Assembly (NCBI GenBank): GCA_050950765.1
Contig: JBMNIF010000002.1
Span: 224,001 to 288,000 of the forward strand
From: Bdellovibrionota bacterium
GTDB taxonomy: Bacteria > Bdellovibrionota_C > UBA2361 > JAAYZI01
Length of the DNA stretch: 64,000 nucleotides
Direction: 5' to 3'
A model generated the notes under the pieces. That model ran no database searches and was not told the origin of the DNA. It saw nothing but the letters and a program-made list of their open reading frames with translations. Made by a program: the position numbers and the translations under genes. Each line of letters starts with the position of its first letter. Positions within the stretch are counted from its first letter, which is position 1. Positions 1 to 64,000 of this stretch are shown piece after piece.

Positions 1-1140
1 AGTTTAAACGCAGATCCGTTTCTTCCAAATACCTTACGTCAACTCTTGGGCTTAACAGATAACAAAAAACGGTATGCCCGAGATGCCTATACCCTTTCAG
101 CTGCCTTATCAAATCGAGAGGTTTACTTTATTGTAGGCAAGCACTCCGCAAATAATGAACCTTATATGCCTAGTCGTTTATTATTCGCCACAGATAATCT
201 CACCATAGCAAAACGAACCGCACGTTTTTATTCAGATACGCCAACTCTGCCATCTCAAACAGATTTTACACCTACACAAAATGATTCTCAGCTCTGGGCA
301 CCACAACCTCCACAAGCTACAAATATTGTCCTCCCCGACACACTTAGTGTTTCAGCCTTTAAAAGTTATTTAACGTGTCCCTACCGCTTTTATCTTACCC
401 ACATTCTTCATTTAAAAACGTTAGAAGATCGTTTTAGTGAATTAGACCCCGCTAACATCGGAACGATCTTACACCGTATTATGCAAATTTTTGCGATGTC
501 GTCTGCAGCAAACTCCACCGATGAAAAAGAGATTGAAGAAAAATTACTCTCCATCTTTAACGACTACTGTCAGAAAAACTTCGCTACCTCTCCACTCCCT
601 GCCGTACAGGTTCAACTGGAATTATTAAAAGCAAGGCTCGCTCCTTTTGCACGCCTACAAGCTGCACAGGCAAAAGATGGCTGGCAAATAAAATACTTTG
701 AGAAAGACCTAGAAGCTGAACTAGATCTTGCAGATGGATCTTCAATCCGCATAAAAGCAAGGATCGATCGAATTGATCACAAACCACAGGATAACACTTG
801 GCGTATTCTAGATTATAAAGCGGGAGATTCCGCAAAAAAACCTGAGAGCACTTTCCGTACAAGAGCGCAAGAATGGAGCGATCTACAATTACCGTTATAC
901 AAATACATCGTCGAAAAAAATAACATCTGTCAAAATCCGCAATTAGGCTACATCTCACTCCCTGCAAAGCTTGAAGAGATCGGTTTTGACATACTTGATC
1001 CAAACAAAGTAGACCTTGATAGCGGCGTGCAAGAAGCACGTGAAATTGTAAAGAAGATTAAAGCTTTTGAATTCTGGCCACCTTCAGAGAAGGTTAATCC
1101 GCTCTATGATCCGTTTGCCGATCTTTGTAATGGATTTTAG
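1..1140 (+). CDS. AddB/RexB-like PD-(D/E)XK nuclease subunit (5'-partial; frame open from base 1)
   Basis: LSVSAFKSYLTCPYRFYL, GTILH, ARIDRID..ILDYK and DLQLPLY RecB-family nuclease motifs; directly upstream of an AddA-like helicase. Confidence 0.85.
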   Translation, partial: SLNADPFLPNTLRQLLGLTDNKKRYARDAYTLSAALSNREVYFIVGKHSANNEPYMPSRLLFATDNLTIAKRTARFYSDTPTLPSQTDFTPTQNDSQLWAPQPPQATNIVLPDTLSVSAFKSYLTCPYRFYLTHILHLKTLEDRFSELDPANIGTILHRIMQIFAMSSAANSTDEKEIEEKLLSIFNDYCQKNFATSPLPAVQVQLELLKARLAPFARLQAAQAKDGWQIKYFEKDLEAELDLADGSSIRIKARIDRIDHKPQDNTWRILDYKAGDSAKKPESTFRTRAQEWSDLQLPLYKYIVEKNNICQNPQLGYISLPAKLEEIGFDILDPNKVDLDSGVQEAREIVKKIKAFEFWPPSEKVNPLYDPFADLCNGF

Positions 1141-1174
1141 TTTATGGCACCACCTAGCGAGGAGAATATTTCAG

Positions 1175-4100
1175 ATGAACGATAGTTTTCCAGCAACTCT
1201 TATCAAAGCCAGTGCAGGCACTGGTAAAACTTTTGAACTTTCAGGTCGTTTTATTGCGCTCCTAATTGCAGGTGAAAGTGCTGATAATATTTTGGCCACC
1301 ACCTTTACTAAAAAAGCTGCTGGAGAGATTAGAGAGCGTGTTTTTCAACGTCTGGCTGAAGCTGCTATCTCTGAAAAGGGTGCCGCCAAGCTCGCAGGAG
1401 AGCTCAAACGCACAATAAGCACGCCACGATCTCAAGAGATCTTAAAAGAGATGGTTCTTAAGCAGCACCGTTTGAATATTACTACCTTAGACGCTTTTTT
1501 TCATAAAATTGCGAGTAGCTTTGCACTGGAGCTGGGGCTAACTCCAACTTGGACCTTGCGAGATGCAGCTGCTGATAACGCTTTTTATGAAAGTGTCATT
1601 ACTAATCTCTGTGGTTCAGGACATCTTCAAGAATTAACCGCATTACTAAAAAACGAGTTTAATAATATCTCAAGTGTCTTTACAAATATCACCACTGCAG
1701 CGAGGAATCTTTACGATATTTTTAGACAAACAGAGCGAGAAGCTTGGCACTGGATTGAAACAGAAGAGGAACTTACGGAAAAAGAATTAAGTGTTGTTTA
1801 TAAAAAGCTATCTCAAGTGGAGCTACCAAAAACTGCAAAAGGTACAGAAGATCAGAGGTGGCGTAAAGCTATTGATAAAACCATAGAGAGTATTCAACGT
1901 AAAGATTGGCGTAATGTTATTGATGCAGGTATCGGAGGGAAAATTCTTACTGAAGAACCGTTTTACGGTACACCGATTCCAGATGAGATTGTAACTGCCT
2001 ATGAACCACTCTTACGCCATATTAAAGCCGTCACTCTTAATAAGTTAAAACAAAAAAATGAATCAACTTATAAATTATTAACTTTATTCAACGAAGAATA
2101 TGAAAAACTACATGCTTTAACTGATTCACTTAATTTTGATGATGTAAAATACAAATTACTACACGCAAAATTTAGAACAGATCTCGATCACATCTATTAT
2201 AGGTTGGATAGCCGCATTCGACACCTCTTACTAGATGAATTTCAAGACACCTCTTTCCCTCAATGGGGAATTATTGAACCGATTGCAGACGAAATATTAT
2301 CCCAGAGCGGAGAAGAGCGTTCTTTTTTCTGCGTTGGTGATGTAAAGCAAGCTATTTATGGTTGGCGTGGTGGAGTTTCAGCCATCTTTGATACCTTAGA
2401 AGAGAAATGGGAGGTTCTAAAGCAGCCTGAATCACGTCATAAAAGTCGCCGTTGTTCACAACCGATCCTTGATGTTGTTAATAAGGTTTTTGAAGCGCTT
2501 CAGCAGGTACCCGAGATAACTACACCGAAATATCCAGAGAGGCTAGAAGCTACTAAAAAGTGGCGAAAAGGTTTTGAGGGACACACCTCTGCTGTTAACA
2601 ACAATGAAGGGTTTGTTTCTTTTCAGATCTTACCAGAAGACTCTGATGAATCGTTGATTTACGAAACGGCTGTCAATTTAGCCTTAGAGATTAAACAGCG
2701 CCGCCCTGATTTCAAAATCGCTCTCTTAACAAGAACTAATCAATCAGTTGCAAAGATTATCAATCACTTCACGCAAAGGCAAAGTGAAGGAGGGCCGATA
2801 GCAAGTGAAGAAGGTGGTAATCCACTCACCGACTCCCCTGCCGTTAGAGCGTGTCTTGCCCTCCTGCATTTAATTGATCACCCCCATGATACACAAGCGG
2901 CTTTTCACGTTGCAGAGTCCCCGCTCGGCAAAGTTTTAAATTTTACTGATTGGCGATCTGCAAAAGTTGAGGAGTTGTGTAAAAATTTACGGCGTAAAAT
3001 TTCTCAACACGGGTTCGGACACTTTTTTATCGATCTCATCGAGAACTTAAAGGGGTTCTGTTGTGAACGTGATCTAAAGCGACTAACGCAGCTAGCTGAG
3101 ATCGGTCTTACTTTCCCTGAATGGTCAAATCCACGTCTGGAAGAGTTCGCTGATTTTGTAAGAGAGCAACGAGTTGAAGATGCTTCTTCAGCAGATATCA
3201 GAGTGATGACGATCCACGCCTCAAAAGGGTTAGAGTTTGATGCCGTAATTTTGCCGGAATTAAACGCCAACCTCTTCGGGAAACGCGATCCAGTTTTGAC
3301 GTTCTCTCCCAAACCGTCAGAGCCCCCAACTAGGGTTTCACATTCGGTAAGAGGATCAGAAACTTATTTAGATCCACGTCTTAAGGAGATGCGTAGATAC
3401 AATAACGACATCCTGCTTCAGGAAGCCTTAAGTGTTTTATACGTTGCCATGACAAGAGCAAAAAGTGAGCTCTATATGTTGAGTGAATATCTACCTGATA
3501 GATCGAGTGGTGACTCCCTCTCTTACGCTCTTATCTTAAAAAGAACCTTACTTGATAGTGGCTGTGATGAGTATCAACACGGAAAACAGTTAGAAACGTT
3601 ATCAGATCATAAAAAGCCAGCGCCCCTTTCGCAATTGCAGAAGGTAGCGAGTGTCACCATTCCCCAACATCGACGAGTCCCGCGCCTGCGCCGACGCAGC
3701 CCCTCTGAATTGGAAGGTGGCGACAAAACTCTCTTATCTGATCTTTTTTCATCTAACAGATACGCAGCAGAGCTTGGCACTATAACACACGCTCTTTTTG
3801 AGTTAGTAAATTGGATAGACGAAGGCTTACCAACAAGGTCTGAACTTCTAGAAAAAGCACATCTCCTTACACAGAAAACAGGCGATGAAGGTGTTATCAC
3901 GGAAGCGATTGAGATCTTTGAAAAAGCTCTTTCAAAGCCGAATATTGTAGATATCTTTCAGAAAAATCGGTATCAAGTAGAAGGATCTCACTTAGAACTC
4001 TTTAAAGAACAACGTTTCTCCATTTATGACAAAAATATCGTTCTTGCAGGGGCTTTTGATAGATTAGTGGCTGTCTCCGTTGGCAATAAAGTAGTAAAAG

Positions 4101-4291
4101 CAGAGATTATTGACTTTAAAACAGATAGAATTTTAGAGAACTCTCCGGAAGCATTACAGAAAAAAATAGATTTCTACCGTCCGCAACTCTTGGCATATCA
4201 ACGTGCTGCTGCTAAATTCTTAAGTTTGGAAGTGCAAGACATCTCTTTAAGTCTAGCCTTTGTCAGAAGCGGAGATGTTGTTGCTATATAA
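1175..4291 (+). CDS. addA: AddA/RecB-like UvrD helicase-nuclease
   Basis: ASAGTGKT Walker A, TFTKKAA, LLDEFQDTS, VGDVKQAIYGWRG, MTIHASKGLEF, YVAMTRAK, C-terminal DRL..IIDFKT nuclease; ATG at 1175 follows GAGGAG. Confidence 0.88.
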   Translation: MNDSFPATLIKASAGTGKTFELSGRFIALLIAGESADNILATTFTKKAAGEIRERVFQRLAEAAISEKGAAKLAGELKRTISTPRSQEILKEMVLKQHRLNITTLDAFFHKIASSFALELGLTPTWTLRDAAADNAFYESVITNLCGSGHLQELTALLKNEFNNISSVFTNITTAARNLYDIFRQTEREAWHWIETEEELTEKELSVVYKKLSQVELPKTAKGTEDQRWRKAIDKTIESIQRKDWRNVIDAGIGGKILTEEPFYGTPIPDEIVTAYEPLLRHIKAVTLNKLKQKNESTYKLLTLFNEEYEKLHALTDSLNFDDVKYKLLHAKFRTDLDHIYYRLDSRIRHLLLDEFQDTSFPQWGIIEPIADEILSQSGEERSFFCVGDVKQAIYGWRGGVSAIFDTLEEKWEVLKQPESRHKSRRCSQPILDVVNKVFEALQQVPEITTPKYPERLEATKKWRKGFEGHTSAVNNNEGFVSFQILPEDSDESLIYETAVNLALEIKQRRPDFKIALLTRTNQSVAKIINHFTQRQSEGGPIASEEGGNPLTDSPAVRACLALLHLIDHPHDTQAAFHVAESPLGKVLNFTDWRSAKVEELCKNLRRKISQHGFGHFFIDLIENLKGFCCERDLKRLTQLAEIGLTFPEWSNPRLEEFADFVREQRVEDASSADIRVMTIHASKGLEFDAVILPELNANLFGKRDPVLTFSPKPSEPPTRVSHSVRGSETYLDPRLKEMRRYNNDILLQEALSVLYVAMTRAKSELYMLSEYLPDRSSGDSLSYALILKRTLLDSGCDEYQHGKQLETLSDHKKPAPLSQLQKVASVTIPQHRRVPRLRRRSPSELEGGDKTLLSDLFSSNRYAAELGTITHALFELVNWIDEGLPTRSELLEKAHLLTQKTGDEGVITEAIEIFEKALSKPNIVDIFQKNRYQVEGSHLELFKEQRFSIYDKNIVLAGAFDRLVAVSVGNKVVKAEIIDFKTDRILENSPEALQKKIDFYRPQLLAYQRAAAKFLSLEVQDISLSLAFVRSGDVVAI

Positions 4292-4309
4292 TTTTACTTT
4301 AGTGATTTC

Positions 4310-4558
4310 ATGAAAGATACAGAAGTAACCGAAGATGATATTATCGTCATCCCCATTGAGAGACTTCAGGAAGATGTTCTTAATGGAATTATAGATGAAT
4401 TCGTTTTGCAAGAAGGAACTGACTACGGACAGGAAGAATACTCCCTCTTAGAAAAGAGAGAGCAGGTGCGTCGTCAGATCTTAGATGGTCGCGCACAGAT
4501 AGTTTTTAATCAGAAGACTGATTCATGCAGTATAATCCCTTCTGCAAATAGGAGATAA
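4310..4558 (+). CDS. YheU/UPF0270 family protein
   Basis: IDEFVLQEGTDYGQEEYSLLEKREQVRRQ matches the YheU family pattern. Confidence 0.85.
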   Translation: MKDTEVTEDDIIVIPIERLQEDVLNGIIDEFVLQEGTDYGQEEYSLLEKREQVRRQILDGRAQIVFNQKTDSCSIIPSANRR

Positions 4559-4563
4559 GAGAC

Positions 4564-5520
4564 ATGATACTTGTAACAGGTGCAGCAGGTTTTATCGGAA
4601 GTAGCGTTGCAGCTGCGTTATTACAACGTGGCGCAGATGTGATCGGGATAGATAATTTTAATGATTATTACAGTCCGCTACGCAAGAGACACAACATCGC
4701 TCCCCTCTTAGACAACTCTCGCTTTTCCATGATTGAGATGGATTTTAGAGACCGTGAAAAGGTTAACACTCTTTTTACAAAACGTGAGATTGAATCCGTT
4801 ATCCACTTAGGAGCAATGGCGAACGTGCGACGCTCGGTTGAAGATCCCTTTAGTTACGTTGACACTAATATTATGGGAACAACGAACCTATTAGAAGCTG
4901 CCGCAAAAGCTCCTGTAAAACATTTCGTTTTTGCTTCAACCAGCTCTGTCTATGGCCGTCGTACAGCAGTGCCTTTTTATGAAAGTGATAATACTGATCT
5001 TCCTCTAGCGCCCTACCCTGCTTCTAAAAAAGCTTGCGAGTGTTTAGGACACGCCTATTTTAATATGCACCAATTAAACTTTACAGCCTTACGATTTTTT
5101 AATGTCTACGGTCCGAAAGGTAGGCCAGATATGATGCCTTATAAAGTTTTGCAAGCTATCCTCCGAGATGAAGAGATTACACTTTATGCTGCGGGCACTC
5201 TCTCCAGAGATTGGACATTTATTGATGATACAGTAGCTGGGGTTATAGCAGCACTAGATCATCCAGATGGCTTTCAGATCTATAATCTTGGTCGCGGTGA
5301 GCCTGTTATGATGACACAATTTGTTAAGCTAGCAGAGCAACTTCTTAATAAAAAAGCAAAGATAGTAGACACCCCCACCCCTATTAGTGAACCGTTAATT
5401 ACTTATGCTTGTGTAGATAAAGCGCATAAAGCGTTCAGCTATACTCCAAAGGTTTCTCTTCCGGAAGGTATGGCGAAATTTTTAGAGTGGTTTTCTGAAG
5501 AAGTCCTTCCTCTTTCTTAA
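4564..5520 (+). CDS. NAD-dependent epimerase/dehydratase (UDP-glucuronate 4-epimerase-like)
   Basis: VTGAAGFIG, DNFNDYY, STSSVYG, YPASKKA, LRFFNVYGPKGRPDM. Confidence 0.9.
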   Translation: MILVTGAAGFIGSSVAAALLQRGADVIGIDNFNDYYSPLRKRHNIAPLLDNSRFSMIEMDFRDREKVNTLFTKREIESVIHLGAMANVRRSVEDPFSYVDTNIMGTTNLLEAAAKAPVKHFVFASTSSVYGRRTAVPFYESDNTDLPLAPYPASKKACECLGHAYFNMHQLNFTALRFFNVYGPKGRPDMMPYKVLQAILRDEEITLYAAGTLSRDWTFIDDTVAGVIAALDHPDGFQIYNLGRGEPVMMTQFVKLAEQLLNKKAKIVDTPTPISEPLITYACVDKAHKAFSYTPKVSLPEGMAKFLEWFSEEVLPLS

Positions 5521-5598
5521 AAAAGGACAATAAAAATTATCTTCTAATGCCTTCTCTCATTATAATGATAAAAATCCCCAAAAGATCTTACTTTTATT

Positions 5599-6648
5599 AT
5601 GTTAAATGAAGTTTTTTCTTATAATCTACCGCAAGACGTGATCGCACAGAGACCGTTACATCCGTATCATGCTGCTAAGATGATGGTTATCAACCGTCAG
5701 CAAAAAACGATCACTGACGAAACATTTTTTGATATTACAAAATATTTAAAGGCGGGAGATCTATTGATCCTCAACAACTCTCGGGTAATTCCTGCTAGAC
5801 TACTTGGTCGTGTTGAAAGCGGTGGTGGGGTAGAGTTGCTTTGCATTAAAAAGGTGACTCCTCTTAGTTTTCGTTGTTTAGCGAAACCGATGCGTAAATT
5901 ACAACTTGGTAGAGAGGTTTTTTTCAATAAAGGGTTAAAAGCAACTGTACAGGCACGACTTTCAGAATGTGAAGTATTGGTGGAGTTCTCTTCAGATACA
6001 GACACGGCTGAACTTATAAAAGAGGTTGGAATTATGCCGATTCCGCCGTATATCCGTTCCGGAAAAAGTGATGCTGAAGATTTTATAGATTATCAAACTT
6101 TTTTTGCGCAAGAAGAAGGTTCCGTAGCAGCACCAACGGCGGGGCTTCACTTTACCCCTGAGTTAATAAACAAGATCAAAGGTATCGGATGTACAGTATC
6201 GTTTATTACGTTACACGTTGGAACTGCCAGCTTTCTTCCAATAGAAACGGAAGACGGTAAAGATTTAAGACGACCAGGTGTGGAATCGTACCTTTTTTCT
6301 AAAAACATCTTAGAGAAGATAAACACTACCCGCACTCAAGGCGGATGCGTTGTTGCAGTAGGAACAACTACGGTTAGAGCTTTAGAGAGTATGGTGCAAG
6401 AAGTGCAAGACGGAGTAGATGTAGATACGGAAGATGGTAACCTGCACACAACAGAGATCTTTATTACACCTGGCTATTCCTATAAAGCCATCGACGCTTT
6501 AGTCACTAATTTTCACCAACCACGCACCACGCACCTTCTACTTGTAGAAGCCTTTATGGGAAAAGCACTTCTCTCCGAATCGTATACTTACGCCCTTACA
6601 CACGAATATCGTTTCCTAAGTTATGGTGATGGAATGTTAATTCTCTAG
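5599..6648 (+). CDS. queA: S-adenosylmethionine:tRNA ribosyltransferase-isomerase
   Basis: IAQRP, NNSRVIPARL, PIPPYI, GSVAAPTAGLHFT, VGTTTVRALES, TNFHQP, YRFLSYGD. Confidence 0.97.
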   Translation: MLNEVFSYNLPQDVIAQRPLHPYHAAKMMVINRQQKTITDETFFDITKYLKAGDLLILNNSRVIPARLLGRVESGGGVELLCIKKVTPLSFRCLAKPMRKLQLGREVFFNKGLKATVQARLSECEVLVEFSSDTDTAELIKEVGIMPIPPYIRSGKSDAEDFIDYQTFFAQEEGSVAAPTAGLHFTPELINKIKGIGCTVSFITLHVGTASFLPIETEDGKDLRRPGVESYLFSKNILEKINTTRTQGGCVVAVGTTTVRALESMVQEVQDGVDVDTEDGNLHTTEIFITPGYSYKAIDALVTNFHQPRTTHLLLVEAFMGKALLSESYTYALTHEYRFLSYGDGMLIL

Positions 6649-6845
6649 CCTCCTTTAAAAAGATACACCACCTTTTATAAGATCCCTCCTATTATTAACC
6701 TATTGATTCTACACATAAAAAACATCTTTTTAATTTTATAGGTGTCTTTAGTGAAGAAAGATCCTTTCCAAGAAGTCTAAGAGTTCATAAGAAGATCTTC
6801 ATGCAAGATTTTTATAACATGAACACTCTCTAATTGGAGGACACT

Positions 6846-9800
6846 ATGAAATTACCCCTCACCATTCTATTGGGTCTTTTAATAAGCACAAACACAGTTG
6901 TGCTAAACGATCACCTGCACAAAACACTTCAATCAATTACAACACTACTAAAGAGAGATCGAAGTGTTCTAATAAATAACACCTCTCCTACAACGAATCC
7001 GCAAGGAAGTGCCTCTGATAAAGGCGATCTCCCCCGTCAATTACCTCCAAAAGATGTGCCGTTAAAACCGTTCGATCCGATCTTGCGAGATCCAGCTATT
7101 CCTCCATTACCACCCGTACCACATATTGTCGTAAGCGATAAATTTAAACCTATTATCCCTCAAGATGTAGCTATCACTATTGATGTTATCGGTAACATAG
7201 CTACAACTACTTATGACATCACCTTTTTTAATCCTAACTATAAACAGCTGGAAGGCGAATTTATCATCCCATTATCAGAGAATCAGAACGTTTCTGCTCT
7301 AGCTTTAGATATTAACGGCAAGATGCGTGACGGTGTTGTCGTCGAAAAACAGAAGGCGCGTCAAACATTTGAAGCCATTGTAAATAGAAGAGTTGACCCC
7401 GCCTTAGCAGAAAAAACAGCAGGCAATCAATTTAAATTACGCATCTATCCATTTGCAGGAAACGGCACTCGACGTATTAAGGTCACCCTTGAAGAGCAAC
7501 TAAGAGTTAAAAACGGTGCCTTTTATTATGCACTGCCCTTAAACTTTAATCAGACTTTAAAATCTTTTTCGCTAAACGTTCAATCTTATGCTGCCGCACA
7601 ACCTCAAGTGACGACAGATCTAAAAGATTTTACCTTCACAAAGCAGAATCAGATCTTTCTAGCGCAATTTAGTGCTCAAAATTATCTATCCGCCAACAAT
7701 TTTTCATTCCTAGTTCCGAACTCTAAGGAGGAAACACTTTTCACCCATAGTGCAGGAGATACAACTTACTTTTACTCAAATATTGCAGCTCCTGTTTCAG
7801 AAAAAAATAAGGTTCTTCCCGCTAAAATTACAGTTTTCTGGGACTCTTCTCTTTCGGGATCAAAGAGAGATATTGCAGCAGAAAAAGCTTTATTAAAAGC
7901 CTATCTGGAAAGGATTAAAAACCTTAAAGTGGAGTTTATCACCTTTAATTTAGATATTATTCAGAAGAAAGAATTTGAGATCTCGGCAGGAGATCTCTCC
8001 GCTCTTGAAAAAGAGATCGATAGCATCGTTTATGATGGTGCAACAAAGTTTGATACTCTCGATATCGGCAGCACCTCTTCTGATGAGATATTGATCTTCA
8101 CAGACGGCATTAGCTCTTTCGGTGACAGTAAAATAGCACTTGGAGATGTTCCTATTTATACGATTAACTCATCTCCTGAGTTTGAACGTGGTCTGCTGCA
8201 AGGCACACCTCAAAAAAGCTTAGGAAGTTTTATTAATTTAACCACCTTAGATACAGCAGAAGCTCTACATAAACTTACTACTAAAAGTGTTAGAGTGTTA
8301 AGTTATGTTCATGACTCTAAAATCTCAGAAGTTTATCCACCTATCGGTACGGAAGTAACAGGGGTACTCTCCTTTGCTGGTCTTATGCACGGCTCAAGTG
8401 CAGAGCTAACCGTTAACTTCGGTTTTAATGATGATGAAATTATACGTAAGAAAACTATTAAAATTACTTCGGGCACAAATAACGCCGCAGTTGAAAGGCT
8501 TTGGGCTAAACAGAAGATCAATTTCTTAGAGCTCGATCCGAAAGTAAATAAAGATGAGATCTTAAAGCTCGGTCAGACCTACTCTATCGTAACAGCCGAG
8601 ACCTCTTTACTTGTACTTGAAAATGTTAGCGATTATGTCCAATATCAGATTACACCACCTGCTGAATTGTTGGATGAATATAACCGCTTACTCACTATAA
8701 AAAATAATAACCTAGCATCCACTCAACAATCAGCTTTAGAAGATGCTGTCAATCAAGCCAAGTTAGTTAAAGAATGGTGGGAGAAGGAATTCACCACTAT
8801 TCCTACAAAATCAAAGCCTTTTCAACCCTTAAAACCTTTAACAGGCACTCCTAACCTAAGAAACGATAGCGACGACGAGGCTATGCAGAGAGGCAGAGAA
8901 CAGATGCCGAGAGACGAAGGAGGAGCAAGAGCGAATTCAATGTCTATCCTACAAGAACGGCAAGATAATTCTAGAATGGAGATGACAAAAATGGCTGCAC
9001 CGCTGGACTTTGTTTCGGGTAATATGGCTGCACCTGCTGGAAACAACAAAGGAGATACTCCGTTAGCACGAGTAGCCTCTAACGCTACAATACAGATAAA
9101 AGGTTGGAATCCCGATACTCCATATCTAAAGATCTTAAGAAAATCATCAGATGCAGAGTTATATAAGGATTATTTAAAGTTGAAAAACGGCTTTGACGAT
9201 CAACCCTCTTTTTATTTTGATGTTAGCGATGAATTTATTCGTCGTAAGCAACCGAAAAACGCTCTCATTGTTATCTCAAACATAGCTGAAATGAAGCTCG
9301 ACAATGTTGAACTACTTCGAATTGCTGCTAATAAATTATTAGGCATGGGATACACCCAATACAGTGTAGAACTATTCAAAAAAATTCTTGAATTACGTGG
9401 AGAAGATCCTCAGTCTTACAGAGATTTAGCCTTAGCTTATCAGCAAAACGATCAAGCACAGGAAGCTCTTGAGATGTTTTACACAGTTCTTTCAAAACAA
9501 TGGACCCGTTTTAATAATATTAAGCAGGTCGTTTTTGTTGAGATGAATAGATTAATCGCTAAAAATCCGAAACTTAATTTAGAGAATATCGATCAAAGAG
9601 TGATCTTTGCGATGCCTGTGGATATCCGTATCTCACTAAGTTGGAGCACGGACAACACAGATATCGATCTGCACGTAAAAGATCCGTACGATGAGAACTG
9701 TTTCTATGGTCGTAGATTAACCACCATCGGTGGTCGTTATACCAACGATTTTACCGACGGTTTTGGACCGGAAGAGTTTATGCTGAAGAAAGCAGCTAAG

Positions 9801-9983
9801 GGTACCTATCAGATTAAAACCAACAACTTTGGAGACCGTCGTCAGAGCATCTCCGGACCAACTACACTTTATCTTGATATCTTCACCTATTACGGAACTG
9901 CAGAAGAAACCCATCAAAGGATCCTTGTGCGTACAGAAAACATTAAAGAAGATAATGTTATAGGAGAGATAAACTTTAATTAA
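6846..9983 (+). CDS. Exported VIT/vWA-like + TPR + DUF2135 (YfaP-like) domain protein
   Basis: N-terminal hydrophobic segment; VIT-like LEGEFIIPL..ALDINGKMRDGVVVEK..RRVDPAL; WDSSLS..FTDG vWA-like; TPR-like PQSYRDLALA; C-terminal DIRISLSWSTDNTDIDLHVKDP..GFGPEEF; ATG at 6846 after GGAGG. Confidence 0.8.
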   Translation: MKLPLTILLGLLISTNTVVLNDHLHKTLQSITTLLKRDRSVLINNTSPTTNPQGSASDKGDLPRQLPPKDVPLKPFDPILRDPAIPPLPPVPHIVVSDKFKPIIPQDVAITIDVIGNIATTTYDITFFNPNYKQLEGEFIIPLSENQNVSALALDINGKMRDGVVVEKQKARQTFEAIVNRRVDPALAEKTAGNQFKLRIYPFAGNGTRRIKVTLEEQLRVKNGAFYYALPLNFNQTLKSFSLNVQSYAAAQPQVTTDLKDFTFTKQNQIFLAQFSAQNYLSANNFSFLVPNSKEETLFTHSAGDTTYFYSNIAAPVSEKNKVLPAKITVFWDSSLSGSKRDIAAEKALLKAYLERIKNLKVEFITFNLDIIQKKEFEISAGDLSALEKEIDSIVYDGATKFDTLDIGSTSSDEILIFTDGISSFGDSKIALGDVPIYTINSSPEFERGLLQGTPQKSLGSFINLTTLDTAEALHKLTTKSVRVLSYVHDSKISEVYPPIGTEVTGVLSFAGLMHGSSAELTVNFGFNDDEIIRKKTIKITSGTNNAAVERLWAKQKINFLELDPKVNKDEILKLGQTYSIVTAETSLLVLENVSDYVQYQITPPAELLDEYNRLLTIKNNNLASTQQSALEDAVNQAKLVKEWWEKEFTTIPTKSKPFQPLKPLTGTPNLRNDSDDEAMQRGREQMPRDEGGARANSMSILQERQDNSRMEMTKMAAPLDFVSGNMAAPAGNNKGDTPLARVASNATIQIKGWNPDTPYLKILRKSSDAELYKDYLKLKNGFDDQPSFYFDVSDEFIRRKQPKNALIVISNIAEMKLDNVELLRIAANKLLGMGYTQYSVELFKKILELRGEDPQSYRDLALAYQQNDQAQEALEMFYTVLSKQWTRFNNIKQVVFVEMNRLIAKNPKLNLENIDQRVIFAMPVDIRISLSWSTDNTDIDLHVKDPYDENCFYGRRLTTIGGRYTNDFTDGFGPEEFMLKKAAKGTYQIKTNNFGDRRQSISGPTTLYLDIFTYYGTAEETHQRILVRTENIKEDNVIGEINFN

Positions 9984-9994
9984 AGGAGATTATG

Positions 9995-10028
9995 GGCAGA
10001 GAAAATTTAATTTTCTCTGCCTTCTTTG
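9995..10028 (+). terminator. Intrinsic terminator between the convergent VIT gene and fliR
   Basis: Perfect hairpin GGCAGAGAAAAT-tta-ATTTTCTCTGCC followed by TTCTTT. Confidence 0.75.
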
Positions 10029-10107
10029 TCTACTAGCACATTTACAAAAAGCTTTAATTAAAGTTAAGGATCAGTAACTTCACTAAGATTAAACCGCTTA
10101 AAATATA

Positions 10108-10923
10108 TCACTTATCTACCTGCTTAATCTGTTTAGTTTCATTTGATAAAACAAGGATCTCCTGCTCACTACGTTTAAAATCTCTTTCAACGTATTCAGC
10201 GATCTCTGGTATAGACAAAGCTGTTAAGATCAATCCGATCCCGATGGTAAGGGGGAAAGCGATAATAAAGATATTAACTTGCGGAACAGCTCTTGAGATT
10301 AACCCCATTACAAACTTAGTAAGTAAAATTGCTACAATAGCAGGTGCTGAAACCATAACTCCTGCTTCAAAAATCAGAGCACTTCTATCTATTAATAATT
10401 TTATCCCTGTTTCTGTAATTAAAAAGCTCCCAGGAACTATCACTCCACCTAAGCCTGAAGCAGCATAAATAACATAATGGTGTCCACCGAATAACAAGAA
10501 GAAACAGATCGTCAGATCTCCAACAAATCTACTTAATGGTGTTATACTGATCCCCATCGTCGGATCGTACATCTGCCCTGCTGAAAGTCCCATCGCCGTA
10601 GATGATAACTGCATACCCGTTTGCACACCAGCTATCACCATAGCCGGAATTGCACCCAACATCAGTCCAAATAATAGCTCAGAAAAGATCCCTGCTATCA
10701 CTGCTCCCCAATCCGCAGGCATCTCGGCATAAGCACCATTTATAGTAGCAGCATACGTCATAAATAGAATAGCAGGGATACGAATGGTCATCCCCCTTAT
10801 ACCGCCCCCCACTCCAGGAACGATCGTCATCATTGCAGCAAAACGTGTAAAAACCAGAAGAAAGCTCCAGATTACATCATAACGTTCCAGCAAATTGATT
10901 GGGAAAAAGAGAGTTGTATCCAT
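10108..10923 (-). CDS. fliR: Flagellar export gate protein FliR
   Basis: FLLVFTRF, MGLSAGQMYDP, ISRAVPQVNIFIIAFP; follows fliP-fliQ. Confidence 0.93.
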   Translation of the reverse strand: MDTTLFFPINLLERYDVIWSFLLVFTRFAAMMTIVPGVGGGIRGMTIRIPAILFMTYAATINGAYAEMPADWGAVIAGIFSELLFGLMLGAIPAMVIAGVQTGMQLSSTAMGLSAGQMYDPTMGISITPLSRFVGDLTICFFLLFGGHHYVIYAASGLGGVIVPGSFLITETGIKLLIDRSALIFEAGVMVSAPAIVAILLTKFVMGLISRAVPQVNIFIIAFPLTIGIGLILTALSIPEIAEYVERDFKRSEQEILVLSNETKQIKQVDK

Positions 10924-10934
10924 ATTTTTTCACG

Positions 10935-11204
10935 TTATGGTCCGAGATATGGAATCTGTTCATAAACCCAGATCGTAAAACTTGAAATACGACCGATCAT
11001 AAAGTGTCCGAAAAGCAACAATGCTATAATCATAGCAGCGATTTTTGGGATAAAAGCTAAAGCTGCATCATTAATCTGCGTAGCTGCTTGGAAGATACTA
11101 ACTATTAAACCTGCCACAAGCGCCAGTAGCAACATCGGTGTAGAAACGATTACGGCTGTTTGCAAGCCAACCTGCCCCAAACGCATAAAATCATCGATAT
11201 TCAT
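10935..11204 (-). CDS. fliQ: Flagellar export gate protein FliQ
   Basis: GLIVSIFQAATQINDAALAFIPK. Confidence 0.95.
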   Translation of the reverse strand: MNIDDFMRLGQVGLQTAVIVSTPMLLLALVAGLIVSIFQAATQINDAALAFIPKIAAMIIALLLFGHFMIGRISSFTIWVYEQIPYLGP

Positions 11205-11223
11205 CGCGCTCTACCTCCCACTT

Positions 11224-11991
11224 TTAAACATGATACGTTTGTACCACTGAACTGATTATTAAATGCCAGCCATCAACGATTACAAAAAGCATTAATTTTA
11301 AAGGTAACGAAATGACTGTTGGCGGCAGTGTAATCATACTCATCGAGGTCAAGACCGAAGAGACCACCATGTCCAAGACTAAAAATGGCAAAGCTATTAA
11401 GAATCCGATCTGAAAAGCAGTAAAGAGTTCACTTAGAACAAAGGCTGGCACAGCAACAACGAATGAAACATTCTCAACATCTTCCGGCATTTCAGAACCG
11501 GTAATATCAAGAAAAAGTGCGATATCTTTCTCTCGGCTGTGCCCCACTAAAAATTCTTTCATCGGCTTAGAAGCTTTCTTCATAGCTTCTTCATAACCCA
11601 TAATGCCATCCATATACGGCTTAATTCCCCCCGTATACATATCGCTAAAAACAGGGTTCATCACAGCAAAAGTTAAAAAAAGTGCCAGTCCCGTCAAAAT
11701 TGTACTTGGTGGCAATTGTTGCGTTCCTAAAGCCTGCCTCGTCATACCTAAGACTACTGCAATCCTAGTAAAGGATGTCATCGTAAGGCAGATTGAGGGC
11801 AAAAACGCTATAACCGTAAAGATCGCTACAATTTTTAAAGTTGAAGCTATCGTTCCACCAGTTGCAATATTCGTATCGCCAATTTTTAAGGCTATCTCTG
11901 GTAGCTCCAACTCTTCACAAAAGCCGAGAGTAGGAACTAAAAGAGCACCCAAAGCAACTAAAAATAAAGATGGCTTTAAGTAAGTTTTCAT
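11224..11991 (-). CDS. fliP: Flagellar export gate protein FliP
   Basis: Signal peptide; MTSFTRIAVVL..RQALGTQQLPP; PAFVLSEL..AFQIGF; ISLPLKLMLFVIVDGW. Confidence 0.96.
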   Translation of the reverse strand: MKTYLKPSLFLVALGALLVPTLGFCEELELPEIALKIGDTNIATGGTIASTLKIVAIFTVIAFLPSICLTMTSFTRIAVVLGMTRQALGTQQLPPSTILTGLALFLTFAVMNPVFSDMYTGGIKPYMDGIMGYEEAMKKASKPMKEFLVGHSREKDIALFLDITGSEMPEDVENVSFVVAVPAFVLSELFTAFQIGFLIALPFLVLDMVVSSVLTSMSMITLPPTVISLPLKLMLFVIVDGWHLIISSVVQTYHV

Positions 11992-12524
11992 GCTGAGAGC
12001 CTCACATTCTCATCATCAAAGATCTCGGAAAAGGTATCTGCACTACCAACTCCGAGAACCTCTGTGCGTTCCGGTGTTTTTTCAGGACAAAATGAAACCT
12101 GTTCATTTCCGACAGTAAATAAGATCTCTCGACCAGCATATTCAGCTAAAACTAAGGTGGTTTTTGTTGTCACCTGCGTTTTTTCAATAATACGCACCTT
12201 GCGGGCAGCACCCTTTAAACCCCCGCCTTTATCATGAATTTTTCGGAGAATAGAGATGCCGATTAAAAATACTCCAAGACAGAGGCTCAACCCTTTAAGC
12301 ATAGTGAATCCGTTAGGTTGAGTGTCAGCAGTATCCGCTGCTAAACTCCAATCCGTAACACCCTTTGAAACTTTTACAGGTGTTGAAGCACGTTCTTGTT
12401 TAATTGATTCTTTAAGCTTAGCCACAGAATTGCGTAAAGCTACCTCTTTGGAGGAAGTAGCATCCTCTGCAAAAACAACTTGCGGCAAAAGAAAAACAGA
12501 AAGAAATAATATTATCCTAAGCAT
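11988..12524 (-). CDS. fliO: FliO/FliZ family flagellar biogenesis protein
   Basis: Lies between fliN and fliP; TM segment then VRIIEKTQVTTKTTLVLAEYAGREILFTVG (FliO beta domain); ATG at 12524 after GAGGAGG. Confidence 0.75.
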   Translation of the reverse strand: MLRIILFLSVFLLPQVVFAEDATSSKEVALRNSVAKLKESIKQERASTPVKVSKGVTDWSLAADTADTQPNGFTMLKGLSLCLGVFLIGISILRKIHDKGGGLKGAARKVRIIEKTQVTTKTTLVLAEYAGREILFTVGNEQVSFCPEKTPERTEVLGVGSADTFSEIFDDENVRLSA

Positions 12525-12592
12525 TTTTATAAGCCTCCTCACCTCTTCGTATAACTTCTGTACACGAGCTCACACACAGAGAAGCGTTAGCC

Positions 12593-12946
12593 TCATCCCA
12601 ATCCTTCAACACGCTCATCAGGTGAGATGATATCGGTTAGACGAACACCGAATTTTTCATTAACAATCACCGCCTCACCTCTAGCGACTTGACGACCGTT
12701 AACATAGATATCCAACGGCTCTCCGGCTAGCTTTTCAAGCTCCATCACAGAACCTTGCCCGAGCTGTAACAGATCTTGAATAGTCATACGGGCTCTTCCA
12801 ACTTCAACACTAATCTGCAGTGTCACATCCAGTAAGAAATCAAGAGTCTGTGATTTTTTAGAAGTTATCGCTGTTACTGATTGAGAAACCTCTTCTGCGG
12901 CTCCAGCAACTTGCTCTAAACCTTCATTAATTCCTTCATTCTCCAT
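12593..12946 (-). CDS. fliN: Flagellar switch protein FliN
   Basis: LDFLLDVTLQISVEVGR..GSVMELEKLAGEPLDIYVNG..GEAVIVNEKFGVRLTDI; likely ATG at 12946. Confidence 0.96.
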   Translation of the reverse strand: MENEGINEGLEQVAGAAEEVSQSVTAITSKKSQTLDFLLDVTLQISVEVGRARMTIQDLLQLGQGSVMELEKLAGEPLDIYVNGRQVARGEAVIVNEKFGVRLTDIISPDERVEGLG

Positions 12947-13967
12947 TTTGTAATAACTCCTGTTTATTTCGATAAGCAATTAAATCTGCTGCCGGTATCG
13001 GACGTGTAATCCTAACCGCACGATTCCCTCGATAACTCCCCACATACCCATAAAATTTCGGCTCACCTTCAACCATAACCAACGCTTCATCAGAGGGATT
13101 AGTATCTAATGTCACAATGTCGTTTACTTTGAGGTTAAGGAAATCTTTTGTTGAAATAGTTCCCTGCGCTAACTGTACACTTGTTTTAGCAGTCGTCTGG
13201 CGAATATTGCGATCCATTCTTTGTATTAAGCCTGAATCGACCTCCAATCTTGTACTTTGAAAGCCCGTAGCAAGTTTGCTGCGTAACGGTTCAATCGTTG
13301 AATACGGCGTGCATAAGGTTAAGGTTGTGCTTTCAGACTCCAACTCCACTTCAATCGTAACAACGATTACAACATCAGTCGGAGGAACGATAGCAACAGC
13401 TAACGGATTAAACTCGGAACGAACATAGACAAAATCAACTGGATGTATCGGTGCCCAAGCATCTTTTAAAACATCAAGCGCAACCATCACTATTTTACCG
13501 ATCAATCTATTTTCAATCGGCGTAAATTCACGACCTTCAATTTTAACACGACCCTGTCCACCACCTCCAAAAAGGCTATCTACAATGCCAAACACTAACG
13601 GTGAAGAAACAACCATCAAGGCATAACCTGATAACGGCGGCATTCTAAAAATATGTAGCGATGACGGTAGCGGCAGCTTTTTCATGAAGAGACCGAACTT
13701 TATCATCTCTATTCCGCCAACATTGGCAAAACAGGTTCGTCCGAGAAATTTAGCTAAATTTGTTCGAAATTGACGGGCAAAACGATCGTGTATTAACTCC
13801 ATAGTCGGCATACGACCACGGATAATTCTCTCCTGATTAGCAAGATCGAACTTCTTCACATCCATGTGAATATCTTGACGTGATTCAATAGAATCTGTTT
13901 CAACGTCCCCTTCGGAGAGACCTCTTAACAAAGAGTTTATTTCATCCTGAGTTAAAACCTGATTCAT
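12936..13967 (-). CDS. fliM: Flagellar switch protein FliM
   Basis: N-terminal VLTQDEINSLL CheY-binding-like motif, RIIRGRMPTMELIHDRFAR, GREFTPIE, C-terminal SpoA domain. Confidence 0.96.
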   Translation of the reverse strand: MNQVLTQDEINSLLRGLSEGDVETDSIESRQDIHMDVKKFDLANQERIIRGRMPTMELIHDRFARQFRTNLAKFLGRTCFANVGGIEMIKFGLFMKKLPLPSSLHIFRMPPLSGYALMVVSSPLVFGIVDSLFGGGGQGRVKIEGREFTPIENRLIGKIVMVALDVLKDAWAPIHPVDFVYVRSEFNPLAVAIVPPTDVVIVVTIEVELESESTTLTLCTPYSTIEPLRSKLATGFQSTRLEVDSGLIQRMDRNIRQTTAKTSVQLAQGTISTKDFLNLKVNDIVTLDTNPSDEALVMVEGEPKFYGYVGSYRGNRAVRITRPIPAADLIAYRNKQELLQNGE

Positions 13968-13993
13968 ACTACCTCACAAAAGTACACATCACC

Positions 13994-14605
13994 TCAAACA
14001 TTCGCTTTAACTTCCAGAGCGGCAACATTAAAACCACCATCTACATTTAATTTTATGCAGTTGCCTCCTAATAGCTCCACCTGCAACCTCTTACGTTCAA
14101 GATCTCCTTTAAAAAGCTCTTTTCGTAATACTAAGGCGTATTGCAACGCTCCATGCCAAGCATCTTCAGAACAAGATCTGACGAGAACCTGCCCCGTCTC
14201 CCTTGTTGCTAAAAAATCAGCCAGCTGCGCCTTTGCCTTAGGCGTTAACTCACCATTTTCAGAAAAATCAGTAGCAACAAAAAACAATTTTTCTGAAAAT
14301 TGCTTCTCCTTTGGCTCTTGCTCCTTATTTAATGCAAGGGCGGTGCCAACTTTATGGCTTTGTATATGATTACTTTTTGCAACAGAAGGGTTCTTTATTT
14401 TGCTATCATTTAAAGGAGTTAAGTCATTATTTGGGATCGGCTTAATATGCCCGTAGCAAACTAAGGAAAGTATAAAACATAACAAGAGTGTCAAAAGATC
14501 GCCAAAACTGACCAACCACTCTGTTCTTTTTTTGCCAGAGGCATTACCACCTGCTTTTATGGTGTTTTTTCTAAAATCAAAATCCTGCACCATCTTTTTC
14601 ACCAT
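13994..14605 (-). CDS. motB: MotB-like stator protein with degenerate OmpA-like domain
   Basis: WLVSFGDLLTLLLCF MotB TM motif with conserved Asp; C-terminal region lacks clear GHTD / LS..RA motifs. Confidence 0.7.
   Translation of the reverse strand: MVKKMVQDFDFRKNTIKAGGNASGKKRTEWLVSFGDLLTLLLCFILSLVCYGHIKPIPNNDLTPLNDSKIKNPSVAKSNHIQSHKVGTALALNKEQEPKEKQFSEKLFFVATDFSENGELTPKAKAQLADFLATRETGQVLVRSCSEDAWHGALQYALVLRKELFKGDLERKRLQVELLGGNCIKLNVDGGFNVAALEVKANV
14333..14349 (-). promoter_or_regulatory. Putative sigma54 -24/-12 promoter inside the motB-like gene, oriented toward fliM
   Basis: Minus strand reads TTGGCACCGCCCTTGCA (GG-N10-GC, near consensus). Confidence 0.5.
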
Positions 14606-15074
14606 TTAACTTAATAAACTTAACCTTAGCCTGTGTTCCAAGTGGTAGCTCCGCTGTAAGAATCCTCCAACTATCTTGTGGAATATTTTGACCTTCAAGG
14701 TATTTTGCAAGGGTAATTGCACGTCCCAAAGTAGTATTGTAATCAAGCTCAGAAGGAGAGGCGGGGCTGAGTAAGATCTCCATATCGATATCGTGATTCT
14801 CTAAAAGCATCACCAAAGCAGTTACGATATCTGCATTTAGATCGTGTGTAGCTTCTTTAAATAGATCATTATAAGTGACTTCACTTAAATCCGTAGCCTT
14901 TACAAAATTTCTTATCTCAACTTGATCTTCTGGTGTTTTTTTAGGTTGCGGTCCTCTTAAAAACGCTCCAATTGTAAAAACAAGGATGATTAAAATCAGT
15001 GAAAGGTATTGCACAAAAAAGGTGTTCTTTACACCCTTTCTCCCTTTCATCTGTTCAATAAAGTTGAGCATCAA
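14577..15074 (-). CDS. Single-TM protein, probable Asp-less MotB paralog
   Basis: Directly after motA; FFVQYLSLILIILVF aligns with the MotB TM but has no Asp; TTLGRAITLAKYLEGQNIP resembles the OmpA-like LS..RA..V..YL..GI motif. Confidence 0.5.
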   Translation of the reverse strand: MMLNFIEQMKGRKGVKNTFFVQYLSLILIILVFTIGAFLRGPQPKKTPEDQVEIRNFVKATDLSEVTYNDLFKEATHDLNADIVTALVMLLENHDIDMEILLSPASPSELDYNTTLGRAITLAKYLEGQNIPQDSWRILTAELPLGTQAKVKFIKLNGEKDGAGF

Positions 15075-15100
15075 AACCCTCGTAACCTCTCGCTATCACA

Positions 15101-15883
15101 CTACGCAGCCGGTGCTAGTGGTAGAAAGCTTTGTAGCCTCTGCTCTACAACTATTGCATTTTCCTGATTACCTAAACTTAAAACACCTTCTATCGTAATA
15201 GCCTTTACAATAGCATCCTCTTCACTTCTAGCTTTTAACTTCCCTGCCACAGGCAGAAACAACATATTTGATAAAACAGCACCATAAAACGTTGTAACCA
15301 TCGCAACAGACATGGCTGGACCCACAGTTGCAGGATCGTTAAGTTTCCCCAGCATACTGATTAAACCTAAAAGCGTGCCGATTAACCCCATAGCAGGCGC
15401 ATAACTCCCCATTGCTTCAAAAACATTTATAGCATGTGAGGCTTTTTCCACTGATGCTCTAAGCTCTGTCTCTAATATATTACGAATATCGGGAGCATTT
15501 TGCGCATCCACAGAGAGCCTTAACGCTGTTGTCAAAAATTTGTCATCCACCTCTTCGGCAGCCTGCTCAAGGACGAGCAGCCCTTCTCGACGAACCAACC
15601 CTGCTAACCTGACCAGAAACTTAATCCTATCTTGCGGGTGATAATCTTTGGTAATAAGAACGTCACAAAAAGCGCTCCAAGCGTGTTTAATATCGTAAAA
15701 AGAAAAATTGATAAGGGTGGCACCAATAGTACCGCCAACAACGATTAATGCACTCATCGGACTGACAAAATTTCCGAAATCGCCACTAAAAACCATTCCT
15801 GCCAGTAGTAAAAAGATACACAGTGCCAGCCCTGCAACGACACCACGATCTAAATTTTGAAGATCACCTTGCCAATATTTCAC
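15101..15883 (-). CDS. motA: Flagellar stator protein MotA/PomA
   Basis: LIVVGGTIGA, RREGLLVLE, YAPAMGLIGTLLGLI, VAMVTTFYG, PVAGKLK. Confidence 0.95.
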   Translation of the reverse strand: MKYWQGDLQNLDRGVVAGLALCIFLLLAGMVFSGDFGNFVSPMSALIVVGGTIGATLINFSFYDIKHAWSAFCDVLITKDYHPQDRIKFLVRLAGLVRREGLLVLEQAAEEVDDKFLTTALRLSVDAQNAPDIRNILETELRASVEKASHAINVFEAMGSYAPAMGLIGTLLGLISMLGKLNDPATVGPAMSVAMVTTFYGAVLSNMLFLPVAGKLKARSEEDAIVKAITIEGVLSLGNQENAIVVEQRLQSFLPLAPAA

Positions 15884-15959
15884 TTTTCCAATCCTCTAAG
15901 TATTCATAAGAAAAGCTCTATTCAGATAAAAATAGATACTTTCGCCTACCCCTTATAGG

Positions 15960-16040
15960 GCAAGCTGCATGCCAAAGATGTTCTTAATTAAAACAATATG
16001 TTATGATATTTTCTGAAGGAAAAAGCGTCTAATATTTGAC
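15960..16040 (-). promoter_or_regulatory. sigma54 promoter of motA with IHF-like site and candidate enhancer box
   Basis: Minus strand TTGGCATGCAGCTTGC at 15960-15975; AAACAATATGTTA IHF-like at 15991-16003; GTCTAATATTTGAC dyad at 16027-16040. Confidence 0.7.
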
Positions 16041-16157
16041 ATAGGGGTGATAGAGTCATTTTATTCTCTTTTTTTACTGTTTATGAAAAGATTCGGCAAA
16101 AAAGCCTGAAAGAGGATAAGTATCGGACGGTGTTTAGACACGAGGGGCATTTGTAAA

Positions 16158-16937
16158 ATGGCAGCACAAAGCAACAATCAAAATATAGATTTAAAATCAC
16201 AAAAGACTCAACAAGATCTGTTACTCGAGAAGATTCAACATTTACTAGATCGTACAGATCCGAATGATTGGCGTAAAGGTGGCGCACCATTAAATCCAGA
16301 TGATCGTTTTAAAAAACCACAACAGACTTGGGAAGAGTTATATACATTACCGATCCCTGCTGGTGTACTCGCCATGCGCAAATCTACACCTGTAAGGAGT
16401 GACTTCCTCGGTAGAGGCTTTATGCTAATTCCCGCAGCACCACCGCAATTTACGGTAGAGCTACGTCCACACGGTTGGCATCACAGCGATTTAACCGATC
16501 CATATAAAAGAACGCAGTCCGCTGATCGGAGTTGTCGTGTTCTTTGCGAAGGGGATATCGCTATCAAGATCTATAAACAGATAGAAAAAGCTTACAACAA
16601 CTTTCATGATGCTCAACAAAGTTCGTTCGATAAAGAGGTTTATGATTTTGCATGTAGACTCCCTGCTCTACTTAGAGAAGAAACTACCTCTCTCTGGGAG
16701 AGGATTGAAGAGACGGCAGGTGATGTGCGTTTTGTAACAGAAATGAAGGAGATGCGAATTGAAGTTGTCCATAACTTCATAGGGCAACGTGAAAATTACG
16801 AGCTTAATGTAACTAAGTTACGCCTCCGCTCAAATATTAAAGACCGTGCCTTAGCAAAAGAAATTTTTGAAGCTGTGGAACAGTTAGGAACAACTTCTCG
16901 TTTGCACACTCTATCACAAGCCTTAGAAGAGCTTTAA
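16158..16937 (+). CDS. Hypothetical protein divergent from motA
   Basis: 259-aa ORF with GAGGGG RBS; no recognised family. Confidence 0.7.
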   Translation: MAAQSNNQNIDLKSQKTQQDLLLEKIQHLLDRTDPNDWRKGGAPLNPDDRFKKPQQTWEELYTLPIPAGVLAMRKSTPVRSDFLGRGFMLIPAAPPQFTVELRPHGWHHSDLTDPYKRTQSADRSCRVLCEGDIAIKIYKQIEKAYNNFHDAQQSSFDKEVYDFACRLPALLREETTSLWERIEETAGDVRFVTEMKEMRIEVVHNFIGQRENYELNVTKLRLRSNIKDRALAKEIFEAVEQLGTTSRLHTLSQALEEL

Positions 16938-17109
16938 AAATTAACTTTATTAAAAAATTTTATTCTTCATCACAGCAAGCGAGATGACCCGTTCGGTCTT
17001 TCTCTAAAAGTTCTCACCTTTACGCTAGCAGCATGAATTATAACCCCTATTATAATAGTAGATGTATCTAGCCACTTAAGATATGAAGGGTTAAAGAGCG
17101 TGATAAGTG

Positions 17110-17670
17110 TTATTTTTCCGATATTTCACATAAAATATGAACTATCGTGATATGCGATTCCTGAATCCTCGCCGTATTCTCTGCAGGAACGATGATAGCG
17201 ATATCCGCCACATCTTTAATTTTGCCACCGTCCTTTCCTGTTAAAGCAATGGTAAAACACCCCTTTTCTTTAGCTACTTGAACGGCTTCAATAACATTTT
17301 TTGAATTACCAGAAGTCGAAAAACCGATTAACACATCTTTAGCCGAACAGAACGTTGCTGCATATCGAGCAAAGGCAGATCGATAGTCGTAATCATTTGA
17401 CCAACACGTCAGTCCACCAGGATCGGAGAAGGAAAGCGCTTTAAATCCTTTTCTTTCCTCTTCATAACGGGCAACTAACTCTTGTGTTAAGTGCATAGAA
17501 TCACAACAAGAGCCGCCATTACCGCAAGAGTAGACCACTCCACCTTCTGCTATAACATCTTTAACCTTCTTAGCTGCTAAAGCTATCTGAGAAACTATCT
17601 CATCACTATCAACAATACTTCGCTTTATATTAGCAGATTCTGAAAAACGATTTTTGATAAGATCTTTCAT
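17110..17670 (-). CDS. gmhA: Phosphoheptose isomerase (SIS domain)
   Basis: CGNGGS, SNDY, FSTSGNSKNV, ALTGKDGG, TARIQESH. Confidence 0.93.
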   Translation of the reverse strand: MKDLIKNRFSESANIKRSIVDSDEIVSQIALAAKKVKDVIAEGGVVYSCGNGGSCCDSMHLTQELVARYEEERKGFKALSFSDPGGLTCWSNDYDYRSAFARYAATFCSAKDVLIGFSTSGNSKNVIEAVQVAKEKGCFTIALTGKDGGKIKDVADIAIIVPAENTARIQESHITIVHILCEISEK

Positions 17671-17693
17671 ATAGTCACACCATACTTGAATAT

Positions 17694-17933
17694 TTAATAC
17701 TTAACAGTATACCCACCAGGCTTTCTGTCTACTACACGACTTGTTGGAGCTTTCGGCTTTTTTGCTTCCCGCATTGCGGCATTACGTCGTTTTTTTTCAC
17801 TGTGATTATCTCTGATGGAATCGAAAATAAACATCATTACAAACCACAAGCCTCCTACAATCAGTGCGCCTATTAGCACACCTAGCATGGCATTACCACC
17901 TTCTAGAGCTCTTTTCCGACCATTTTTCATCAT
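17694..17933 (-). CDS. Small single-TM protein (paralog of 17956..18189)
   Basis: Basic N-terminus, G, ~22-aa hydrophobic stretch, basic tail ending PGGYTVKY. Confidence 0.6.
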   Translation of the reverse strand: MMKNGRKRALEGGNAMLGVLIGALIVGGLWFVMMFIFDSIRDNHSEKKRRNAAMREAKKPKAPTSRVVDRKPGGYTVKY

Positions 17934-17955
17934 AGTAAATCACCGTGTCCTTCAA

Positions 17956-18189
17956 TTAATACCTGATAGTAGTACCTTTTGGTGCTCTCTCTTTTTTCGG
18001 CTCACTTTTAAATTGCTCCAAATGGTGTTGCCTACGCCTTTTGACCTTATCTTCTTTATAATTAAAAATCCAAGATTGCAACATAAAGAAGAGGGCCACA
18101 ATAACTGAAGCAATAAGAGCAACAGCGATTAGTGCGAATTGAGACTCCCCCCGTTCAGAAGATGAATTAGCAATATTTTTCCTCACCAT
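17956..18189 (-). CDS. Small single-TM protein (paralog of 17694..17933)
   Basis: ERG followed by hydrophobic stretch, basic tail ending PKGTTIRY. Confidence 0.6.
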   Translation of the reverse strand: MVRKNIANSSSERGESQFALIAVALIASVIVALFFMLQSWIFNYKEDKVKRRRQHHLEQFKSEPKKERAPKGTTIRY

Positions 18190-18261
18190 ATCACCCTTTC
18201 TACAACTAAAAGATACTACTTCAAGAGAAGTACTATCACGGTTACCTTTTTAATAAATCAA

Positions 18262-19035
18262 CTACTCCTCAATCTCCTCTTCGTCCTCTTCAAGCAACCA
18301 ATCATCCTCAATCTCTGCCGAATCTTGCTTTGATTCATATTTATCCTTAACCAATCCGTTCCTGTATTGATAGTAAGCAGATTGCGTGAACAGGTAGTAA
18401 TCAACTGAACTTTCCTTAGCTGCCTTCATAGCTTCCAGCAAACCGTATCTGGTATCGATAAGATCTAAAGCAGTAGCACTTGAAGAGATGGTCCAATCCC
18501 ATTCCCAAGAGAGATCCGACCAATCATCAATCCAATACCAAGGAGAGATAAAAAACTCTACGCACTTGCCTATCCCATCACGCACCGTCGTTGGACCTAA
18601 AAATGGTAGCATAATATAAGGTCCCGCTGGTATCCCTTGATAAGCAAACGCTACACCGATATCTTCATAATGGTGCTCTAAACCGATTTCAGAAGCAACT
18701 TCAATAAATCCTGCCACACCGACAGTTGAATTTACAATAAAACGCCCCGTATGTTTTAAAGCTTGAGTAAACTTAAGTTGAATCAGATCACTAAGTAAAT
18801 ATTTAGGATAGGAGAGGTTTTTAAAGAAATTATTTACCCCTTTTTTAACGAATTCAGGCATCACATCACCATACCCACGTGCGATAGGCTCTGCTACATA
18901 CACATCCAAAGTATCATTAAACTCAAAAACAGCCCTATTGAATGATTCAAAAGGATCACTGATTTCATCCTCTGCAAACACCACACCGTTTACTAAGACA
19001 CCGCACATTAGAAAGACGTAGAATAATCTTTTCAC
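18262..19035 (-). CDS. mlaA: MlaA/VacJ family lipid asymmetry protein
   Basis: DPFESFNRAVFEFNDTLD, GRFIVNSTVG, GPYIMLPFLGPTTVRD. Confidence 0.92.
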   Translation of the reverse strand: MKRLFYVFLMCGVLVNGVVFAEDEISDPFESFNRAVFEFNDTLDVYVAEPIARGYGDVMPEFVKKGVNNFFKNLSYPKYLLSDLIQLKFTQALKHTGRFIVNSTVGVAGFIEVASEIGLEHHYEDIGVAFAYQGIPAGPYIMLPFLGPTTVRDGIGKCVEFFISPWYWIDDWSDLSWEWDWTISSSATALDLIDTRYGLLEAMKAAKESSVDYYLFTQSAYYQYRNGLVKDKYESKQDSAEIEDDWLLEEDEEEIEE

Positions 19036-19053
19036 AAGCCTACTCCTTTACTT

Positions 19054-19941
19054 TTAATTCAAAACCTCTGGCGTTAAAGGATCCGATCCTAACTGAATTT
19101 CTTTACCGTCAAGAATTCCATCACGATCAGTATCAACATCTAGTGGCGATGTGCCTAATGCCAACTCGACATCATCCCGTACTCCATCACCATCACTATC
19201 GGCACTTCTCCAATTAAGTCCTTTTCTTTTTTCAAAAGAATCGCTTAAACCATCACCATCACTATCTTGTGGCACACTTGCACTATCCAAAGGATCACTC
19301 CCTGAAAGAACCTCCGCACCATCACTTATGCCATCACCATCCGTGTCCGGATTTTTAGGATCCGTCCCGAGTAGAGCCTCTTCCTCGTTTGACAGACCAT
19401 CCAGATCATCATCAACCCCTCGATATCTCGCCGTGAACGAAGTGCGGGGTGCCACAGCGGGAACAGAGTTGGGATCTCTCGGATCGCTTCCAAAATCATT
19501 TTCAAGAGCATCCGAAAAACCGTCTCCATCACTATCAACAGTGTTATCATCATAAATACGCCCCAACCAATTTTCAGGGCTAGGCGCTGTTGCCGTTTTA
19601 GTTGTACCCTCTTTTTTTAACAAATCCGCAAACATAAACAGAGAAAAACTTTCATCTGCAACTTCATCACCATCCGAATCATCACCTTCCTCATCGTCAT
19701 CAGGTGTAGCACTTGCAGAAGGTGTCGGGGTTTCTGTTTCTGTTTCAGTTTCAGTCTCTGTCGGTGTCTCGCTTTCACTCTCTGTTTCAGATGGAGAAAC
19801 TTGTACCTGTGCCCCAAAATAATAATCTTCCTGACAAGCGTTCGTTCCACTCACTATAAAAGCGATGCCTATTATAACAGTCGACACAACTGAACGTTTA
19901 AGTTCACAACATTCTCTCTTAAGCATATTATTATCCGTCAT
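19054..19941 (-). CDS. Probable exported/lipoprotein with bacterial TSP3-like Ca-binding repeats
   Basis: Hydrophobic segment ending TNAC; ET/PT linker; about 6 D(S/T/L)DGDG(L/I/F/V)SD..E...G(T/S)DP-type repeats. Confidence 0.8.
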
Positions 19942-20438
19942 AAATTATCTTCCACCATCAAGAAAAGTACGGCGCCATAGAAAAAATACACTCCCCATAT
20001 TCTCCAAATAAATGCTGCTTCACTATAATCAATAAAAAGAAGATGCAAAACACCCTCTTATTAAAACTTTAACACGGCATAAAGAGACTTTTTAGAAGCC
20101 CCCCACAACACTCAACAGGATGATTTTATTAAATATAATATAGATTTTTTTAAAATAAAACATTGTGCCGATGATTTTAGATAAGTTTGAAAGTGTCAAG
20201 AGCTTTTAATGCCCCTCAATACTTCACTCCAAACAACCCCACCCTTCGGAACTTCACGAGTTATTTCTGATGTTTTTAAATGTACGTATCTGAAAAAAAT
20301 CTTAAGAATATACGAATATATGCGATAAAGTTCCTTGAACTCATTAGCAAAATCTCTTTATATAAATTACAGTGGATTCCCTTAATGAATAAGTTTATAT
20401 TCCTCAGACGAAGTTTATTATTAGAATAAAAAACGATT

Positions 20439-21263
20439 GTGTTAAAAGTTATTGATAAATATCAAAATATCTGCAAATTGTTTTTGCGAGGGTGTTATAT
20501 CGTCTCTTGTACACTATTTTTAACCTCCCCTACTTTTGCTGCACCAAATTGGGAACACTTTGCTGATGATATAGAGATAACTCGAATTGCTATCTGGCCG
20601 CAGTCCGTTATCTCACCGGAGCTGTTTTTCGTCAGAACAGGGTTAAAAAGCCACCGCCTCGGAGTTATACGCGCTAGCGACTTCGGGCTACGTAATGATA
20701 ATGTTAAAAACTTAAGCATTCGTGCCAAGAGTGTCTTTGCCATTAATGCAAATTTTTTTGATGAGCACGGCAGAGCCTTAGGTCTAACATTAAGTCGCGG
20801 TATTAAACATAAAAATATCCATTTTGGTGGCGGCACATTAACAGGCATCCTTCAGGTAACACAAAACGGAGTATCTATTATAAACCGTTCTGATTTTAAT
20901 CAGCACCTCGTTCTTGAAGCTCTACAAGCAGGTCCACGTTTAATCGTAAATGGTGCTGCTGTACAAAAGATAAAAGACCTCACCACCTACTCTCGGCGTT
21001 CTGGAGTTTGCATAGATCGGGAGCAACGAGTAGTTTTTTATATCTCATCAGGGTTAATGGGGATATCACTGCAACAGGTACAAGATACTCTATTATCAAA
21101 AGAGATCGGTTGTGTTGATGCGCTTAATTTGGATGGCGGCGGATCTGCTCAATTGTACCTTTCAAAACATCCATCATCAGATAGTGTCGGGAAAATTGAG
21201 GAGGTTTCAATCCAAGGGAGAGACAATATCCCAGTTGCTTTAGGACTCTTCAAAAAACAGTAA
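20439..21263 (+). CDS. Phosphodiester glycosidase (NAGPA/DUF2233) family protein
   Basis: AINANFF, QAGPRLI, RRSGVC, ALNLDGGGS. Confidence 0.88.
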   Translation: MLKVIDKYQNICKLFLRGCYIVSCTLFLTSPTFAAPNWEHFADDIEITRIAIWPQSVISPELFFVRTGLKSHRLGVIRASDFGLRNDNVKNLSIRAKSVFAINANFFDEHGRALGLTLSRGIKHKNIHFGGGTLTGILQVTQNGVSIINRSDFNQHLVLEALQAGPRLIVNGAAVQKIKDLTTYSRRSGVCIDREQRVVFYISSGLMGISLQQVQDTLLSKEIGCVDALNLDGGGSAQLYLSKHPSSDSVGKIEEVSIQGRDNIPVALGLFKKQ

Positions 21264-21369
21264 CGGCGCAACACCTCTCCCACTTTGAGCAAAAATTGTT
21301 ACGACTGAACAAGCCATTCAGATTTTGTCAAGATATTCTTTTTTAGTTTAACCAAGTTAAAAAACTACA

Positions 21370-21398
21370 TTGACATAAGCAATCGCTATCGTTAGATT
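21370..21398 (+). promoter_or_regulatory. sigma70-type promoter of the MerR-like gene
   Basis: TTGACA-17 bp-TAGATT, 40 bp upstream of the ATG. Confidence 0.55.
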
Positions 21399-21438
21399 TT
21401 GAACAGTTTAAAGATATATTTAAAAAGAAGGGCGTCTA

Positions 21439-21921
21439 ATGTCTGAAGAAATACAGCGCGAGTTCACTGCTAAAGAGGTTCAGTCCATCCTGCGAGCATT
21501 AACAGGCGGAACCGAAAAGATCGGTCTTGCGCTTCTTAATTACTACGCTCGTACGAACCTTGTTCCAGCCTCTGGCAAGCAGCTGCATCGCGGAAGGAAT
21601 AAGTATTCCTACTCTGATTTAATACTCCTCTGCTGGCTTTTTCGAATGAAGCGTGAAGGGCTCCCCGTCAATCGCTTTAGGCGTGGTATAGATTATCTGC
21701 GCAAACGTTTACCCAAGTTATATAAAAGCCCAAAGGATATGGTTTTGCTTACAGACGGGCGGCAATTATTTATCAAGCACCGCATAGAAGACAAAAACCA
21801 AATTGCCGAAGTGTTAACAGGTAAAAAAGCCGGTCAATACGTTTGGGCTTATGCCATAGGATCTCTGATTGAAGAGGTTGATAAGATCATCGACAATCAG
21901 TATGAGAAACATGTAGCATAG
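21439..21921 (+). CDS. MerR-like HTH DNA-binding protein
   Basis: FTAKEV..LNYYARTNLVPAS..RNKYSYSDLILL..MKREGLP..FRRGIDYLR MerR winged-HTH pattern. Confidence 0.75.
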   Translation: MSEEIQREFTAKEVQSILRALTGGTEKIGLALLNYYARTNLVPASGKQLHRGRNKYSYSDLILLCWLFRMKREGLPVNRFRRGIDYLRKRLPKLYKSPKDMVLLTDGRQLFIKHRIEDKNQIAEVLTGKKAGQYVWAYAIGSLIEEVDKIIDNQYEKHVA

Positions 21922-22079
21922 CCTGATCAATTTTTTATAAAAAACTTATAAAATATTTTATCTCGTCTTGTGCTCTTCTCAGACAAGCTACCCCTCGTGC
22001 TTAGATCCGTTGAGGGCTACATATTCACACTGGAGAGGGGTTATGTTTTTTGCCAGCATGCTCATTTGGAGATTACGAT

Positions 22080-23810
22080 ATGAGTACCATAATTTCACAC
22101 CTTAGACAGGCTTTTACAAAAGCTATCCAAGATACCTTTCATATTGAGATTGACCCGCAAGTAGTACCTGCACAAAAGGTACAATTCGGTGACTATCAAG
22201 CAAACTTCGCTATGAGTTTGGCAAAAGACCTCTCACAAAAAACAGGAGAAAAAAAGAACCCCCGTGAATTAGCAAGTGCTGTTATAAACTCATTAGATCT
22301 GTCGGGAGTTGCTGAAAGTGTAGAGGTTGCCGGTGCTGGATTTATTAACATCAGGCTATTACCGAGTTTTGTAAGTAATGCTTTACAAAGTATGCGGGCT
22401 GATGAGCGTTTAAATGTTGAATCCATCACGGCTTCAACACCGACTATTATCGATTATTCCGGCCCCAACACAGCAAAAGAGATGCACGTAGGGCACTTAC
22501 GTTCAACGAACATCGGAGATGCTATCTCGCGAGTATTGGAGTTCTTAGGTGATAATATTATCAGACAGAATCACGTCGGAGATTGGGGCACTCAATTCGG
22601 AATGTTGCTACAACTGATGCAAGAAGAGTCTGCCAATCCGTCACTATTAAAGGATTTAGAAAGCTTTTATCAAGCGGCAAAGAAACGTTTTGATTCAGAC
22701 CCTGCCTTTGCTGATCGTGCTCGTGCTATGGTTGTTAAGTTACAAAGTAATGACGAAACCGCCAATAATTTGTGGCGTAAAATTGTTGAAGTAAGTAGAG
22801 AGCATTATGAAAGTGTCTATGCGCGCATGGATATAAAACTTTCTCCTGAAGATGAGCGTGGTGAATCTTTTTATAACAATATGTTGGGTAGAGTTGCTTC
22901 TGAACTGCAAGAAAAAGAGATTGCCTTTGAAGATGCAGGAGCTTTAATTGCTAAAGTTGAAGCGTTTGAAGCTCCACTTATTATCAGAAAGAGTGACGGC
23001 GGTTACGGCTATGATACAACTGATTTAGCCGCTATAAAGTTTAGGACCAATTTCTTAAAAGCAAAGCGCATTATCTATCTTTCCGATGCTAGACAAACTC
23101 AACATTTTCAAAGTGTTTTTGATATCGCTAAACGTGCCGGTTGGGCTGATAACACCCAGTTGGATCACGTACCATTCGGGATGGTCATGGGGAAAGATGG
23201 CACTCCTTTTAAAACCAGAGATGGCGGTACGGTAAAACTTAATGCATTATTGAATGAAGCTGAAGAGCGTGCTTTAAAAGTACTTCAAGCTAAGATGCAG
23301 GAACGTGGTGCTACGATGAACGCCGAAGATCAAAAAGAGATCACAACTGCCGTCGGCATCGGCGCTATAAAATATCAAGACCTGAACAGGACTCCGATTG
23401 CAAACTATGTTTTTGACTTTGATCAGATGCTTTCTTTTGAGGGCAACACAGCTCCCTATCTGCAATATGCTTTTGCACGTATCTGTTCAATCTTTGATAA
23501 AAATCAAGTTGAAGCTCCCACCCCTGAAACGTCTTTTATCTTGGAGACACCGCAAGAAAAGGAGTTGGCGCGTCATTTATTATTATTTAGCGATACCCTT
23601 TTAGCGGTAGCAAAGGATTTAAAACCACACATTCTCTGCACTTATCTTTATGATTTGGCTGTAAAGTTTAGCTCTTTCTATGAACATTGTCCGGTATTAA
23701 GATCAGAAGGAGGTTTAAGGGATAGTCGTTTGGCGTTAAGCGATCTGAGTGCACGTGTTTTGGCGCAAGGGTTAGACCTGTTAGGGATAAAGCATCCGAG
23801 ACAGTTATAA
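22080..23810 (+). CDS. argS: Arginine--tRNA ligase
   Basis: FGDYQAN, DYSGPNTAKEMHVGHLRS, NHVGDWGTQFG, FKTRDG, GNTAPYLQY. Confidence 0.98.
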   Translation: MSTIISHLRQAFTKAIQDTFHIEIDPQVVPAQKVQFGDYQANFAMSLAKDLSQKTGEKKNPRELASAVINSLDLSGVAESVEVAGAGFINIRLLPSFVSNALQSMRADERLNVESITASTPTIIDYSGPNTAKEMHVGHLRSTNIGDAISRVLEFLGDNIIRQNHVGDWGTQFGMLLQLMQEESANPSLLKDLESFYQAAKKRFDSDPAFADRARAMVVKLQSNDETANNLWRKIVEVSREHYESVYARMDIKLSPEDERGESFYNNMLGRVASELQEKEIAFEDAGALIAKVEAFEAPLIIRKSDGGYGYDTTDLAAIKFRTNFLKAKRIIYLSDARQTQHFQSVFDIAKRAGWADNTQLDHVPFGMVMGKDGTPFKTRDGGTVKLNALLNEAEERALKVLQAKMQERGATMNAEDQKEITTAVGIGAIKYQDLNRTPIANYVFDFDQMLSFEGNTAPYLQYAFARICSIFDKNQVEAPTPETSFILETPQEKELARHLLLFSDTLLAVAKDLKPHILCTYLYDLAVKFSSFYEHCPVLRSEGGLRDSRLALSDLSARVLAQGLDLLGIKHPRQL

Positions 23811-23833
23811 AGTTTTAGAGTTGAATAAAGGCT

Positions 23834-24583
23834 ATGAGAGAACATTTTGAGACAGTAGGTTTTATCGGGTACGGTAAATTTACAAAGCTTTTGATAAGCC
23901 TATTTACTAAATATATGCCGAAAGCAACTCTTAGAGTCTCTTCAAGGTCGAATGAGAGTGACGGTGTGTTATTTTTTGACAAACCCACCGTCTGTTCATC
24001 AGAACTTATCATTCCGTGTGTGCCGATTCGTAATTTTGAAACTACCATTAAAGAGATCTCACCACTACTAAAATCAGGGCAAACGATTCTTGATGTCTGT
24101 TCCGTTAAGGTGCATCCGAAAGAAGTTTTACTTAATAACATTACAGAAGGGGTTAATCTGATCGGCTCTCACCCCATGTTCGGCCCGGCTTCTTATGAGA
24201 AGTTAGCGGGAGATCTACGTGGTTGTTGTGTTATTATAGAAAAGATCCGCTCTCAAGTAGAGCCATTTGCGATTATTAAAGGGTTTTTTACAGCACTGAA
24301 CTTAACCTTAGTTGAAATGACGGCAGAAGAACACGATAAAAAAGCTGCTAAATTTCAATTTATTACCCTTTCCGCAGCAACTATCTTAAAAAAGTTAAAC
24401 ATCCAACGAGAATCTATCGATACCCCTTCAGCCTTGAAGATGTTGGATTTTTTAGACATGATTTCAGTTGATGCAGATCTGGTTTTAGATCTATATAAAT
24501 ATAATCCGTACTGTCATGAAGAGTTCAAACGCTTTGAAGACGCTTTTGAACAATTACGCACGGAGTTATATAATGTAGCGTAA
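23834..24583 (+). CDS. tyrA: Prephenate/arogenate dehydrogenase
   Basis: GFIGYGKF, DVCSVK, SHPMFGP, EMTAEEHDK. Confidence 0.88.
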   Translation: MREHFETVGFIGYGKFTKLLISLFTKYMPKATLRVSSRSNESDGVLFFDKPTVCSSELIIPCVPIRNFETTIKEISPLLKSGQTILDVCSVKVHPKEVLLNNITEGVNLIGSHPMFGPASYEKLAGDLRGCCVIIEKIRSQVEPFAIIKGFFTALNLTLVEMTAEEHDKKAAKFQFITLSAATILKKLNIQRESIDTPSALKMLDFLDMISVDADLVLDLYKYNPYCHEEFKRFEDAFEQLRTELYNVA

Positions 24584-24607
24584 ACATATTATTACAGGAG
24601 GAGAGAG

Positions 24608-25783
24608 ATGCAACGCCATCCACTAGCAGCAACAAGAACAGAAATGATGAACCCAAGTGCCGTTCGAGAAATTTTAAAATCTCTTTCGACTCTAGGGATG
24701 ATTGCTTTTGCTGCTGGAGCTCCTGATCCGGAAAGCTTCCCACTTAAAATAATTGACACTCTAATAACATCAATTTTACAGAAACAGGGTGCTGAAGTTT
24801 TAAAGTACGGTATCACCGAAGGCTACCCTCCACTAAGAGAAGCATTAGCAAAATACGTAGCAGCGCGCGGGATACTCTGCACCGCTGCAGATGTTTGTAT
24901 ATCTACAGGCGCTCAAGGAGCAATTGATGCTGCCACTAAGATCCTTACCAACAAAGGAGATACTATTGCAGTAGAAGCTCCGACATACCTCTCTGCCATT
25001 AATACTTTTAAGTGTTACGAAGCAAATATCTTAGGCATGGCTAGTGACGATCACGGCTTAATGCCTAGTGAATTAGAGAAAGCTTTTTCAGATCATAATG
25101 CAAAATTTGCTTATGTAATTCCGAATTTTCAGAACCCATCTGGCAAAACGCTTTCACTACAACGCCGTCAAGAGATCGCAGAGATACTCAAAAAATATGA
25201 CCGTCTTTTAATTGAAGATGACCCATATTATGAACTCCGCTACTTTGGAGAGCACCTCCCTACAATTAAGAGCCTCGCTCCTGATCACGTTATCTATCTC
25301 GGATCTTTTTCTAAAATTCTTTCACCAGGAATGCGTATCGGATATTACATTGCGCCACGCACCGTAGCAGATCTTATGACTACTAGTAGGCAGATGGTTG
25401 ATGTTCACGCCAACTTACTGTGTCAAGCGGTTGCAGCAGAATATATTAACGGTGGCTATCTGGAGAAGCACCTTCCATTTATTATCAATCTCTACAAACC
25501 AAAATTACAGGCGATAAAAGACTCTCTAAAAGAATTTATGCCTAAAGATTTTTCTTGGAGCGATCCTCTCGGTGGAATGTTTATCTGGGTAACAGGGCCA
25601 CAATCTTTTGATGCCGCAGATCTTGCCCAAAAAGCGTTGATACAAAAGGTAGCTGTTGTTCCTGGAAGTAGTTTCTTTTCAAATCCTTCAGACGGCACAA
25701 ACACCATGCGCTTAAATTTCACTTCACTAAGTGAAGAACAGATTCGACAAGGTATAAAAGTTTTAGGCGATCTTTTAAAGTAA
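24608..25783 (+). CDS. PLP-dependent class I/II aminotransferase (LysN/ARO8-like)
   Basis: PNFQNPSG, EDDPY, GSFSKILSPGMRIG, GGMFIW, MRLNF. Confidence 0.92.
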   Translation: MQRHPLAATRTEMMNPSAVREILKSLSTLGMIAFAAGAPDPESFPLKIIDTLITSILQKQGAEVLKYGITEGYPPLREALAKYVAARGILCTAADVCISTGAQGAIDAATKILTNKGDTIAVEAPTYLSAINTFKCYEANILGMASDDHGLMPSELEKAFSDHNAKFAYVIPNFQNPSGKTLSLQRRQEIAEILKKYDRLLIEDDPYYELRYFGEHLPTIKSLAPDHVIYLGSFSKILSPGMRIGYYIAPRTVADLMTTSRQMVDVHANLLCQAVAAEYINGGYLEKHLPFIINLYKPKLQAIKDSLKEFMPKDFSWSDPLGGMFIWVTGPQSFDAADLAQKALIQKVAVVPGSSFFSNPSDGTNTMRLNFTSLSEEQIRQGIKVLGDLLK

Positions 25784-25852
25784 AAAGAACCTAACTCCCG
25801 AGTTTAAATATAAGAAGTTTAAAAGCGTTTTTAAAAAGAAGCGGCACACCTT

Positions 25853-26071
25853 TTAGTTAGAAGCTTTCCTCTTCTTACTTGGGATAAAACCATCCTCTTC
25901 TGTAATTCGTCCAAGTAATTTACCGGTAACTTTCACGCTCCTTTTTCTCTCGGGGTCATACCTATAACTGTAACCGTATAGGTAATATCTCCCGTTGATA
26001 AGACGCAACTCTTTTCCCTTCTCTCGATATTTTGTTGCTCAATCAGGGTGTATTTTTGTTTTCTTCTTCAT
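25853..26071 (-). pseudogene. Transposase N-terminal remnant (IS1634-like) with in-frame TGA
   Basis: Manual translation MKKKTKIHPD*ATKYREKGKELRLINGRYYLYGYSYRYDPERKRSVKVTGKLLGRITEEDGFIPSKKRKASN*; TGA at 26039-26041 where Trp is expected; no DDE domain follows. Confidence 0.65.
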
Positions 26072-26105
26072 CTTTATATACACACGTTACGGCAGTAAAA
26101 AGCCA

Positions 26106-27302
26106 CTATAACTTTGCGATACTTTCTGCAACGTAAGCGATATTACGCTCATTCATCGCCGCCACACAGATTCGACCGTTTAGGAGGGCATAAATAGCAT
26201 AATCATCTCTTAAAGTTTCAACCTCTTTTTTACTCAAACCTGAAAATGAAAACATACCTCTCTGATTTAAGAGGTGTTTAAAACGCTCCCCTACCCCTTT
26301 AGCTACTAAAGCATCTACAAACTTTTGACGCATATTAGTAATGCGATCACGCATAACAGAAACCTCCTGCTCCCATTTTAATTTTAAAGCAGCATCATTT
26401 AAAACAGTAGCAACGATAGCAGCACCATCAATCGGCGGATTGGAATTATTAGTTCGCACATCAGTTCTAATCTGCGTTAAAACACGTTTAGCCTGTTCGG
26501 CATCAGCACAAACCAAACTTAAAGCACCGATACGTCTACGATAGAGAGAGAGGTTCTTTGAAAAAGAGTTCGCTACTAAAAACTGCACTCCAGCTGCTGC
26601 GAACTCCCTAAGTGGTAGAGCATCTTCTTCAATTCCGTTAGCGAAGCCTTGATAAGCAAAATCTAAAAACGGAATAAAGGAACGATCTTTTGCGATCTGA
26701 ACAACCTCACGCCACTCCTCCGTAGAAAGATCAACTCCACTTGGATTGTGGCAACAGGCATGAAAGATAACTATATCTCCGGCGTTAATTTCAGAAAGTT
26801 TTCTCCGTAAAACTTCAAAATTAAGCCCTTTAATTTCAGAATCATAATACGGATATGTGTCAACAACGAAGCCTACTCTTTCAAAGATAGATCGATGATT
26901 ATTCCATGTCGGATTACTAATATAGACGGTGGAATTAGGGAAATAACGTTTTAAGAAGTCAGCTCCGTATCTTAACGCCCCTGTACCTCCACTGGATTGC
27001 ACTGTTACAACACGTTTTTCCTGTAAAACAGAAGCGTTGTCACCAAAAAGCAAGCTTTGCACACCGCTTAAATATTCAGGCAGCCCTTCAATCGGCAGAT
27101 ATCCACCCTTTAATAACGTTGGCGGAATCCGTTTAATACCTTCCTGCACAACCTCTAAGGCAGGAACATCACCGTTATCATCTTGATAGACACCGATACT
27201 GAGATCTACTTTTTGAGGTCTTGGATCTCCTTTAAAAACCTGCTTAATTCCTAAAATAGCATCGGCAGGAGCCTCTTGAACATCTTTAAAAAGATCTATC
27301 AT
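26106..27302 (-). CDS. Aromatic amino acid/aspartate aminotransferase (TyrB/AspC family)
   Basis: APADAILG, DLSIGVY, GGTGALR, HACCHNPSGVD, DFAYQGF, SFSKNLSLY..RIG. Confidence 0.93.
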   Translation of the reverse strand: MIDLFKDVQEAPADAILGIKQVFKGDPRPQKVDLSIGVYQDDNGDVPALEVVQEGIKRIPPTLLKGGYLPIEGLPEYLSGVQSLLFGDNASVLQEKRVVTVQSSGGTGALRYGADFLKRYFPNSTVYISNPTWNNHRSIFERVGFVVDTYPYYDSEIKGLNFEVLRRKLSEINAGDIVIFHACCHNPSGVDLSTEEWREVVQIAKDRSFIPFLDFAYQGFANGIEEDALPLREFAAAGVQFLVANSFSKNLSLYRRRIGALSLVCADAEQAKRVLTQIRTDVRTNNSNPPIDGAAIVATVLNDAALKLKWEQEVSVMRDRITNMRQKFVDALVAKGVGERFKHLLNQRGMFSFSGLSKKEVETLRDDYAIYALLNGRICVAAMNERNIAYVAESIAKL

Positions 27303-27584
27303 ATTCTCACCATATAAGGGCGCTTAAGCCCTATCCTTTTTTAATTATTGAAGTGTTTTTACCATATTTATAGTGCGCAAAAAGCAGACAGCAAGGCTAC
27401 ACTCATTTTATTTATGCCGTGCCTATCTACGCAAAATAGCAAAATATCTCAATTGAAGGAATACTCTCCCAATATCTTGATAATATTATAAAAGCACCTC
27501 TCCCCTGCACGATTAGCTACTAAAGAATATCTTTAAAAAAGCCGACCTTTAAGTCGCTGCTTTAAAAAGTGAGGAGAGAAAAGA

Positions 27585-29735
27585 ATGATAACGAACGGCT
27601 CTTTTAATAAGAGCAAGAACATCTTTGCTGTTCATGAATATTTAAAAGGCGATAGCCCCACACAAGCCCTAGATAAGATCTACTGGCTTATTGAAAGTGG
27701 AGAAGAACCTTTTGCTATTTTTTCTGCCATTGCAAAAGCAGCCACAATCGTTAACACCGTAACTGGGAGTGCACTTTATCTCCCCACAGGAAAAGAGAGT
27801 ACAAAAGCAGAACTTTTAGTATCAGATGGAGATCTCCCTTTAGAGGAGAGAGAAGAAAGTTTAGCAGGTAGTTACGACATTGACATTATCTGTCTAGGAA
27901 CCACGATCGGCAAGCTCTCTGTAAAAAGCACTACTGAATTAAGTGATGAGATAAAATACTTCTTAAAAAATTTAGCACACTGCGCTTCCATTACCTTTGA
28001 AAAACAACGCATGCTAAGCACGCTTCAACACTTTCTAGATCGTCTGGAAACGCTAAATGAACTAAACCAACTAAACGGTGTTAAGCTTGGGCTACAACGC
28101 GTTATAAAAAGCTTGGCGCGTGAAGCTGCCTTTCGCTTTACAGCAGATATTGCACTAGCCTTTATCCTTAATGAAGACGGAACAAAGCTTGAGTTAAAGG
28201 GTGGATACGGTTGCACTCTTAACTTAATCCCTGAACATATTCAGATAGAGAGCGGACAACTCGGGCAGATCATGCGCACAGCGGGGCATTTTTCCATCGC
28301 TGGATTAAACGAAACCTCCAATCACGGTTTAAAATTCCTTGAAGATTTCGGCATTCAAGCCGTTAATGCCTGTTGCTTAGAGGTTCACGGATCTCCGCTT
28401 GGTGTAATTTTAATCGGCTACAAAAGAGCAACTCCTCTTAGTGGCACAGACCTGACTCGTTTTGAAGAGTTCTCTCAAGGAGCTGCTGTTGCTATTGCAA
28501 ATGCTAAAACCCAAGAAAAAATCAGCACCTATGCAGAACGTCTTGAAGAGTTGGTTGAAGAGAGAACCTCCGATCTAGCATTCCAAACAGCCAAAGCAGA
28601 AGAAGCAAACAAAGCTAAGTCTCAATTTTTAGCAAATATGAGTCATGAACTACGCACACCGTTAACTGCCATTATCGGATATTCAAGTGTTTTAAAAGAT
28701 GGCATATTCGGTCAATTAACAGATCAGCAGAATGAAGCTTTAGCAGCCATTGTCCGTTCTGGAGATCACCTAAAGCAGTTGATCGACGATGTTTTAAACT
28801 TAGCTCGCATTGAATCTGGAAGAGAAGAAACAAAGCCGGAAGAGATCCCTCTTAAAGAGTTGTTGCAACAAAGTTGTAAACTCATGCTACAACAAGCCTT
28901 AAATAAAGATATAAAGATCATTCAACCGGAATTGGATACAGAGCTTGCTTCAGCCGCCCTCTTTGCAGACCGTAAACATACACATCAGATCATTATAAAT
29001 CTGATCTCTAACGCCATAAAATACACACCTTCAGGGGGAAAAATCTGGCTAAAAACCGCTGTTATAGGCGATAAAATTAAGATCTCCGTCTGTGACAACG
29101 GTGTTGGAATATCTCCTACAAAATTAAAACAGTTATTTGAACGTTTTGAACGTGGGGATGATACTTATAGCAGGAAACAGGAAGGAACAGGGATCGGATT
29201 AAACCTAACTAAACACTTGGTAGAGATGAATGGCGGACGGATCGGAGTTGAAAGTGAGTTAGGTAAGGGCTCTACGTTTTGGATCCTATTACCTCTAGCA
29301 TCAAAAATAGATAAAGAAGAGCTCTTAGGCTTAGACACCTCAACAACGACAAGTAGACTTGACGGGGTATCTATTTTAATCGTTGATGATAACGAAGATA
29401 CCTGCATAGTTCTTAAGCACATCCTTAAATCCGCAGGTGCTAATCCGACTTATGTAACACGAGTTGCAAGCGCTATCGAAACATTAAAAAGCGGACATAC
29501 AACAGATCTAATTTTAACGGATCTAGCGATCCCCGAAAAAAGTGGTCTAGAACTGATCGAGTATATCAGAAACGGTTCTGAGAATATTAAAAAATTACCG
29601 ATCCTAGTTTTAAGTGCCTGTGCTTTTCAGCACGATAAGAAAGCGGCTTTAGAAGCTGGTGCTTCCCATTTTATGGCAAAGCCGTTTAAGCCTGAAGAGG
29701 TTATAGATACGATTCAAGAGCTAACCTCAAAGTAA
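27585..29735 (+). CDS. Cytoplasmic hybrid sensor histidine kinase (GAF-HisKA-HATPase-REC)
   Basis: FLANMSHELRTPL, NLISNAIKYT, DNGVGI, GTGIGL, C-terminal IVDD..LTDLAIP..KPF; no TM segments seen. Confidence 0.93.
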   Translation: MITNGSFNKSKNIFAVHEYLKGDSPTQALDKIYWLIESGEEPFAIFSAIAKAATIVNTVTGSALYLPTGKESTKAELLVSDGDLPLEEREESLAGSYDIDIICLGTTIGKLSVKSTTELSDEIKYFLKNLAHCASITFEKQRMLSTLQHFLDRLETLNELNQLNGVKLGLQRVIKSLAREAAFRFTADIALAFILNEDGTKLELKGGYGCTLNLIPEHIQIESGQLGQIMRTAGHFSIAGLNETSNHGLKFLEDFGIQAVNACCLEVHGSPLGVILIGYKRATPLSGTDLTRFEEFSQGAAVAIANAKTQEKISTYAERLEELVEERTSDLAFQTAKAEEANKAKSQFLANMSHELRTPLTAIIGYSSVLKDGIFGQLTDQQNEALAAIVRSGDHLKQLIDDVLNLARIESGREETKPEEIPLKELLQQSCKLMLQQALNKDIKIIQPELDTELASAALFADRKHTHQIIINLISNAIKYTPSGGKIWLKTAVIGDKIKISVCDNGVGISPTKLKQLFERFERGDDTYSRKQEGTGIGLNLTKHLVEMNGGRIGVESELGKGSTFWILLPLASKIDKEELLGLDTSTTTSRLDGVSILIVDDNEDTCIVLKHILKSAGANPTYVTRVASAIETLKSGHTTDLILTDLAIPEKSGLELIEYIRNGSENIKKLPILVLSACAFQHDKKAALEAGASHFMAKPFKPEEVIDTIQELTSK

Positions 29736-29850
29736 CATTAATTCTAAAACACCTTTTCCCCTCTCAACAAAACAGTACACTTTAAGAGAGTATGCCCTTT
29801 GTATGAAATTTGTTAAGCTCGCTTTGTAGGTTTGGGAGAGGAATACAGAT

Positions 29851-30231
29851 ATGCGCAAACGAATTCTTATAGTTGATGATGACCCTCTTATTAGGGGGCT
29901 ATTAAAGGTTATCCTTGAAGAGGCAACATTCGAAGTAGTTCAAGCGGAAGATGGTTTAATTGCGGCATCCTTTCTTGATGCAGAACCGCGACCACTTGAT
30001 TTTTGTTTATTGATCTTAGATGTTGTTATGCCCAATATGAACGGCTTGGAGCTGTTAACCCGTTTAAGATCACAATCGCACACAAAAGATATCCCTGTTC
30101 TCTTTTTAACAGGAGAAGAGAAAGCGGATGATATTATGGCGAGGTATTCTGTTGGGGCTGACTATTACATAACAAAGCCGTTTACACGCCAGCAACTACT
30201 GCACGGAATAAAACTTATTTTGGAGAAGTAA
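29851..30231 (+). CDS. Single-domain response regulator
   Basis: ILIVDDD, LDVVMP, FLTG, YITKPF. Confidence 0.93.
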   Translation: MRKRILIVDDDPLIRGLLKVILEEATFEVVQAEDGLIAASFLDAEPRPLDFCLLILDVVMPNMNGLELLTRLRSQSHTKDIPVLFLTGEEKADDIMARYSVGADYYITKPFTRQQLLHGIKLILEK

Positions 30232-30239
30232 TAATCATT

Positions 30240-30695
30240 ATGGATGTTGTATTAGTAGAGCCAAAGATTCCGCAAAATACAGGTTCCATAGCCAGAACTT
30301 GTGCTGCCGTTCAGATTCCGCTCCATTTAGTGGGTAAGCTTGGATTTGAGATAACGGAAAAACAGGTTCGTCGTGCTGGTCTAGATTATTGGTCTTATGT
30401 CTCGTTACATCAACATAAGACTTGGCAAGATTATTTTGATCTACAAAAGCCTCGTAAGGTGTGGCTCTGTACAAAATACGGCGAACGACCGTATTACGAC
30501 GCCGATTTTAATGAGGCTGATGCGATAGTATTCGGTGCTGAAACAACGGGGTTGGGGCAGGAGTTTCTCTCTCGTTTTCCTAAGGAGCAACACCTACTCA
30601 TTCCGATGTTGTGTAAAGGTGTTAGAAGTTTAAATCTCAGCAACTCCGTTTCGATTGTACTTTATGATGCGTTAAGACAGTTGAAAAAGATCTAG
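30240..30695 (+). CDS. trmL: tRNA (cytidine/uridine-2'-O)-methyltransferase TrmL
   Basis: EPKIPQNTGSIARTC, RRAGLDYW, FGAETTGL, RSLNLSNS. Confidence 0.95.
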   Translation: MDVVLVEPKIPQNTGSIARTCAAVQIPLHLVGKLGFEITEKQVRRAGLDYWSYVSLHQHKTWQDYFDLQKPRKVWLCTKYGERPYYDADFNEADAIVFGAETTGLGQEFLSRFPKEQHLLIPMLCKGVRSLNLSNSVSIVLYDALRQLKKI

Positions 30696-30725
30696 CCTCT
30701 TCCTCCCCTCCCCTCCGAGCTTTTT

Positions 30726-31735
30726 AGTGCCACCCTTCAGCTTTGCCGCTTTGACGGGCTTGGATCTGGTGCCACCCTTCAGCTAAAAGTGGGTGTCCTA
30801 ATTAGGATCTAATAATATCAAGACGTTAGCAAAAGCCTACATTTGGCGGTTTTGGTTTGGCGGTTTTGGTGCCACCCTTCAGTAAGACGGGATCTGACGG
30901 ATTTGGCTGGGGGTGGATCTGGTGCCACCCACTAGGGACAGTAGAACGGGCTTCCACTGCAAAGCGAATCGGTTAGGTTTGAATGAAGGTCAAAAACTAA
31001 TAATATCAAGACGTTAGCAAAAGCTTAGCATTTGGCGGTTTTGGTGCCACCCACCAGTCGGTTAGGTTTTCACGGAGGTTTGGCGGTTTTGGTGCCACCC
31101 TTCAGTAAGACCGGATCTGACGGATTTGGCTGGGGTTGGATCTGGTGCCACCCTTCAGTTACAGCAGGACGGGTACAACTGCAGAGCGAATCGGCTAGGT
31201 CTGGACGGAGGTTAGAAATTTGGTGCCACCCACCAGTAAGAAGACCCCTCCCCTTGTATAATTTCGGGGGAGTTTAGGTTTTAAAGCTTCGCTTTCGTGG
31301 TTGGTGGCGTTAATTTAGAGGGCTTAAAACCTTTTTAAAACGTCAAAGAACTAAAAATTTTATTTTTTTGGTTAAAACTTATATCAAATGTGTCAAGTTT
31401 GTTTTGCGAAAGCCTTTCTCCTGTGGCGGCGGTTTTGGTGCCACCCTTCAGCTAAAGGTGGGTGTCCTAATTGCTCTTCCACCCACTAGGGACAGCAGTA
31501 CAACAGCAGAGCGTATCGGCTAGGTCTGTATGGTCAAAAATTTGGTGCCACCCACCAGTGCTACAAGACTTTAAAATCAGGATAGCCAACAATATCAGGA
31601 CGTTAGTAAAAGCCAAGCATTTGGTGAATTTGGTGCTACCCACTAGGGACGATCGCCCACTAGGGACGATCGAACGGGTTAATACTAAAAAATGAATTAG
31701 CTAGGTTTTAACGGAGGTTAAAAATTTGGTGACTA
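30726..31735. repeat. Mosaic repeat array with GGTGCCACCC cores and recurring modules
   Basis: Nine exact GGTGCCACCC copies (30768, 30868, 30921, 31043, 31091, 31144, 31222, 31437, 31544) plus variants (30726, 31632), all on the same strand; intervening modules recur. Confidence 0.9.
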
Positions 31736-32335
31736 TTTTATAAAATCTGAATTAAAGAACTCTTCAAGAGCTTGCACGCGGTGTGTTTTAACAGGAGAGC
31801 CTTTACCTTTTAATTGCGCTAGAGTTTCATTATAACCATCGACAAGAAAGATCGAGTCGTAGCCGAAGCCGCCGCTACCGTATTCTGCTGTAGTGATCGA
31901 TCCATTTAAGACACCATAAAAATACTTAACCTCTCCACCATTGGAGAAACAGATAACTGATCTGAATTGTGCCTTCCGATTTTTCTCTCCATCCAAAACA
32001 GATAAGAGCTTTTTTCTATTATCAGCAGGAGTACAAGGGTCTCCTGCATATCTAGCAGAAAGAAGCCCTGGTGCACCATTTAAAGCAGCGACCTCTAAGC
32101 CTGTATCATCAGCGATAGCAGGTAAGCCACTCCATTTAGAGATAGCATCAGCCTTTAGTTTGGCATTCCCTTCATAAGTATCTGCTGTCTCTTCTACATC
32201 AGGCGGATTCTGCAATCCTCGTTGCACAAGATCTAGAGGTGATAAGACCTTAATATTAAATCTTGTCGCTATCGCCTGCATCTCTTCAAGTTTACCTTTA
32301 TTAGCAGTTGCAAATACAAACTCTTTTTCAGCCAT
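31733..32335 (-). CDS. rdgB: dITP/XTP pyrophosphatase (HAM1 family)
   Basis: ATANKGKLEE, ADDTGL, GAPGLLSARY, GFGYDSIF, THR. Confidence 0.93.
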   Translation of the reverse strand: MAEKEFVFATANKGKLEEMQAIATRFNIKVLSPLDLVQRGLQNPPDVEETADTYEGNAKLKADAISKWSGLPAIADDTGLEVAALNGAPGLLSARYAGDPCTPADNRKKLLSVLDGEKNRKAQFRSVICFSNGGEVKYFYGVLNGSITTAEYGSGGFGYDSIFLVDGYNETLAQLKGKGSPVKTHRVQALEEFFNSDFIK

Positions 32336-32415
32336 ACAACCTCAACAACTTTTTAGCGTTCTTTACCCTAACCACCACTAATTTGGAGCACCTCTTTTAT
32401 GTAACTATAATAATC

Positions 32416-33321
32416 CTAAAGTTCTTTGACTCTCTCATCTTTAGAGAAGATCGAAGAAAAACGTACACCACAATAGATCACCAGAAAGGTAATCCCCAGT
32501 GCCAACCAAGCTTCCGGCTGTCCGACCACAAAATAACGTTCCCCCGCACCGGCAGGAATGGAGATAGAATCACTTATCTTGGCAGTATACTTCACCAACT
32601 TCATTCCGATAATAAAACCGGAATGTAACCCCACACATAAAGCAAAGGACTTTGTCTTATGAATTGTGTAACACAAAAGTAACCCGATACTGACCATTCC
32701 AAAGTATGGAGCTAAAAAACCTGGTTGCAGCATCCGCAAACAAACCTCTTTGAGATACACAAATCCAGCCCAAAAAGAGAACTCCTCATAAACAAAACTT
32801 TTAACAGGGGTGATAAAATGCACAACACCGTACACCATAGCAGAGATTAAAGCGGCTACTATTACATTAAAGCGTTGCTTCAGACGATTAAAGAAGAGGA
32901 CTCTAAAAAAACCTTCTTCAAGAAGTGAGATTAAAATAGCGCTCCCAAAAACCCCTAACATTTTTAAAATAAAGTGTGCATTGACGCTCTCTATGGTTCG
33001 CACCATTTTTCCATTATGTAAAACGCACGCCAATGCTACGGCAACAAGGGTAGAAGTTATAACAGTTCCTAAAAGTAGCCGCGTTATTTTTAATTTTAAG
33101 TTTGCCTTTGAAAAATACCCTTCAAAACCGGAAAATTGAAATTCTTTTCTATAAATAAGGACAAAAAGCGCCAGCACAACCATAGCAACTCTGTCGAAGA
33201 CACGTGAAAAGGGATAGCCAAAATCAGGATAAACACTACAAATCAGAGAAAAAACTGGCGGGGTAAGTAAGGCACTAAAAAAGAAAGTCCCCACGATTAA
33301 AATAAATAACAGTTGAACCAT
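32416..33321 (-). CDS. CPBP (CAAX/Abi) intramembrane metalloprotease
   Basis: EEGFFR, YGVVHF, GLHSG motifs in a multi-TM protein. Confidence 0.85.
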   Translation of the reverse strand: MVQLLFILIVGTFFFSALLTPPVFSLICSVYPDFGYPFSRVFDRVAMVVLALFVLIYRKEFQFSGFEGYFSKANLKLKITRLLLGTVITSTLVAVALACVLHNGKMVRTIESVNAHFILKMLGVFGSAILISLLEEGFFRVLFFNRLKQRFNVIVAALISAMVYGVVHFITPVKSFVYEEFSFWAGFVYLKEVCLRMLQPGFLAPYFGMVSIGLLLCYTIHKTKSFALCVGLHSGFIIGMKLVKYTAKISDSISIPAGAGERYFVVGQPEAWLALGITFLVIYCGVRFSSIFSKDERVKEL

Positions 33322-33526
33322 GTAAAAATCCTTTTGTCAGAAATGAAAATAAAAGGGATAAAAAGCTTCTGTTCAAAACAGGGCTTACCTTTTACTGATT
33401 AAGCGCACACCTTCTCCTGTCTCTAAGAATTCAGAGAACCCCTCGCCTATAAAAAGACGCACCAACCCTTTCCGTACCAACGGTCTCAAAATAATGGGAA
33501 AGATACCATTGAAACTTATAGAAAGA

Positions 33527-33604
33527 TTACGACCAGCTTCCAAAGATCATGGTAAGCACCATTATGCTGACGCAAAGAAAAGCTGTTACTTCAAAAACAC
33601 CCAT
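33527..33604 (-). CDS. Candidate 25-aa hydrophobic small protein
   Basis: MGVFEVTAFLCVSIMVLTMIFGSWS* preceded by AAGGAAG; below the ORF-track cutoff. Confidence 0.25.
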   Translation of the reverse strand: MGVFEVTAFLCVSIMVLTMIFGSWS

Positions 33605-33708
33605 ATCAAAATCTTCCTTAAAGTGACATCCAAAGACACCAAAAGTTACTTATAATTGATATTTTCAAATCAGTAAATAGGGCTAGTAGCTAACATATTG
33701 ATTTAATT

Positions 33709-33756
33709 AAAAAGAGGGTATCAATAGAAACTTTTAAAATCTCTACTGATACCCTT
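33709..33756 (-). terminator. Intrinsic terminator downstream of the sigma factor gene
   Basis: Minus strand AGGGTATCAGTAGAGA...TTTCTATTGATACCCT (with G-U pairs) followed by CTTTT. Confidence 0.65.
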
Positions 33757-33787
33757 AACCGGGAAAGATAGAAAAAACTGTTACGCT

Positions 33788-34663
33788 TTAAGCTGCTGCT
33801 TGTGCTTGAACGGCAGCAGATCTGGCAGCACGCACCTGTAAAATTTTTTGTGAGCGGGGTTTTCTACGATGAATCTGACGACATTCCAAGATATCACTAT
33901 CATCTTCACCCTCTAAAGGTTTGAAATTCTCTTGAAATATAAGACACATCTCGCGCTGCAATGTTTCTAAAGCTTTTCTTTTCACCCTTGAAATATGGCA
34001 TCGGCTATAACCGAGAGAAACCGCTATATCGATCAGCCTTCGTCCTTGAATGTAGAGTTGAAAAATTACTTCCTGCTCCAACTTATCTAACTTTTTACAA
34101 ACTGAAGTGCTGACCTTTACTAACTCTTTTTTTAATAAAATCTGATCTGGAGTTTCGTTTTCTTTACCGGAAAGTGACTCAACAGCATCAATGGCATCAA
34201 TGACACCTAATGCTCCTCCATATTTACTACTATTATAAAATCTCTCTTCTTCGTTATTTAAAATCGAAATAATATTTCCGTTAGCTGCACCAGAGATACT
34301 TCTTATCAAATTTCCTCGCAGATGATAGAAAAGAAAAGTTATAAAACAAGCTCCCTTAGCAGGATCGAAGCGTGAAACAGCTTCGCATAAAGATAGATCC
34401 ACCACACTATGAAGTTCATCATCATCTAATCTGGAATGCCATTTTTTAAGTATGCTACGCGCTAACTTACGTGCCTTTAAACGATACTCCAAAACCATTT
34501 TTTTGTTTTCGTGCGTTGTCCTTATTCCACAAAGTCCATTTAAAACAGCAACCTTTTTATTTGTCTTAGCCACACTACTTAAGCGCTCGGCATCAGCCAT
34601 TGTCATCTTCAACTTACAACTTTTGACTTCTGACATTACTTCCCCAACTTGCAGCACAACCAC
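33788..34663 (-). CDS. FliA/WhiG-like sigma-70 family sigma factor
   Basis: Region 2 LCEAVSRFDPAKGACFITFLFYHLRG; region 4 LDKLEQEVIFQLY..IDIAVSLGYSRCHISRVKRKAL. Confidence 0.85.
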   Translation of the reverse strand: MVVLQVGEVMSEVKSCKLKMTMADAERLSSVAKTNKKVAVLNGLCGIRTTHENKKMVLEYRLKARKLARSILKKWHSRLDDDELHSVVDLSLCEAVSRFDPAKGACFITFLFYHLRGNLIRSISGAANGNIISILNNEEERFYNSSKYGGALGVIDAIDAVESLSGKENETPDQILLKKELVKVSTSVCKKLDKLEQEVIFQLYIQGRRLIDIAVSLGYSRCHISRVKRKALETLQREMCLIFQENFKPLEGEDDSDILECRQIHRRKPRSQKILQVRAARSAAVQAQAAA

Positions 34664-34676
34664 TTAAAAACTATTT

Positions 34677-34958
34677 TTAATGATCTTCAAGCTGATAAGC
34701 TCTGATTACATCCTCAACGCCTGTCACAACATCAAGGCAATACGCTTGAATCATCAAACGTGAGTTTGATTCCATAATGCGATCACACTCTTGTAATATG
34801 GGCGCAATTTTACTGGCGATCTCTGCTCTTAAAATTTTAGCAATAGGATTCTTAACAGCAGAAGCTTCGGACCCAACAACTTCCAACTCTTCCATACGAC
34901 CCTCACAAAAAAAACCAAACACATCCTCTACTCTGTCAAAATAAAAAGTTCGCTTCAT
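34677..34958 (-). CDS. Hypothetical protein upstream of the sigma factor
   Basis: 93-aa ORF in operon position; no recognised family. Confidence 0.55.
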   Translation of the reverse strand: MKRTFYFDRVEDVFGFFCEGRMEELEVVGSEASAVKNPIAKILRAEIASKIAPILQECDRIMESNSRLMIQAYCLDVVTGVEDVIRAYQLEDH

Positions 34959-35095
34959 TATTTTTATAAATATTTGCTAACTACCTATAAATAGTTGTTA
35001 TTTTATTGATAATTTTTGCTCCTTTTTGAAGCGTTGTAACATCTACTTTAATTGTTACTAGAATTAGCCAGCTAAGGCTAAGAACAGGTTAGATT

Positions 35096-35890
35096 ATGGG
35101 AAAAGAAGAAGATACGCAGGAAACAGTCCTCTCCATTGAAGAGGCAAATGACTTAATCCTTGAACATCGTGGCTGGGCAGAGAGTATTGCTAAGTCTGTC
35201 GCCCGTTCTTGGAATCTGGATTGGCAGTTAGATGGATTGGATGGTGCTGCTATGGAGGCACTTATTTTTTGTGCACGTAGATTTGATCCTGCTCGGGGTG
35301 TGCCCTTTAAAGGTTATGCTAGAAAACGTATTCATGAAGCAGCGACAGAAGCCTCTCGTCGTTCAAAAGGTTGGCGACGCGGAGGAAATACTTCCGCTCG
35401 CACAGAACGTTTAGCGCGTGAGGTATCCGTAGAGCTCTTTAACATCTTCCCTGAGTTACATGCGGGGCTACTCCCCTATGCTGGAGATGAAGATGCAGAT
35501 CAAGATACTCGCATCGCCTTACAAAGATTATTGATAGGAGCTTCTGTTATCGCCACGAAACAAGGGATTGAAGCAGCCTTGCCGGATGATGCCCTTGATT
35601 TTAAACGCATGATAGAATCGATCTGTTCTATGGAGCCATTACATCAAACGTTAATCTGGAAAGTATATTGGGAAGGATTTTCATTGCGGAGTGTAGCTGG
35701 AGAGTGGGAAACTGATGAACTAAATGTTATCCGTGAACATAAAGTTATTCTGGATTATCTGCAGAAATTTTTTGGCAAGGGGCGGAATACAAAGTGTCCA
35801 AGGATAAGACCTGGATTAAGGGAGGTTGCGGTAAAATTAAAACGACAAGATAATATGGTAGATTTCAGCCAAATAATGACAAAGGAGTAA
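35096..35890 (+). CDS. Divergent FliA-like sigma-70 family protein
   Basis: Region 2 ARRFDPARGVPFKGYARKRIHEA; degenerate region 4 HQTLIWKVYWEGFSLRSVAGEW. Confidence 0.75.
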   Translation: MGKEEDTQETVLSIEEANDLILEHRGWAESIAKSVARSWNLDWQLDGLDGAAMEALIFCARRFDPARGVPFKGYARKRIHEAATEASRRSKGWRRGGNTSARTERLAREVSVELFNIFPELHAGLLPYAGDEDADQDTRIALQRLLIGASVIATKQGIEAALPDDALDFKRMIESICSMEPLHQTLIWKVYWEGFSLRSVAGEWETDELNVIREHKVILDYLQKFFGKGRNTKCPRIRPGLREVAVKLKRQDNMVDFSQIMTKE

Positions 35891-35896
35891 ACCACG

Positions 35897-36250
35897 ATGT
35901 CCAAGAACTCTAAAGATAAAAGCTCAAAAGTAACGGGAATCAAAGCCCCACGTGTCCCCACTGCCATTGAACAACTCAGTGGAGTTTCAAGTGTTGAAAA
36001 AACGCAGAAAACTTCTGCTATCTCTGCTGTTCACGGACTAAGTGGCACATCTAGAACACATTCTATAAACTCCATTACGGCTGCTAATCGAGAGGTGCTT
36101 CACAAAATGGTTCATGAAGAGGCTGATAAACTTTTCGGGAAGACTCAAACACCGAGTCAGAAACGTGAGGTTATTGAGAAAGCAGTTAAGATGGCGATTG
36201 ATGCAGTTGCTATCGAAGAGGAAAACGATTCTTCCTCCAAAAAGAGCTGA
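35897..36250 (+). CDS. Hypothetical protein (possible anti-sigma or T3SS substrate)
   Basis: AAGGAG RBS; coupled to the sigma gene; S/T/K-rich disordered N-half and helical C-half. Confidence 0.65.
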   Translation: MSKNSKDKSSKVTGIKAPRVPTAIEQLSGVSSVEKTQKTSAISAVHGLSGTSRTHSINSITAANREVLHKMVHEEADKLFGKTQTPSQKREVIEKAVKMAIDAVAIEEENDSSSKKS

Positions 36251-36323
36251 TATAATTTTAAAGCAACTTGAGATAGAGCTCTATCTTTAAGAGCAACGCC
36301 GTCGCTCTTGAACAAAGCACAAC

Positions 36324-36785
36324 TTATGCGCGCGACTGATAACGGGCTAGCTGCATCCGATGAAAACGGAGCGCATTAGGCGACTCGATGCTGCCACTCT
36401 CTATCTTATCACTTACCTCCCCCAGATAGGTACCAGCAGCGTTGTAGTCACCATTCGATAACAGACTAGCTACAAAGAAAAGAATAACTTCAATTGAATC
36501 AGGACTTAAACGATAGGCCTGATTTGCCGCTTGCAACGCTAAATCATTATTACCATTTTGCAAATATATACAGGTCAATCCCATCCAAGATGGAGCGAAA
36601 TCAGGCGCAACATTAACTAACCCTAACAAGATCGCTTCAGCACGATGCACATCTCCGTTCTCAAGACAGAACCTACCCAATTCGTAAATACTCACCACCT
36701 CCTGCGCTGAATATCCCCCTCGCTTTGTACAGTTTTGCAGATATTTTTCACGATAGATCTCTCTGGTATTACGTCTAAAGTTCAC
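36324..36785 (-). CDS. SycD/LcrH-like TPR chaperone
   Basis: GYSAQEVVSIYELGRFCLENGDVHRAEAILLGLVNVAPDFAPSWMGL fits the class II T3SS chaperone TPR pattern; likely GTG start overlapping the upstream stop. Confidence 0.7.
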   Translation of the reverse strand: MNFRRNTREIYREKYLQNCTKRGGYSAQEVVSIYELGRFCLENGDVHRAEAILLGLVNVAPDFAPSWMGLTCIYLQNGNNDLALQAANQAYRLSPDSIEVILFFVASLLSNGDYNAAGTYLGEVSDKIESGSIESPNALRFHRMQLARYQSRA

Positions 36786-37039
36786 TTTTTCCCCTCTATA
36801 CTGATAGACAACCAATCAAGCACATGCTTAAGCATCGCCTCTTCTGCTAATATTTTTCTGTAATCATCAGAATCAACGGCACCAGCGAAACCCTTCTTCA
36901 TCAGATTTACTTTTTCATACCGTGCAAACATAGAGTTCGACATCTGTTCAAGATCGCTGACAGAACCCAAAACAGGAAGAAGTGCAAGAAAGGGAGATAT
37001 CGAAAAGTTATCCGGCGCTGAATATTTTGATTTTTCCAT
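36782..37039 (-). CDS. Hypothetical protein in the T3SS-like locus
   Basis: 85-aa ORF translationally coupled to the TPR gene. Confidence 0.6.
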   Translation of the reverse strand: MEKSKYSAPDNFSISPFLALLPVLGSVSDLEQMSNSMFARYEKVNLMKKGFAGAVDSDDYRKILAEEAMLKHVLDWLSISIEGKK

Positions 37040-37145
37040 AACAACTACTTACATAAAGGTAGGACAAGCAAAGTTTATTTTAACAACCATTTTATATTTC
37101 TGCCAATCCTAAATAATATCTAAACAAACAGGATAAAATACGCGC

Positions 37146-37772
37146 CTACTCCATCTCTCGTTCCAACTCCTCTCTGGACATCCTATTTTTAAATAAAAAG
37201 AGATACTTTGCACCTAGTAAAGAAGCGCATACTAAACACAACGCTAAAGTAGCAAGAATAGGTAAAGCGCTTTGCATTAAATGGGACGGAATAAAAATTC
37301 CTGTTTCCGCTCGAGTAGTGAGCATCTTTTTTATAATGCCGACACCTACTAAAAAAACTCCGTATGTTACACCACAAAGGCACACGATTTCTAAACAATC
37401 TCTAATAAACAGCCGCAAAATCTCTGTTAAAGAAAATGTTTTTTCAAAAGGATTGACTCTCTGCATTGTCGGCACAATAAAGTTAAGGCGAAAAAGAAAC
37501 TTTACTTGAAACAATATAGACAATATTACAGAAAAAAATACTACTAACGCCGGAAATAACAATAATTCAACAAAAGTCCAAACCTTCTCTCTTGCAGCCG
37601 TTAAGGTGTTTGGAGGTGAAAATATCTGCATTAAATCTCCACGGATCCAAAAAAAATATCCGCACAGTGCCATAAAAATAAGGCAAGTAGTAGCAAAGTG
37701 AGAATAAGAAGTGATTCCACTTTCCCTTAAATTTTCAAGTTTTCTCTCTGTGGGCCATTCTTCTTTAAGCAT
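37146..37772 (-). CDS. SctU/FlhB-like export switch protein, membrane domain only
   Basis: EEWPTERKLENLRESG (T.kK...R.eG), QRVNP, ends RMSREELEREME (cf. KMS..E.K.E); no NPTH domain. Confidence 0.75.
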   Translation of the reverse strand: MLKEEWPTERKLENLRESGITSYSHFATTCLIFMALCGYFFWIRGDLMQIFSPPNTLTAAREKVWTFVELLLFPALVVFFSVILSILFQVKFLFRLNFIVPTMQRVNPFEKTFSLTEILRLFIRDCLEIVCLCGVTYGVFLVGVGIIKKMLTTRAETGIFIPSHLMQSALPILATLALCLVCASLLGAKYLFLFKNRMSREELEREME

Positions 37773-37784
37773 CTGCCACCTATT

Positions 37785-38408
37785 TTACTGATCGGACGTA
37801 ATATTTTTCTGCACAATTTCTGTAAAGCGTTCCGAATTCGGAGCTAAATTTTCTACAAAAAATGTTGCTATCGTATGGATAAACACCGTTAACAATAAAC
37901 AGACGAGTGTTGGACGCAACGCCGTAAAAGGTACAAACACTCGACTACGTAAAGCTCTACTAATCCACAAAAAAGGTAACTCAACTAACCAAAGCAAAAA
38001 GATAATACCTAAAGCCACAACAGATCCACACAAGCAAGCGCCATTTATTATTGCTATCAAGATTAACAATTGTTGTGGAAAAGTTGCAGCTGCTAAGGCT
38101 GCCTCTACAAAAGTAAGCGCCATATCGGAAGAAAACGCAAAATAGCAAGCACCACCAAAGATAACAGTGTGCAAGATCTGTTTATTACCGTTCTCCCAAG
38201 TAATATTATCTAAGAGAAGAGCGGTAACATAAGCAGAGAAAGGAACTGCTGCTAAAAATGTCATAAGTAATATGTAGCTACAAAGCGATAAGTCGATAGA
38301 CAATGCACTAAAAAAAACGCACCCTGCAAATACTATGGCTAACAGTCCGCTCCACCAACCTGAGCACATAATAGAGAATAATAAGAATATAGCAGCACAA
38401 AATATCAT
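37785..38408 (-). CDS. Highly diverged SctT/FliR-like membrane protein
   Basis: Multi-TM; ELPFLWISRA..FTALRP resembles the FliR/SctT C-terminal motif; located between sctS-like and sctU-like genes. Confidence 0.55.
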   Translation of the reverse strand: MIFCAAIFLLFSIMCSGWWSGLLAIVFAGCVFFSALSIDLSLCSYILLMTFLAAVPFSAYVTALLLDNITWENGNKQILHTVIFGGACYFAFSSDMALTFVEAALAAATFPQQLLILIAIINGACLCGSVVALGIIFLLWLVELPFLWISRALRSRVFVPFTALRPTLVCLLLTVFIHTIATFFVENLAPNSERFTEIVQKNITSDQ

Positions 38409-38422
38409 TACTTAAACACTTT

Positions 38423-38662
38423 TTAACTCAAGCTCTTTGTCGCCAAATCCATAATCCAACTTACAACAGGGCTACACAAAAAATATAAGATTACCAAAAC
38501 AGTGATAAGTCGTAGTGCATAACTCGCACTTTGCTCTTGAACACTCGTGGCTGCCATTAAGGTTGAGGCGATAGTACCAACTAAAAGAACACCGATTATT
38601 AACGGGAAATTTATTAAGAAAAGTATCCTCAAAGCTTCCTGAATCAATTCATGAACTTCCAT
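38423..38662 (-). CDS. SctS/FliQ-like export gate protein
   Basis: EALRILFLINFP..VGTIASTLMAATSVQEQSASYALRL. Confidence 0.82.
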   Translation of the reverse strand: MEVHELIQEALRILFLINFPLIIGVLLVGTIASTLMAATSVQEQSASYALRLITVLVILYFLCSPVVSWIMDLATKSLS

Positions 38663-38677
38663 AAGCCCCTCTTTCGT

Positions 38678-39313
38678 TTAGAGATAACCTGAGATTAATT
38701 TTTCTGAAAGTAACTGCCAACCATCAATGGCAAAAAAGAGTAAGACTTTCAGAGGTAGCGCCACAAAGTTATGTTGTATATTGGTAGCCCCTAACAGCAA
38801 CAAAACATTAGCCACAATCAGATCAAGCACAAAGAAAGGGATTAGTAACAAGAAACCGATCTTAAAAGCTTCTTTTACTTCTGTAAAAAGATAACTCGTC
38901 ACTAGGACAGCAAAGGTAGTATCAGAAGTAAGGGTTACCTCTGCTGTTCCTCCGCTTTGATCTGTAACCTCCGAGCCTTTTACGCCCTTTAATTTTTTTG
39001 CCAACTCGGTAAAACGTTCTAACGTTTTTGGCTCCGTATACTTTGTAAGAATTGGAGAGTATTTCTGATCCATTTCTGAAATACTTTTTAAAGGGGTAGT
39101 AAACAACTTCTCCAAACCACCAACGCCTTCAAGTTGCGGCGCAAGGATCATCATAGAGAGAGCAAAAGAGATAATGACCAATACTAACCCCACTCCGCTA
39201 CCATAAAACCCCAAGCCATAACGTAAAATGCTAAATGTCGTTACGCACTTGACGAAGGCACTAAAAAAGAAGATGACGATGATAGCTATAAGATACGGTT
39301 GTAGTGTTTCCAT
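38678..39313 (-). CDS. SctR/FliP-like export gate protein
   Basis: SAFVKC..ILRYGLG; TEVKEAFKIGFLLLIPFFVLDLIVAN; ALPLKVLLFFAIDGW; no signal peptide, as in injectisome SctR. Confidence 0.88.
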   Translation of the reverse strand: METLQPYLIAIIVIFFFSAFVKCVTTFSILRYGLGFYGSGVGLVLVIISFALSMMILAPQLEGVGGLEKLFTTPLKSISEMDQKYSPILTKYTEPKTLERFTELAKKLKGVKGSEVTDQSGGTAEVTLTSDTTFAVLVTSYLFTEVKEAFKIGFLLLIPFFVLDLIVANVLLLLGATNIQHNFVALPLKVLLFFAIDGWQLLSEKLISGYL

Positions 39314-39445
39314 GAAATGGGATTATAGAAAAGATGATCCTAGTTTGACCAGTCCTAATATCGACACTCTTCAACAATAAAAATGCACCTAATTATGTTT
39401 TAATATACCTGACAACGAAGCAGGCTCCTGCTTCATATTAGAACT

Positions 39446-40474
39446 TTAACAGACGCTAATAACTAAGCTCCCTTGATAGGAGCGTAAAATAGCCTCTCCC
39501 ACTTTTTCGTTATTAACCACAATGGAAACCTTATCACTAACACGGATATTCGTATCAAAGGATGCTCCAACCTGTGCGACTTCAGCAGTCATCCCCGGTA
39601 CAAGTTGTGTTATACCGAATTCAAACGAAAGTTTCGTAGCACCTGCAGGTATTTTAACGGACGGAGGTGTTGTCGCCACAGTTTCTACTACAAAATTATT
39701 ATTAACGATCCCTAAGCGTGCTGGTAACCACGCCTTGTCATTAGCAATTAACGTTACGGAATCAGAAACTGGTATCTCAATATCATAAAAGACACCCGAC
39801 TTTAAGTATTCAGATAACATGGCAGGTGGTACAGTCAGATGCCCCACCTCTACTCTAACATTTGTTGGAGCAATTTTCGTCCCGATAGTTGAATGCAGCT
39901 GCCTACGCCACAATCCATCCATTTTCTCGAGCATAATCTTGCCCATCGTGATCCAGATAGTGATAGGTGTGCCGTTTACGTTTAACTGTAATTTAACGCC
40001 TCCGATCCCCCTGACAGAATGCGGATCTATATCGGATTCGAACTTGACAAGAGAAGACTCCGGCCCCGTCCATGATAACGCCAAACTTGAGATAAGGCGC
40101 ATCGCCAAATACTCCAAAACAACCTCCCTTGCTTTATTGCGAGCTCCAAGGATGATCATTTCAAGTAATGCCACAGCTGAATCATCTTCTAAAAAAACAC
40201 ACATCGGTTCATCATCGATCGATCCAGTAAAACCGTATTGAAAATTATGATTGCCACCGATAAAAGGTTTTGTCTCGACTAGAGAAAACTCCACTCCTAG
40301 TGAATGCGCTAATGGCTGCCACTGCATAGCAAAACCTGGAAACCATTTTTCTGGAGAACACCGCAAAAAACCGCAGGAATAACGCACCTCCAACGGATCA
40401 TATCTCCGCAGCAGCTTATTCGGCTTCCATGGATTCAATTTAACTTGATTATTACCCTGCGCACTATCTTGCAA
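39446..40474 (-). CDS. SctQ-like C-ring/sorting platform protein with two SpoA-like domains
   Basis: TNVRVEVGHLTV..LKSG and KLSFEFGITQL..VGASF..VSIVVNNEKVGEA SpoA-like repeats; lies before sctR. Confidence 0.7.
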   Translation of the reverse strand: MQDSAQGNNQVKLNPWKPNKLLRRYDPLEVRYSCGFLRCSPEKWFPGFAMQWQPLAHSLGVEFSLVETKPFIGGNHNFQYGFTGSIDDEPMCVFLEDDSAVALLEMIILGARNKAREVVLEYLAMRLISSLALSWTGPESSLVKFESDIDPHSVRGIGGVKLQLNVNGTPITIWITMGKIMLEKMDGLWRRQLHSTIGTKIAPTNVRVEVGHLTVPPAMLSEYLKSGVFYDIEIPVSDSVTLIANDKAWLPARLGIVNNNFVVETVATTPPSVKIPAGATKLSFEFGITQLVPGMTAEVAQVGASFDTNIRVSDKVSIVVNNEKVGEAILRSYQGSLVISVC

Positions 40475-40491
40475 TTTTTAAATCCCTTTTA

Positions 40492-40722
40492 CTATTCTAG
40501 CTCACTAAGAGCTGCCCTTAACGCCGTCCCGATAAAAACCATTCGCAATTCTGGCGACTGCGCCGCCAGATCCAAAGCCGCTTTTTGTAAAACTTCACCA
40601 TTAACAGTATCGCTTTTTAAATAAACCGCCGCCTCACGTCCGTCCAGCAAAACAGCCACAGCAACTAAAGCACGTTGTTTAGCTGGCAAAGCCCTGAACC
40701 GTTTTGCATCCGTATAATCCAT
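40492..40722 (-). CDS. Small SctK/FliG-fragment-like protein
   Basis: Directly after sctJ (the SctK position); LPAKQRALVAVAVLLDGREAAVYLK resembles the FliG LS..KAAILL..LG.E.AA..LK repeat. Confidence 0.45.
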   Translation of the reverse strand: MDYTDAKRFRALPAKQRALVAVAVLLDGREAAVYLKSDTVNGEVLQKAALDLAAQSPELRMVFIGTALRAALSELE

Positions 40723-40737
40723 AGGATAAATCCTTTA

Positions 40738-41577
40738 CTAAACGACACTTTTCAGATCTGATTCATTTGAGTCAATATCATTACCATTTTTCTTGCGTAC
40801 ACTATATCTAAAATTAGCAAGTAGATAACCCAAAGTAGCACAAATAAATCCACTTAATAAAACTGCCGCAAAAAAGGTCATTATTAAACCGTATTGATCC
40901 CCCTCTACAACGTTCCAAAAGAGTAAGGAAACTAGAGGCACCTTTACGATCTCTCCGTTTTTAAGAGTAACTCCATTTACCAAAACTTCCGTCTCTTCTT
41001 GTACGGTCGAGATAACTTTTACTTTTTCCAGCGGGATATTCGGAAGAACCAGCTGCACGAGTTGCTCAATATCTTCCTGACTAAGAGCATCTTCTTTGCG
41101 CAACCGAACAATGATGGCAGCACCCTCTGAATCTGCCATCACAGACCTCTGTCTGACTATGGCTTTAGCCGAAATCACACCGGCATGGTTACTGAACAGA
41201 TCCTCAATCTGCACAGCCAGTGCTCTATCTGCACGCAGAGCTTCGATCTCTTTCGAATTCGAAGAAAGAAACCCACCTTGAGAAGAGAGGTATTTTAAAG
41301 AGGGATCCTCTTCTTCCGGCAAACCGTTATTATCCAAGATCTGTACAGCTTCTAAATATTTATTATGCTTAACCAAAACATGATAACCGTCAGACGATTT
41401 TCGTCCGCTCTTTTCAGCCGTAGCAGGGATGCCTTGAGCGCTCAAGACTGCAATGATTCTATTCGCCTGTTTATGCGAAAGCCCTTCGCCTGTAACTGAA
41501 ACCTCATTACAGGCGCAGAGGAAGAACGCCATCAACGGCAATAGAATATAGCGTACAGAATTTAATTTCATTATCAT
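40738..41577 (-). CDS. SctJ/YscJ-like inner-membrane ring lipoprotein
   Basis: Lipobox FLCAC then GLSHKQANRIIAVLSAQGIPA..EAVQILDNNGLP; GVISAKA; C-terminal TM. Confidence 0.88.
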   Translation of the reverse strand: MIMKLNSVRYILLPLMAFFLCACNEVSVTGEGLSHKQANRIIAVLSAQGIPATAEKSGRKSSDGYHVLVKHNKYLEAVQILDNNGLPEEEDPSLKYLSSQGGFLSSNSKEIEALRADRALAVQIEDLFSNHAGVISAKAIVRQRSVMADSEGAAIIVRLRKEDALSQEDIEQLVQLVLPNIPLEKVKVISTVQEETEVLVNGVTLKNGEIVKVPLVSLLFWNVVEGDQYGLIMTFFAAVLLSGFICATLGYLLANFRYSVRKKNGNDIDSNESDLKSVV

Positions 41578-41587
41578 AAACCCGCTT

Positions 41588-43003
41588 TTACTTTTCACCT
41601 ACATAAGGGATAAGTGTTACAAGAAATTCGACATCACCAAAGCGTACCCAGTCGCCATTTTCCAAAATGACGAGCTCCTCTTCTTTCTGATACGTATTCT
41701 CTCCACGTCGTCTGACGAAAATACCCCTATCACTCATCAGATCGTGCAATCTTAAGCCGTCTTCCGTACTAACCATCACCATGGCGTGCGGTGTAGAGAT
41801 GCTTTCATCCTCAAGGATTAAATCCGTACCTTTCAAGCTGGTACGCGTAATAAAAAACTTCCCTTCGCGTAGCTCGATCCCCTCTCCCGACGGAGTATTA
41901 TAACTGACAAACCAACCAAACAATCTACCCTTTTTAGAAGGTGCACGTTGCGGTGTCTGATCTTTTTTCTGAAATGGAGCATTCTGCTTCCTATCTTTAC
42001 CTTGTTGTGAAACGTTTTTCTGTTGTTTCTCTCTTCTTTCAAAACGTTTCTTTTCTTCACTTTCATTTTCTTCATACCTAGCAACGCTCTCTTTTTCAGA
42101 AGCACCTGACCTGCCTTCCTTTCTTGACTGTTGTTCAGATCTTTGTTGCTTATCAGGATTTGAGCTCCTATTATCTCTACGTCGTCTAGCTGAACGGGAC
42201 GTTCTCTCTGGCGTTTGTTGAACCTCTGCCGCTATCTCAGGAATTTCAAATTCAACATCTTCCACAACGCTTTCTTGAGACGACACTACATCTTCAATCT
42301 CTTCAGAGCTATCATCCCCAAGATCTTCAACAGTGACCTCTTCCTCTTCTTCTCCAACATTAAAATCGAAAGGTCCTACAAGCCCCCCTTCTACTTCATT
42401 AACTTCATAATTCACCACTTCTTCAGCACTATCATCCTCAACGGCAGACGCGGTTTCTACAAAACCACTTTCAGGATCTGATCTTACCTCAGAGACAACT
42501 CCACCGTAATCAAATCTGGTTTCAACATCTTCCACCTCTCTCGGTTCAAAATCAGCATATCCTTCGGGTTCTTTTGACTCTTCCTCTTGAGCGCCTGCAA
42601 ATTGAGGTGTTTCATCTTCAGCACCTATCGCTACGATACTATCATCTTCCATCTCCCCTTCTGAATCATCAGGGATTTCAACCTCCAGCTCTTCAATATA
42701 AGCACTAAGGGGATCATCCAACTGCATGGGGTCATCATTACTTACATCAGCCACCTGCTGAGTAGCACTGGCCACTTCATCTTCTCTGATTCGATCTCTG
42801 GTTTGTTCTAATTCTGCATCTCCCGCTGTGGACATCGTACGTTGTCGCACCCTAGCGGAAGGTTTCTGCGCAGGCTCCTCCGGTCGTTCGGAAGCAGAAT
42901 CTAAACTCGCTCCGCACATCCGACAACGAGTTGAGACTGCCGGTATTAAACTTCGACAAGATGGACATCTCACAAAGGTCAACTCATTATTATCTGTAGC
43001 CAT
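41588..43003 (-). CDS. Zn-ribbon + acidic linker + FHA domain protein
   Basis: CPSC..CRMC N-terminus; long D/E-rich region; C-terminal FHA-like DESISTPHA..DLMSDRGIFV..DWVRFG. Confidence 0.8.
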   Translation of the reverse strand: MATDNNELTFVRCPSCRSLIPAVSTRCRMCGASLDSASERPEEPAQKPSARVRQRTMSTAGDAELEQTRDRIREDEVASATQQVADVSNDDPMQLDDPLSAYIEELEVEIPDDSEGEMEDDSIVAIGAEDETPQFAGAQEEESKEPEGYADFEPREVEDVETRFDYGGVVSEVRSDPESGFVETASAVEDDSAEEVVNYEVNEVEGGLVGPFDFNVGEEEEEVTVEDLGDDSSEEIEDVVSSQESVVEDVEFEIPEIAAEVQQTPERTSRSARRRRDNRSSNPDKQQRSEQQSRKEGRSGASEKESVARYEENESEEKKRFERREKQQKNVSQQGKDRKQNAPFQKKDQTPQRAPSKKGRLFGWFVSYNTPSGEGIELREGKFFITRTSLKGTDLILEDESISTPHAMVMVSTEDGLRLHDLMSDRGIFVRRRGENTYQKEEELVILENGDWVRFGDVEFLVTLIPYVGEK

Positions 43004-43042
43004 AATATCACTCCCTTTTTACTCAAAAAAAAACATACTTAT

Positions 43043-44434
43043 TTAAAATATTGCTCCACATAAAATAAACAATAAGAATATTAACAACGCATTGAGCAGT
43101 ATCATTATAAAAATGAACAACGCTTTTTTCGGCAGCGACAAAGCATTAAAGTACCGCTCCAAATCTTCTATTTTAACGAACCCTCTACCCGTGTTAAGCA
43201 TACTTTCCACCGTGTTTCTTGATACACGCGCACGTTGCATTTGTGGTGGTTGCAGAGAAGTCTCTTCCATAAAGCTTTCTGTTAATCCAACCTGCTTCTT
43301 TGTTTTTTCGACCTTAACTTCATTTTCTACAAAAGCATCTGCCGAACCGTTAGCATTCTTAAACTTCTCTTCCTGTTCTTTATTAAAACAGATCGCCACC
43401 GTTAAATTACCACCGAAGTTTAAAACTTTGGCTTCACCATCAAGCTCTAAAGTATGACCTTTCTTTAAGATACCGCCGTCATAAACGGTTCCGTTAGTGC
43501 TGGAATCTTCGACTGTCGTTATACCTGTCTGACTAAGAGAAACTGTACAGTGCCGCCTTGAAACGTGCGGAGCTCCTAACCACAGATCGCTACTAGGCTC
43601 TCTACCGATAGTGACACTTCCATCAACCGGCAAAACCAAACGTGCTGGTCTAGCCACCTCAGACATCGATAATAAGATCGGGTACCTTTGCAACGATTGT
43701 TGCGGAGCAACTTTTTCCACTTCCTTGTTGATGATTTTTTCCAAACCATCTTGAGAAACTACACCGTATATCGAAGTTTGCCCCCCTAAAAAGATAGGTA
43801 CATTTGGTTCTACATTAACACGCCCTGAGATCTGTTGATTGTGTACAAAAGTTCCGTTTGTTGAACCGAGATCTTCGATCCAAAACCTTCCTTCTTCAAA
43901 ACCTATACGTGCATGCTTGCCCGAGATATCCGCACCATCAAGTCGTACCGCACATTTATTAGAGCGCCCAATATAAGCTGGTTGATCTGGTGAAAAAGAA
44001 ACGACTATCGGAGAGGCTCCTGCTACAACAACAGCTGGGAACTCCGGAGTATCTAAAGCACAAGCCTGCCGCAATATCCGCACTCCAGCACGGTCTGGTG
44101 GTTCTCCTGCTTTTACCGCTAAGTCGGGATCCAATGAAGTCACTGTTAATTGCAGATTAGCAAGTTTTAATGAAGTAGATCCGTTAATCGCTCCATGCGG
44201 TATTTCAGGGATAGCGTTGATGTCGTTTGAATTTACCTTATCTAGCGTTTCAAGCTTGCAACGAAACTTTCTTCCGACACACTTCGTCAAACGGAGTTGA
44301 TAATTAAGATCTTTCATATCTTCTATATCAACGTGTGCTTCTTCAGAAGCACCGATCAAGGCTTGTGGACGACGCACAAGTATCATCATGGTTTGGGATA
44401 AGCCATCTTGAAAAGCTATTTCAAGAGCGAACAT
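43043..44434 (-). CDS. Multi-FHA membrane-anchored protein (SctD cytoplasmic-domain-like)
   Basis: IGRS..ISGKHARI..DLGSTNGTFV and IGRE..VSRRHC..SSTNGT; ends in a single TM. Confidence 0.85.
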   Translation of the reverse strand: MFALEIAFQDGLSQTMMILVRRPQALIGASEEAHVDIEDMKDLNYQLRLTKCVGRKFRCKLETLDKVNSNDINAIPEIPHGAINGSTSLKLANLQLTVTSLDPDLAVKAGEPPDRAGVRILRQACALDTPEFPAVVVAGASPIVVSFSPDQPAYIGRSNKCAVRLDGADISGKHARIGFEEGRFWIEDLGSTNGTFVHNQQISGRVNVEPNVPIFLGGQTSIYGVVSQDGLEKIINKEVEKVAPQQSLQRYPILLSMSEVARPARLVLPVDGSVTIGREPSSDLWLGAPHVSRRHCTVSLSQTGITTVEDSSTNGTVYDGGILKKGHTLELDGEAKVLNFGGNLTVAICFNKEQEEKFKNANGSADAFVENEVKVEKTKKQVGLTESFMEETSLQPPQMQRARVSRNTVESMLNTGRGFVKIEDLERYFNALSLPKKALFIFIMILLNALLIFLLFILCGAIF

Positions 44435-44572
44435 GCACGTAATCCTTCAATAGGGTAAAAATCGACCTTAAATCCGTTAACAAACACCTGTTTATATATA
44501 GATAATTTCAACCGCAGAAAAATTCTCTACAGTATTATTAGAATCAAAAAACGGAGTAAGGATCCACTTTTT

Positions 44573-44600
44573 TTATCGAACACTACTAAAAGAATCTTTA
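44573..44600 (-). promoter_or_regulatory. Possible sigma28/FliA-type promoter of the T3SS-like operon
   Basis: Minus strand TAAAG-N15-TTCGATAA, about 140 bp upstream of the first FHA gene. Confidence 0.3.
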
Positions 44601-44892
44601 ATTTTTGTTACACATTAGTGCAAAAATAAGTGAGTCTTATTTCTGTCTTTTAACATCTCAAGACATGCTTAATTGCTAAAGGGATCCTTTAATAGAGATC
44701 TCTTTTGAGTGTATTAGGAGCTAAAAATAACAGATAAATAAATTCTGTTTAATAATTAGCTAGTTATGGAAGAAGATTTTTAGTGTTAGTTATGCACTTC
44801 GCTAAAAACAAACCGCTGTTTTATTACATAAAACACGCTAAAAACTTCTTGCGGTGAACGCTATAATATTTGTTAAGCAATAAGGTTAAACC

Positions 44893-45258
44893 ATGGACAC
44901 ACCAGCAACTATCTTGATTGTCGACGATGATGTAACAGCACTCGACATTGTTGATTACCTCTTTGAAGATAAAGGCTTTGAAGTAGTACGCAGAGCCGAT
45001 GGTCAATCTGCTATTGATTGTGTTGAAGAGATCAATCCGAATATCATTTTAGTGGATCTTATGATGCCGCGCCTAAGTGGTCAGGAAACTGTCCGGCAGA
45101 TGCGTGCTAAAGGTATTACCGTTCCTGTTGTGGCATTTACTGCCATAGATAATCCGGAGATTCATCAGGAGGCACTTGATGCAGGTTGCAATCTGGTGTT
45201 AACAAAACCGTGTCGTCCTAATATCTTAGTGAAACACATCGAAGATCTGTTACAATAA
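44893..45258 (+). CDS. Single-domain response regulator
   Basis: ILIVDDD, VDLMMP, AFTA, LTKP. Confidence 0.92.
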   Translation: MDTPATILIVDDDVTALDIVDYLFEDKGFEVVRRADGQSAIDCVEEINPNIILVDLMMPRLSGQETVRQMRAKGITVPVVAFTAIDNPEIHQEALDAGCNLVLTKPCRPNILVKHIEDLLQ

Positions 45259-45836
45259 AAAGTTGTAGTAAAAAGACTCTTTTGTCCTCAATTATTGCAC
45301 GTAATACTTCACCTAAGTAAAAGGTGTAAGTTGCATTAAAAAATTGCAAAAAAAACCTTTTATACCTCTTTTCTTTAATTTTCTTTAAACTTTCTTCAAA
45401 CGAAACACCTTCTTTGGGCGATCAGGCTTTGCAAAACCCTGTTTTATTTTTAAATATTTACTTTATATTAAAACCTACATTCTCTTTTACAGCATCTTTA
45501 GTTATACTGGTGTATGTGGCCATGAATGATGCTTTTATGTTTTTTGGCTCACGCAGGGCATATTTTCCCATCTGCTCTTCTCTCTACCGCAGCGGCTTGG
45601 TTAATGAAGAGCAATAACTATGGTGATAGTGCTACATAACAAGTTTAAAAATTTTCGGAATCATTGGATTTGGCAGCAGTTCTTAAAACAGATTTTATAT
45701 GAAACGGATACGATTTAAAAAATCAAAATAGTGATCTGGTTATAGTTTTTTATAGAGACATGACATTCCACAATACCAACACATATTCATTTGAACAGGC
45801 TTGCATCTCCTTGGTTCCTCTTATGAGGAAAAATCA

Positions 45837-47522
45837 ATGGATCGTCAAATGCTTATCAACGCCGTGCATCCTGAAGAGATCAGGATCGCCATCACTCAAG
45901 AGAATAGCCTTATTGAACTTGAGGTTGAATCAGATCTTGGTAAAAAGCTTAAAGGGAATATCTATAAAGCGCGCATCTCTCGCATAGAGCCCAGCTTACA
46001 AGCAGCCTTTATCGATATCGGAACTCAACGTAACGGCTTCTTACAGATTAACGACATTCATCCCGCCTATTTTAAAAACTACAAAAAGGGCAATGGCAAG
46101 GTTGCTATTCAAGATGTCCTAGAAGCAGGTCAAGAGCTGGTTGTTCAAGTTGTCAAGGAAGAGCGCGAATTAAAAGGTGCTACCCTTACGACGTACCTCT
46201 CTCTACCAGGGAGGTACATAGTGGTTATGCCGGGTAGTGATAGAGGCGGCATCTCTCGCAAGATCAGTGATAATGAGCAACGTCAGAAACTAAAAAAACT
46301 TGCTGCCGAATTAGAACTACCAACAGGGATCGGAATAATCGTTAGGACTGCTGGCTTAGATCGTTCTCAAAGTGAGTTGTCTCGAGACCTATCACTTCAA
46401 TTGAAGTTATGGGAACAGATCCTAGCCTCTGCCCAAACGGCAACCTCACCAACTCTACTTTATGGTGAGAGTGATGTTGCAACACGTGTTGTTAGAGATT
46501 ACTTCACACCGGAAATTCGAGATATTATTATCGACGATCGTGCCACCTTTGAAAGAGTCCGCAATTTTGTTTGGCAGGTTACGCCCAGATACCGTTCTCG
46601 TATTAAATTTTATGATAACGACCAACCTCTTTTTTCTCACTACAACATAGAAGATCAAGTTGAGAACACTTTAAAAAGTACCGTAAAATTAAAATCCGGC
46701 GGAGAGATCGTGATCGATTCTTGGGAAGCTTTAGTTGCAATAGATGTAAACTCCGGCAAATCAACCACAGGTGAAAATATTGAAGACACTGCTTACAGGA
46801 CAAACCTTGAAGCAGCTGATGAGATCGCCAAGCAGTTACGCTTACGTGACTTGGGTGGTTTAATTGTGATCGATTTTATCGATATGATGGATCGTAAACA
46901 TAAACTGGCGTTGGAACGACAGTTACAACTCGCTGTAAAAGATGATAAAGCACGTATAGAGCTCGGCAGATTATCCAAGTTCGGTTTAATGGAGATGTCG
47001 CGTCAACGGTTACGCGCTACCATTTCTAGTCAAAGTAATTTACGGTGCTCAACTTGTCGTGGAACAGGCGTGGTTCGCGGTAGCGAATTCGTGGCTTTAG
47101 AAGCTTTGCGACGTATTCAATCAGCTGTAATCGCTGGACATGTAAAATTAGTAAAAGCACGACTAGCACCTGCCCCTGCTCTTTTCCTACTAAATAATAA
47201 AAAGGTAGATTTAGCAGCATTAGAAACAAAGTATGGTGCGCTAGTATACGTCCTAGCTGATGGTAGACTTCGTCCTGATGAGTATCATTTCGAGATGGAA
47301 TCAGATCCCCTTGCCAGCATTGAATCTCAAAAGATTTCAGATCTAAAATCAAAAGAGAATAAGAGAAGCTCTGCTGTTACACCCTCCGGCAAAAGATCGG
47401 AAACCAGACAAACAGCTGCTGCTGCTACACAGAAAAGTCGTCTACGTCCGCGGGCACGGCTGCGTAAAAGGATAGATGAAAAGCGTGTGGCGCTCCAACA
47501 ACAAAGTGCTTTAAAAGAGTAA
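45837..47522 (+). CDS. rne: Ribonuclease E/G family
   Basis: GNIYKARISRIEPSLQAAFID, QVVKEE..KGA, AIDVNSG, LRLRDLGGLIVIDFIDM, CSTCRGTG; ATG at 45837 after GAGGA. Confidence 0.92.
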   Translation: MDRQMLINAVHPEEIRIAITQENSLIELEVESDLGKKLKGNIYKARISRIEPSLQAAFIDIGTQRNGFLQINDIHPAYFKNYKKGNGKVAIQDVLEAGQELVVQVVKEERELKGATLTTYLSLPGRYIVVMPGSDRGGISRKISDNEQRQKLKKLAAELELPTGIGIIVRTAGLDRSQSELSRDLSLQLKLWEQILASAQTATSPTLLYGESDVATRVVRDYFTPEIRDIIIDDRATFERVRNFVWQVTPRYRSRIKFYDNDQPLFSHYNIEDQVENTLKSTVKLKSGGEIVIDSWEALVAIDVNSGKSTTGENIEDTAYRTNLEAADEIAKQLRLRDLGGLIVIDFIDMMDRKHKLALERQLQLAVKDDKARIELGRLSKFGLMEMSRQRLRATISSQSNLRCSTCRGTGVVRGSEFVALEALRRIQSAVIAGHVKLVKARLAPAPALFLLNNKKVDLAALETKYGALVYVLADGRLRPDEYHFEMESDPLASIESQKISDLKSKENKRSSAVTPSGKRSETRQTAAAATQKSRLRPRARLRKRIDEKRVALQQQSALKE

Positions 47523-47633
47523 GTTGATACTTTATTTTTTAGAGTAAAGATATTTTTTACAACACAGATCGGAAGAACATTTAAAAAAATTTTGGACTTT
47601 TTTATCTATTGCTGGCATACAAGGTATCGAAGA

Positions 47634-47670
47634 TAAAATTATCAATTTACAGGTAAAATTGATAATTTTA
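47634..47670. repeat. Perfect 15-bp inverted repeat upstream of the GAF-mreB operon
   Basis: TAAAATTATCAATTT-acaggta-AAATTGATAATTTTA. Confidence 0.7.
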
Positions 47671-47716
47671 AGCTAGAGGCGCAAGTAGTCACTCAGGTCG
47701 TATCTCATATTATGGA

Positions 47717-48751
47717 TTGTGGCTTGATACGGTTCTTGATATTCTGACAGGACTTTTATTGTGGTGGTTGCCAGTGGGAATAAATTCAATAGCAGATCTA
47801 AAAAAAGATTTTTGTCGTTTGGCGTGTTTTGGAGCTAATATAACAGACTCTCACAGCTGTTTTATATTTTTACCTCAATGGATACTTCAGAACGATCTCA
47901 TGCCGCAGGCGGAATCGAATAACGAATTGGCTCTTGTCGGGTTCCACTCTTTAAGCTCTGAAATTTTTAACAACTGTCATATCGAAGCTGGAAACGGCGT
48001 TATCGGTTGGGTTGCTCAACATAAACAATCGATCCACATTGCGCCTTTTGAACGAGATAGTCGAACTCTCGGGATGTACAGAGCGCACTTATCACTAAAG
48101 AGCGTTATTGCAGTTCCAATTATGCTTGATTGTATAAATGCAGATACCTCTAATGGCAACCTTGCAGGTGTTTTAGCTTGTGACAGCAAAAAATCTTATG
48201 CCTTTTCTAAGTTACAAGGCAAACTCTTGGAAGATCTTTCATACGAGATTAGTAATACGTTGCGCTTATCTATGACTCCAAGAGCGGAGGGACAGCAATC
48301 ATGGTGCTCTTTTATTCAGCGTGGCATGAATCTTATTTCAACGCTTGGTAAAAACTCTGTGGATGTCTTACGCGTTCATCCAGAGAACTTAGACGCTATT
48401 GAAATTAAACAGGGAACTTCAGAAACGATTACGGCGGTAGAGCAGCTTTATAGATTAATTCAGCAATCTCTTTCACAAGAGTTTCCATCATACTGTCTTC
48501 CGAACGGGGATCTAATAATAATTCTAGATAATATGATGTCAGCATTTTATCAGAACAAGATAGATGCTTTAGCGAAATATGTAGCACGTGGCGGTGAAAC
48601 CATTGTATTTAGTTACCTTCGACAATCTTTTTCAGATCGTCAAAATAGGACAAAGACATTAGACGATCTAATAGCGGCTACAAACAGTACCTTAAAAACT
48701 GAATCCACTACCACAAGCACAAAGAGGTCCTATGTCTTCGGCAGGCGTTAA
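47717..48751 (+). CDS. GAF domain protein
   Basis: GNGVIGWVAQHKQSIHI..KSVIAVPI..GVLACDSKKSYAFS; overlaps the mreB-like gene. Confidence 0.8.
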   Translation: MWLDTVLDILTGLLLWWLPVGINSIADLKKDFCRLACFGANITDSHSCFIFLPQWILQNDLMPQAESNNELALVGFHSLSSEIFNNCHIEAGNGVIGWVAQHKQSIHIAPFERDSRTLGMYRAHLSLKSVIAVPIMLDCINADTSNGNLAGVLACDSKKSYAFSKLQGKLLEDLSYEISNTLRLSMTPRAEGQQSWCSFIQRGMNLISTLGKNSVDVLRVHPENLDAIEIKQGTSETITAVEQLYRLIQQSLSQEFPSYCLPNGDLIIILDNMMSAFYQNKIDALAKYVARGGETIVFSYLRQSFSDRQNRTKTLDDLIAATNSTLKTESTTTSTKRSYVFGRR

Positions 48752-49799
48752 CACTCGTTTAAAGAAGTTTAATCCGCTACGATCAATCTTAGGCAATGCT
48801 TTCGGATACAATTTGGCTATGGATCTTGGGACGGCCAATACCCTCATCTACATTAAAGGTAAGGGAGTTGTTTTAAATGAACCGAGTCTTGTAGCGATGG
48901 AGGATAGTTCAAATAAAGCGGTGGCAGTAGGTCAAGCAGCGAAAGATATGTTCGGAAGAACTCCAAGTTCAATCAAGTGTATTCGTCCCCTGAAGGACGG
49001 CGTTATCGCCGACTTTAATGTGGCGAGCATTATGATTAAACACATGATTAATAAAGTTACTAAAAAACGTTTCTTAGCTAAGCCCCGTTTAATAGTCAGC
49101 GTCCCTTCCAGCATTACACAAGTTGAAAAACGTGCTGTTATACAAGCCGCCTACCTTTCAGGAGTGTACGAAGTACGTCTTGTTGAGGAACCTATGGCAG
49201 CCGCTCTTGGTCTAGGCTTACCGGTGGATAAATCTCCAGCAAATATGCTTATCAATATCGGAGGCGGTACTACCGAGATCGCTATTATTAGATCTAGTGA
49301 AACTGTTTATTCGAATTCAATCCGAGTCGCAGGAGATGTTATGGATGAAGCTATTCAGCTTTGCATAAAACGTAAATTTGATCTCCAGATCGGCATCCTT
49401 GAAGCTGAACGCATTAAGATAGCGATCGGTTCGGCGCTTCCTAGTACACAAAAAAGCACCACTCCCGTTTTCGGACGAGATCTGATCCGTTGTCTACCGC
49501 AAAAAATTGAGGTAGCAGACGATTTAATTCGTACTGCACTAAATGAATCGATTACTACGATTATATCTTCTATTATTACAGCGCTAGAGCAAACAGATCT
49601 TAAGGTTGCCCAAGACATCATCGAACGTGGAGTCTATTTAGCAGGTGGTGGCGCACTTTTATCTGGACTTCCGGAACGTCTTTCTCGAGAGGCAGGGGTA
49701 GCATTTCATTTAGCGCAAGATCCCACTAAGGCAGTAATTCATGGAGTTGGTCATGTAGCAGACAACTTAAAAGAAAATCATATCTATTGTGTAGCGTAA
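48732..49799 (+). CDS. mreB: MreB/Mbl-family actin-like ATPase (stand-alone paralog)
   Basis: DLGTANT, NEPS, RPLKDGVIADF, EEPMAAA, NIGGGTTE, LAGGGALL. Confidence 0.88.
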   Translation: MSSAGVNTRLKKFNPLRSILGNAFGYNLAMDLGTANTLIYIKGKGVVLNEPSLVAMEDSSNKAVAVGQAAKDMFGRTPSSIKCIRPLKDGVIADFNVASIMIKHMINKVTKKRFLAKPRLIVSVPSSITQVEKRAVIQAAYLSGVYEVRLVEEPMAAALGLGLPVDKSPANMLINIGGGTTEIAIIRSSETVYSNSIRVAGDVMDEAIQLCIKRKFDLQIGILEAERIKIAIGSALPSTQKSTTPVFGRDLIRCLPQKIEVADDLIRTALNESITTIISSIITALEQTDLKVAQDIIERGVYLAGGGALLSGLPERLSREAGVAFHLAQDPTKAVIHGVGHVADNLKENHIYCVA

Positions 49800-49826
49800 A
49801 TATTTTCGTCAGCACCTTAAAACCCT

Positions 49827-51335
49827 CTAACAATCGTATTGAGAGAGGTAAGTTTTTATAGCTTTATTAGCTAATATACAGATTAAAATAGTATTAATAA
49901 TAATCAGTAAATATTTTGTCACTCCTTCTACCTCAAACCCTGCAAATGGTAGTGTCGCCAGATACAATATTATTTCGCTATTAAAATAAAGTGCGTCACT
50001 AATTGCCAATAGCAGCCATCCGGCGGGATCTACGCTAGTGTAATGCATTAAAATTGCGATGAACCCTATTTTACATCCGAGAACGGAGATAAGGGGAGCA
50101 AAAAGTGGATTACAGATAAACCCTATCAGAGAGAGATAATTAAACCAATATAAGACAAACGGTGTCGTAAAAGCGGAGGCATAGATACACACTCTAAGAT
50201 ATGCCATTAAAATTGAGTCAGTCTTTTGATATTGAGCTGCAACGTTAATCCCGCAGAGCGCTGCAAACGTCAATTGAACACCTGGATCTAAAAAAGATCC
50301 CGGCCAGATTAAATTCAGGATAAGGAACGCCACTGATATAGAATGCAGCATCCCCGTTGAGCGTTCAAAGGTTGCAGAAAGCACCACCACCAGAGCCGCC
50401 ACACCAGCACGTAGACTGGGGCCTTCAATACCTGCCAAACCGATAAAAGCAGCAGTTCCTAAGAGTGCTAACCAAGCTGGGATCTGGCGAAATTTTAGAC
50501 TCCTCCTCCTAAGAGGAAGAACCCTATAAAAAAAGTTAAAGGCTGCGAATAGAAAATAATACAACAACGTAATTTGATAACCGGAGAGGACTAAAAGATG
50601 TGCCAACCCTGTTTTTTTAAAGCCATCTTCTACATATTTACTAATCAGATCCCTATATCCGATTGATGCCGCAAGGAAGATCGCTCCTCGTTCTCCATCT
50701 CCGATAACGTTACGAATAATCTTAGCAAGATGTTTTTTTGCACGTACGAAAAACGGCGCTACCATCTTCTCCGTTATTAGAGCGTGCTTGATTTTACACA
50801 TCGCAATATAACCACGTCTTCTAAAATACGCCTCTTTTTCTTTAGGAAAGGGGGAGAGCTTGGCGTGAAAGGTGATAATATCTTCTTGATCAACACCGTA
50901 TAAATTTTTCCACGGTAGATAAACGCCGCTACAAAAAAGGCGTTCTCCTGTTATAGAGAGATCTTTTTTTGTTTCATCTTGTAAAACAGCAGAACTCTCA
51001 ATTACCTTAATAGAAAGTGTGATGCTTTCAGGTGCGAATCTTCGTGGAGGCTCATCAACACTCCCCTTAATAATTACCTCTTCATGTTTAATTTCATACT
51101 TTGCTGGAGAAACTAAAAGCGCCGCTATTATACCAACGAAGATCAGAGCGATGTTTTTACGACTCATCCATATCGAAAATAGAGCAAGGATAAAACAGAC
51201 TCCCCAACCCCAACTTGAACATTCTCCAAAGCCGATCATCTCACCGAGAGAAAGTAAAAATGCTGGTACAAGACACGGAAAGTCACTGCGTAAGCGTGCC
51301 TGTAAACGTTTATCTTTCAGTTTAAGGATGAACAT
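49827..51335 (-). CDS. comEC: ComEC/Rec2 competence membrane protein
   Basis: TGLAHLLVLSGYQ, PSLRA, DPGVQLTFAA; no beta-lactamase domain. Confidence 0.88.
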   Translation of the reverse strand: MFILKLKDKRLQARLRSDFPCLVPAFLLSLGEMIGFGECSSWGWGVCFILALFSIWMSRKNIALIFVGIIAALLVSPAKYEIKHEEVIIKGSVDEPPRRFAPESITLSIKVIESSAVLQDETKKDLSITGERLFCSGVYLPWKNLYGVDQEDIITFHAKLSPFPKEKEAYFRRRGYIAMCKIKHALITEKMVAPFFVRAKKHLAKIIRNVIGDGERGAIFLAASIGYRDLISKYVEDGFKKTGLAHLLVLSGYQITLLYYFLFAAFNFFYRVLPLRRRSLKFRQIPAWLALLGTAAFIGLAGIEGPSLRAGVAALVVVLSATFERSTGMLHSISVAFLILNLIWPGSFLDPGVQLTFAALCGINVAAQYQKTDSILMAYLRVCIYASAFTTPFVLYWFNYLSLIGFICNPLFAPLISVLGCKIGFIAILMHYTSVDPAGWLLLAISDALYFNSEIILYLATLPFAGFEVEGVTKYLLIIINTILICILANKAIKTYLSQYDC

Positions 51336-51449
51336 TAATTAAAGACTGTTTAAAAAAAAGAGAAAACGCCAACTATTTCAAGCAATTGCCAATCTATAAA
51401 AGTATTGCTAGCATCCCCTCTCGTAATTAATTGAAAAAGAAGTAGCTAA

Positions 51450-52166
51450 ATGCACCGCTACTTCTTTAAATTTTTGATAACCATGCAGACTTCGCACAAT
51501 TTCAGAATTTATTTCCTTTTTTGTCTCTGTTTTATCTTAAGCGCTTGTGGCTCCGCGCAAAAAAGTGAATTTAATGATTATCGGGATGGGCTACTACTAA
51601 CTCGAAGTATGATCTCTCGTTTCGGTGAATATTCTGGAGACACTACATATTTAACGTATCTTAAAACAAGGCTCCTCAAAAAAGCCCCTTTTTCAGATAA
51701 AACTAATTATAAGATCGTCGTGTTAGACACAGATCAAGCGTTAGCTTTTTCACCTGGTGGCGGATTTATTTTACTATCGCGCGGGATGATTAAGCGGTGT
51801 AAGACTGAATCTGAATTAGGGTTTATCATTGCACATGAGATCTCTCATCAATATCTTGGGCACACCTTGATCCTGCATGAATCGTTAGATTCTAAAGATA
51901 TCAATTCTTACAGCAAGGATCAGGAACTAGCCGCCGACAAACTTGCTATCGCATTAGTAGCAACAGCAGGTTACAACCCCAACACAGCTTTACTCGCTAT
52001 CGTTAATGCTTATTATAACAACCCCTATATTCACAATTCATACTCTCATCCAGATATGGAAGAACGGATCTCCGCTATTCGATCAACCATCGACTCCGCA
52101 AAATGGCTCCCCCCAGGAACGATTAATAGACGCGCTTTCCTTATATTTATCAACAAACTGCCGTAG
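51450..52166 (+). CDS. M48 family metallopeptidase, probable lipoprotein
   Basis: LSAC lipobox; AFSPGGG; AHEISH; QELAAD; SHP..ERI. Confidence 0.88.
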   Translation: MHRYFFKFLITMQTSHNFRIYFLFCLCFILSACGSAQKSEFNDYRDGLLLTRSMISRFGEYSGDTTYLTYLKTRLLKKAPFSDKTNYKIVVLDTDQALAFSPGGGFILLSRGMIKRCKTESELGFIIAHEISHQYLGHTLILHESLDSKDINSYSKDQELAADKLAIALVATAGYNPNTALLAIVNAYYNNPYIHNSYSHPDMEERISAIRSTIDSAKWLPPGTINRRAFLIFINKLP

Positions 52167-52220
52167 CTTTTTTAAATTTTCTAAGAGATAGCTAAAAAAG
52201 TTTAGCACTTAAAAAAGACG

Positions 52221-53789
52221 TTATCCTTGTGCCATATCTAATAATTGTTGCGGAGTTTCAGGAGAAGAATTTGAGATAGCGATCGTCAACTGATCTCCGG
52301 CAATAAGGCGAGTTCCGCCACACGGTATAAGTGGCTCCCCTGCTCTCGTAATGGTCAGCACTAGCGCGGCTGCGGGGAGATTTAGATCCATCAAACGTTT
52401 TCCTGCCATAAAAGATTGCGGCTCCACTACTAAATCTAACAATTTAGGCTCGTTGAACAATTCCAGTTTAGCTTTATCAGTAGAAAGAGTCGCTCTTAAA
52501 AGAGCCTCATAAACAGGTCTTCCGCCAACCATTTGAGCTACAAAATATGACAACATACACGCTACCATCAATGGAAATAAAAGATTATAACCTCCTGTCA
52601 TTTCGAACGTTAAAATCACACCAGTTAACGGTGCCTGTACTACCCCCGTAAAATAAGCAGCCATAGCAAGCACTGCCCAAGCTTGAAAGGGAATCGTCGG
52701 AAGAAAAGTTTGTAATAACAAAGCGAGGCACAACCCCATTAACGCTCCTTGCGCTAACATCGGAGTGAAGATCCCCCCAGGTGCTGAAATAGCATAACAA
52801 GCAATATTTAAAACAATTTTTAAAAGTAATAATGCAAAAACAACTACTAATGTTTGCTGTATACCCTCTCCAGACTGAAAGAACTCTTTAATAATAAGCC
52901 CTCCTGGACCTAACGAAATCGGTAGTAAAACTCCGATCAGCCCTACCGCAAAACCTACGATCAGAGCACGATTACGTACAAACCAAAGATTAGGATTTTT
53001 TTGAGTATAGCGTACTGTTTTAACTAACAGCATGCTGTAAGATCCTCCCATAACTCCAGCGCAGATCCCAACAACTATCGCAGCAGGCAGAATCTTTAAA
53101 CTCAATAACTCTGCTTCATTTTCCATAGGAATATAAAGAGAAGGTTGTGCTCCGATTACAACTCGTGTCACAACATCAGCTAAAACTGTTGCAACCAAAG
53201 CCGTCCCATAAGTTAAAGCAGAGAACTCTTTCCTTAATTCTTCAAGAACAAATACAAACCCTGCCAGTGGTGCATTAAAAGCAGCTGCCAGCCCCGCACC
53301 TGCACCACATGCCACATAATGCAGGCGCAGTTTGCTCGGGAGGTGTAATAATTTAGTTAAACCCAGCCCTATGGCTGCTCCAAGATGAACAGTTGGACCC
53401 TCCCTCCCTAAAGTGAAACCCGTTCCGATTACAAGCAAACCTCCGATAAACTTGACCCATAAAACTCTTAACCAACGAATGCTCCCAAGTTGAATCAAAA
53501 CACCTTTAACTTGAGGAATCCCGCTACCTGAAGCTTCTGGGCAATATTTTTTCGTTATTGTAACAGCAAGCCATGCACACAAAGCACAGAAGCAAGGAAA
53601 GACGACGATACCGAAGGTATGTTTTTCAGACCACCTTAAAAGCAAGTGTGCATATTCAAAGACTACTCCCAAACAGATCTGAAAAAGCACAGCTACAATG
53701 CCAACTGAAACTCCGACCAATGCGGCATGCCCGAACTGCAACCGTTTTCTTCCACGTAAAGATCTTAAACTTTTCCTATGATTAACCAT
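52221..53789 (-). CDS. clcA: ClC H+/Cl- exchange transporter with TrkA-C domain
   Basis: GSGIP, GREGPTV, AAAFNAPLAG, PGGIFTP; C-terminal RCK-C-like domain. Confidence 0.92.
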   Translation of the reverse strand: MVNHRKSLRSLRGRKRLQFGHAALVGVSVGIVAVLFQICLGVVFEYAHLLLRWSEKHTFGIVVFPCFCALCAWLAVTITKKYCPEASGSGIPQVKGVLIQLGSIRWLRVLWVKFIGGLLVIGTGFTLGREGPTVHLGAAIGLGLTKLLHLPSKLRLHYVACGAGAGLAAAFNAPLAGFVFVLEELRKEFSALTYGTALVATVLADVVTRVVIGAQPSLYIPMENEAELLSLKILPAAIVVGICAGVMGGSYSMLLVKTVRYTQKNPNLWFVRNRALIVGFAVGLIGVLLPISLGPGGLIIKEFFQSGEGIQQTLVVVFALLLLKIVLNIACYAISAPGGIFTPMLAQGALMGLCLALLLQTFLPTIPFQAWAVLAMAAYFTGVVQAPLTGVILTFEMTGGYNLLFPLMVACMLSYFVAQMVGGRPVYEALLRATLSTDKAKLELFNEPKLLDLVVEPQSFMAGKRLMDLNLPAAALVLTITRAGEPLIPCGGTRLIAGDQLTIAISNSSPETPQQLLDMAQG

Positions 53790-53976
53790 ATTATTTCTTA
53801 TCTCAATTTAGAGGTCTTCACGCTATAAGTTATAAAATACGACCCTTAAAAAGGTTTTACTCAAAATAGTTAGAGCGCATTTTAAAAATATTAGCGTTCA
53901 CCTCTAAGATATCTTTAGAATAATTCTCTTTAAAAAATAAGCTTCCCCATCAAAGCAGACCTTAAGTATTTACTAC

Positions 53977-54774
53977 TTATGGAAGTTTTTGACAGCACGG
54001 ACAGAAGTGTGTACCGCGCTGCCCCACGACAAGACGTTGAATTAAGGTCTTACAACGAGAACACGGCAAGCCGCTTCTCCCGTAAATCTGCGGAGTATAA
54101 TCCCCAACCACCACATTATCACCGAAATCAGTTCCTTCTGCTGAAATGGCTTCTTTTAACACTCTCTGAATTGATCTGTGTAACAACTTAACTTCGTTTT
54201 TTGTAAGAGTTTTAGCTTTTCGTAACGGATGGATTTTAGCACGCCATAACGCTTCATCAGCATAGATATTACCGATCCCAGCGATACTGTGTTGATCAAG
54301 TAAAAGTGTTTTAATCGGCATCTCCCGCTTACAGATCTCACCTAAAATCTTAGGAGAAAAGTGTGCAGCAAGTGGCTCTACCCCCAGATCTCCTAAAACA
54401 GAAGCGAGATCTTCAACATAGTAACACCTCCCGAATTTACGTACATCATCAAAACGTAACTGCCTAGAACTCTCAAAAGAGACCACTAGCCGTGTATGTT
54501 TGATAATTCCTGCACCTTTAGGTAACACTGCTAACTTTCCACTCATACGTAAATGAAATAATAGCCAACCGTTCTTATCTAATTCAAAGACAAGATACTT
54601 CCCTCTTCTCGTTAGCGCTGTGATCTCTCGTCCCTTTAGCTTCGTTTTAAACGTTTTCAGCGCTGGGCAAGCAATAGTATTATCCCAATACACCGTGACA
54701 GCACGAACCTTTTGTCCAACAACATCAGGTCTTAAACGACGAACTGTAGATTCCACCTCAGGGAGTTCCGGCAT
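53977..54774 (-). CDS. mutM: Formamidopyrimidine-DNA glycosylase
   Basis: MPELPEVE, RRGKYL, HLRMSG, GIGNIYADE, C-terminal zinc finger. Confidence 0.97.
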   Translation of the reverse strand: MPELPEVESTVRRLRPDVVGQKVRAVTVYWDNTIACPALKTFKTKLKGREITALTRRGKYLVFELDKNGWLLFHLRMSGKLAVLPKGAGIIKHTRLVVSFESSRQLRFDDVRKFGRCYYVEDLASVLGDLGVEPLAAHFSPKILGEICKREMPIKTLLLDQHSIAGIGNIYADEALWRAKIHPLRKAKTLTKNEVKLLHRSIQRVLKEAISAEGTDFGDNVVVGDYTPQIYGRSGLPCSRCKTLIQRLVVGQRGTHFCPCCQKLP

Positions 54775-54968
54775 AGTACAGATCCTAATCTTAAAAATAC
54801 GATCCTGACATTTATAAGGTAGCGCCTCGTCAGAATTGATATTTTATCTCTACTCAATTATAGATGCGGTCATATTGTGTAGAGCATATTCAGTATGAGA
54901 TACTTTTAACGTGTGCTGAGTTAACAAACAACACTCCCTTTTGTAAATAATAAAGATATAAGAAACTG

Positions 54969-55322
54969 ATGAAGAACCTTTCACCTGAAGAAATTACAAC
55001 TTTGACAGATCGTTATTTCCACGGTTCAGAACGGTATAACTGTGCGCAGACCGTCTTACGTATTATCCAAGAAATAATCGATTCCCCTATTAGTACTATC
55101 CAAACTGCCGCTGCTTGGGGTGGCGGTAGATCTCCTAACGGCTATTGTGGTGCTCTCTACGCTCTTTTATCTCAAGTACCAGAGGCTGAACACGAAGAAG
55201 TCATAAACACTTTTAAATCAGAAGTTGGTTCTCCCTACTGTCGAGAGATTCGCCGCAACAATACTGTCCCGTGTAGCAGATGCGTTATAACAGCTGCTAC
55301 TATTTTTAATACTCGTTCATAA
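54969..55322 (+). CDS. C_GCAxxG_C_C family putative redox protein
   Basis: YNCAQTV, WGGG..YCGAL, CREI, C..C. Confidence 0.8.
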   Translation: MKNLSPEEITTLTDRYFHGSERYNCAQTVLRIIQEIIDSPISTIQTAAAWGGGRSPNGYCGALYALLSQVPEAEHEEVINTFKSEVGSPYCREIRRNNTVPCSRCVITAATIFNTRS

Positions 55323-55335
55323 AAAGAGAACGTTT

Positions 55336-56151
55336 TTAGAGCATCCCTCTTTTACTTAACATTTGAGTTAATGTTAAAGCGCGTTCCGGCGTCATAAGAG
55401 CAAGGATCTGCGCCATTCTTTTATCTGGCATCCTCTCTATCAATGAAAGTGAAATAGTGACATCAAGTTGCTCTAAGAGTTGCGCTGCTTCTTTAGGTCC
55501 CATCGAGGAGTAAACAGCTGCCAACTGATCAAGTTGCACATTACGTTTTCTATCTCCTTTTTCTCTCTCACCTTTAAGTTGTTCTGACAACTCTCGTAAC
55601 TGCGTTAAACGTGCAGCAAACTCCCGATCGCGCCTCTCTATCTCTTCTTCACGAACATCTAATTTTTTTCCACGCTCTTCAAGATCTACACGTCTTTCAT
55701 CAAGGCTTTTTAAAATGACCAACTCATCTTCACTAAATGTTGGGAGTGACACAACAGGAAGTGTCGCCATAGTAGCATCAACTGTCCCGCCTTGAATTAG
55801 TCCGGAAGCCGCCACTGCACCAAGTATTAATTTAAAAACTCCCACGCAGACAATACACAACAAAGCTGTGCGTTGTCCTGAAGCGCTCCGTCTTCTCGAA
55901 GTTATCGAAAGAGGTTTTTCAGGAGAGTTTAAAGGAGATTTAAGACCTATTCCGGATCTACCGATATCTCTAGAATCTAAAGCTGACTTGGCAGAAACAG
56001 AAGATATTTTTTGCTGTGTAGATTTCTCTTTTTTATCGTTCTCAATTAGAGATTCCAGCCTTTTTTTGCCGTACTTACTCTCCATAGCACTTTTCAATGA
56101 ATCATAGAGTTGATTAGCTTCTTCTCTGGTCATTCCTTTTTTCACTACCAT
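55336..56151 (-). CDS. MotE/FlbB-like flagellar protein (MgtE_N-like domain)
   Basis: After fliJ; TM, coiled coil, QLAAVYSSMGPKEAAQLL..MPDKRMAQILALMTPERA. Confidence 0.8.
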   Translation of the reverse strand: MVVKKGMTREEANQLYDSLKSAMESKYGKKRLESLIENDKKEKSTQQKISSVSAKSALDSRDIGRSGIGLKSPLNSPEKPLSITSRRRSASGQRTALLCIVCVGVFKLILGAVAASGLIQGGTVDATMATLPVVSLPTFSEDELVILKSLDERRVDLEERGKKLDVREEEIERRDREFAARLTQLRELSEQLKGEREKGDRKRNVQLDQLAAVYSSMGPKEAAQLLEQLDVTISLSLIERMPDKRMAQILALMTPERALTLTQMLSKRGML

Positions 56152-56204
56152 ATAAGAACTCCTTTTCTTATAAACAAAACTCTCAAATACAAATAATAAA
56201 ACTC

Positions 56205-56645
56205 TTAAAAGTTCAACTTATTGTAAGCACTCCTTTGAGTCGTCATCTCATCAATCGCTTTTAGCTCCTCTTTATTAAGATAATCAGCATATTCCGCTTT
56301 GCGCTTTTCTTTAAGAGTTGCCAACGTTTCCTCGTCCTTTGCGGCTTCAATATAAGCATCTTCAGCTTTTGCAACCGCTTCCTGCGATCTCTCTATCTCT
56401 TCCTTTTGATGCTCAATATCTTCTTTTAGACGCTCTCCATAAGCACCTAAGAGATGAATTTCTTCTGCCGTAATTTGGATATTATCCTCAATAGTGTTGA
56501 GTAGAGCTGCCATCTCCAACTCTTTCAGATGCTCCATCTCTCCAAAAAGCTTATTTCTACTTAAGATCAACTCTTTAGTTTTCTCATCCTTAAGAAGTTT
56601 TCTATACTGCAAAACTCGCTCAAGCCTGAATTGAAATTTCTTCAT
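56205..56645 (-). CDS. fliJ: Flagellar export chaperone FliJ
   Basis: KFQFRLERVLQYRK..LKEKR..EELKAIDE; follows fliI. Confidence 0.9.
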   Translation of the reverse strand: MKKFQFRLERVLQYRKLLKDEKTKELILSRNKLFGEMEHLKELEMAALLNTIEDNIQITAEEIHLLGAYGERLKEDIEHQKEEIERSQEAVAKAEDAYIEAAKDEETLATLKEKRKAEYADYLNKEELKAIDEMTTQRSAYNKLNF

Positions 56646-56680
56646 AAAACCTCACTTCTGTTAAAAACCTTAGAACAACG

Positions 56681-58024
56681 CTACTCTCCTTCCTCTTTTA
56701 CGCTTTCCTCTTTAACGCCTTCCTCCAAAATCTTTGCTAATAACTCCCACGATTCCTTAATACCAAACCTCTCACCTGGTTTCTGCTTTAAAAATTCAAT
56801 TAACTTATCATTTAACGATACAGCTAAATCCACCTTCGGGTTTTGACCTCTTTTATAAGCTCCGATCGTTATAAGATCTTCATTGTCTCTATAAGTAGCT
56901 AGCAGATCTCGTGCCAAAGCTGCCAAATCTAAGACTCCATTCGGCACTATTTCTGACATAACACGAGAAACAGAATCTAAGACACTGATGGCGGGGAACT
57001 GACCTTTCGCTGCCAACTTTCGATCGAGGATAATATGTCCATCTAAGATACCACGAACGGCATCTGCGATCGGTTCATTCATATCATCGCCTTCAACCAA
57101 AACCGTATAAAGCCCTGTAATTGAGCCTTTTTCTGCAGTTCCTGCTCTTTCCAAGACTTTAGGCAACATTGCAAAAACTGATGGGGTATAACCACGTGTA
57201 CTAGGTGGTTCTCCGATTGCTAATCCAACTTCACGTTGAGCCATAGCTAAACGGGTAATAGAATCAATCATTAAGACAACCTGCTTACCTTGATCTCTAA
57301 AATATTCAGCGATAGTCGTAGCTAAAAAAGCTGCTCTAATGCGCATTAAAGCTGATTCATTACCTGTTGCGACAACCACAACGGATCGTTTTAATCCTTC
57401 TGGTCCCAGATCACGCTCGATAAACTCTCTAACCTCCCTACCACGTTCACCAACCAACCCGATTACGTTAATGTCACTGGTTGAATGTTTAGCAAACATA
57501 CCAAGCAAGGTACTTTTTCCAACACCGGAACCTGACATAATACCGACACGTTGCCCCTTGCCTACTGTCAAAATAGTGTTAATCGCTTTGACACCTAGAT
57601 CAAACGGCTCTTTGATACGTGTTCTTGTAATAGGATTTGGCGGATCTCGATAAAGTGGAACTAAAGTTCCGACCTCATCAAGTGTTGAGCCGTCAATCGG
57701 GTTGCCCATAGCATCAATCACCTTTCCGCACAAACTATCTAAAACCACCACATCAGAGCTGTCTCCCGTAGCAGTAATTATAGCTCCTGAAGCTAGACCT
57801 TGCGGCTCGGCATAAGGCATCAATAAAACCTTATCTTGACGAAACCCCACTACTTGCGCCTGAATAATATGTCCTCCGGAACGAATTGAAACTTGTGAAC
57901 CTACGGAAACAAACGGCCCCGTTCCTTCAATAACCAAACCTGTTACATCCGAAACCTTTCCGCGCAACTCATAATTACTAGCGAGTTTCATGGCGGCATT
58001 GGCTTCTGTTAATAAACTACCCAT
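56681..58024 (-). CDS. fliI: Flagellar export ATPase FliI
   Basis: GSGVGKST, GLVGERGREVREF, DSITRLAMAQRE, GYTPSVF, LDGHIIL. Confidence 0.96.
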   Translation of the reverse strand: MGSLLTEANAAMKLASNYELRGKVSDVTGLVIEGTGPFVSVGSQVSIRSGGHIIQAQVVGFRQDKVLLMPYAEPQGLASGAIITATGDSSDVVVLDSLCGKVIDAMGNPIDGSTLDEVGTLVPLYRDPPNPITRTRIKEPFDLGVKAINTILTVGKGQRVGIMSGSGVGKSTLLGMFAKHSTSDINVIGLVGERGREVREFIERDLGPEGLKRSVVVVATGNESALMRIRAAFLATTIAEYFRDQGKQVVLMIDSITRLAMAQREVGLAIGEPPSTRGYTPSVFAMLPKVLERAGTAEKGSITGLYTVLVEGDDMNEPIADAVRGILDGHIILDRKLAAKGQFPAISVLDSVSRVMSEIVPNGVLDLAALARDLLATYRDNEDLITIGAYKRGQNPKVDLAVSLNDKLIEFLKQKPGERFGIKESWELLAKILEEGVKEESVKEEGE

Positions 58025-58035
58025 CTTTAGAATCT

Positions 58036-58872
58036 CTATTTTGCTATTTTTAAAACTTTATCTTGAACTCGTTCCCAAGCGAGATCTAACTGATAATCGA
58101 TCTCCCCTGCTGAGGTCTCCACAATACAACCAGCTTTAATCGTTGGATCGGCCACAAATTGCCAGTTTTCTTGAAATCCCTTAACTGAATTGCCGACTCC
58201 AACAAGGTTGATAAATTCAAAATCCTGAGGACTAACTCGAATAGTTTTTACTTCTGCCGTTCCTCCCAATGCCACCGCTTTATTGATAATATCAACGATG
58301 TATTCGGGGTTAATTTCAACAGCATCATCAATAATTTTCTTTGAGATAGCGAGCGCTAGGTCAAGAGTTTGCCTCTCGATAGTTTTTAGATTTTCTTCTA
58401 TCTGTTTTTGAATATCAGAGAAAACTTCCTGCATTTTCTGTTTATAGATCTCATCCTGCTCCTGCAACTTTGCATTCATTTCAGCAGAAGCTACGGCATA
58501 ACCTTCATCATATGCCTCTTTTTTAACACCTTCTAACTCTGCTTCAGTTAAGGTTGTTGTCACTATTTCAGGTTCTTTACTCTTTTCTTCTTCGTCGTGT
58601 TTTTGATACGCCAACTCCTTTGGTAAATGCCAACGCACTTTTGATTCTATTGGAGGGAGACCACCGAAGTCTTCAAACATCGGATCCACTATTCCCTCAG
58701 ACCCTGCGACAACATCAAACTGAGTCGGCAAAAAATCTTCCGACAAATGCACTTCTCCGATCACTGGCCAAGAAGCATCTTGATACTCCGTCGGTTGATA
58801 GGTCGTTTGAGTAAGACTAAGATCCACTAAGTCTTCTTGTTCCTGTATTTGCTCTGATTCTTGATGATCCAC
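58036..58872 (-). CDS. fliH: Flagellar assembly protein FliH
   Basis: EAYDEGY, LALAISKKII, IRVSPQD, DPTIKAGCIVETSAGEID. Confidence 0.88.
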   Translation of the reverse strand: MDHQESEQIQEQEDLVDLSLTQTTYQPTEYQDASWPVIGEVHLSEDFLPTQFDVVAGSEGIVDPMFEDFGGLPPIESKVRWHLPKELAYQKHDEEEKSKEPEIVTTTLTEAELEGVKKEAYDEGYAVASAEMNAKLQEQDEIYKQKMQEVFSDIQKQIEENLKTIERQTLDLALAISKKIIDDAVEINPEYIVDIINKAVALGGTAEVKTIRVSPQDFEFINLVGVGNSVKGFQENWQFVADPTIKAGCIVETSAGEIDYQLDLAWERVQDKVLKIAK

Positions 58873-58928
58873 GTAATGTTCTCCGATTAGATATTTCGTT
58901 TCAAAAGCAGATCTTTACTTACAAAAAT

Positions 58929-60581
58929 TTACATTCTTCCATCATTTAACCAATAACGGATCAAGAGTGCCGCCTGTTCTGGATTCTCTTTAACCATCTT
59001 CGAGTTTTCAGCCATAATTTCATTTAACTGATCCATATCAACACGTTGTTCAATTTCAGGAATCTTCGTGCGTTGTCTTTCCGCCTCAAGCTCAGCTTCC
59101 AACTCTGCAATACCCGTAGGTAACAAACGTGTTAAATCGATCTCCGCCTCAGTCGGTGTAGTCAGGTAGTTAATAAACGGTTTAATAACAATAACTAAAA
59201 ATCCGAAAAAAAGTAGTAGCGGAACTACATACGGCAAGATCCTATTTGCCCAATGCCACCACTGTTCACTACTGCTCCAAACCTCTTCAAAGTCCACAGG
59301 TTTTGTAGAGAACGGTACATTTTCAACTGTCACAACATCACCGCGGGAAGCATCATAACCAACGGCACTTTTTACCAATGATTCAATCTGTGCCAACATC
59401 CCCTCATCTAACGGTTTATAAACAGTCTTGATATTTTGACCTGCGGCATCAGTGACGTTTTCATAATTACCGTCAACACCTACTGCTACTGAAAGATTAA
59501 TCAATCTGCCGCGTGGTGCCGATACTTTTGTCACAGCACGTGAAACTTCATAATTTTTTAACATCTCTTTTTGTGATGATTTACTTTCATCAGATCCAGG
59601 AGGTGTAATTAGATCTGGATCATTACTAAGATTTGAAATCACACCTGGAATCCCGCCACGTTGTGAAAAGCCCGTTCCACGTTCTATACTTCTTTCCGAA
59701 CGTACGACTTGACCACCTGGATCGTAGATTTCTTCTTCTCTTTCATTAGCAGAGAAATCCAAATTCGCTGTAACACGTGCAATGATTTTTTCAGGACCAA
59801 GCACCTTCGACAACATCTGTTCTATCTGACGCACATAGCCCTTTTCTAAAGCAGTTTTGTATTGTAAGCGTGTGGCTTCTGCTACAAGCCCCTCCTCTTC
59901 ATCTTCATCAGGTGTGAGGAGATTCCCGTACATATCAACGATGGTCACATTCTCAGGAAGCAGCCCCTCAATAGAACCCGCTACAAGATTGGTAATACCT
60001 TTTATCTGTTTTTTTCCCAACTCAACACCTGGACGTAATGTTAACATTACAGAGGCGGTTGTCTGATTCTCTTTCTTTGAAAAAACCGACTTTTCAGGTT
60101 TGGCGATAGCTACTCGTGCTGAATTAACTGCATCCATAGCCTCAATTGTTCGTTGTAATTCACCTTGCACGGCACGAGTCCAACGGATCTTCTCTTCAAA
60201 TGTGGTGGTTCCTAAATTAGTCACATCAAAGAGTTCAAAACCTACCTTGCCTCCTTTCGGCACACCTTCAGCCGCAAGTGAGATTCTCAATTCATGTACG
60301 GCTTCCGGTGGAGTGATTGCGATCGTACCGCCATCTCCACGAATCTGATAAGCTATCTTCTGTTCCTTTAAGCGCTCAATAACTGCAGCAGAATCTGCCG
60401 GACCTAAATCTGTAAAAAGCACGGCATAACCAGGACGACTAGCGATATTTGAAACGAATACAATCCCCGCCACAGAACCTATAATCAGTAACGGATAGAT
60501 TATTTTTTGCAAAAGCGGCATCTTGAGATACCCCTCAAAAGCCTTTCCTAATGCTGCTCCTAAATCAATTTTCCCTGCCAC
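58929..60581 (-). CDS. fliF: Flagellar MS-ring protein FliF
   Basis: GFELFD, RAVQGELQRTI, ASVML, NYEVSR, ENPEQAALLIRYWL. Confidence 0.96.
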   Translation of the reverse strand: MAGKIDLGAALGKAFEGYLKMPLLQKIIYPLLIIGSVAGIVFVSNIASRPGYAVLFTDLGPADSAAVIERLKEQKIAYQIRGDGGTIAITPPEAVHELRISLAAEGVPKGGKVGFELFDVTNLGTTTFEEKIRWTRAVQGELQRTIEAMDAVNSARVAIAKPEKSVFSKKENQTTASVMLTLRPGVELGKKQIKGITNLVAGSIEGLLPENVTIVDMYGNLLTPDEDEEEGLVAEATRLQYKTALEKGYVRQIEQMLSKVLGPEKIIARVTANLDFSANEREEEIYDPGGQVVRSERSIERGTGFSQRGGIPGVISNLSNDPDLITPPGSDESKSSQKEMLKNYEVSRAVTKVSAPRGRLINLSVAVGVDGNYENVTDAAGQNIKTVYKPLDEGMLAQIESLVKSAVGYDASRGDVVTVENVPFSTKPVDFEEVWSSSEQWWHWANRILPYVVPLLLFFGFLVIVIKPFINYLTTPTEAEIDLTRLLPTGIAELEAELEAERQRTKIPEIEQRVDMDQLNEIMAENSKMVKENPEQAALLIRYWLNDGRM

Positions 60582-60609
60582 CTAAAACTCCCTACAAAAC
60601 CTAAAAAAG

Positions 60610-60930
60610 CTAAATCTGTGTTCTAATGATCTCTTGATACGCATTGATAATTTTCTGCTGCAAATTAGTCATGAACTGAAAAGTCACATCAGCTTTTTCA
60701 AGAGCTATCATAGCATCATGAATATTAGCGCCCTCTTTTTTAGTCATAACGTTTTCTATCTGCTGATCAGCGTCGAGTTGTAATCTATTAACATCGTTTA
60801 AAACCTGTGCTAGTACATCGCCGAAAGATGAACCGCTTTTATCAACACTACCTTGCACACCTTGTTGCTGTAACGGTTGAGAGATCGGCTTAATTGCTTC
60901 AAGTCCAAATTGTATCCCTTCAATACTCAT
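60610..60930 (-). CDS. fliE: Flagellar hook-basal body protein FliE
   Basis: SFGDVL..VNRLQ..IHDAMIALEKA..KIINAYQEIIRTQI. Confidence 0.95.
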   Translation of the reverse strand: MSIEGIQFGLEAIKPISQPLQQQGVQGSVDKSGSSFGDVLAQVLNDVNRLQLDADQQIENVMTKKEGANIHDAMIALEKADVTFQFMTNLQQKIINAYQEIIRTQI

Positions 60931-60945
60931 CGTTCTCTAATCTCC

Positions 60946-61383
60946 TTAAGCTTGTGTTACTATCCTACGGGCATCCTGATTCATCCTCTTTGCAGTATCT
61001 AGAGCAGTGGCATTAGCTTGATACAGCCTTGAAATAGTAATTAAATCAGTCATCGTAGAAACAACGTTAATGTTTGGATAAGCCACATTTCCATTTTCAT
61101 CAGCGTCAGGATGATTCGGCTCATAAACAAGACGCGCCGGTGAATTATCCTCAAGCACGCCTGCCACCATCGGTTTCTGCAAAGTCATCCGATCAAGTGT
61201 TGAGGCAAATCCGCTTTTTTCTTCATTGGCATAAACCACAACATCACGTCGTTTATAAGGACCTCCGTCAGAGGTACGTGTTGTCTGCGCATTAGCTATA
61301 TTGGATGCCAATACGTTCATCCTAGTACGTGCTGCGCTTAACCCACTTGCTAATACATCCATCACGTCATACATAACCGGCAT
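60946..61383 (-). CDS. flgC: Flagellar basal-body rod protein FlgC
   Basis: ASGLSAARTRMNVLASNIANAQTT..GPYKRR..YEPNHPDA..YPNIN. Confidence 0.96.
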   Translation of the reverse strand: MPVMYDVMDVLASGLSAARTRMNVLASNIANAQTTRTSDGGPYKRRDVVVYANEEKSGFASTLDRMTLQKPMVAGVLEDNSPARLVYEPNHPDADENGNVAYPNINVVSTMTDLITISRLYQANATALDTAKRMNQDARRIVTQA

Positions 61384-61398
61384 CTCCCTTTAGTAAAA

Positions 61399-61812
61399 TT
61401 ATCTACCACCCGTACGTATCGCCGTACGCAAAAAGGCCATCTTTTTACGTATCAGATCTGCAGCAAAGCCGAACTGGGTGGAGTTCTGCTCCAACTTACC
61501 CATCTGAATATCAAGGTCTACGTTATTACCATCAGCGCGAGTTACCCCTGAAAGATCTTCTACAAGATGTGCAAAGCCATCGGCTTCGCTATCAAGGTGT
61601 CTGGCGTTAGTTTTTAAAACAGGGCTGTTGTCACCTCCCGACATAGCTTTCTCTAACTCTCCTGCAAAGGTAAGATCTACTGCTCTATAACCAGGAGTTT
61701 CAGCATTGGTAATATTACTAGTGATAGCTTCGTTTCTACGATAAGCTAGATCCATCGCCTGCTGAATGCCGCTTATTTTTTGATCAAACAATCCGTCCAG
61801 TAAGCTACTCAT
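61399..61812 (-). CDS. flgB: Flagellar basal-body rod protein FlgB
   Basis: SNITNAETPGYRAVDL, DGNNVDLD. Confidence 0.96.
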   Translation of the reverse strand: MSSLLDGLFDQKISGIQQAMDLAYRRNEAITSNITNAETPGYRAVDLTFAGELEKAMSGGDNSPVLKTNARHLDSEADGFAHLVEDLSGVTRADGNNVDLDIQMGKLEQNSTQFGFAADLIRKKMAFLRTAIRTGGR

Positions 61813-61885
61813 AATAAAAATCCCGTAAAAAGATTCTCTTCAGACTTTGTCAAAATAAGACAATAATCCTACACAGACCTCTTAA

Positions 61886-61978
61886 TGCAAGTAGCGTGCA
61901 CAACTTTAATCTAATAATATCAATATATTAGCCACTAAGCAGAGGGGTTATTCTTGGCAGCTCTGTCAATTTTTTGTC
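61886..61978 (-). promoter_or_regulatory. sigma54-like promoter of flgB with IHF site and candidate enhancer box
   Basis: Minus strand TTGTGCACGCTACTTGCA (61886-61903; -24 reads TG instead of GG); TATCAATATATTA IHF consensus at 61918-61930; GTCAATTTTTTGTC at 61965-61978. Confidence 0.55.
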
Positions 61979-62377
61979 ACTACTTTTAGTTATTTTCCTC
62001 CACGCAATCCCTCATCATTATTAAGGGCTATGAAGGAAAGATTTTGATTCTCCGATCAAAGTCGCCTCTCTTTCGATTCGAGCTACATATCCGTAGCTAT
62101 CGATTCAGGCTCTAGAAATTTAAAAGAGGTTTTAAATACTACGAAGAAAGTGCTGAAGCAGATAAGAACATTTATTAATAAAAACCTTCAGAGATAGAAG
62201 ATTAAAGAGACAATTTATTTAAAATAAAATCGTTAGAAAGAGTCCTTACCTTGTCAAGATCCATGCTTTTTATTAGTCTCAATAGAAGAGGCGATTTAAT
62301 TACCGTCCAATCTCTTTTTTTATTAACACTGTCGTTTCTGCACTAACATTAATTACATAGATATAAATTGATCATAT

Positions 62378-63367
62378 ATGGATACTAATTTACAAGAACT
62401 GGGAGAAGAGGTCGCACGCAAAAACCCTTTGCTACAACAGATCAAAACAGAGATCGGCAAAGTGGTGATCGGACAAGAACAACTAATAGAACGTTTAATA
62501 ATATCTTTATTGTGCAATCAACACGTTCTGATTGAGGGGTTACCTGGCTTAGCAAAAACTCTTTCTGTTACAACACTAGCAAAAACCATTCAAGCAACAT
62601 TCCACCGCTTACAATTTACTCCCGATCTATTACCGGCAGACTTAATCGGCACCCTCGTTTACAATCCGAAAAGTGGTGAGTTTTACACCAAGAAGGGGCC
62701 GATCTTTGCAAATATTATCCTTGCTGATGAAATCAATCGTGCACCTGCCAAGATTCAAAGTGCACTACTTGAAGCGATGCAGGAAAGACAGGTTACTATC
62801 GGAGATGAGAGCTTCCCGTTAGACGATCCCTTTATGGTTTTGGCAACACAAAATCCGATTGAACAGGAAGGAACTTATCCTCTTCCAGAAGCTCAGATTG
62901 ATAGGTTTATGTTTAAGTTGTTAGTTAGTTATCCAAGCAAAGAAGAGGAGCGTAAAATTTTACATACCCGTTCACGCTCTCTACAAGTTGATGATGTTAC
63001 TCCCGTTATCTCAACTACTGAAATCTTACGCCTTAGAGAGATCGTAGATAAGATCTATATCGACGAACGTATTGAAGAGTATATTGTCGAAATAATTGAT
63101 GCCAGTAGACATCCTGAAAAACACGGACTTAACATCTCAAATCTTATCCGTTACGGAGCTTCTCCGCGTGCTACTATTTTTCTAGCATTAGCAGCCAAAG
63201 CTCACGCCTTCTTTAACGGACGTGCCTATGTTGTTCCGCAAGATATAAAAGAGATCGGGTTTGATGTTTTAAGACACCGCATAGCTATTTCTTATGAAGC
63301 AGAGGTAGAGGAGAAATCTTCTCAAGATATTATTAAGCAGATATTTGATACTGTGAAGGTTCCATGA
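62378..63367 (+). CDS. moxR: MoxR family AAA+ ATPase
   Basis: EGLPGLAKT, RLQFTPDLLPAD, ADEINRAPAKIQSALLEAM, ATQNPIEQEGTYPLPEAQ. Confidence 0.95.
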   Translation: MDTNLQELGEEVARKNPLLQQIKTEIGKVVIGQEQLIERLIISLLCNQHVLIEGLPGLAKTLSVTTLAKTIQATFHRLQFTPDLLPADLIGTLVYNPKSGEFYTKKGPIFANIILADEINRAPAKIQSALLEAMQERQVTIGDESFPLDDPFMVLATQNPIEQEGTYPLPEAQIDRFMFKLLVSYPSKEEERKILHTRSRSLQVDDVTPVISTTEILRLREIVDKIYIDERIEEYIVEIIDASRHPEKHGLNISNLIRYGASPRATIFLALAAKAHAFFNGRAYVVPQDIKEIGFDVLRHRIAISYEAEVEEKSSQDIIKQIFDTVKVP

Positions 63368-64000
63368 TTCCAAAGGATCTCGCAAAAAAAATACGTGCTA
63401 TTGAGATCTATACCACTAAAGCTGCTGACGACGTCTTGGCAGGAGCTTATGAAAGTGTTTTTAAGGGACGTGGTATGGAGTTCGATGAAGTACGCGAATA
63501 CACACCTGGTGACGATGTCAGATCCATTGATTGGAATGTAACAGCTCGTGTCGGGCGTCCTTATATTAAACGCTACGTTGAAGAACGTGAATTAACTGTG
63601 ATGTTATTGGTAGACCTTTCAGCTTCAGGTAGTTTCGGTACCGCTCGGCAAACCAAAAACGAAACAGCTGCCGAACTGTGCGCACTACTCTCTTTTTCTG
63701 CTATAAAAAATAATGACAAGGTTGGTTTATTAGCTTTTACTGATGAAGTCGAGTTAAATATTCCACCTAGTAAAGGAACTACACATGTTTTGAAAATTAT
63801 CCAAAACATTCTGCATTTTACCCCTAAGTATCGCAGGACAAATATTCAAGCTGCACTAGAGTACCTTGCTCATATTATTCATAAACGGTGCGTAATTTTT
63901 TTAATTTCAGATTTTCAAGATCACGGCTATGAGAAGTTACTCCGCATTTTAGCTAAAAAGCATGACATCATTGCATGTCAAATTATCGATCAAGCTGAAA
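63364..64000 (+). CDS. DUF58 domain protein (3'-partial)
   Basis: Manual translation MIPKDLAKKIRAIEI..SVFKGRGMEFDEVREYTPGDDVRSIDWNVTAR..EERELTVMLLVDLSAS; ATGA overlap with moxR. Confidence 0.92.
   Translation, partial: MIPKDLAKKIRAIEIYTTKAADDVLAGAYESVFKGRGMEFDEVREYTPGDDVRSIDWNVTARVGRPYIKRYVEERELTVMLLVDLSASGSFGTARQTKNETAAELCALLSFSAIKNNDKVGLLAFTDEVELNIPPSKGTTHVLKIIQNILHFTPKYRRTNIQAALEYLAHIIHKRCVIFLISDFQDHGYEKLLRILAKKHDIIACQIIDQAE

Follow-up and report, generated by a model that had tools for sequence, protein, structure and literature searches.

The locus lies within a 64,000-nt stretch of DNA, referred to below as the window, and all of its ORFs were confirmed at the positions assigned beforehand (Table 1). 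Its core is a minus-strand run in the order FHA463, ZnFHA471, J286, K76, Q342, R211, S79, T207, U208, o85 and TPR163, with two sigma factor genes, sig264 and sig291, located beyond its TPR163 end. The co-oriented, type III-like run proposed in the initial annotation is borne out, with its ORFs in place and family matches present.

Table 1. Features of the type III-like locus, its sigma cassette and the flagellar clusters in the window
Feature	Position	Strand	Description
flagellar fliR/P/N/M + motAB	10108-15883		flagellar genes
terminator-like hairpin	33715..33755	-	19-bp stem and T run, closes sig291 unit
sig291	33788..34663	-	second sigma-70-family factor, divergent to sig264
o93	34677..34958	-	small ORF just upstream of sig291
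sig264	35096..35890	+	sigma-70-family factor, distantly FliA/WhiG-like
o117	35897..36250	+	117 aa, half-disordered; starts 6 nt past sig264
TPR163	36324..36815	-	TPR protein; TPR_19 E 3.1e-9 (Pfam)
o85	36782..37039	-	helical protein, 85 aa; 34-nt overlap with TPR163 gene
U208	37146..37772	-	SctU/FlhB transmembrane domain only
T207	37785..38408	-	polytopic membrane protein, ~5 TM, in SctT/FliR slot
S79	38423..38662	-	SctS/FliQ-family export-gate subunit
R211	38678..39313	-	SctR/FliP-family export-gate subunit
Q342	39446..40474	-	FliM/SctQ-like sorting-platform protein
K76	40492..40722	-	small four-helix protein, 76 aa; model pLDDT 92
J286	40738..41598	-	SctJ-type inner-membrane ring lipoprotein
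ZnFHA471	41588..43003	-	zinc-ribbon-like N-terminus, low-complexity middle, C-terminal FHA
FHA463	43043..44434	-	at least 2 FHA domains, cytoplasmic, tail anchor; SctD position
response regulator, single-domain	44893..45258	+	divergent to FHA463; Response_reg E 3.3e-25 (Pfam)
flagellar flgC-fliE-F-H-I-J	56205-61383		flagellar genes

Sequence profile analysis of the export-gate subunits with Pfam recovered the FliP family for R211 (E 4.3e-32) and Bac_export_3 for S79 (E 3.1e-11), which has two TM segments. The FliP match begins at residue 10 in R211 versus residue 58 in flagellar FliP, and R211, as stated when it was first described as a signal-less SctR, is devoid of the N-terminal extension of the latter; its NCBIfam scores (SctR 106.7-108.6 bits versus FliP 94.6) are all below the cut-offs. 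U208 matches Bac_export_2 (E 1e-18, Pfam) over profile positions 3-219 of 335 only, and its C-terminus lies ~10 residues past a conserved HRM(S/T)RxE motif, the autocleaving cytoplasmic domain being absent; the same end point is seen in all 10 orthologues. T207, with orthologues in 5 relatives, yielded no match in Pfam, NCBIfam or PDB profile searches, and a probability of 0.1 was returned by hhalign against both flagellar FliR and the other SctT of the genome. Of the earlier SctT assignment, the membrane protein in the slot stands, homology to SctT was not detected in these comparisons, and the name is one of gene position only.

J286 matches YscJ_FliF (E 2e-10, Pfam) and, at 76.9 bits against a cut-off of 161.95, NCBIfam SctJ; it possesses the lipobox previously ascribed to it, a C-terminal TM segment and a short cytoplasmic tail, and both lipobox and TM segment recur in all 13 orthologue ORFs (12 of them distinct, that of G002 having been read from two overlapping loci). 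FHA463 contains two FHA stretches (E 1.3e-29) and a Yop-YscD_cpl match (E 3.3e-14, both Pfam), with a weak match, below cut-off, to the T6SS FHA protein TagH (63.8 bits). It has no periplasmic domain and its TM segment is at the extreme C-terminus, as in all 12 orthologue ORFs (11 distinct, G002 again being read twice). Identity to FHA463 in the loci of 12 relatives is 31-53%; the protein fills the SctD slot without the ring-building part. The sequence of ZnFHA471 displays a zinc-ribbon-like CxxC...CxxC N-terminus, then a long acidic and then a basic low-complexity tract, with an FHA domain at 392-456 (E 1.1e-5, Pfam); in relatives the middle is variable and both ends are conserved. Q342 matches FliMN_C (E 2.6e-6, Pfam), and its model (pLDDT 84.7) contains a CheC/FliM-like middle domain and the two SpoA domains reported for it earlier as an SctQ. 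Foldseek searches with this model recovered FliM(SpoA)::FliN (4yxc, E 5e-8), whole FliM (8wiw, E 1e-6) and the FliM middle domain (7dm9, E 2.8e-4). K76 is among the best-conserved proteins of the locus (31-67%, mostly 51-67% identity; alignment A3) and has no match in Pfam or NCBIfam; its top Foldseek match is FliG_N of 5tdy (E 4.4), VIA Z is at most 4.2, and Atlas rows carrying FliG_M and FliG_N fall under the bar, giving weak hints only, at the level of modeled structure, of a resemblance to FliG.

TPR163 is a candidate class II/SctY-like chaperone that scores below the NCBIfam cut-offs of both SctY (29 bits; cut-off 70) and LcrH_SycD (19.4 bits; cut-off 104.8), and its listing as a SycD/LcrH chaperone, regarded as an injectisome hallmark, does not hold at these values. 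The overlapping o85 has 16 orthologues (30-53% identity), belongs to no family in Pfam, NCBIfam or further searches, and might be a chaperoned substrate or a co-chaperone. At the other end of the run the response-regulator gene adjoins the FHA463 orthologue in 9 of 16 relatives' loci; it is a conserved neighbor whose belonging to the system is uncertain.

Both sigma factor ORFs match Sigma70 r2/r4 just below the Pfam cut-offs (sig264 to Sigma70_r2 at 23.1 bits; sig291 to r2 and r4 at ~21.5 bits). With NCBIfam sig264 scores 27.4 bits against FliA_WhiG, while sig291 surpasses the cut-off of 42.9 for TIGR02937 (51.8 bits) and lies below those of FliA_WhiG (48.8 bits) and SigBFG (51.8 bits). The best-conserved gene of the set is sig264 (55-63% identity; alignment A2), its family being present in 113 of 124 lineage genomes and 71 of 73 high-quality genomes; sig291 is 41-55% identical in 10 relatives, and the cassette adjoins the locus in 10 of 16 loci. 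The weakly conserved o93 has no Pfam family, BLAST orthologues in 3 loci only and tblastn matches in 3 of 16. No family match was recovered for o117 in Pfam and a further search (alignment A4). Prediction of a sig264-o117 complex gave a median ipSAE of 0.73, versus 0.00 for the best of 3 controls, a mark attained by 116 of the 157 solved complexes and by 2 of the 215 mismatched pairs; the runs had at least 72% of contacts in common, with a partner pLDDT of at least 54, i.e. low partner confidence. The modeling supports binding of sig264 by o117 in the manner of FlgM and sigma-28, making o117 a candidate FlgM-like anti-sigma. The pass may also reflect likeness to solved sigma/anti-sigma complexes, and is silent on export.

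The genome encodes three FliP-family and three FHIPEP genes; hence, the window locus is a third type III export set and not the second, as initially counted. Besides the flagellar genes of the window there are further non-flagellar clusters, namely C1 (sigma-J-x-Q-x-V-TPR), C5 (SctI-x-FliO-like-R-S-T-U) and C3 (SctL-SctN). Searches of the whole genome agreed with the initial annotation in finding no secretin, needle or ATPase belonging to the window set, and recovered no rod for it either: the genome's only secretins are GspD and PilQ, no Tad secretin was found in it, and the type III ATPases of G000 are FliI and one SctN only, the latter beside SctL elsewhere in the genome. In G021, G032 and G040, which carry the system, there is no FliI/SctN-type ATPase over the family cut-off. 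The gate genes of the locus are accompanied by no secretin, needle, rod or SctN/L, and neither the cytoplasmic domain of SctU nor the periplasmic part of SctD is present. It might be argued that it and C1, C5 and C3 are pieces of one dispersed Myxo-type system, as they look complementary (the window has R-S-T-U without V or ATPase, C1 has V without R-S-T-U) and in G039 a window-type R-S-T-U adjoins the J-Q-V cluster of the C1 type. However, for each of R, S, U, V, J and Q there are two copies in addition to the flagellar one, the paralogues have diverged very far (J286 and J268 23% identical, R211 and R216 31%), G040 has, besides flagellar copies, the R211-type and V700-type genes only, and sister orders combine a V700-type SctV with the window genes in one array, making a single system very improbable.

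The SctR tree of 34 sequences places the R211 clade (UFBoot 100), together with one SctR from a sister order (99), away from flagellar FliP, from four reference SctR and from the other SctR of the genome. Similarly, in an arbitrarily rooted tree of best matches to V700, the SctV of the set, the V700 clade and an unnamed sister clade (70 of 164 sequences, FastTree support 1.0), both of which score below the SctV and FlhA cut-offs, are separate from the flagellar clade and from that of the reference SctV (41 sequences, support 1.0). A comparison of strains, with 40 of 139 differences listed, gave 33 coding differences in that listing, 29 of them synonymous and 4 non-synonymous, both 1-bp indels being intergenic and no frame broken among these. 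Such sequence comparisons show that the gate genes are real, old, under purifying selection and of their own lineage, upholding the earlier view of a diverged, non-flagellar apparatus. The presence of fliPQR, fliMN and fliFHIJ in the same window, and the scores of several members below family cut-offs, could instead point to a recent, decaying duplicate of flagellar export genes, an outcome that had been foreseen as refuting the initial interpretation. To this we attach practically no credence: neither R211 nor V700 groups with the genome's flagellar copies, 21 of 40 relatives have locus orthologues with E below 1e-30, and the predominance of synonymous changes is at odds with decay. As far as the trees and strain differences go, it is refuted.

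V700 is encoded away from the locus, in the penultimate position of a Tad-like operon that begins with phosphatase, FHA and kinase genes (PP2C and FHA genes in both G000 and G051). The system is indeed split across loci, as had been anticipated, but with its own deep-branching SctV rather than a borrowed flagellar FlhA. All 10 loci from the order have TadA-TadB-TadC-V700-PK814 as an uninterrupted block, and no FHA domain was detected in TadA. Within the order the Tad-SctV array and the window-type half lie apart in 9 of 10 loci, G002 being the sole genome where the array runs into FHA463-ZnFHA-J-K-Q-R; in 4 of 16 loci even the R-S-T-U block stands away from J-K-Q. In sister orders the Tad-SctV-PK array is found in 5 of 5 loci and continues into the window genes in all 4 that reach past PK814. 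Gene order is the only link between the Tad-like machine and the gate. We found no published description of the Tad-SctV operon or the sigma cassette. Given that this array is non-adjacent in most genomes of the order, that the sigma cassette is nearly universal and borders the locus in 10 of 16 cases, and that the sig264-o117 model passes, the locus might be an autonomous inner-membrane export or checkpoint device controlling the two sigma factors via partner export, with the Tad genes as mere neighbors. We consider this unlikely, since an essential gate part, SctV, always follows tadC (10 of 10 loci in the order, 5 of 5 in sister orders) and chance neighborhood hardly explains the contiguity in sister orders. 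The initial interpretation, which overall is partly supported, foresaw neither the Tad linkage nor the phospho-signaling head, nor that SctU would consistently have lost its cytoplasmic domain.

The closest known case is the Tad-like Kil machine of Myxococcus xanthus and its needleless T3SS* (mxan_2434-2464), which, in the available portions of the published accounts, work together, are recruited together and are both needed for prey killing and lysis (PMC12075869, PMC8460266, PMC12428579). Compared by published description and not by sequence, the two cases share an FHA-rich Tad-like machine and a type III basal apparatus that lacks secretin, needle and translocon. As far as those portions describe them, Kil and T3SS* are at separate loci, SctN is the ATPase of T3SS* and KilF has an FHA domain, whereas here SctV is inside the Tad-like operon (with one array in sister orders), the set has no type III ATPase and TadA no detected FHA domain; the Tad secretin not found here is a further difference. 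The Myxo-type NF-T3SS (Abby and Rocha 2012), argued in the accessible part of that source not to be a contact-dependent injector, is likewise described there as basal, secretin-less, conserved and vertically inherited; its loci retain an ATPase and inner rod, and in the long form SctD, none of which occurs in the window set (PMC3459982). Going by this partial description, the genome's C1/C5/C3 set, with SctL/N and an SctI-like ORF, is more Myxo-like than the window set.

Flagella resemble the set in the FliP/Q/FlhB/FlhA-family gate and FliM-like platform protein, and in the FliA/FlgM-like pairing of a sigma factor with a small, half-disordered predicted binding partner; they differ in that the set is without its own rod, hook, filament, FliF-type MS ring, FliG and FliI/H/J, and in that its sigma factors are far below the FliA cut-off (27-49 bits versus 189.6). 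Injectisomes (Ysc, Mxi-Spa, Rhizobiales) share the SctJ lipoprotein, SctR without signal extension, an FHA protein at the SctD position and a TPR gene beside a small ORF (compare ascX-ascY-ascV in Aeromonas), but not the absence of SctC, SctN/L/O, SctF, SctI, translocon, periplasmic SctD domain and SctU C-terminal domain, and the set branches outside their reference clade. As with PpkA/PppA/Fha1 of T6SS, genes for a kinase, a PP2C phosphatase and FHA proteins accompany those of an envelope machine, a different one in that case, the threonine-phosphorylation control here being putative; Seef et al., in the part available, draw the same parallel for Kil.

The loss of ATPase, switch domain, rod, needle and secretin, the abundant FHA, kinase and phosphatase genes and the lack of a recognizable SctT in T207 would also suit a non-secretory membrane scaffold or signaling platform built of type III parts, for which a hat-shaped structure of the inner membrane that has been linked to type III proteins of the flagellum, as partly described in the source, offers a comparison (PMC9380563). 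Yet the channel-forming SctR, SctS, SctU-TM and SctV are retained under purifying selection, and the TPR protein with its small neighbor resembles a chaperone with its substrate; a scaffold is in our judgment rather improbable. We lean instead, by a cautious preference, to the locus being the type III-derived half of a larger, ancestrally contiguous set, its gate working with the Tad-like machine, and the non-injection role raised early on is the best reading. The whole set begins with a PP2C phosphatase, FHA proteins and a Ser/Thr kinase, which are followed in order by an inner-membrane pilus motor of the Tad/Cpa type (TadZ, RcpC, TadA ATPase, TadB, TadC); SctV and the kinase-like 814-aa protein PK814; and the window genes. 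SctR/S/T-slot/U/V within the SctJ ring, on the Q342/K76 platform, might form an inner-membrane export gate, powered by proton-motive force instead of a type III ATPase and switched on when the FHA proteins sense phosphorylated threonine. Flagella are known to export without the ATPase. With no switch domain and no needle, the gate would export a single small substrate class to the periplasm or onto the pilus, o85 being the candidate substrate and TPR163 its chaperone. That no Tad secretin was found, leaving a pilus without an evident route across the outer membrane, weighs against this reading. By analogy with FlgM and sigma-28, o117 might keep sig264 inactive until exported or displaced, coupling transcription to gate activity; export of o117 we purely infer.

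Nearly all members of an uncultured lineage of 124 species, most of whose public records bear the label Bdellovibrionota, carry the set. Its gate and Tad-like machine might act jointly where cells make contact, like Kil and T3SS* in Myxococcus, and predation in this lineage would be suggested by analogy only. The presence of SctV inside the Tad operon suggests that pilus and secretion components form a single coupled device in this lineage.

The co-oriented run of genes proposed in the initial annotation was recovered by ORF listing and family scans, together with the adjoining sigma factor cassette (see table). Of the injectisome core defined by Abby and Rocha in 2012 (SctC, J, N, Q, R, S, T, U and V), components of the SctJ, SctQ, SctR and SctS type are present at the family level, as indicated by Pfam matches, the lipobox of J286 and the predicted fold of Q342. 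Every type III protein encoded here falls far below its NCBIfam equivalog cut-off, with the scores of R, U and J leaning slightly towards the non-flagellar models. A lipobox and a C-terminal TM segment occur in J286 and in all 13 of its orthologue ORFs (12 of them distinct, as that of the relative G002 was read from two overlapping loci). FHA463 is tail-anchored and devoid of a periplasmic part, as are all 12 of its orthologue ORFs (11 of them distinct); thus the SctD position is held by a protein unable to build a periplasmic ring. The structural model of Q342 (pLDDT 84.7) matched a FliM(SpoA)::FliN pair (E 5e-8), the middle domain of FliM (E 2.8e-4) and, over about 294 columns, whole FliM from solved C rings (E 1e-6), bearing out the two SpoA domains originally read in this SctQ. 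The U208 protein ends about ten residues past a conserved HRM(S/T)RxE motif behind TM4, as do 10 of 10 orthologues, and a full-length SctU with the autocleaving (NPTH) cytoplasmic domain is absent from all of them. This common end point indicates that the loss of the switch domain is old and fixed, and not a break in the source genome.

Features of the window and of its source genome (G000, contigs C1 to C5; window coordinates where no contig is named)
Feature	Position	Strand	Content
Co-oriented run	44434 to 36324	minus	FHA463 to TPR163
FHA463		minus	1st of run; two FHA stretches
ZnFHA471		minus	2nd; zinc-ribbon-like motif, acidic and basic tract, FHA at C-terminus
J286		minus	3rd; YscJ_FliF
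K76		minus	4th; no family
Q342		minus	5th; FliMN_C
R211		minus	6th; FliP family
S79		minus	7th; Bac_export_3
T207		minus	8th; no family
U208		minus	9th; Bac_export_2, profile positions 3-219 of 335 only
o85		minus	10th; no family
TPR163		minus	11th, end of run; TPR
o117, sig264		plus	after the run
o93, sig291		minus	beyond sig264; strong terminator-like hairpin at end
Q-R spacer	39314-39445		largest gap within the run
G+C-raised stretch (0.44)	30696-31732		about 1 kb; no ORF >81 aa, tRNA or Rfam match
VIT/DUF2135 protein	6834-9983		1049 aa; ordinary-looking neighbour
MoxR AAA ATPase, then DUF58/VWA gene	62378-63999		ordinary-looking neighbours
Flagellar cluster	58036-60581		fliG missing between fliF and fliH
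True FliG	C1:5218-5769		only FliG_N match in the genome (PF14842, E up to 10); about 11 kb upstream of C1 cluster
C1 type III cluster	C1:16253-21918 (L011:7253-12918)		sigma227, J268, 75-aa ORF, Q304, 96-aa ORF, V622, TPR180, 98-aa ORF
C5 genes of the same set			SctI-like, 300-aa ORF, FliO-like, R216, S88, T246, U290
C3 genes of the same set	C3:100899 (SctN)		SctL-like, SctN
Split sctU of that set	C5:49845-54215 (L012:4845-9215)	minus	290-aa ORF (FlhB profile 2-256) and 94-aa ORF (262-333), a 1074-aa GAF/GAF/HATPase ORF between them
V700	C3:603815-605914		SctV; FHIPEP match E 5e-178
TadE gene pair	C2:389376-390088		small protein (201- or 229-aa frame) beside giant (1739- or 1563-aa frame), TadE at giant's N-terminus
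TadE gene pair	C2:558740-559465		small protein (201- or 229-aa frame) beside giant (1739- or 1563-aa frame), TadE at giant's N-terminus

The remaining proteins of the run are more divergent. T207 is polytopic and occupies the SctT slot; it matched nothing in Pfam, NCBIfam or PDB-profile searches, and hhalign comparison with FliR/SctT was likewise negative. The K76 model comprises four helices (pLDDT 92), and its likeness to FliG is weak (Foldseek E 4.4 at best, a VIA-wide Z of no more than 4.2, and Atlas rows below the bar), so that it was assigned to no family. PDB-profile searches with o85 and o117 recovered no relevant match, and the Atlas matches of o85 are helical look-alikes only. The SycD/LcrH chaperone label given earlier to TPR163 was not sustained (LcrH_SycD 19.4 bits against a cut-off of 104.8), nor does the protein qualify as SctY (29 bits against an NCBIfam cut-off of 70). 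The window gave no match in Rfam or tRNA scans, and sigma-70-type promoter matches showed no excess (21 against a shuffle mean of 25.4). No RNA run is listed with the locus, and X19 is probably DNA. A contig joint in X7 linking 35760 to 43709 was disregarded as a single case with 20 letters on one side.

The source genome (2.64 Mb in 5 contigs, 94% complete) encodes three FHIPEP, three FliP-family and three YscJ_FliF genes, four FliMN_C matches, and, for FlhB, one full gene, two transmembrane-only genes and two stand-alone C-domains. The proposal that the window locus is a second export apparatus is right in that an additional, non-flagellar set is present. Its rank has to be changed to that of a third set, as another non-flagellar set is scattered over C1, C5 and C3, and the likeness of the window proteins to these parts is remote (J286 and J268 23% identical, R211 and R216 31%). 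In the C1 cluster sigma227 is FliA/WhiG-like (86 bits) and V622 is a short FHIPEP protein whose cytoplasmic domain has diverged. Two further sigma factors and an FHA protein lie nearby, and the layout of this cluster mirrors that of the window locus while its sequence does not. The break in the C5 sctU falls roughly at the putative position of the family's autocleavage (NPTH) site. That the window set might itself be the flagellar system was rejected on the evidence of trees that separate the two; moreover, the flagellar genes of the window form two distinct clusters (fliR/P/N/M with motAB, and flgC-fliE-F-H-I-J) with much higher flagellar scores (FliP, for instance, 236 bits, over the cut-off). 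Two near-complete relatives, G021 and G032, lack a flagellar-type FlhA and retain two non-flagellar FHIPEP and two FliP-family genes.

The initial annotation had advised a genome search for sctV, sctN and sctC, and this search located the first of these, V700, in a Tad-like operon outside the window; it yielded no secretin or SctN belonging to the system itself. V700 scores 591 bits with the NCBIfam SctV model, below the cut-off of 692. The operon encodes TadZ/CpaE, RcpC/CpaB, TadA/CpaF, TadB and TadC (Pfam AAA_31/CbiA, RcpC x2, T2SSE, T2SSF x2), a gene set kept in 10/10 loci of the order and 5/5 of the sister orders. Three FHIPEP types occur in nearly all of 40 relatives, and the gene of the V700 type always lies directly after tadC. 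The succession TadA-TadB-TadC-V700-PK814, ending in a kinase-like 814-aa protein, is unbroken in all ten fetched loci of the order, and is preceded, where the contig extends, by o135 (an FHA protein), a Ser/Thr kinase, TadZ and RcpC. In G002 orthologues of FHA463, ZnFHA471, J, K, Q and R directly follow the PK814 array on the same strand. Outside the order, the proteins nearest to V700 belong to other orders of its class. In five of five loci from these sister orders a single array unites Tad-like genes, SctV and PK814, and in all four that extend further it runs on into the genes for FHA463, ZnFHA, J, K and Q; in the sister-order genome G051 it continues through R, a truncated U and the two sigma genes. 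Both G000 and G051 have a PP2C phosphatase and another FHA protein at the array head. Besides flagellar-type copies, the relative G040 has only the R211-type and V700-type genes. The linkage of V700 to tadC, the contiguity in G002 and the sister orders and the gene content of G040 together assign V700 to the window's system. From these gene orders the contiguous Tad-plus-gate array is likely to represent the older state. TadA528 gave no FHA match at E up to 0.01. Flp-like pilin genes and TadE-domain genes of G000 lie at sites other than the Tad-SctV operon. The two TadE gene pairs may, by analogy, be counterparts of the "Tips" of the Kil pilus (described in passages of PMC12075869).

A FastTree (LG) phylogeny of FHIPEP proteins (164 sequences, including the best 150 representatives by V700, four reference SctV, E. 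coli FlhA and three G000 paralogues) joins the V700 clade to the sister-order clade with support 1.0. This group is apart from a clade of 41 sequences (support 1.0) containing the Aeromonas, Shigella, Pantoea and Sinorhizobium SctV, from the V622 clade and from the flagellar clade uniting FlhA of E. coli with the flagellar FlhA of G000. The V700 and sister clades fall below both the SctV and the FlhA NCBIfam cut-offs; other unnamed clades pass one. Likewise, in an IQ-TREE (LG+G4) phylogeny of 34 SctR sequences the R211 clade (UFBoot 100) groups with the SctR of G051 (99) against all others (97). In both trees, which are arbitrarily rooted and draw on four reference non-flagellar systems without Myxococcus or Chlamydia, the window set's protein lies outside the clade of those references, and neither SctV nor SctR nests within flagellar clades.

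Homologues of R211 were recovered from 41/41 genomes of the order, and at E <1e-30 from 21 of the 40 relatives. Around the latter homologues 16 loci were fetched for comparison, 12 of which carry the FHA/J/K/Q block upstream of R on the same stretch. In four (L041, L043, L050, L051) the R-S-T-U-o85-TPR part is detached, and in three more 0.8 to 5.6 kb inserts separate Q from R, the Q-R spacer being a recurrent breakpoint. TPR163 follows the gate genes in every locus, o85 was matched by tblastn in 15 of 16 (that of L055 by blastp only), and the sigma cassette is adjacent in 10. A second strain, about 1.2% different, is represented by contigs (X11, X12) of two runs, one from landfill and one from wastewater, and shows 139 differences. 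Among 40 listed, 29 are synonymous, 4 non-synonymous and 7 intergenic, giving, from these 40 of 139 and with 22% of sites taken as synonymous, a crude pN/pS of about 0.04 instead of the dN/dS near 1 earlier named as a sign against the locus. Both of its 1-bp indels fall in intergenic spacers; the Q-R spacer has a 1-bp deletion and four substitutions.

No gene of the set is better conserved than that of the sigma factor sig264 (55-63% identity), whose family is single-copy in 113/124 genomes of the lineage and 71/73 of the high-quality ones. A collection scan with the sig264 alignment matched 100 loci, of which 80 were kept; every one of these comes from a MAG record, most of them labelled Bdellovibrionota, Bdellovibrionales, Deltaproteobacteria or Oligoflexia. 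With the FliA_WhiG model sig264 scores 27.4 bits against a cut-off of 189.6, and o117 matched no FlgM family in Pfam and PDB-profile searches. A complex model of the two scored 0.73, against at best 0.00 among 3 controls; this mark is met by 116/157 solved complexes and 2/215 mismatched pairs, a rough guide only as our own alignments were supplied. At least 72% of contacts are common to the runs, and o117 has a pLDDT of 54 or more. In the model, residues 58-104 of o117, which make up its helical C-terminal half, pack on sig264 residues 99-171 and 223-227, and the N-terminal half of o117 is unstructured. The model thus supports binding of o117 to sig264, though likeness to solved sigma/anti-sigma pairs may add to the score. 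By analogy with FlgM, o117 might be exported through the gate.

PF00263 detects two secretin genes in G000, one in a T2SS operon (GspC-D-E-F-G) and the other after pilM-N-O (type IVa pilus); no third secretin that could serve as the Tad RcpA/CpaC was found. Neither the locus nor the Tad-SctV array contains a SctN ATPase, the two type III ATPases of G000 being FliI and the SctN beside the SctL-like gene. In G021, G032 and G040 (97%, 94% and 82% complete), all of which carry the system, no FliI/YscN-family protein exceeds the cut-off of 379.5, and the best matches, of 217-245 bits, resemble F-type subunits, as was also seen in G000. Stand-alone FlhB C-domains are also absent from these three, and this candidate for the missing part was discarded, its presence not being consistent with that of the system. 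The lack of both from three carriers indicates, on gene content, that in these genomes at least the gate works with neither a type III ATPase nor the switch domain of SctU.

The known forms of type III machinery are the flagellum, the injectisome and a poorly understood needle-less system of Myxococcus. The Myxo-type NF-T3SS or T3SS* resembles the window set in being without a secretin, but possesses an ATPase and the inner rod SctI, whereas the window set has no ATPase and its locus ORFs gave no SctI match. According to Abby and Rocha (PMC3459982) the secretin-less Myxo systems retain the ATPase, SctJ and SctI and occur only in Cystobacterineae, and the co-occurrence of Kil, the Tad-like system of Myxococcus xanthus, with T3SS* likewise appears restricted to this group according to a 2025 review. 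Literature searches at the level of abstracts and passages gave no account of a type III gate gene within a Tad operon, nor of the type III systems of this lineage.

In conclusion, the window set is a real and conserved gate derived from type III machinery, reduced in its parts and forming its own lineage, with genetic ties both to a Tad-like machine and to a module of Ser/Thr phospho-signalling. By analogy, it most likely represents a contact-dependent device comparable to Kil and T3SS*, with an ATPase-independent gate and FlgM-like transcriptional feedback. A more speculative alternative, to which we would give distinctly lower odds, is a single hybrid envelope machine having the Tad-like motor and the gate as subunits, in which the PilB/CpaF-class ATPase and TadB/C platform would replace SctN/L/O, or the gate would load cargo onto a Tad pilus; Thr phosphorylation would trigger assembly and anti-sigma export would reset transcription. 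If true, this would be a secretion apparatus of an undescribed kind, possibly ancestral to the separately encoded Kil and T3SS* of Myxococcus. The window set itself is a third, more reduced type III form kept in almost every genome of the lineage, with a gate protein encoded within a Tad pilus operon. It provides a genetic argument, independent of Myxococcus, for Tad-like pili and needle-less type III gates as one unit, and makes testable the questions of the cargo of needle-less type III systems, of their energy source and of what early non-flagellar systems were like before secretins.
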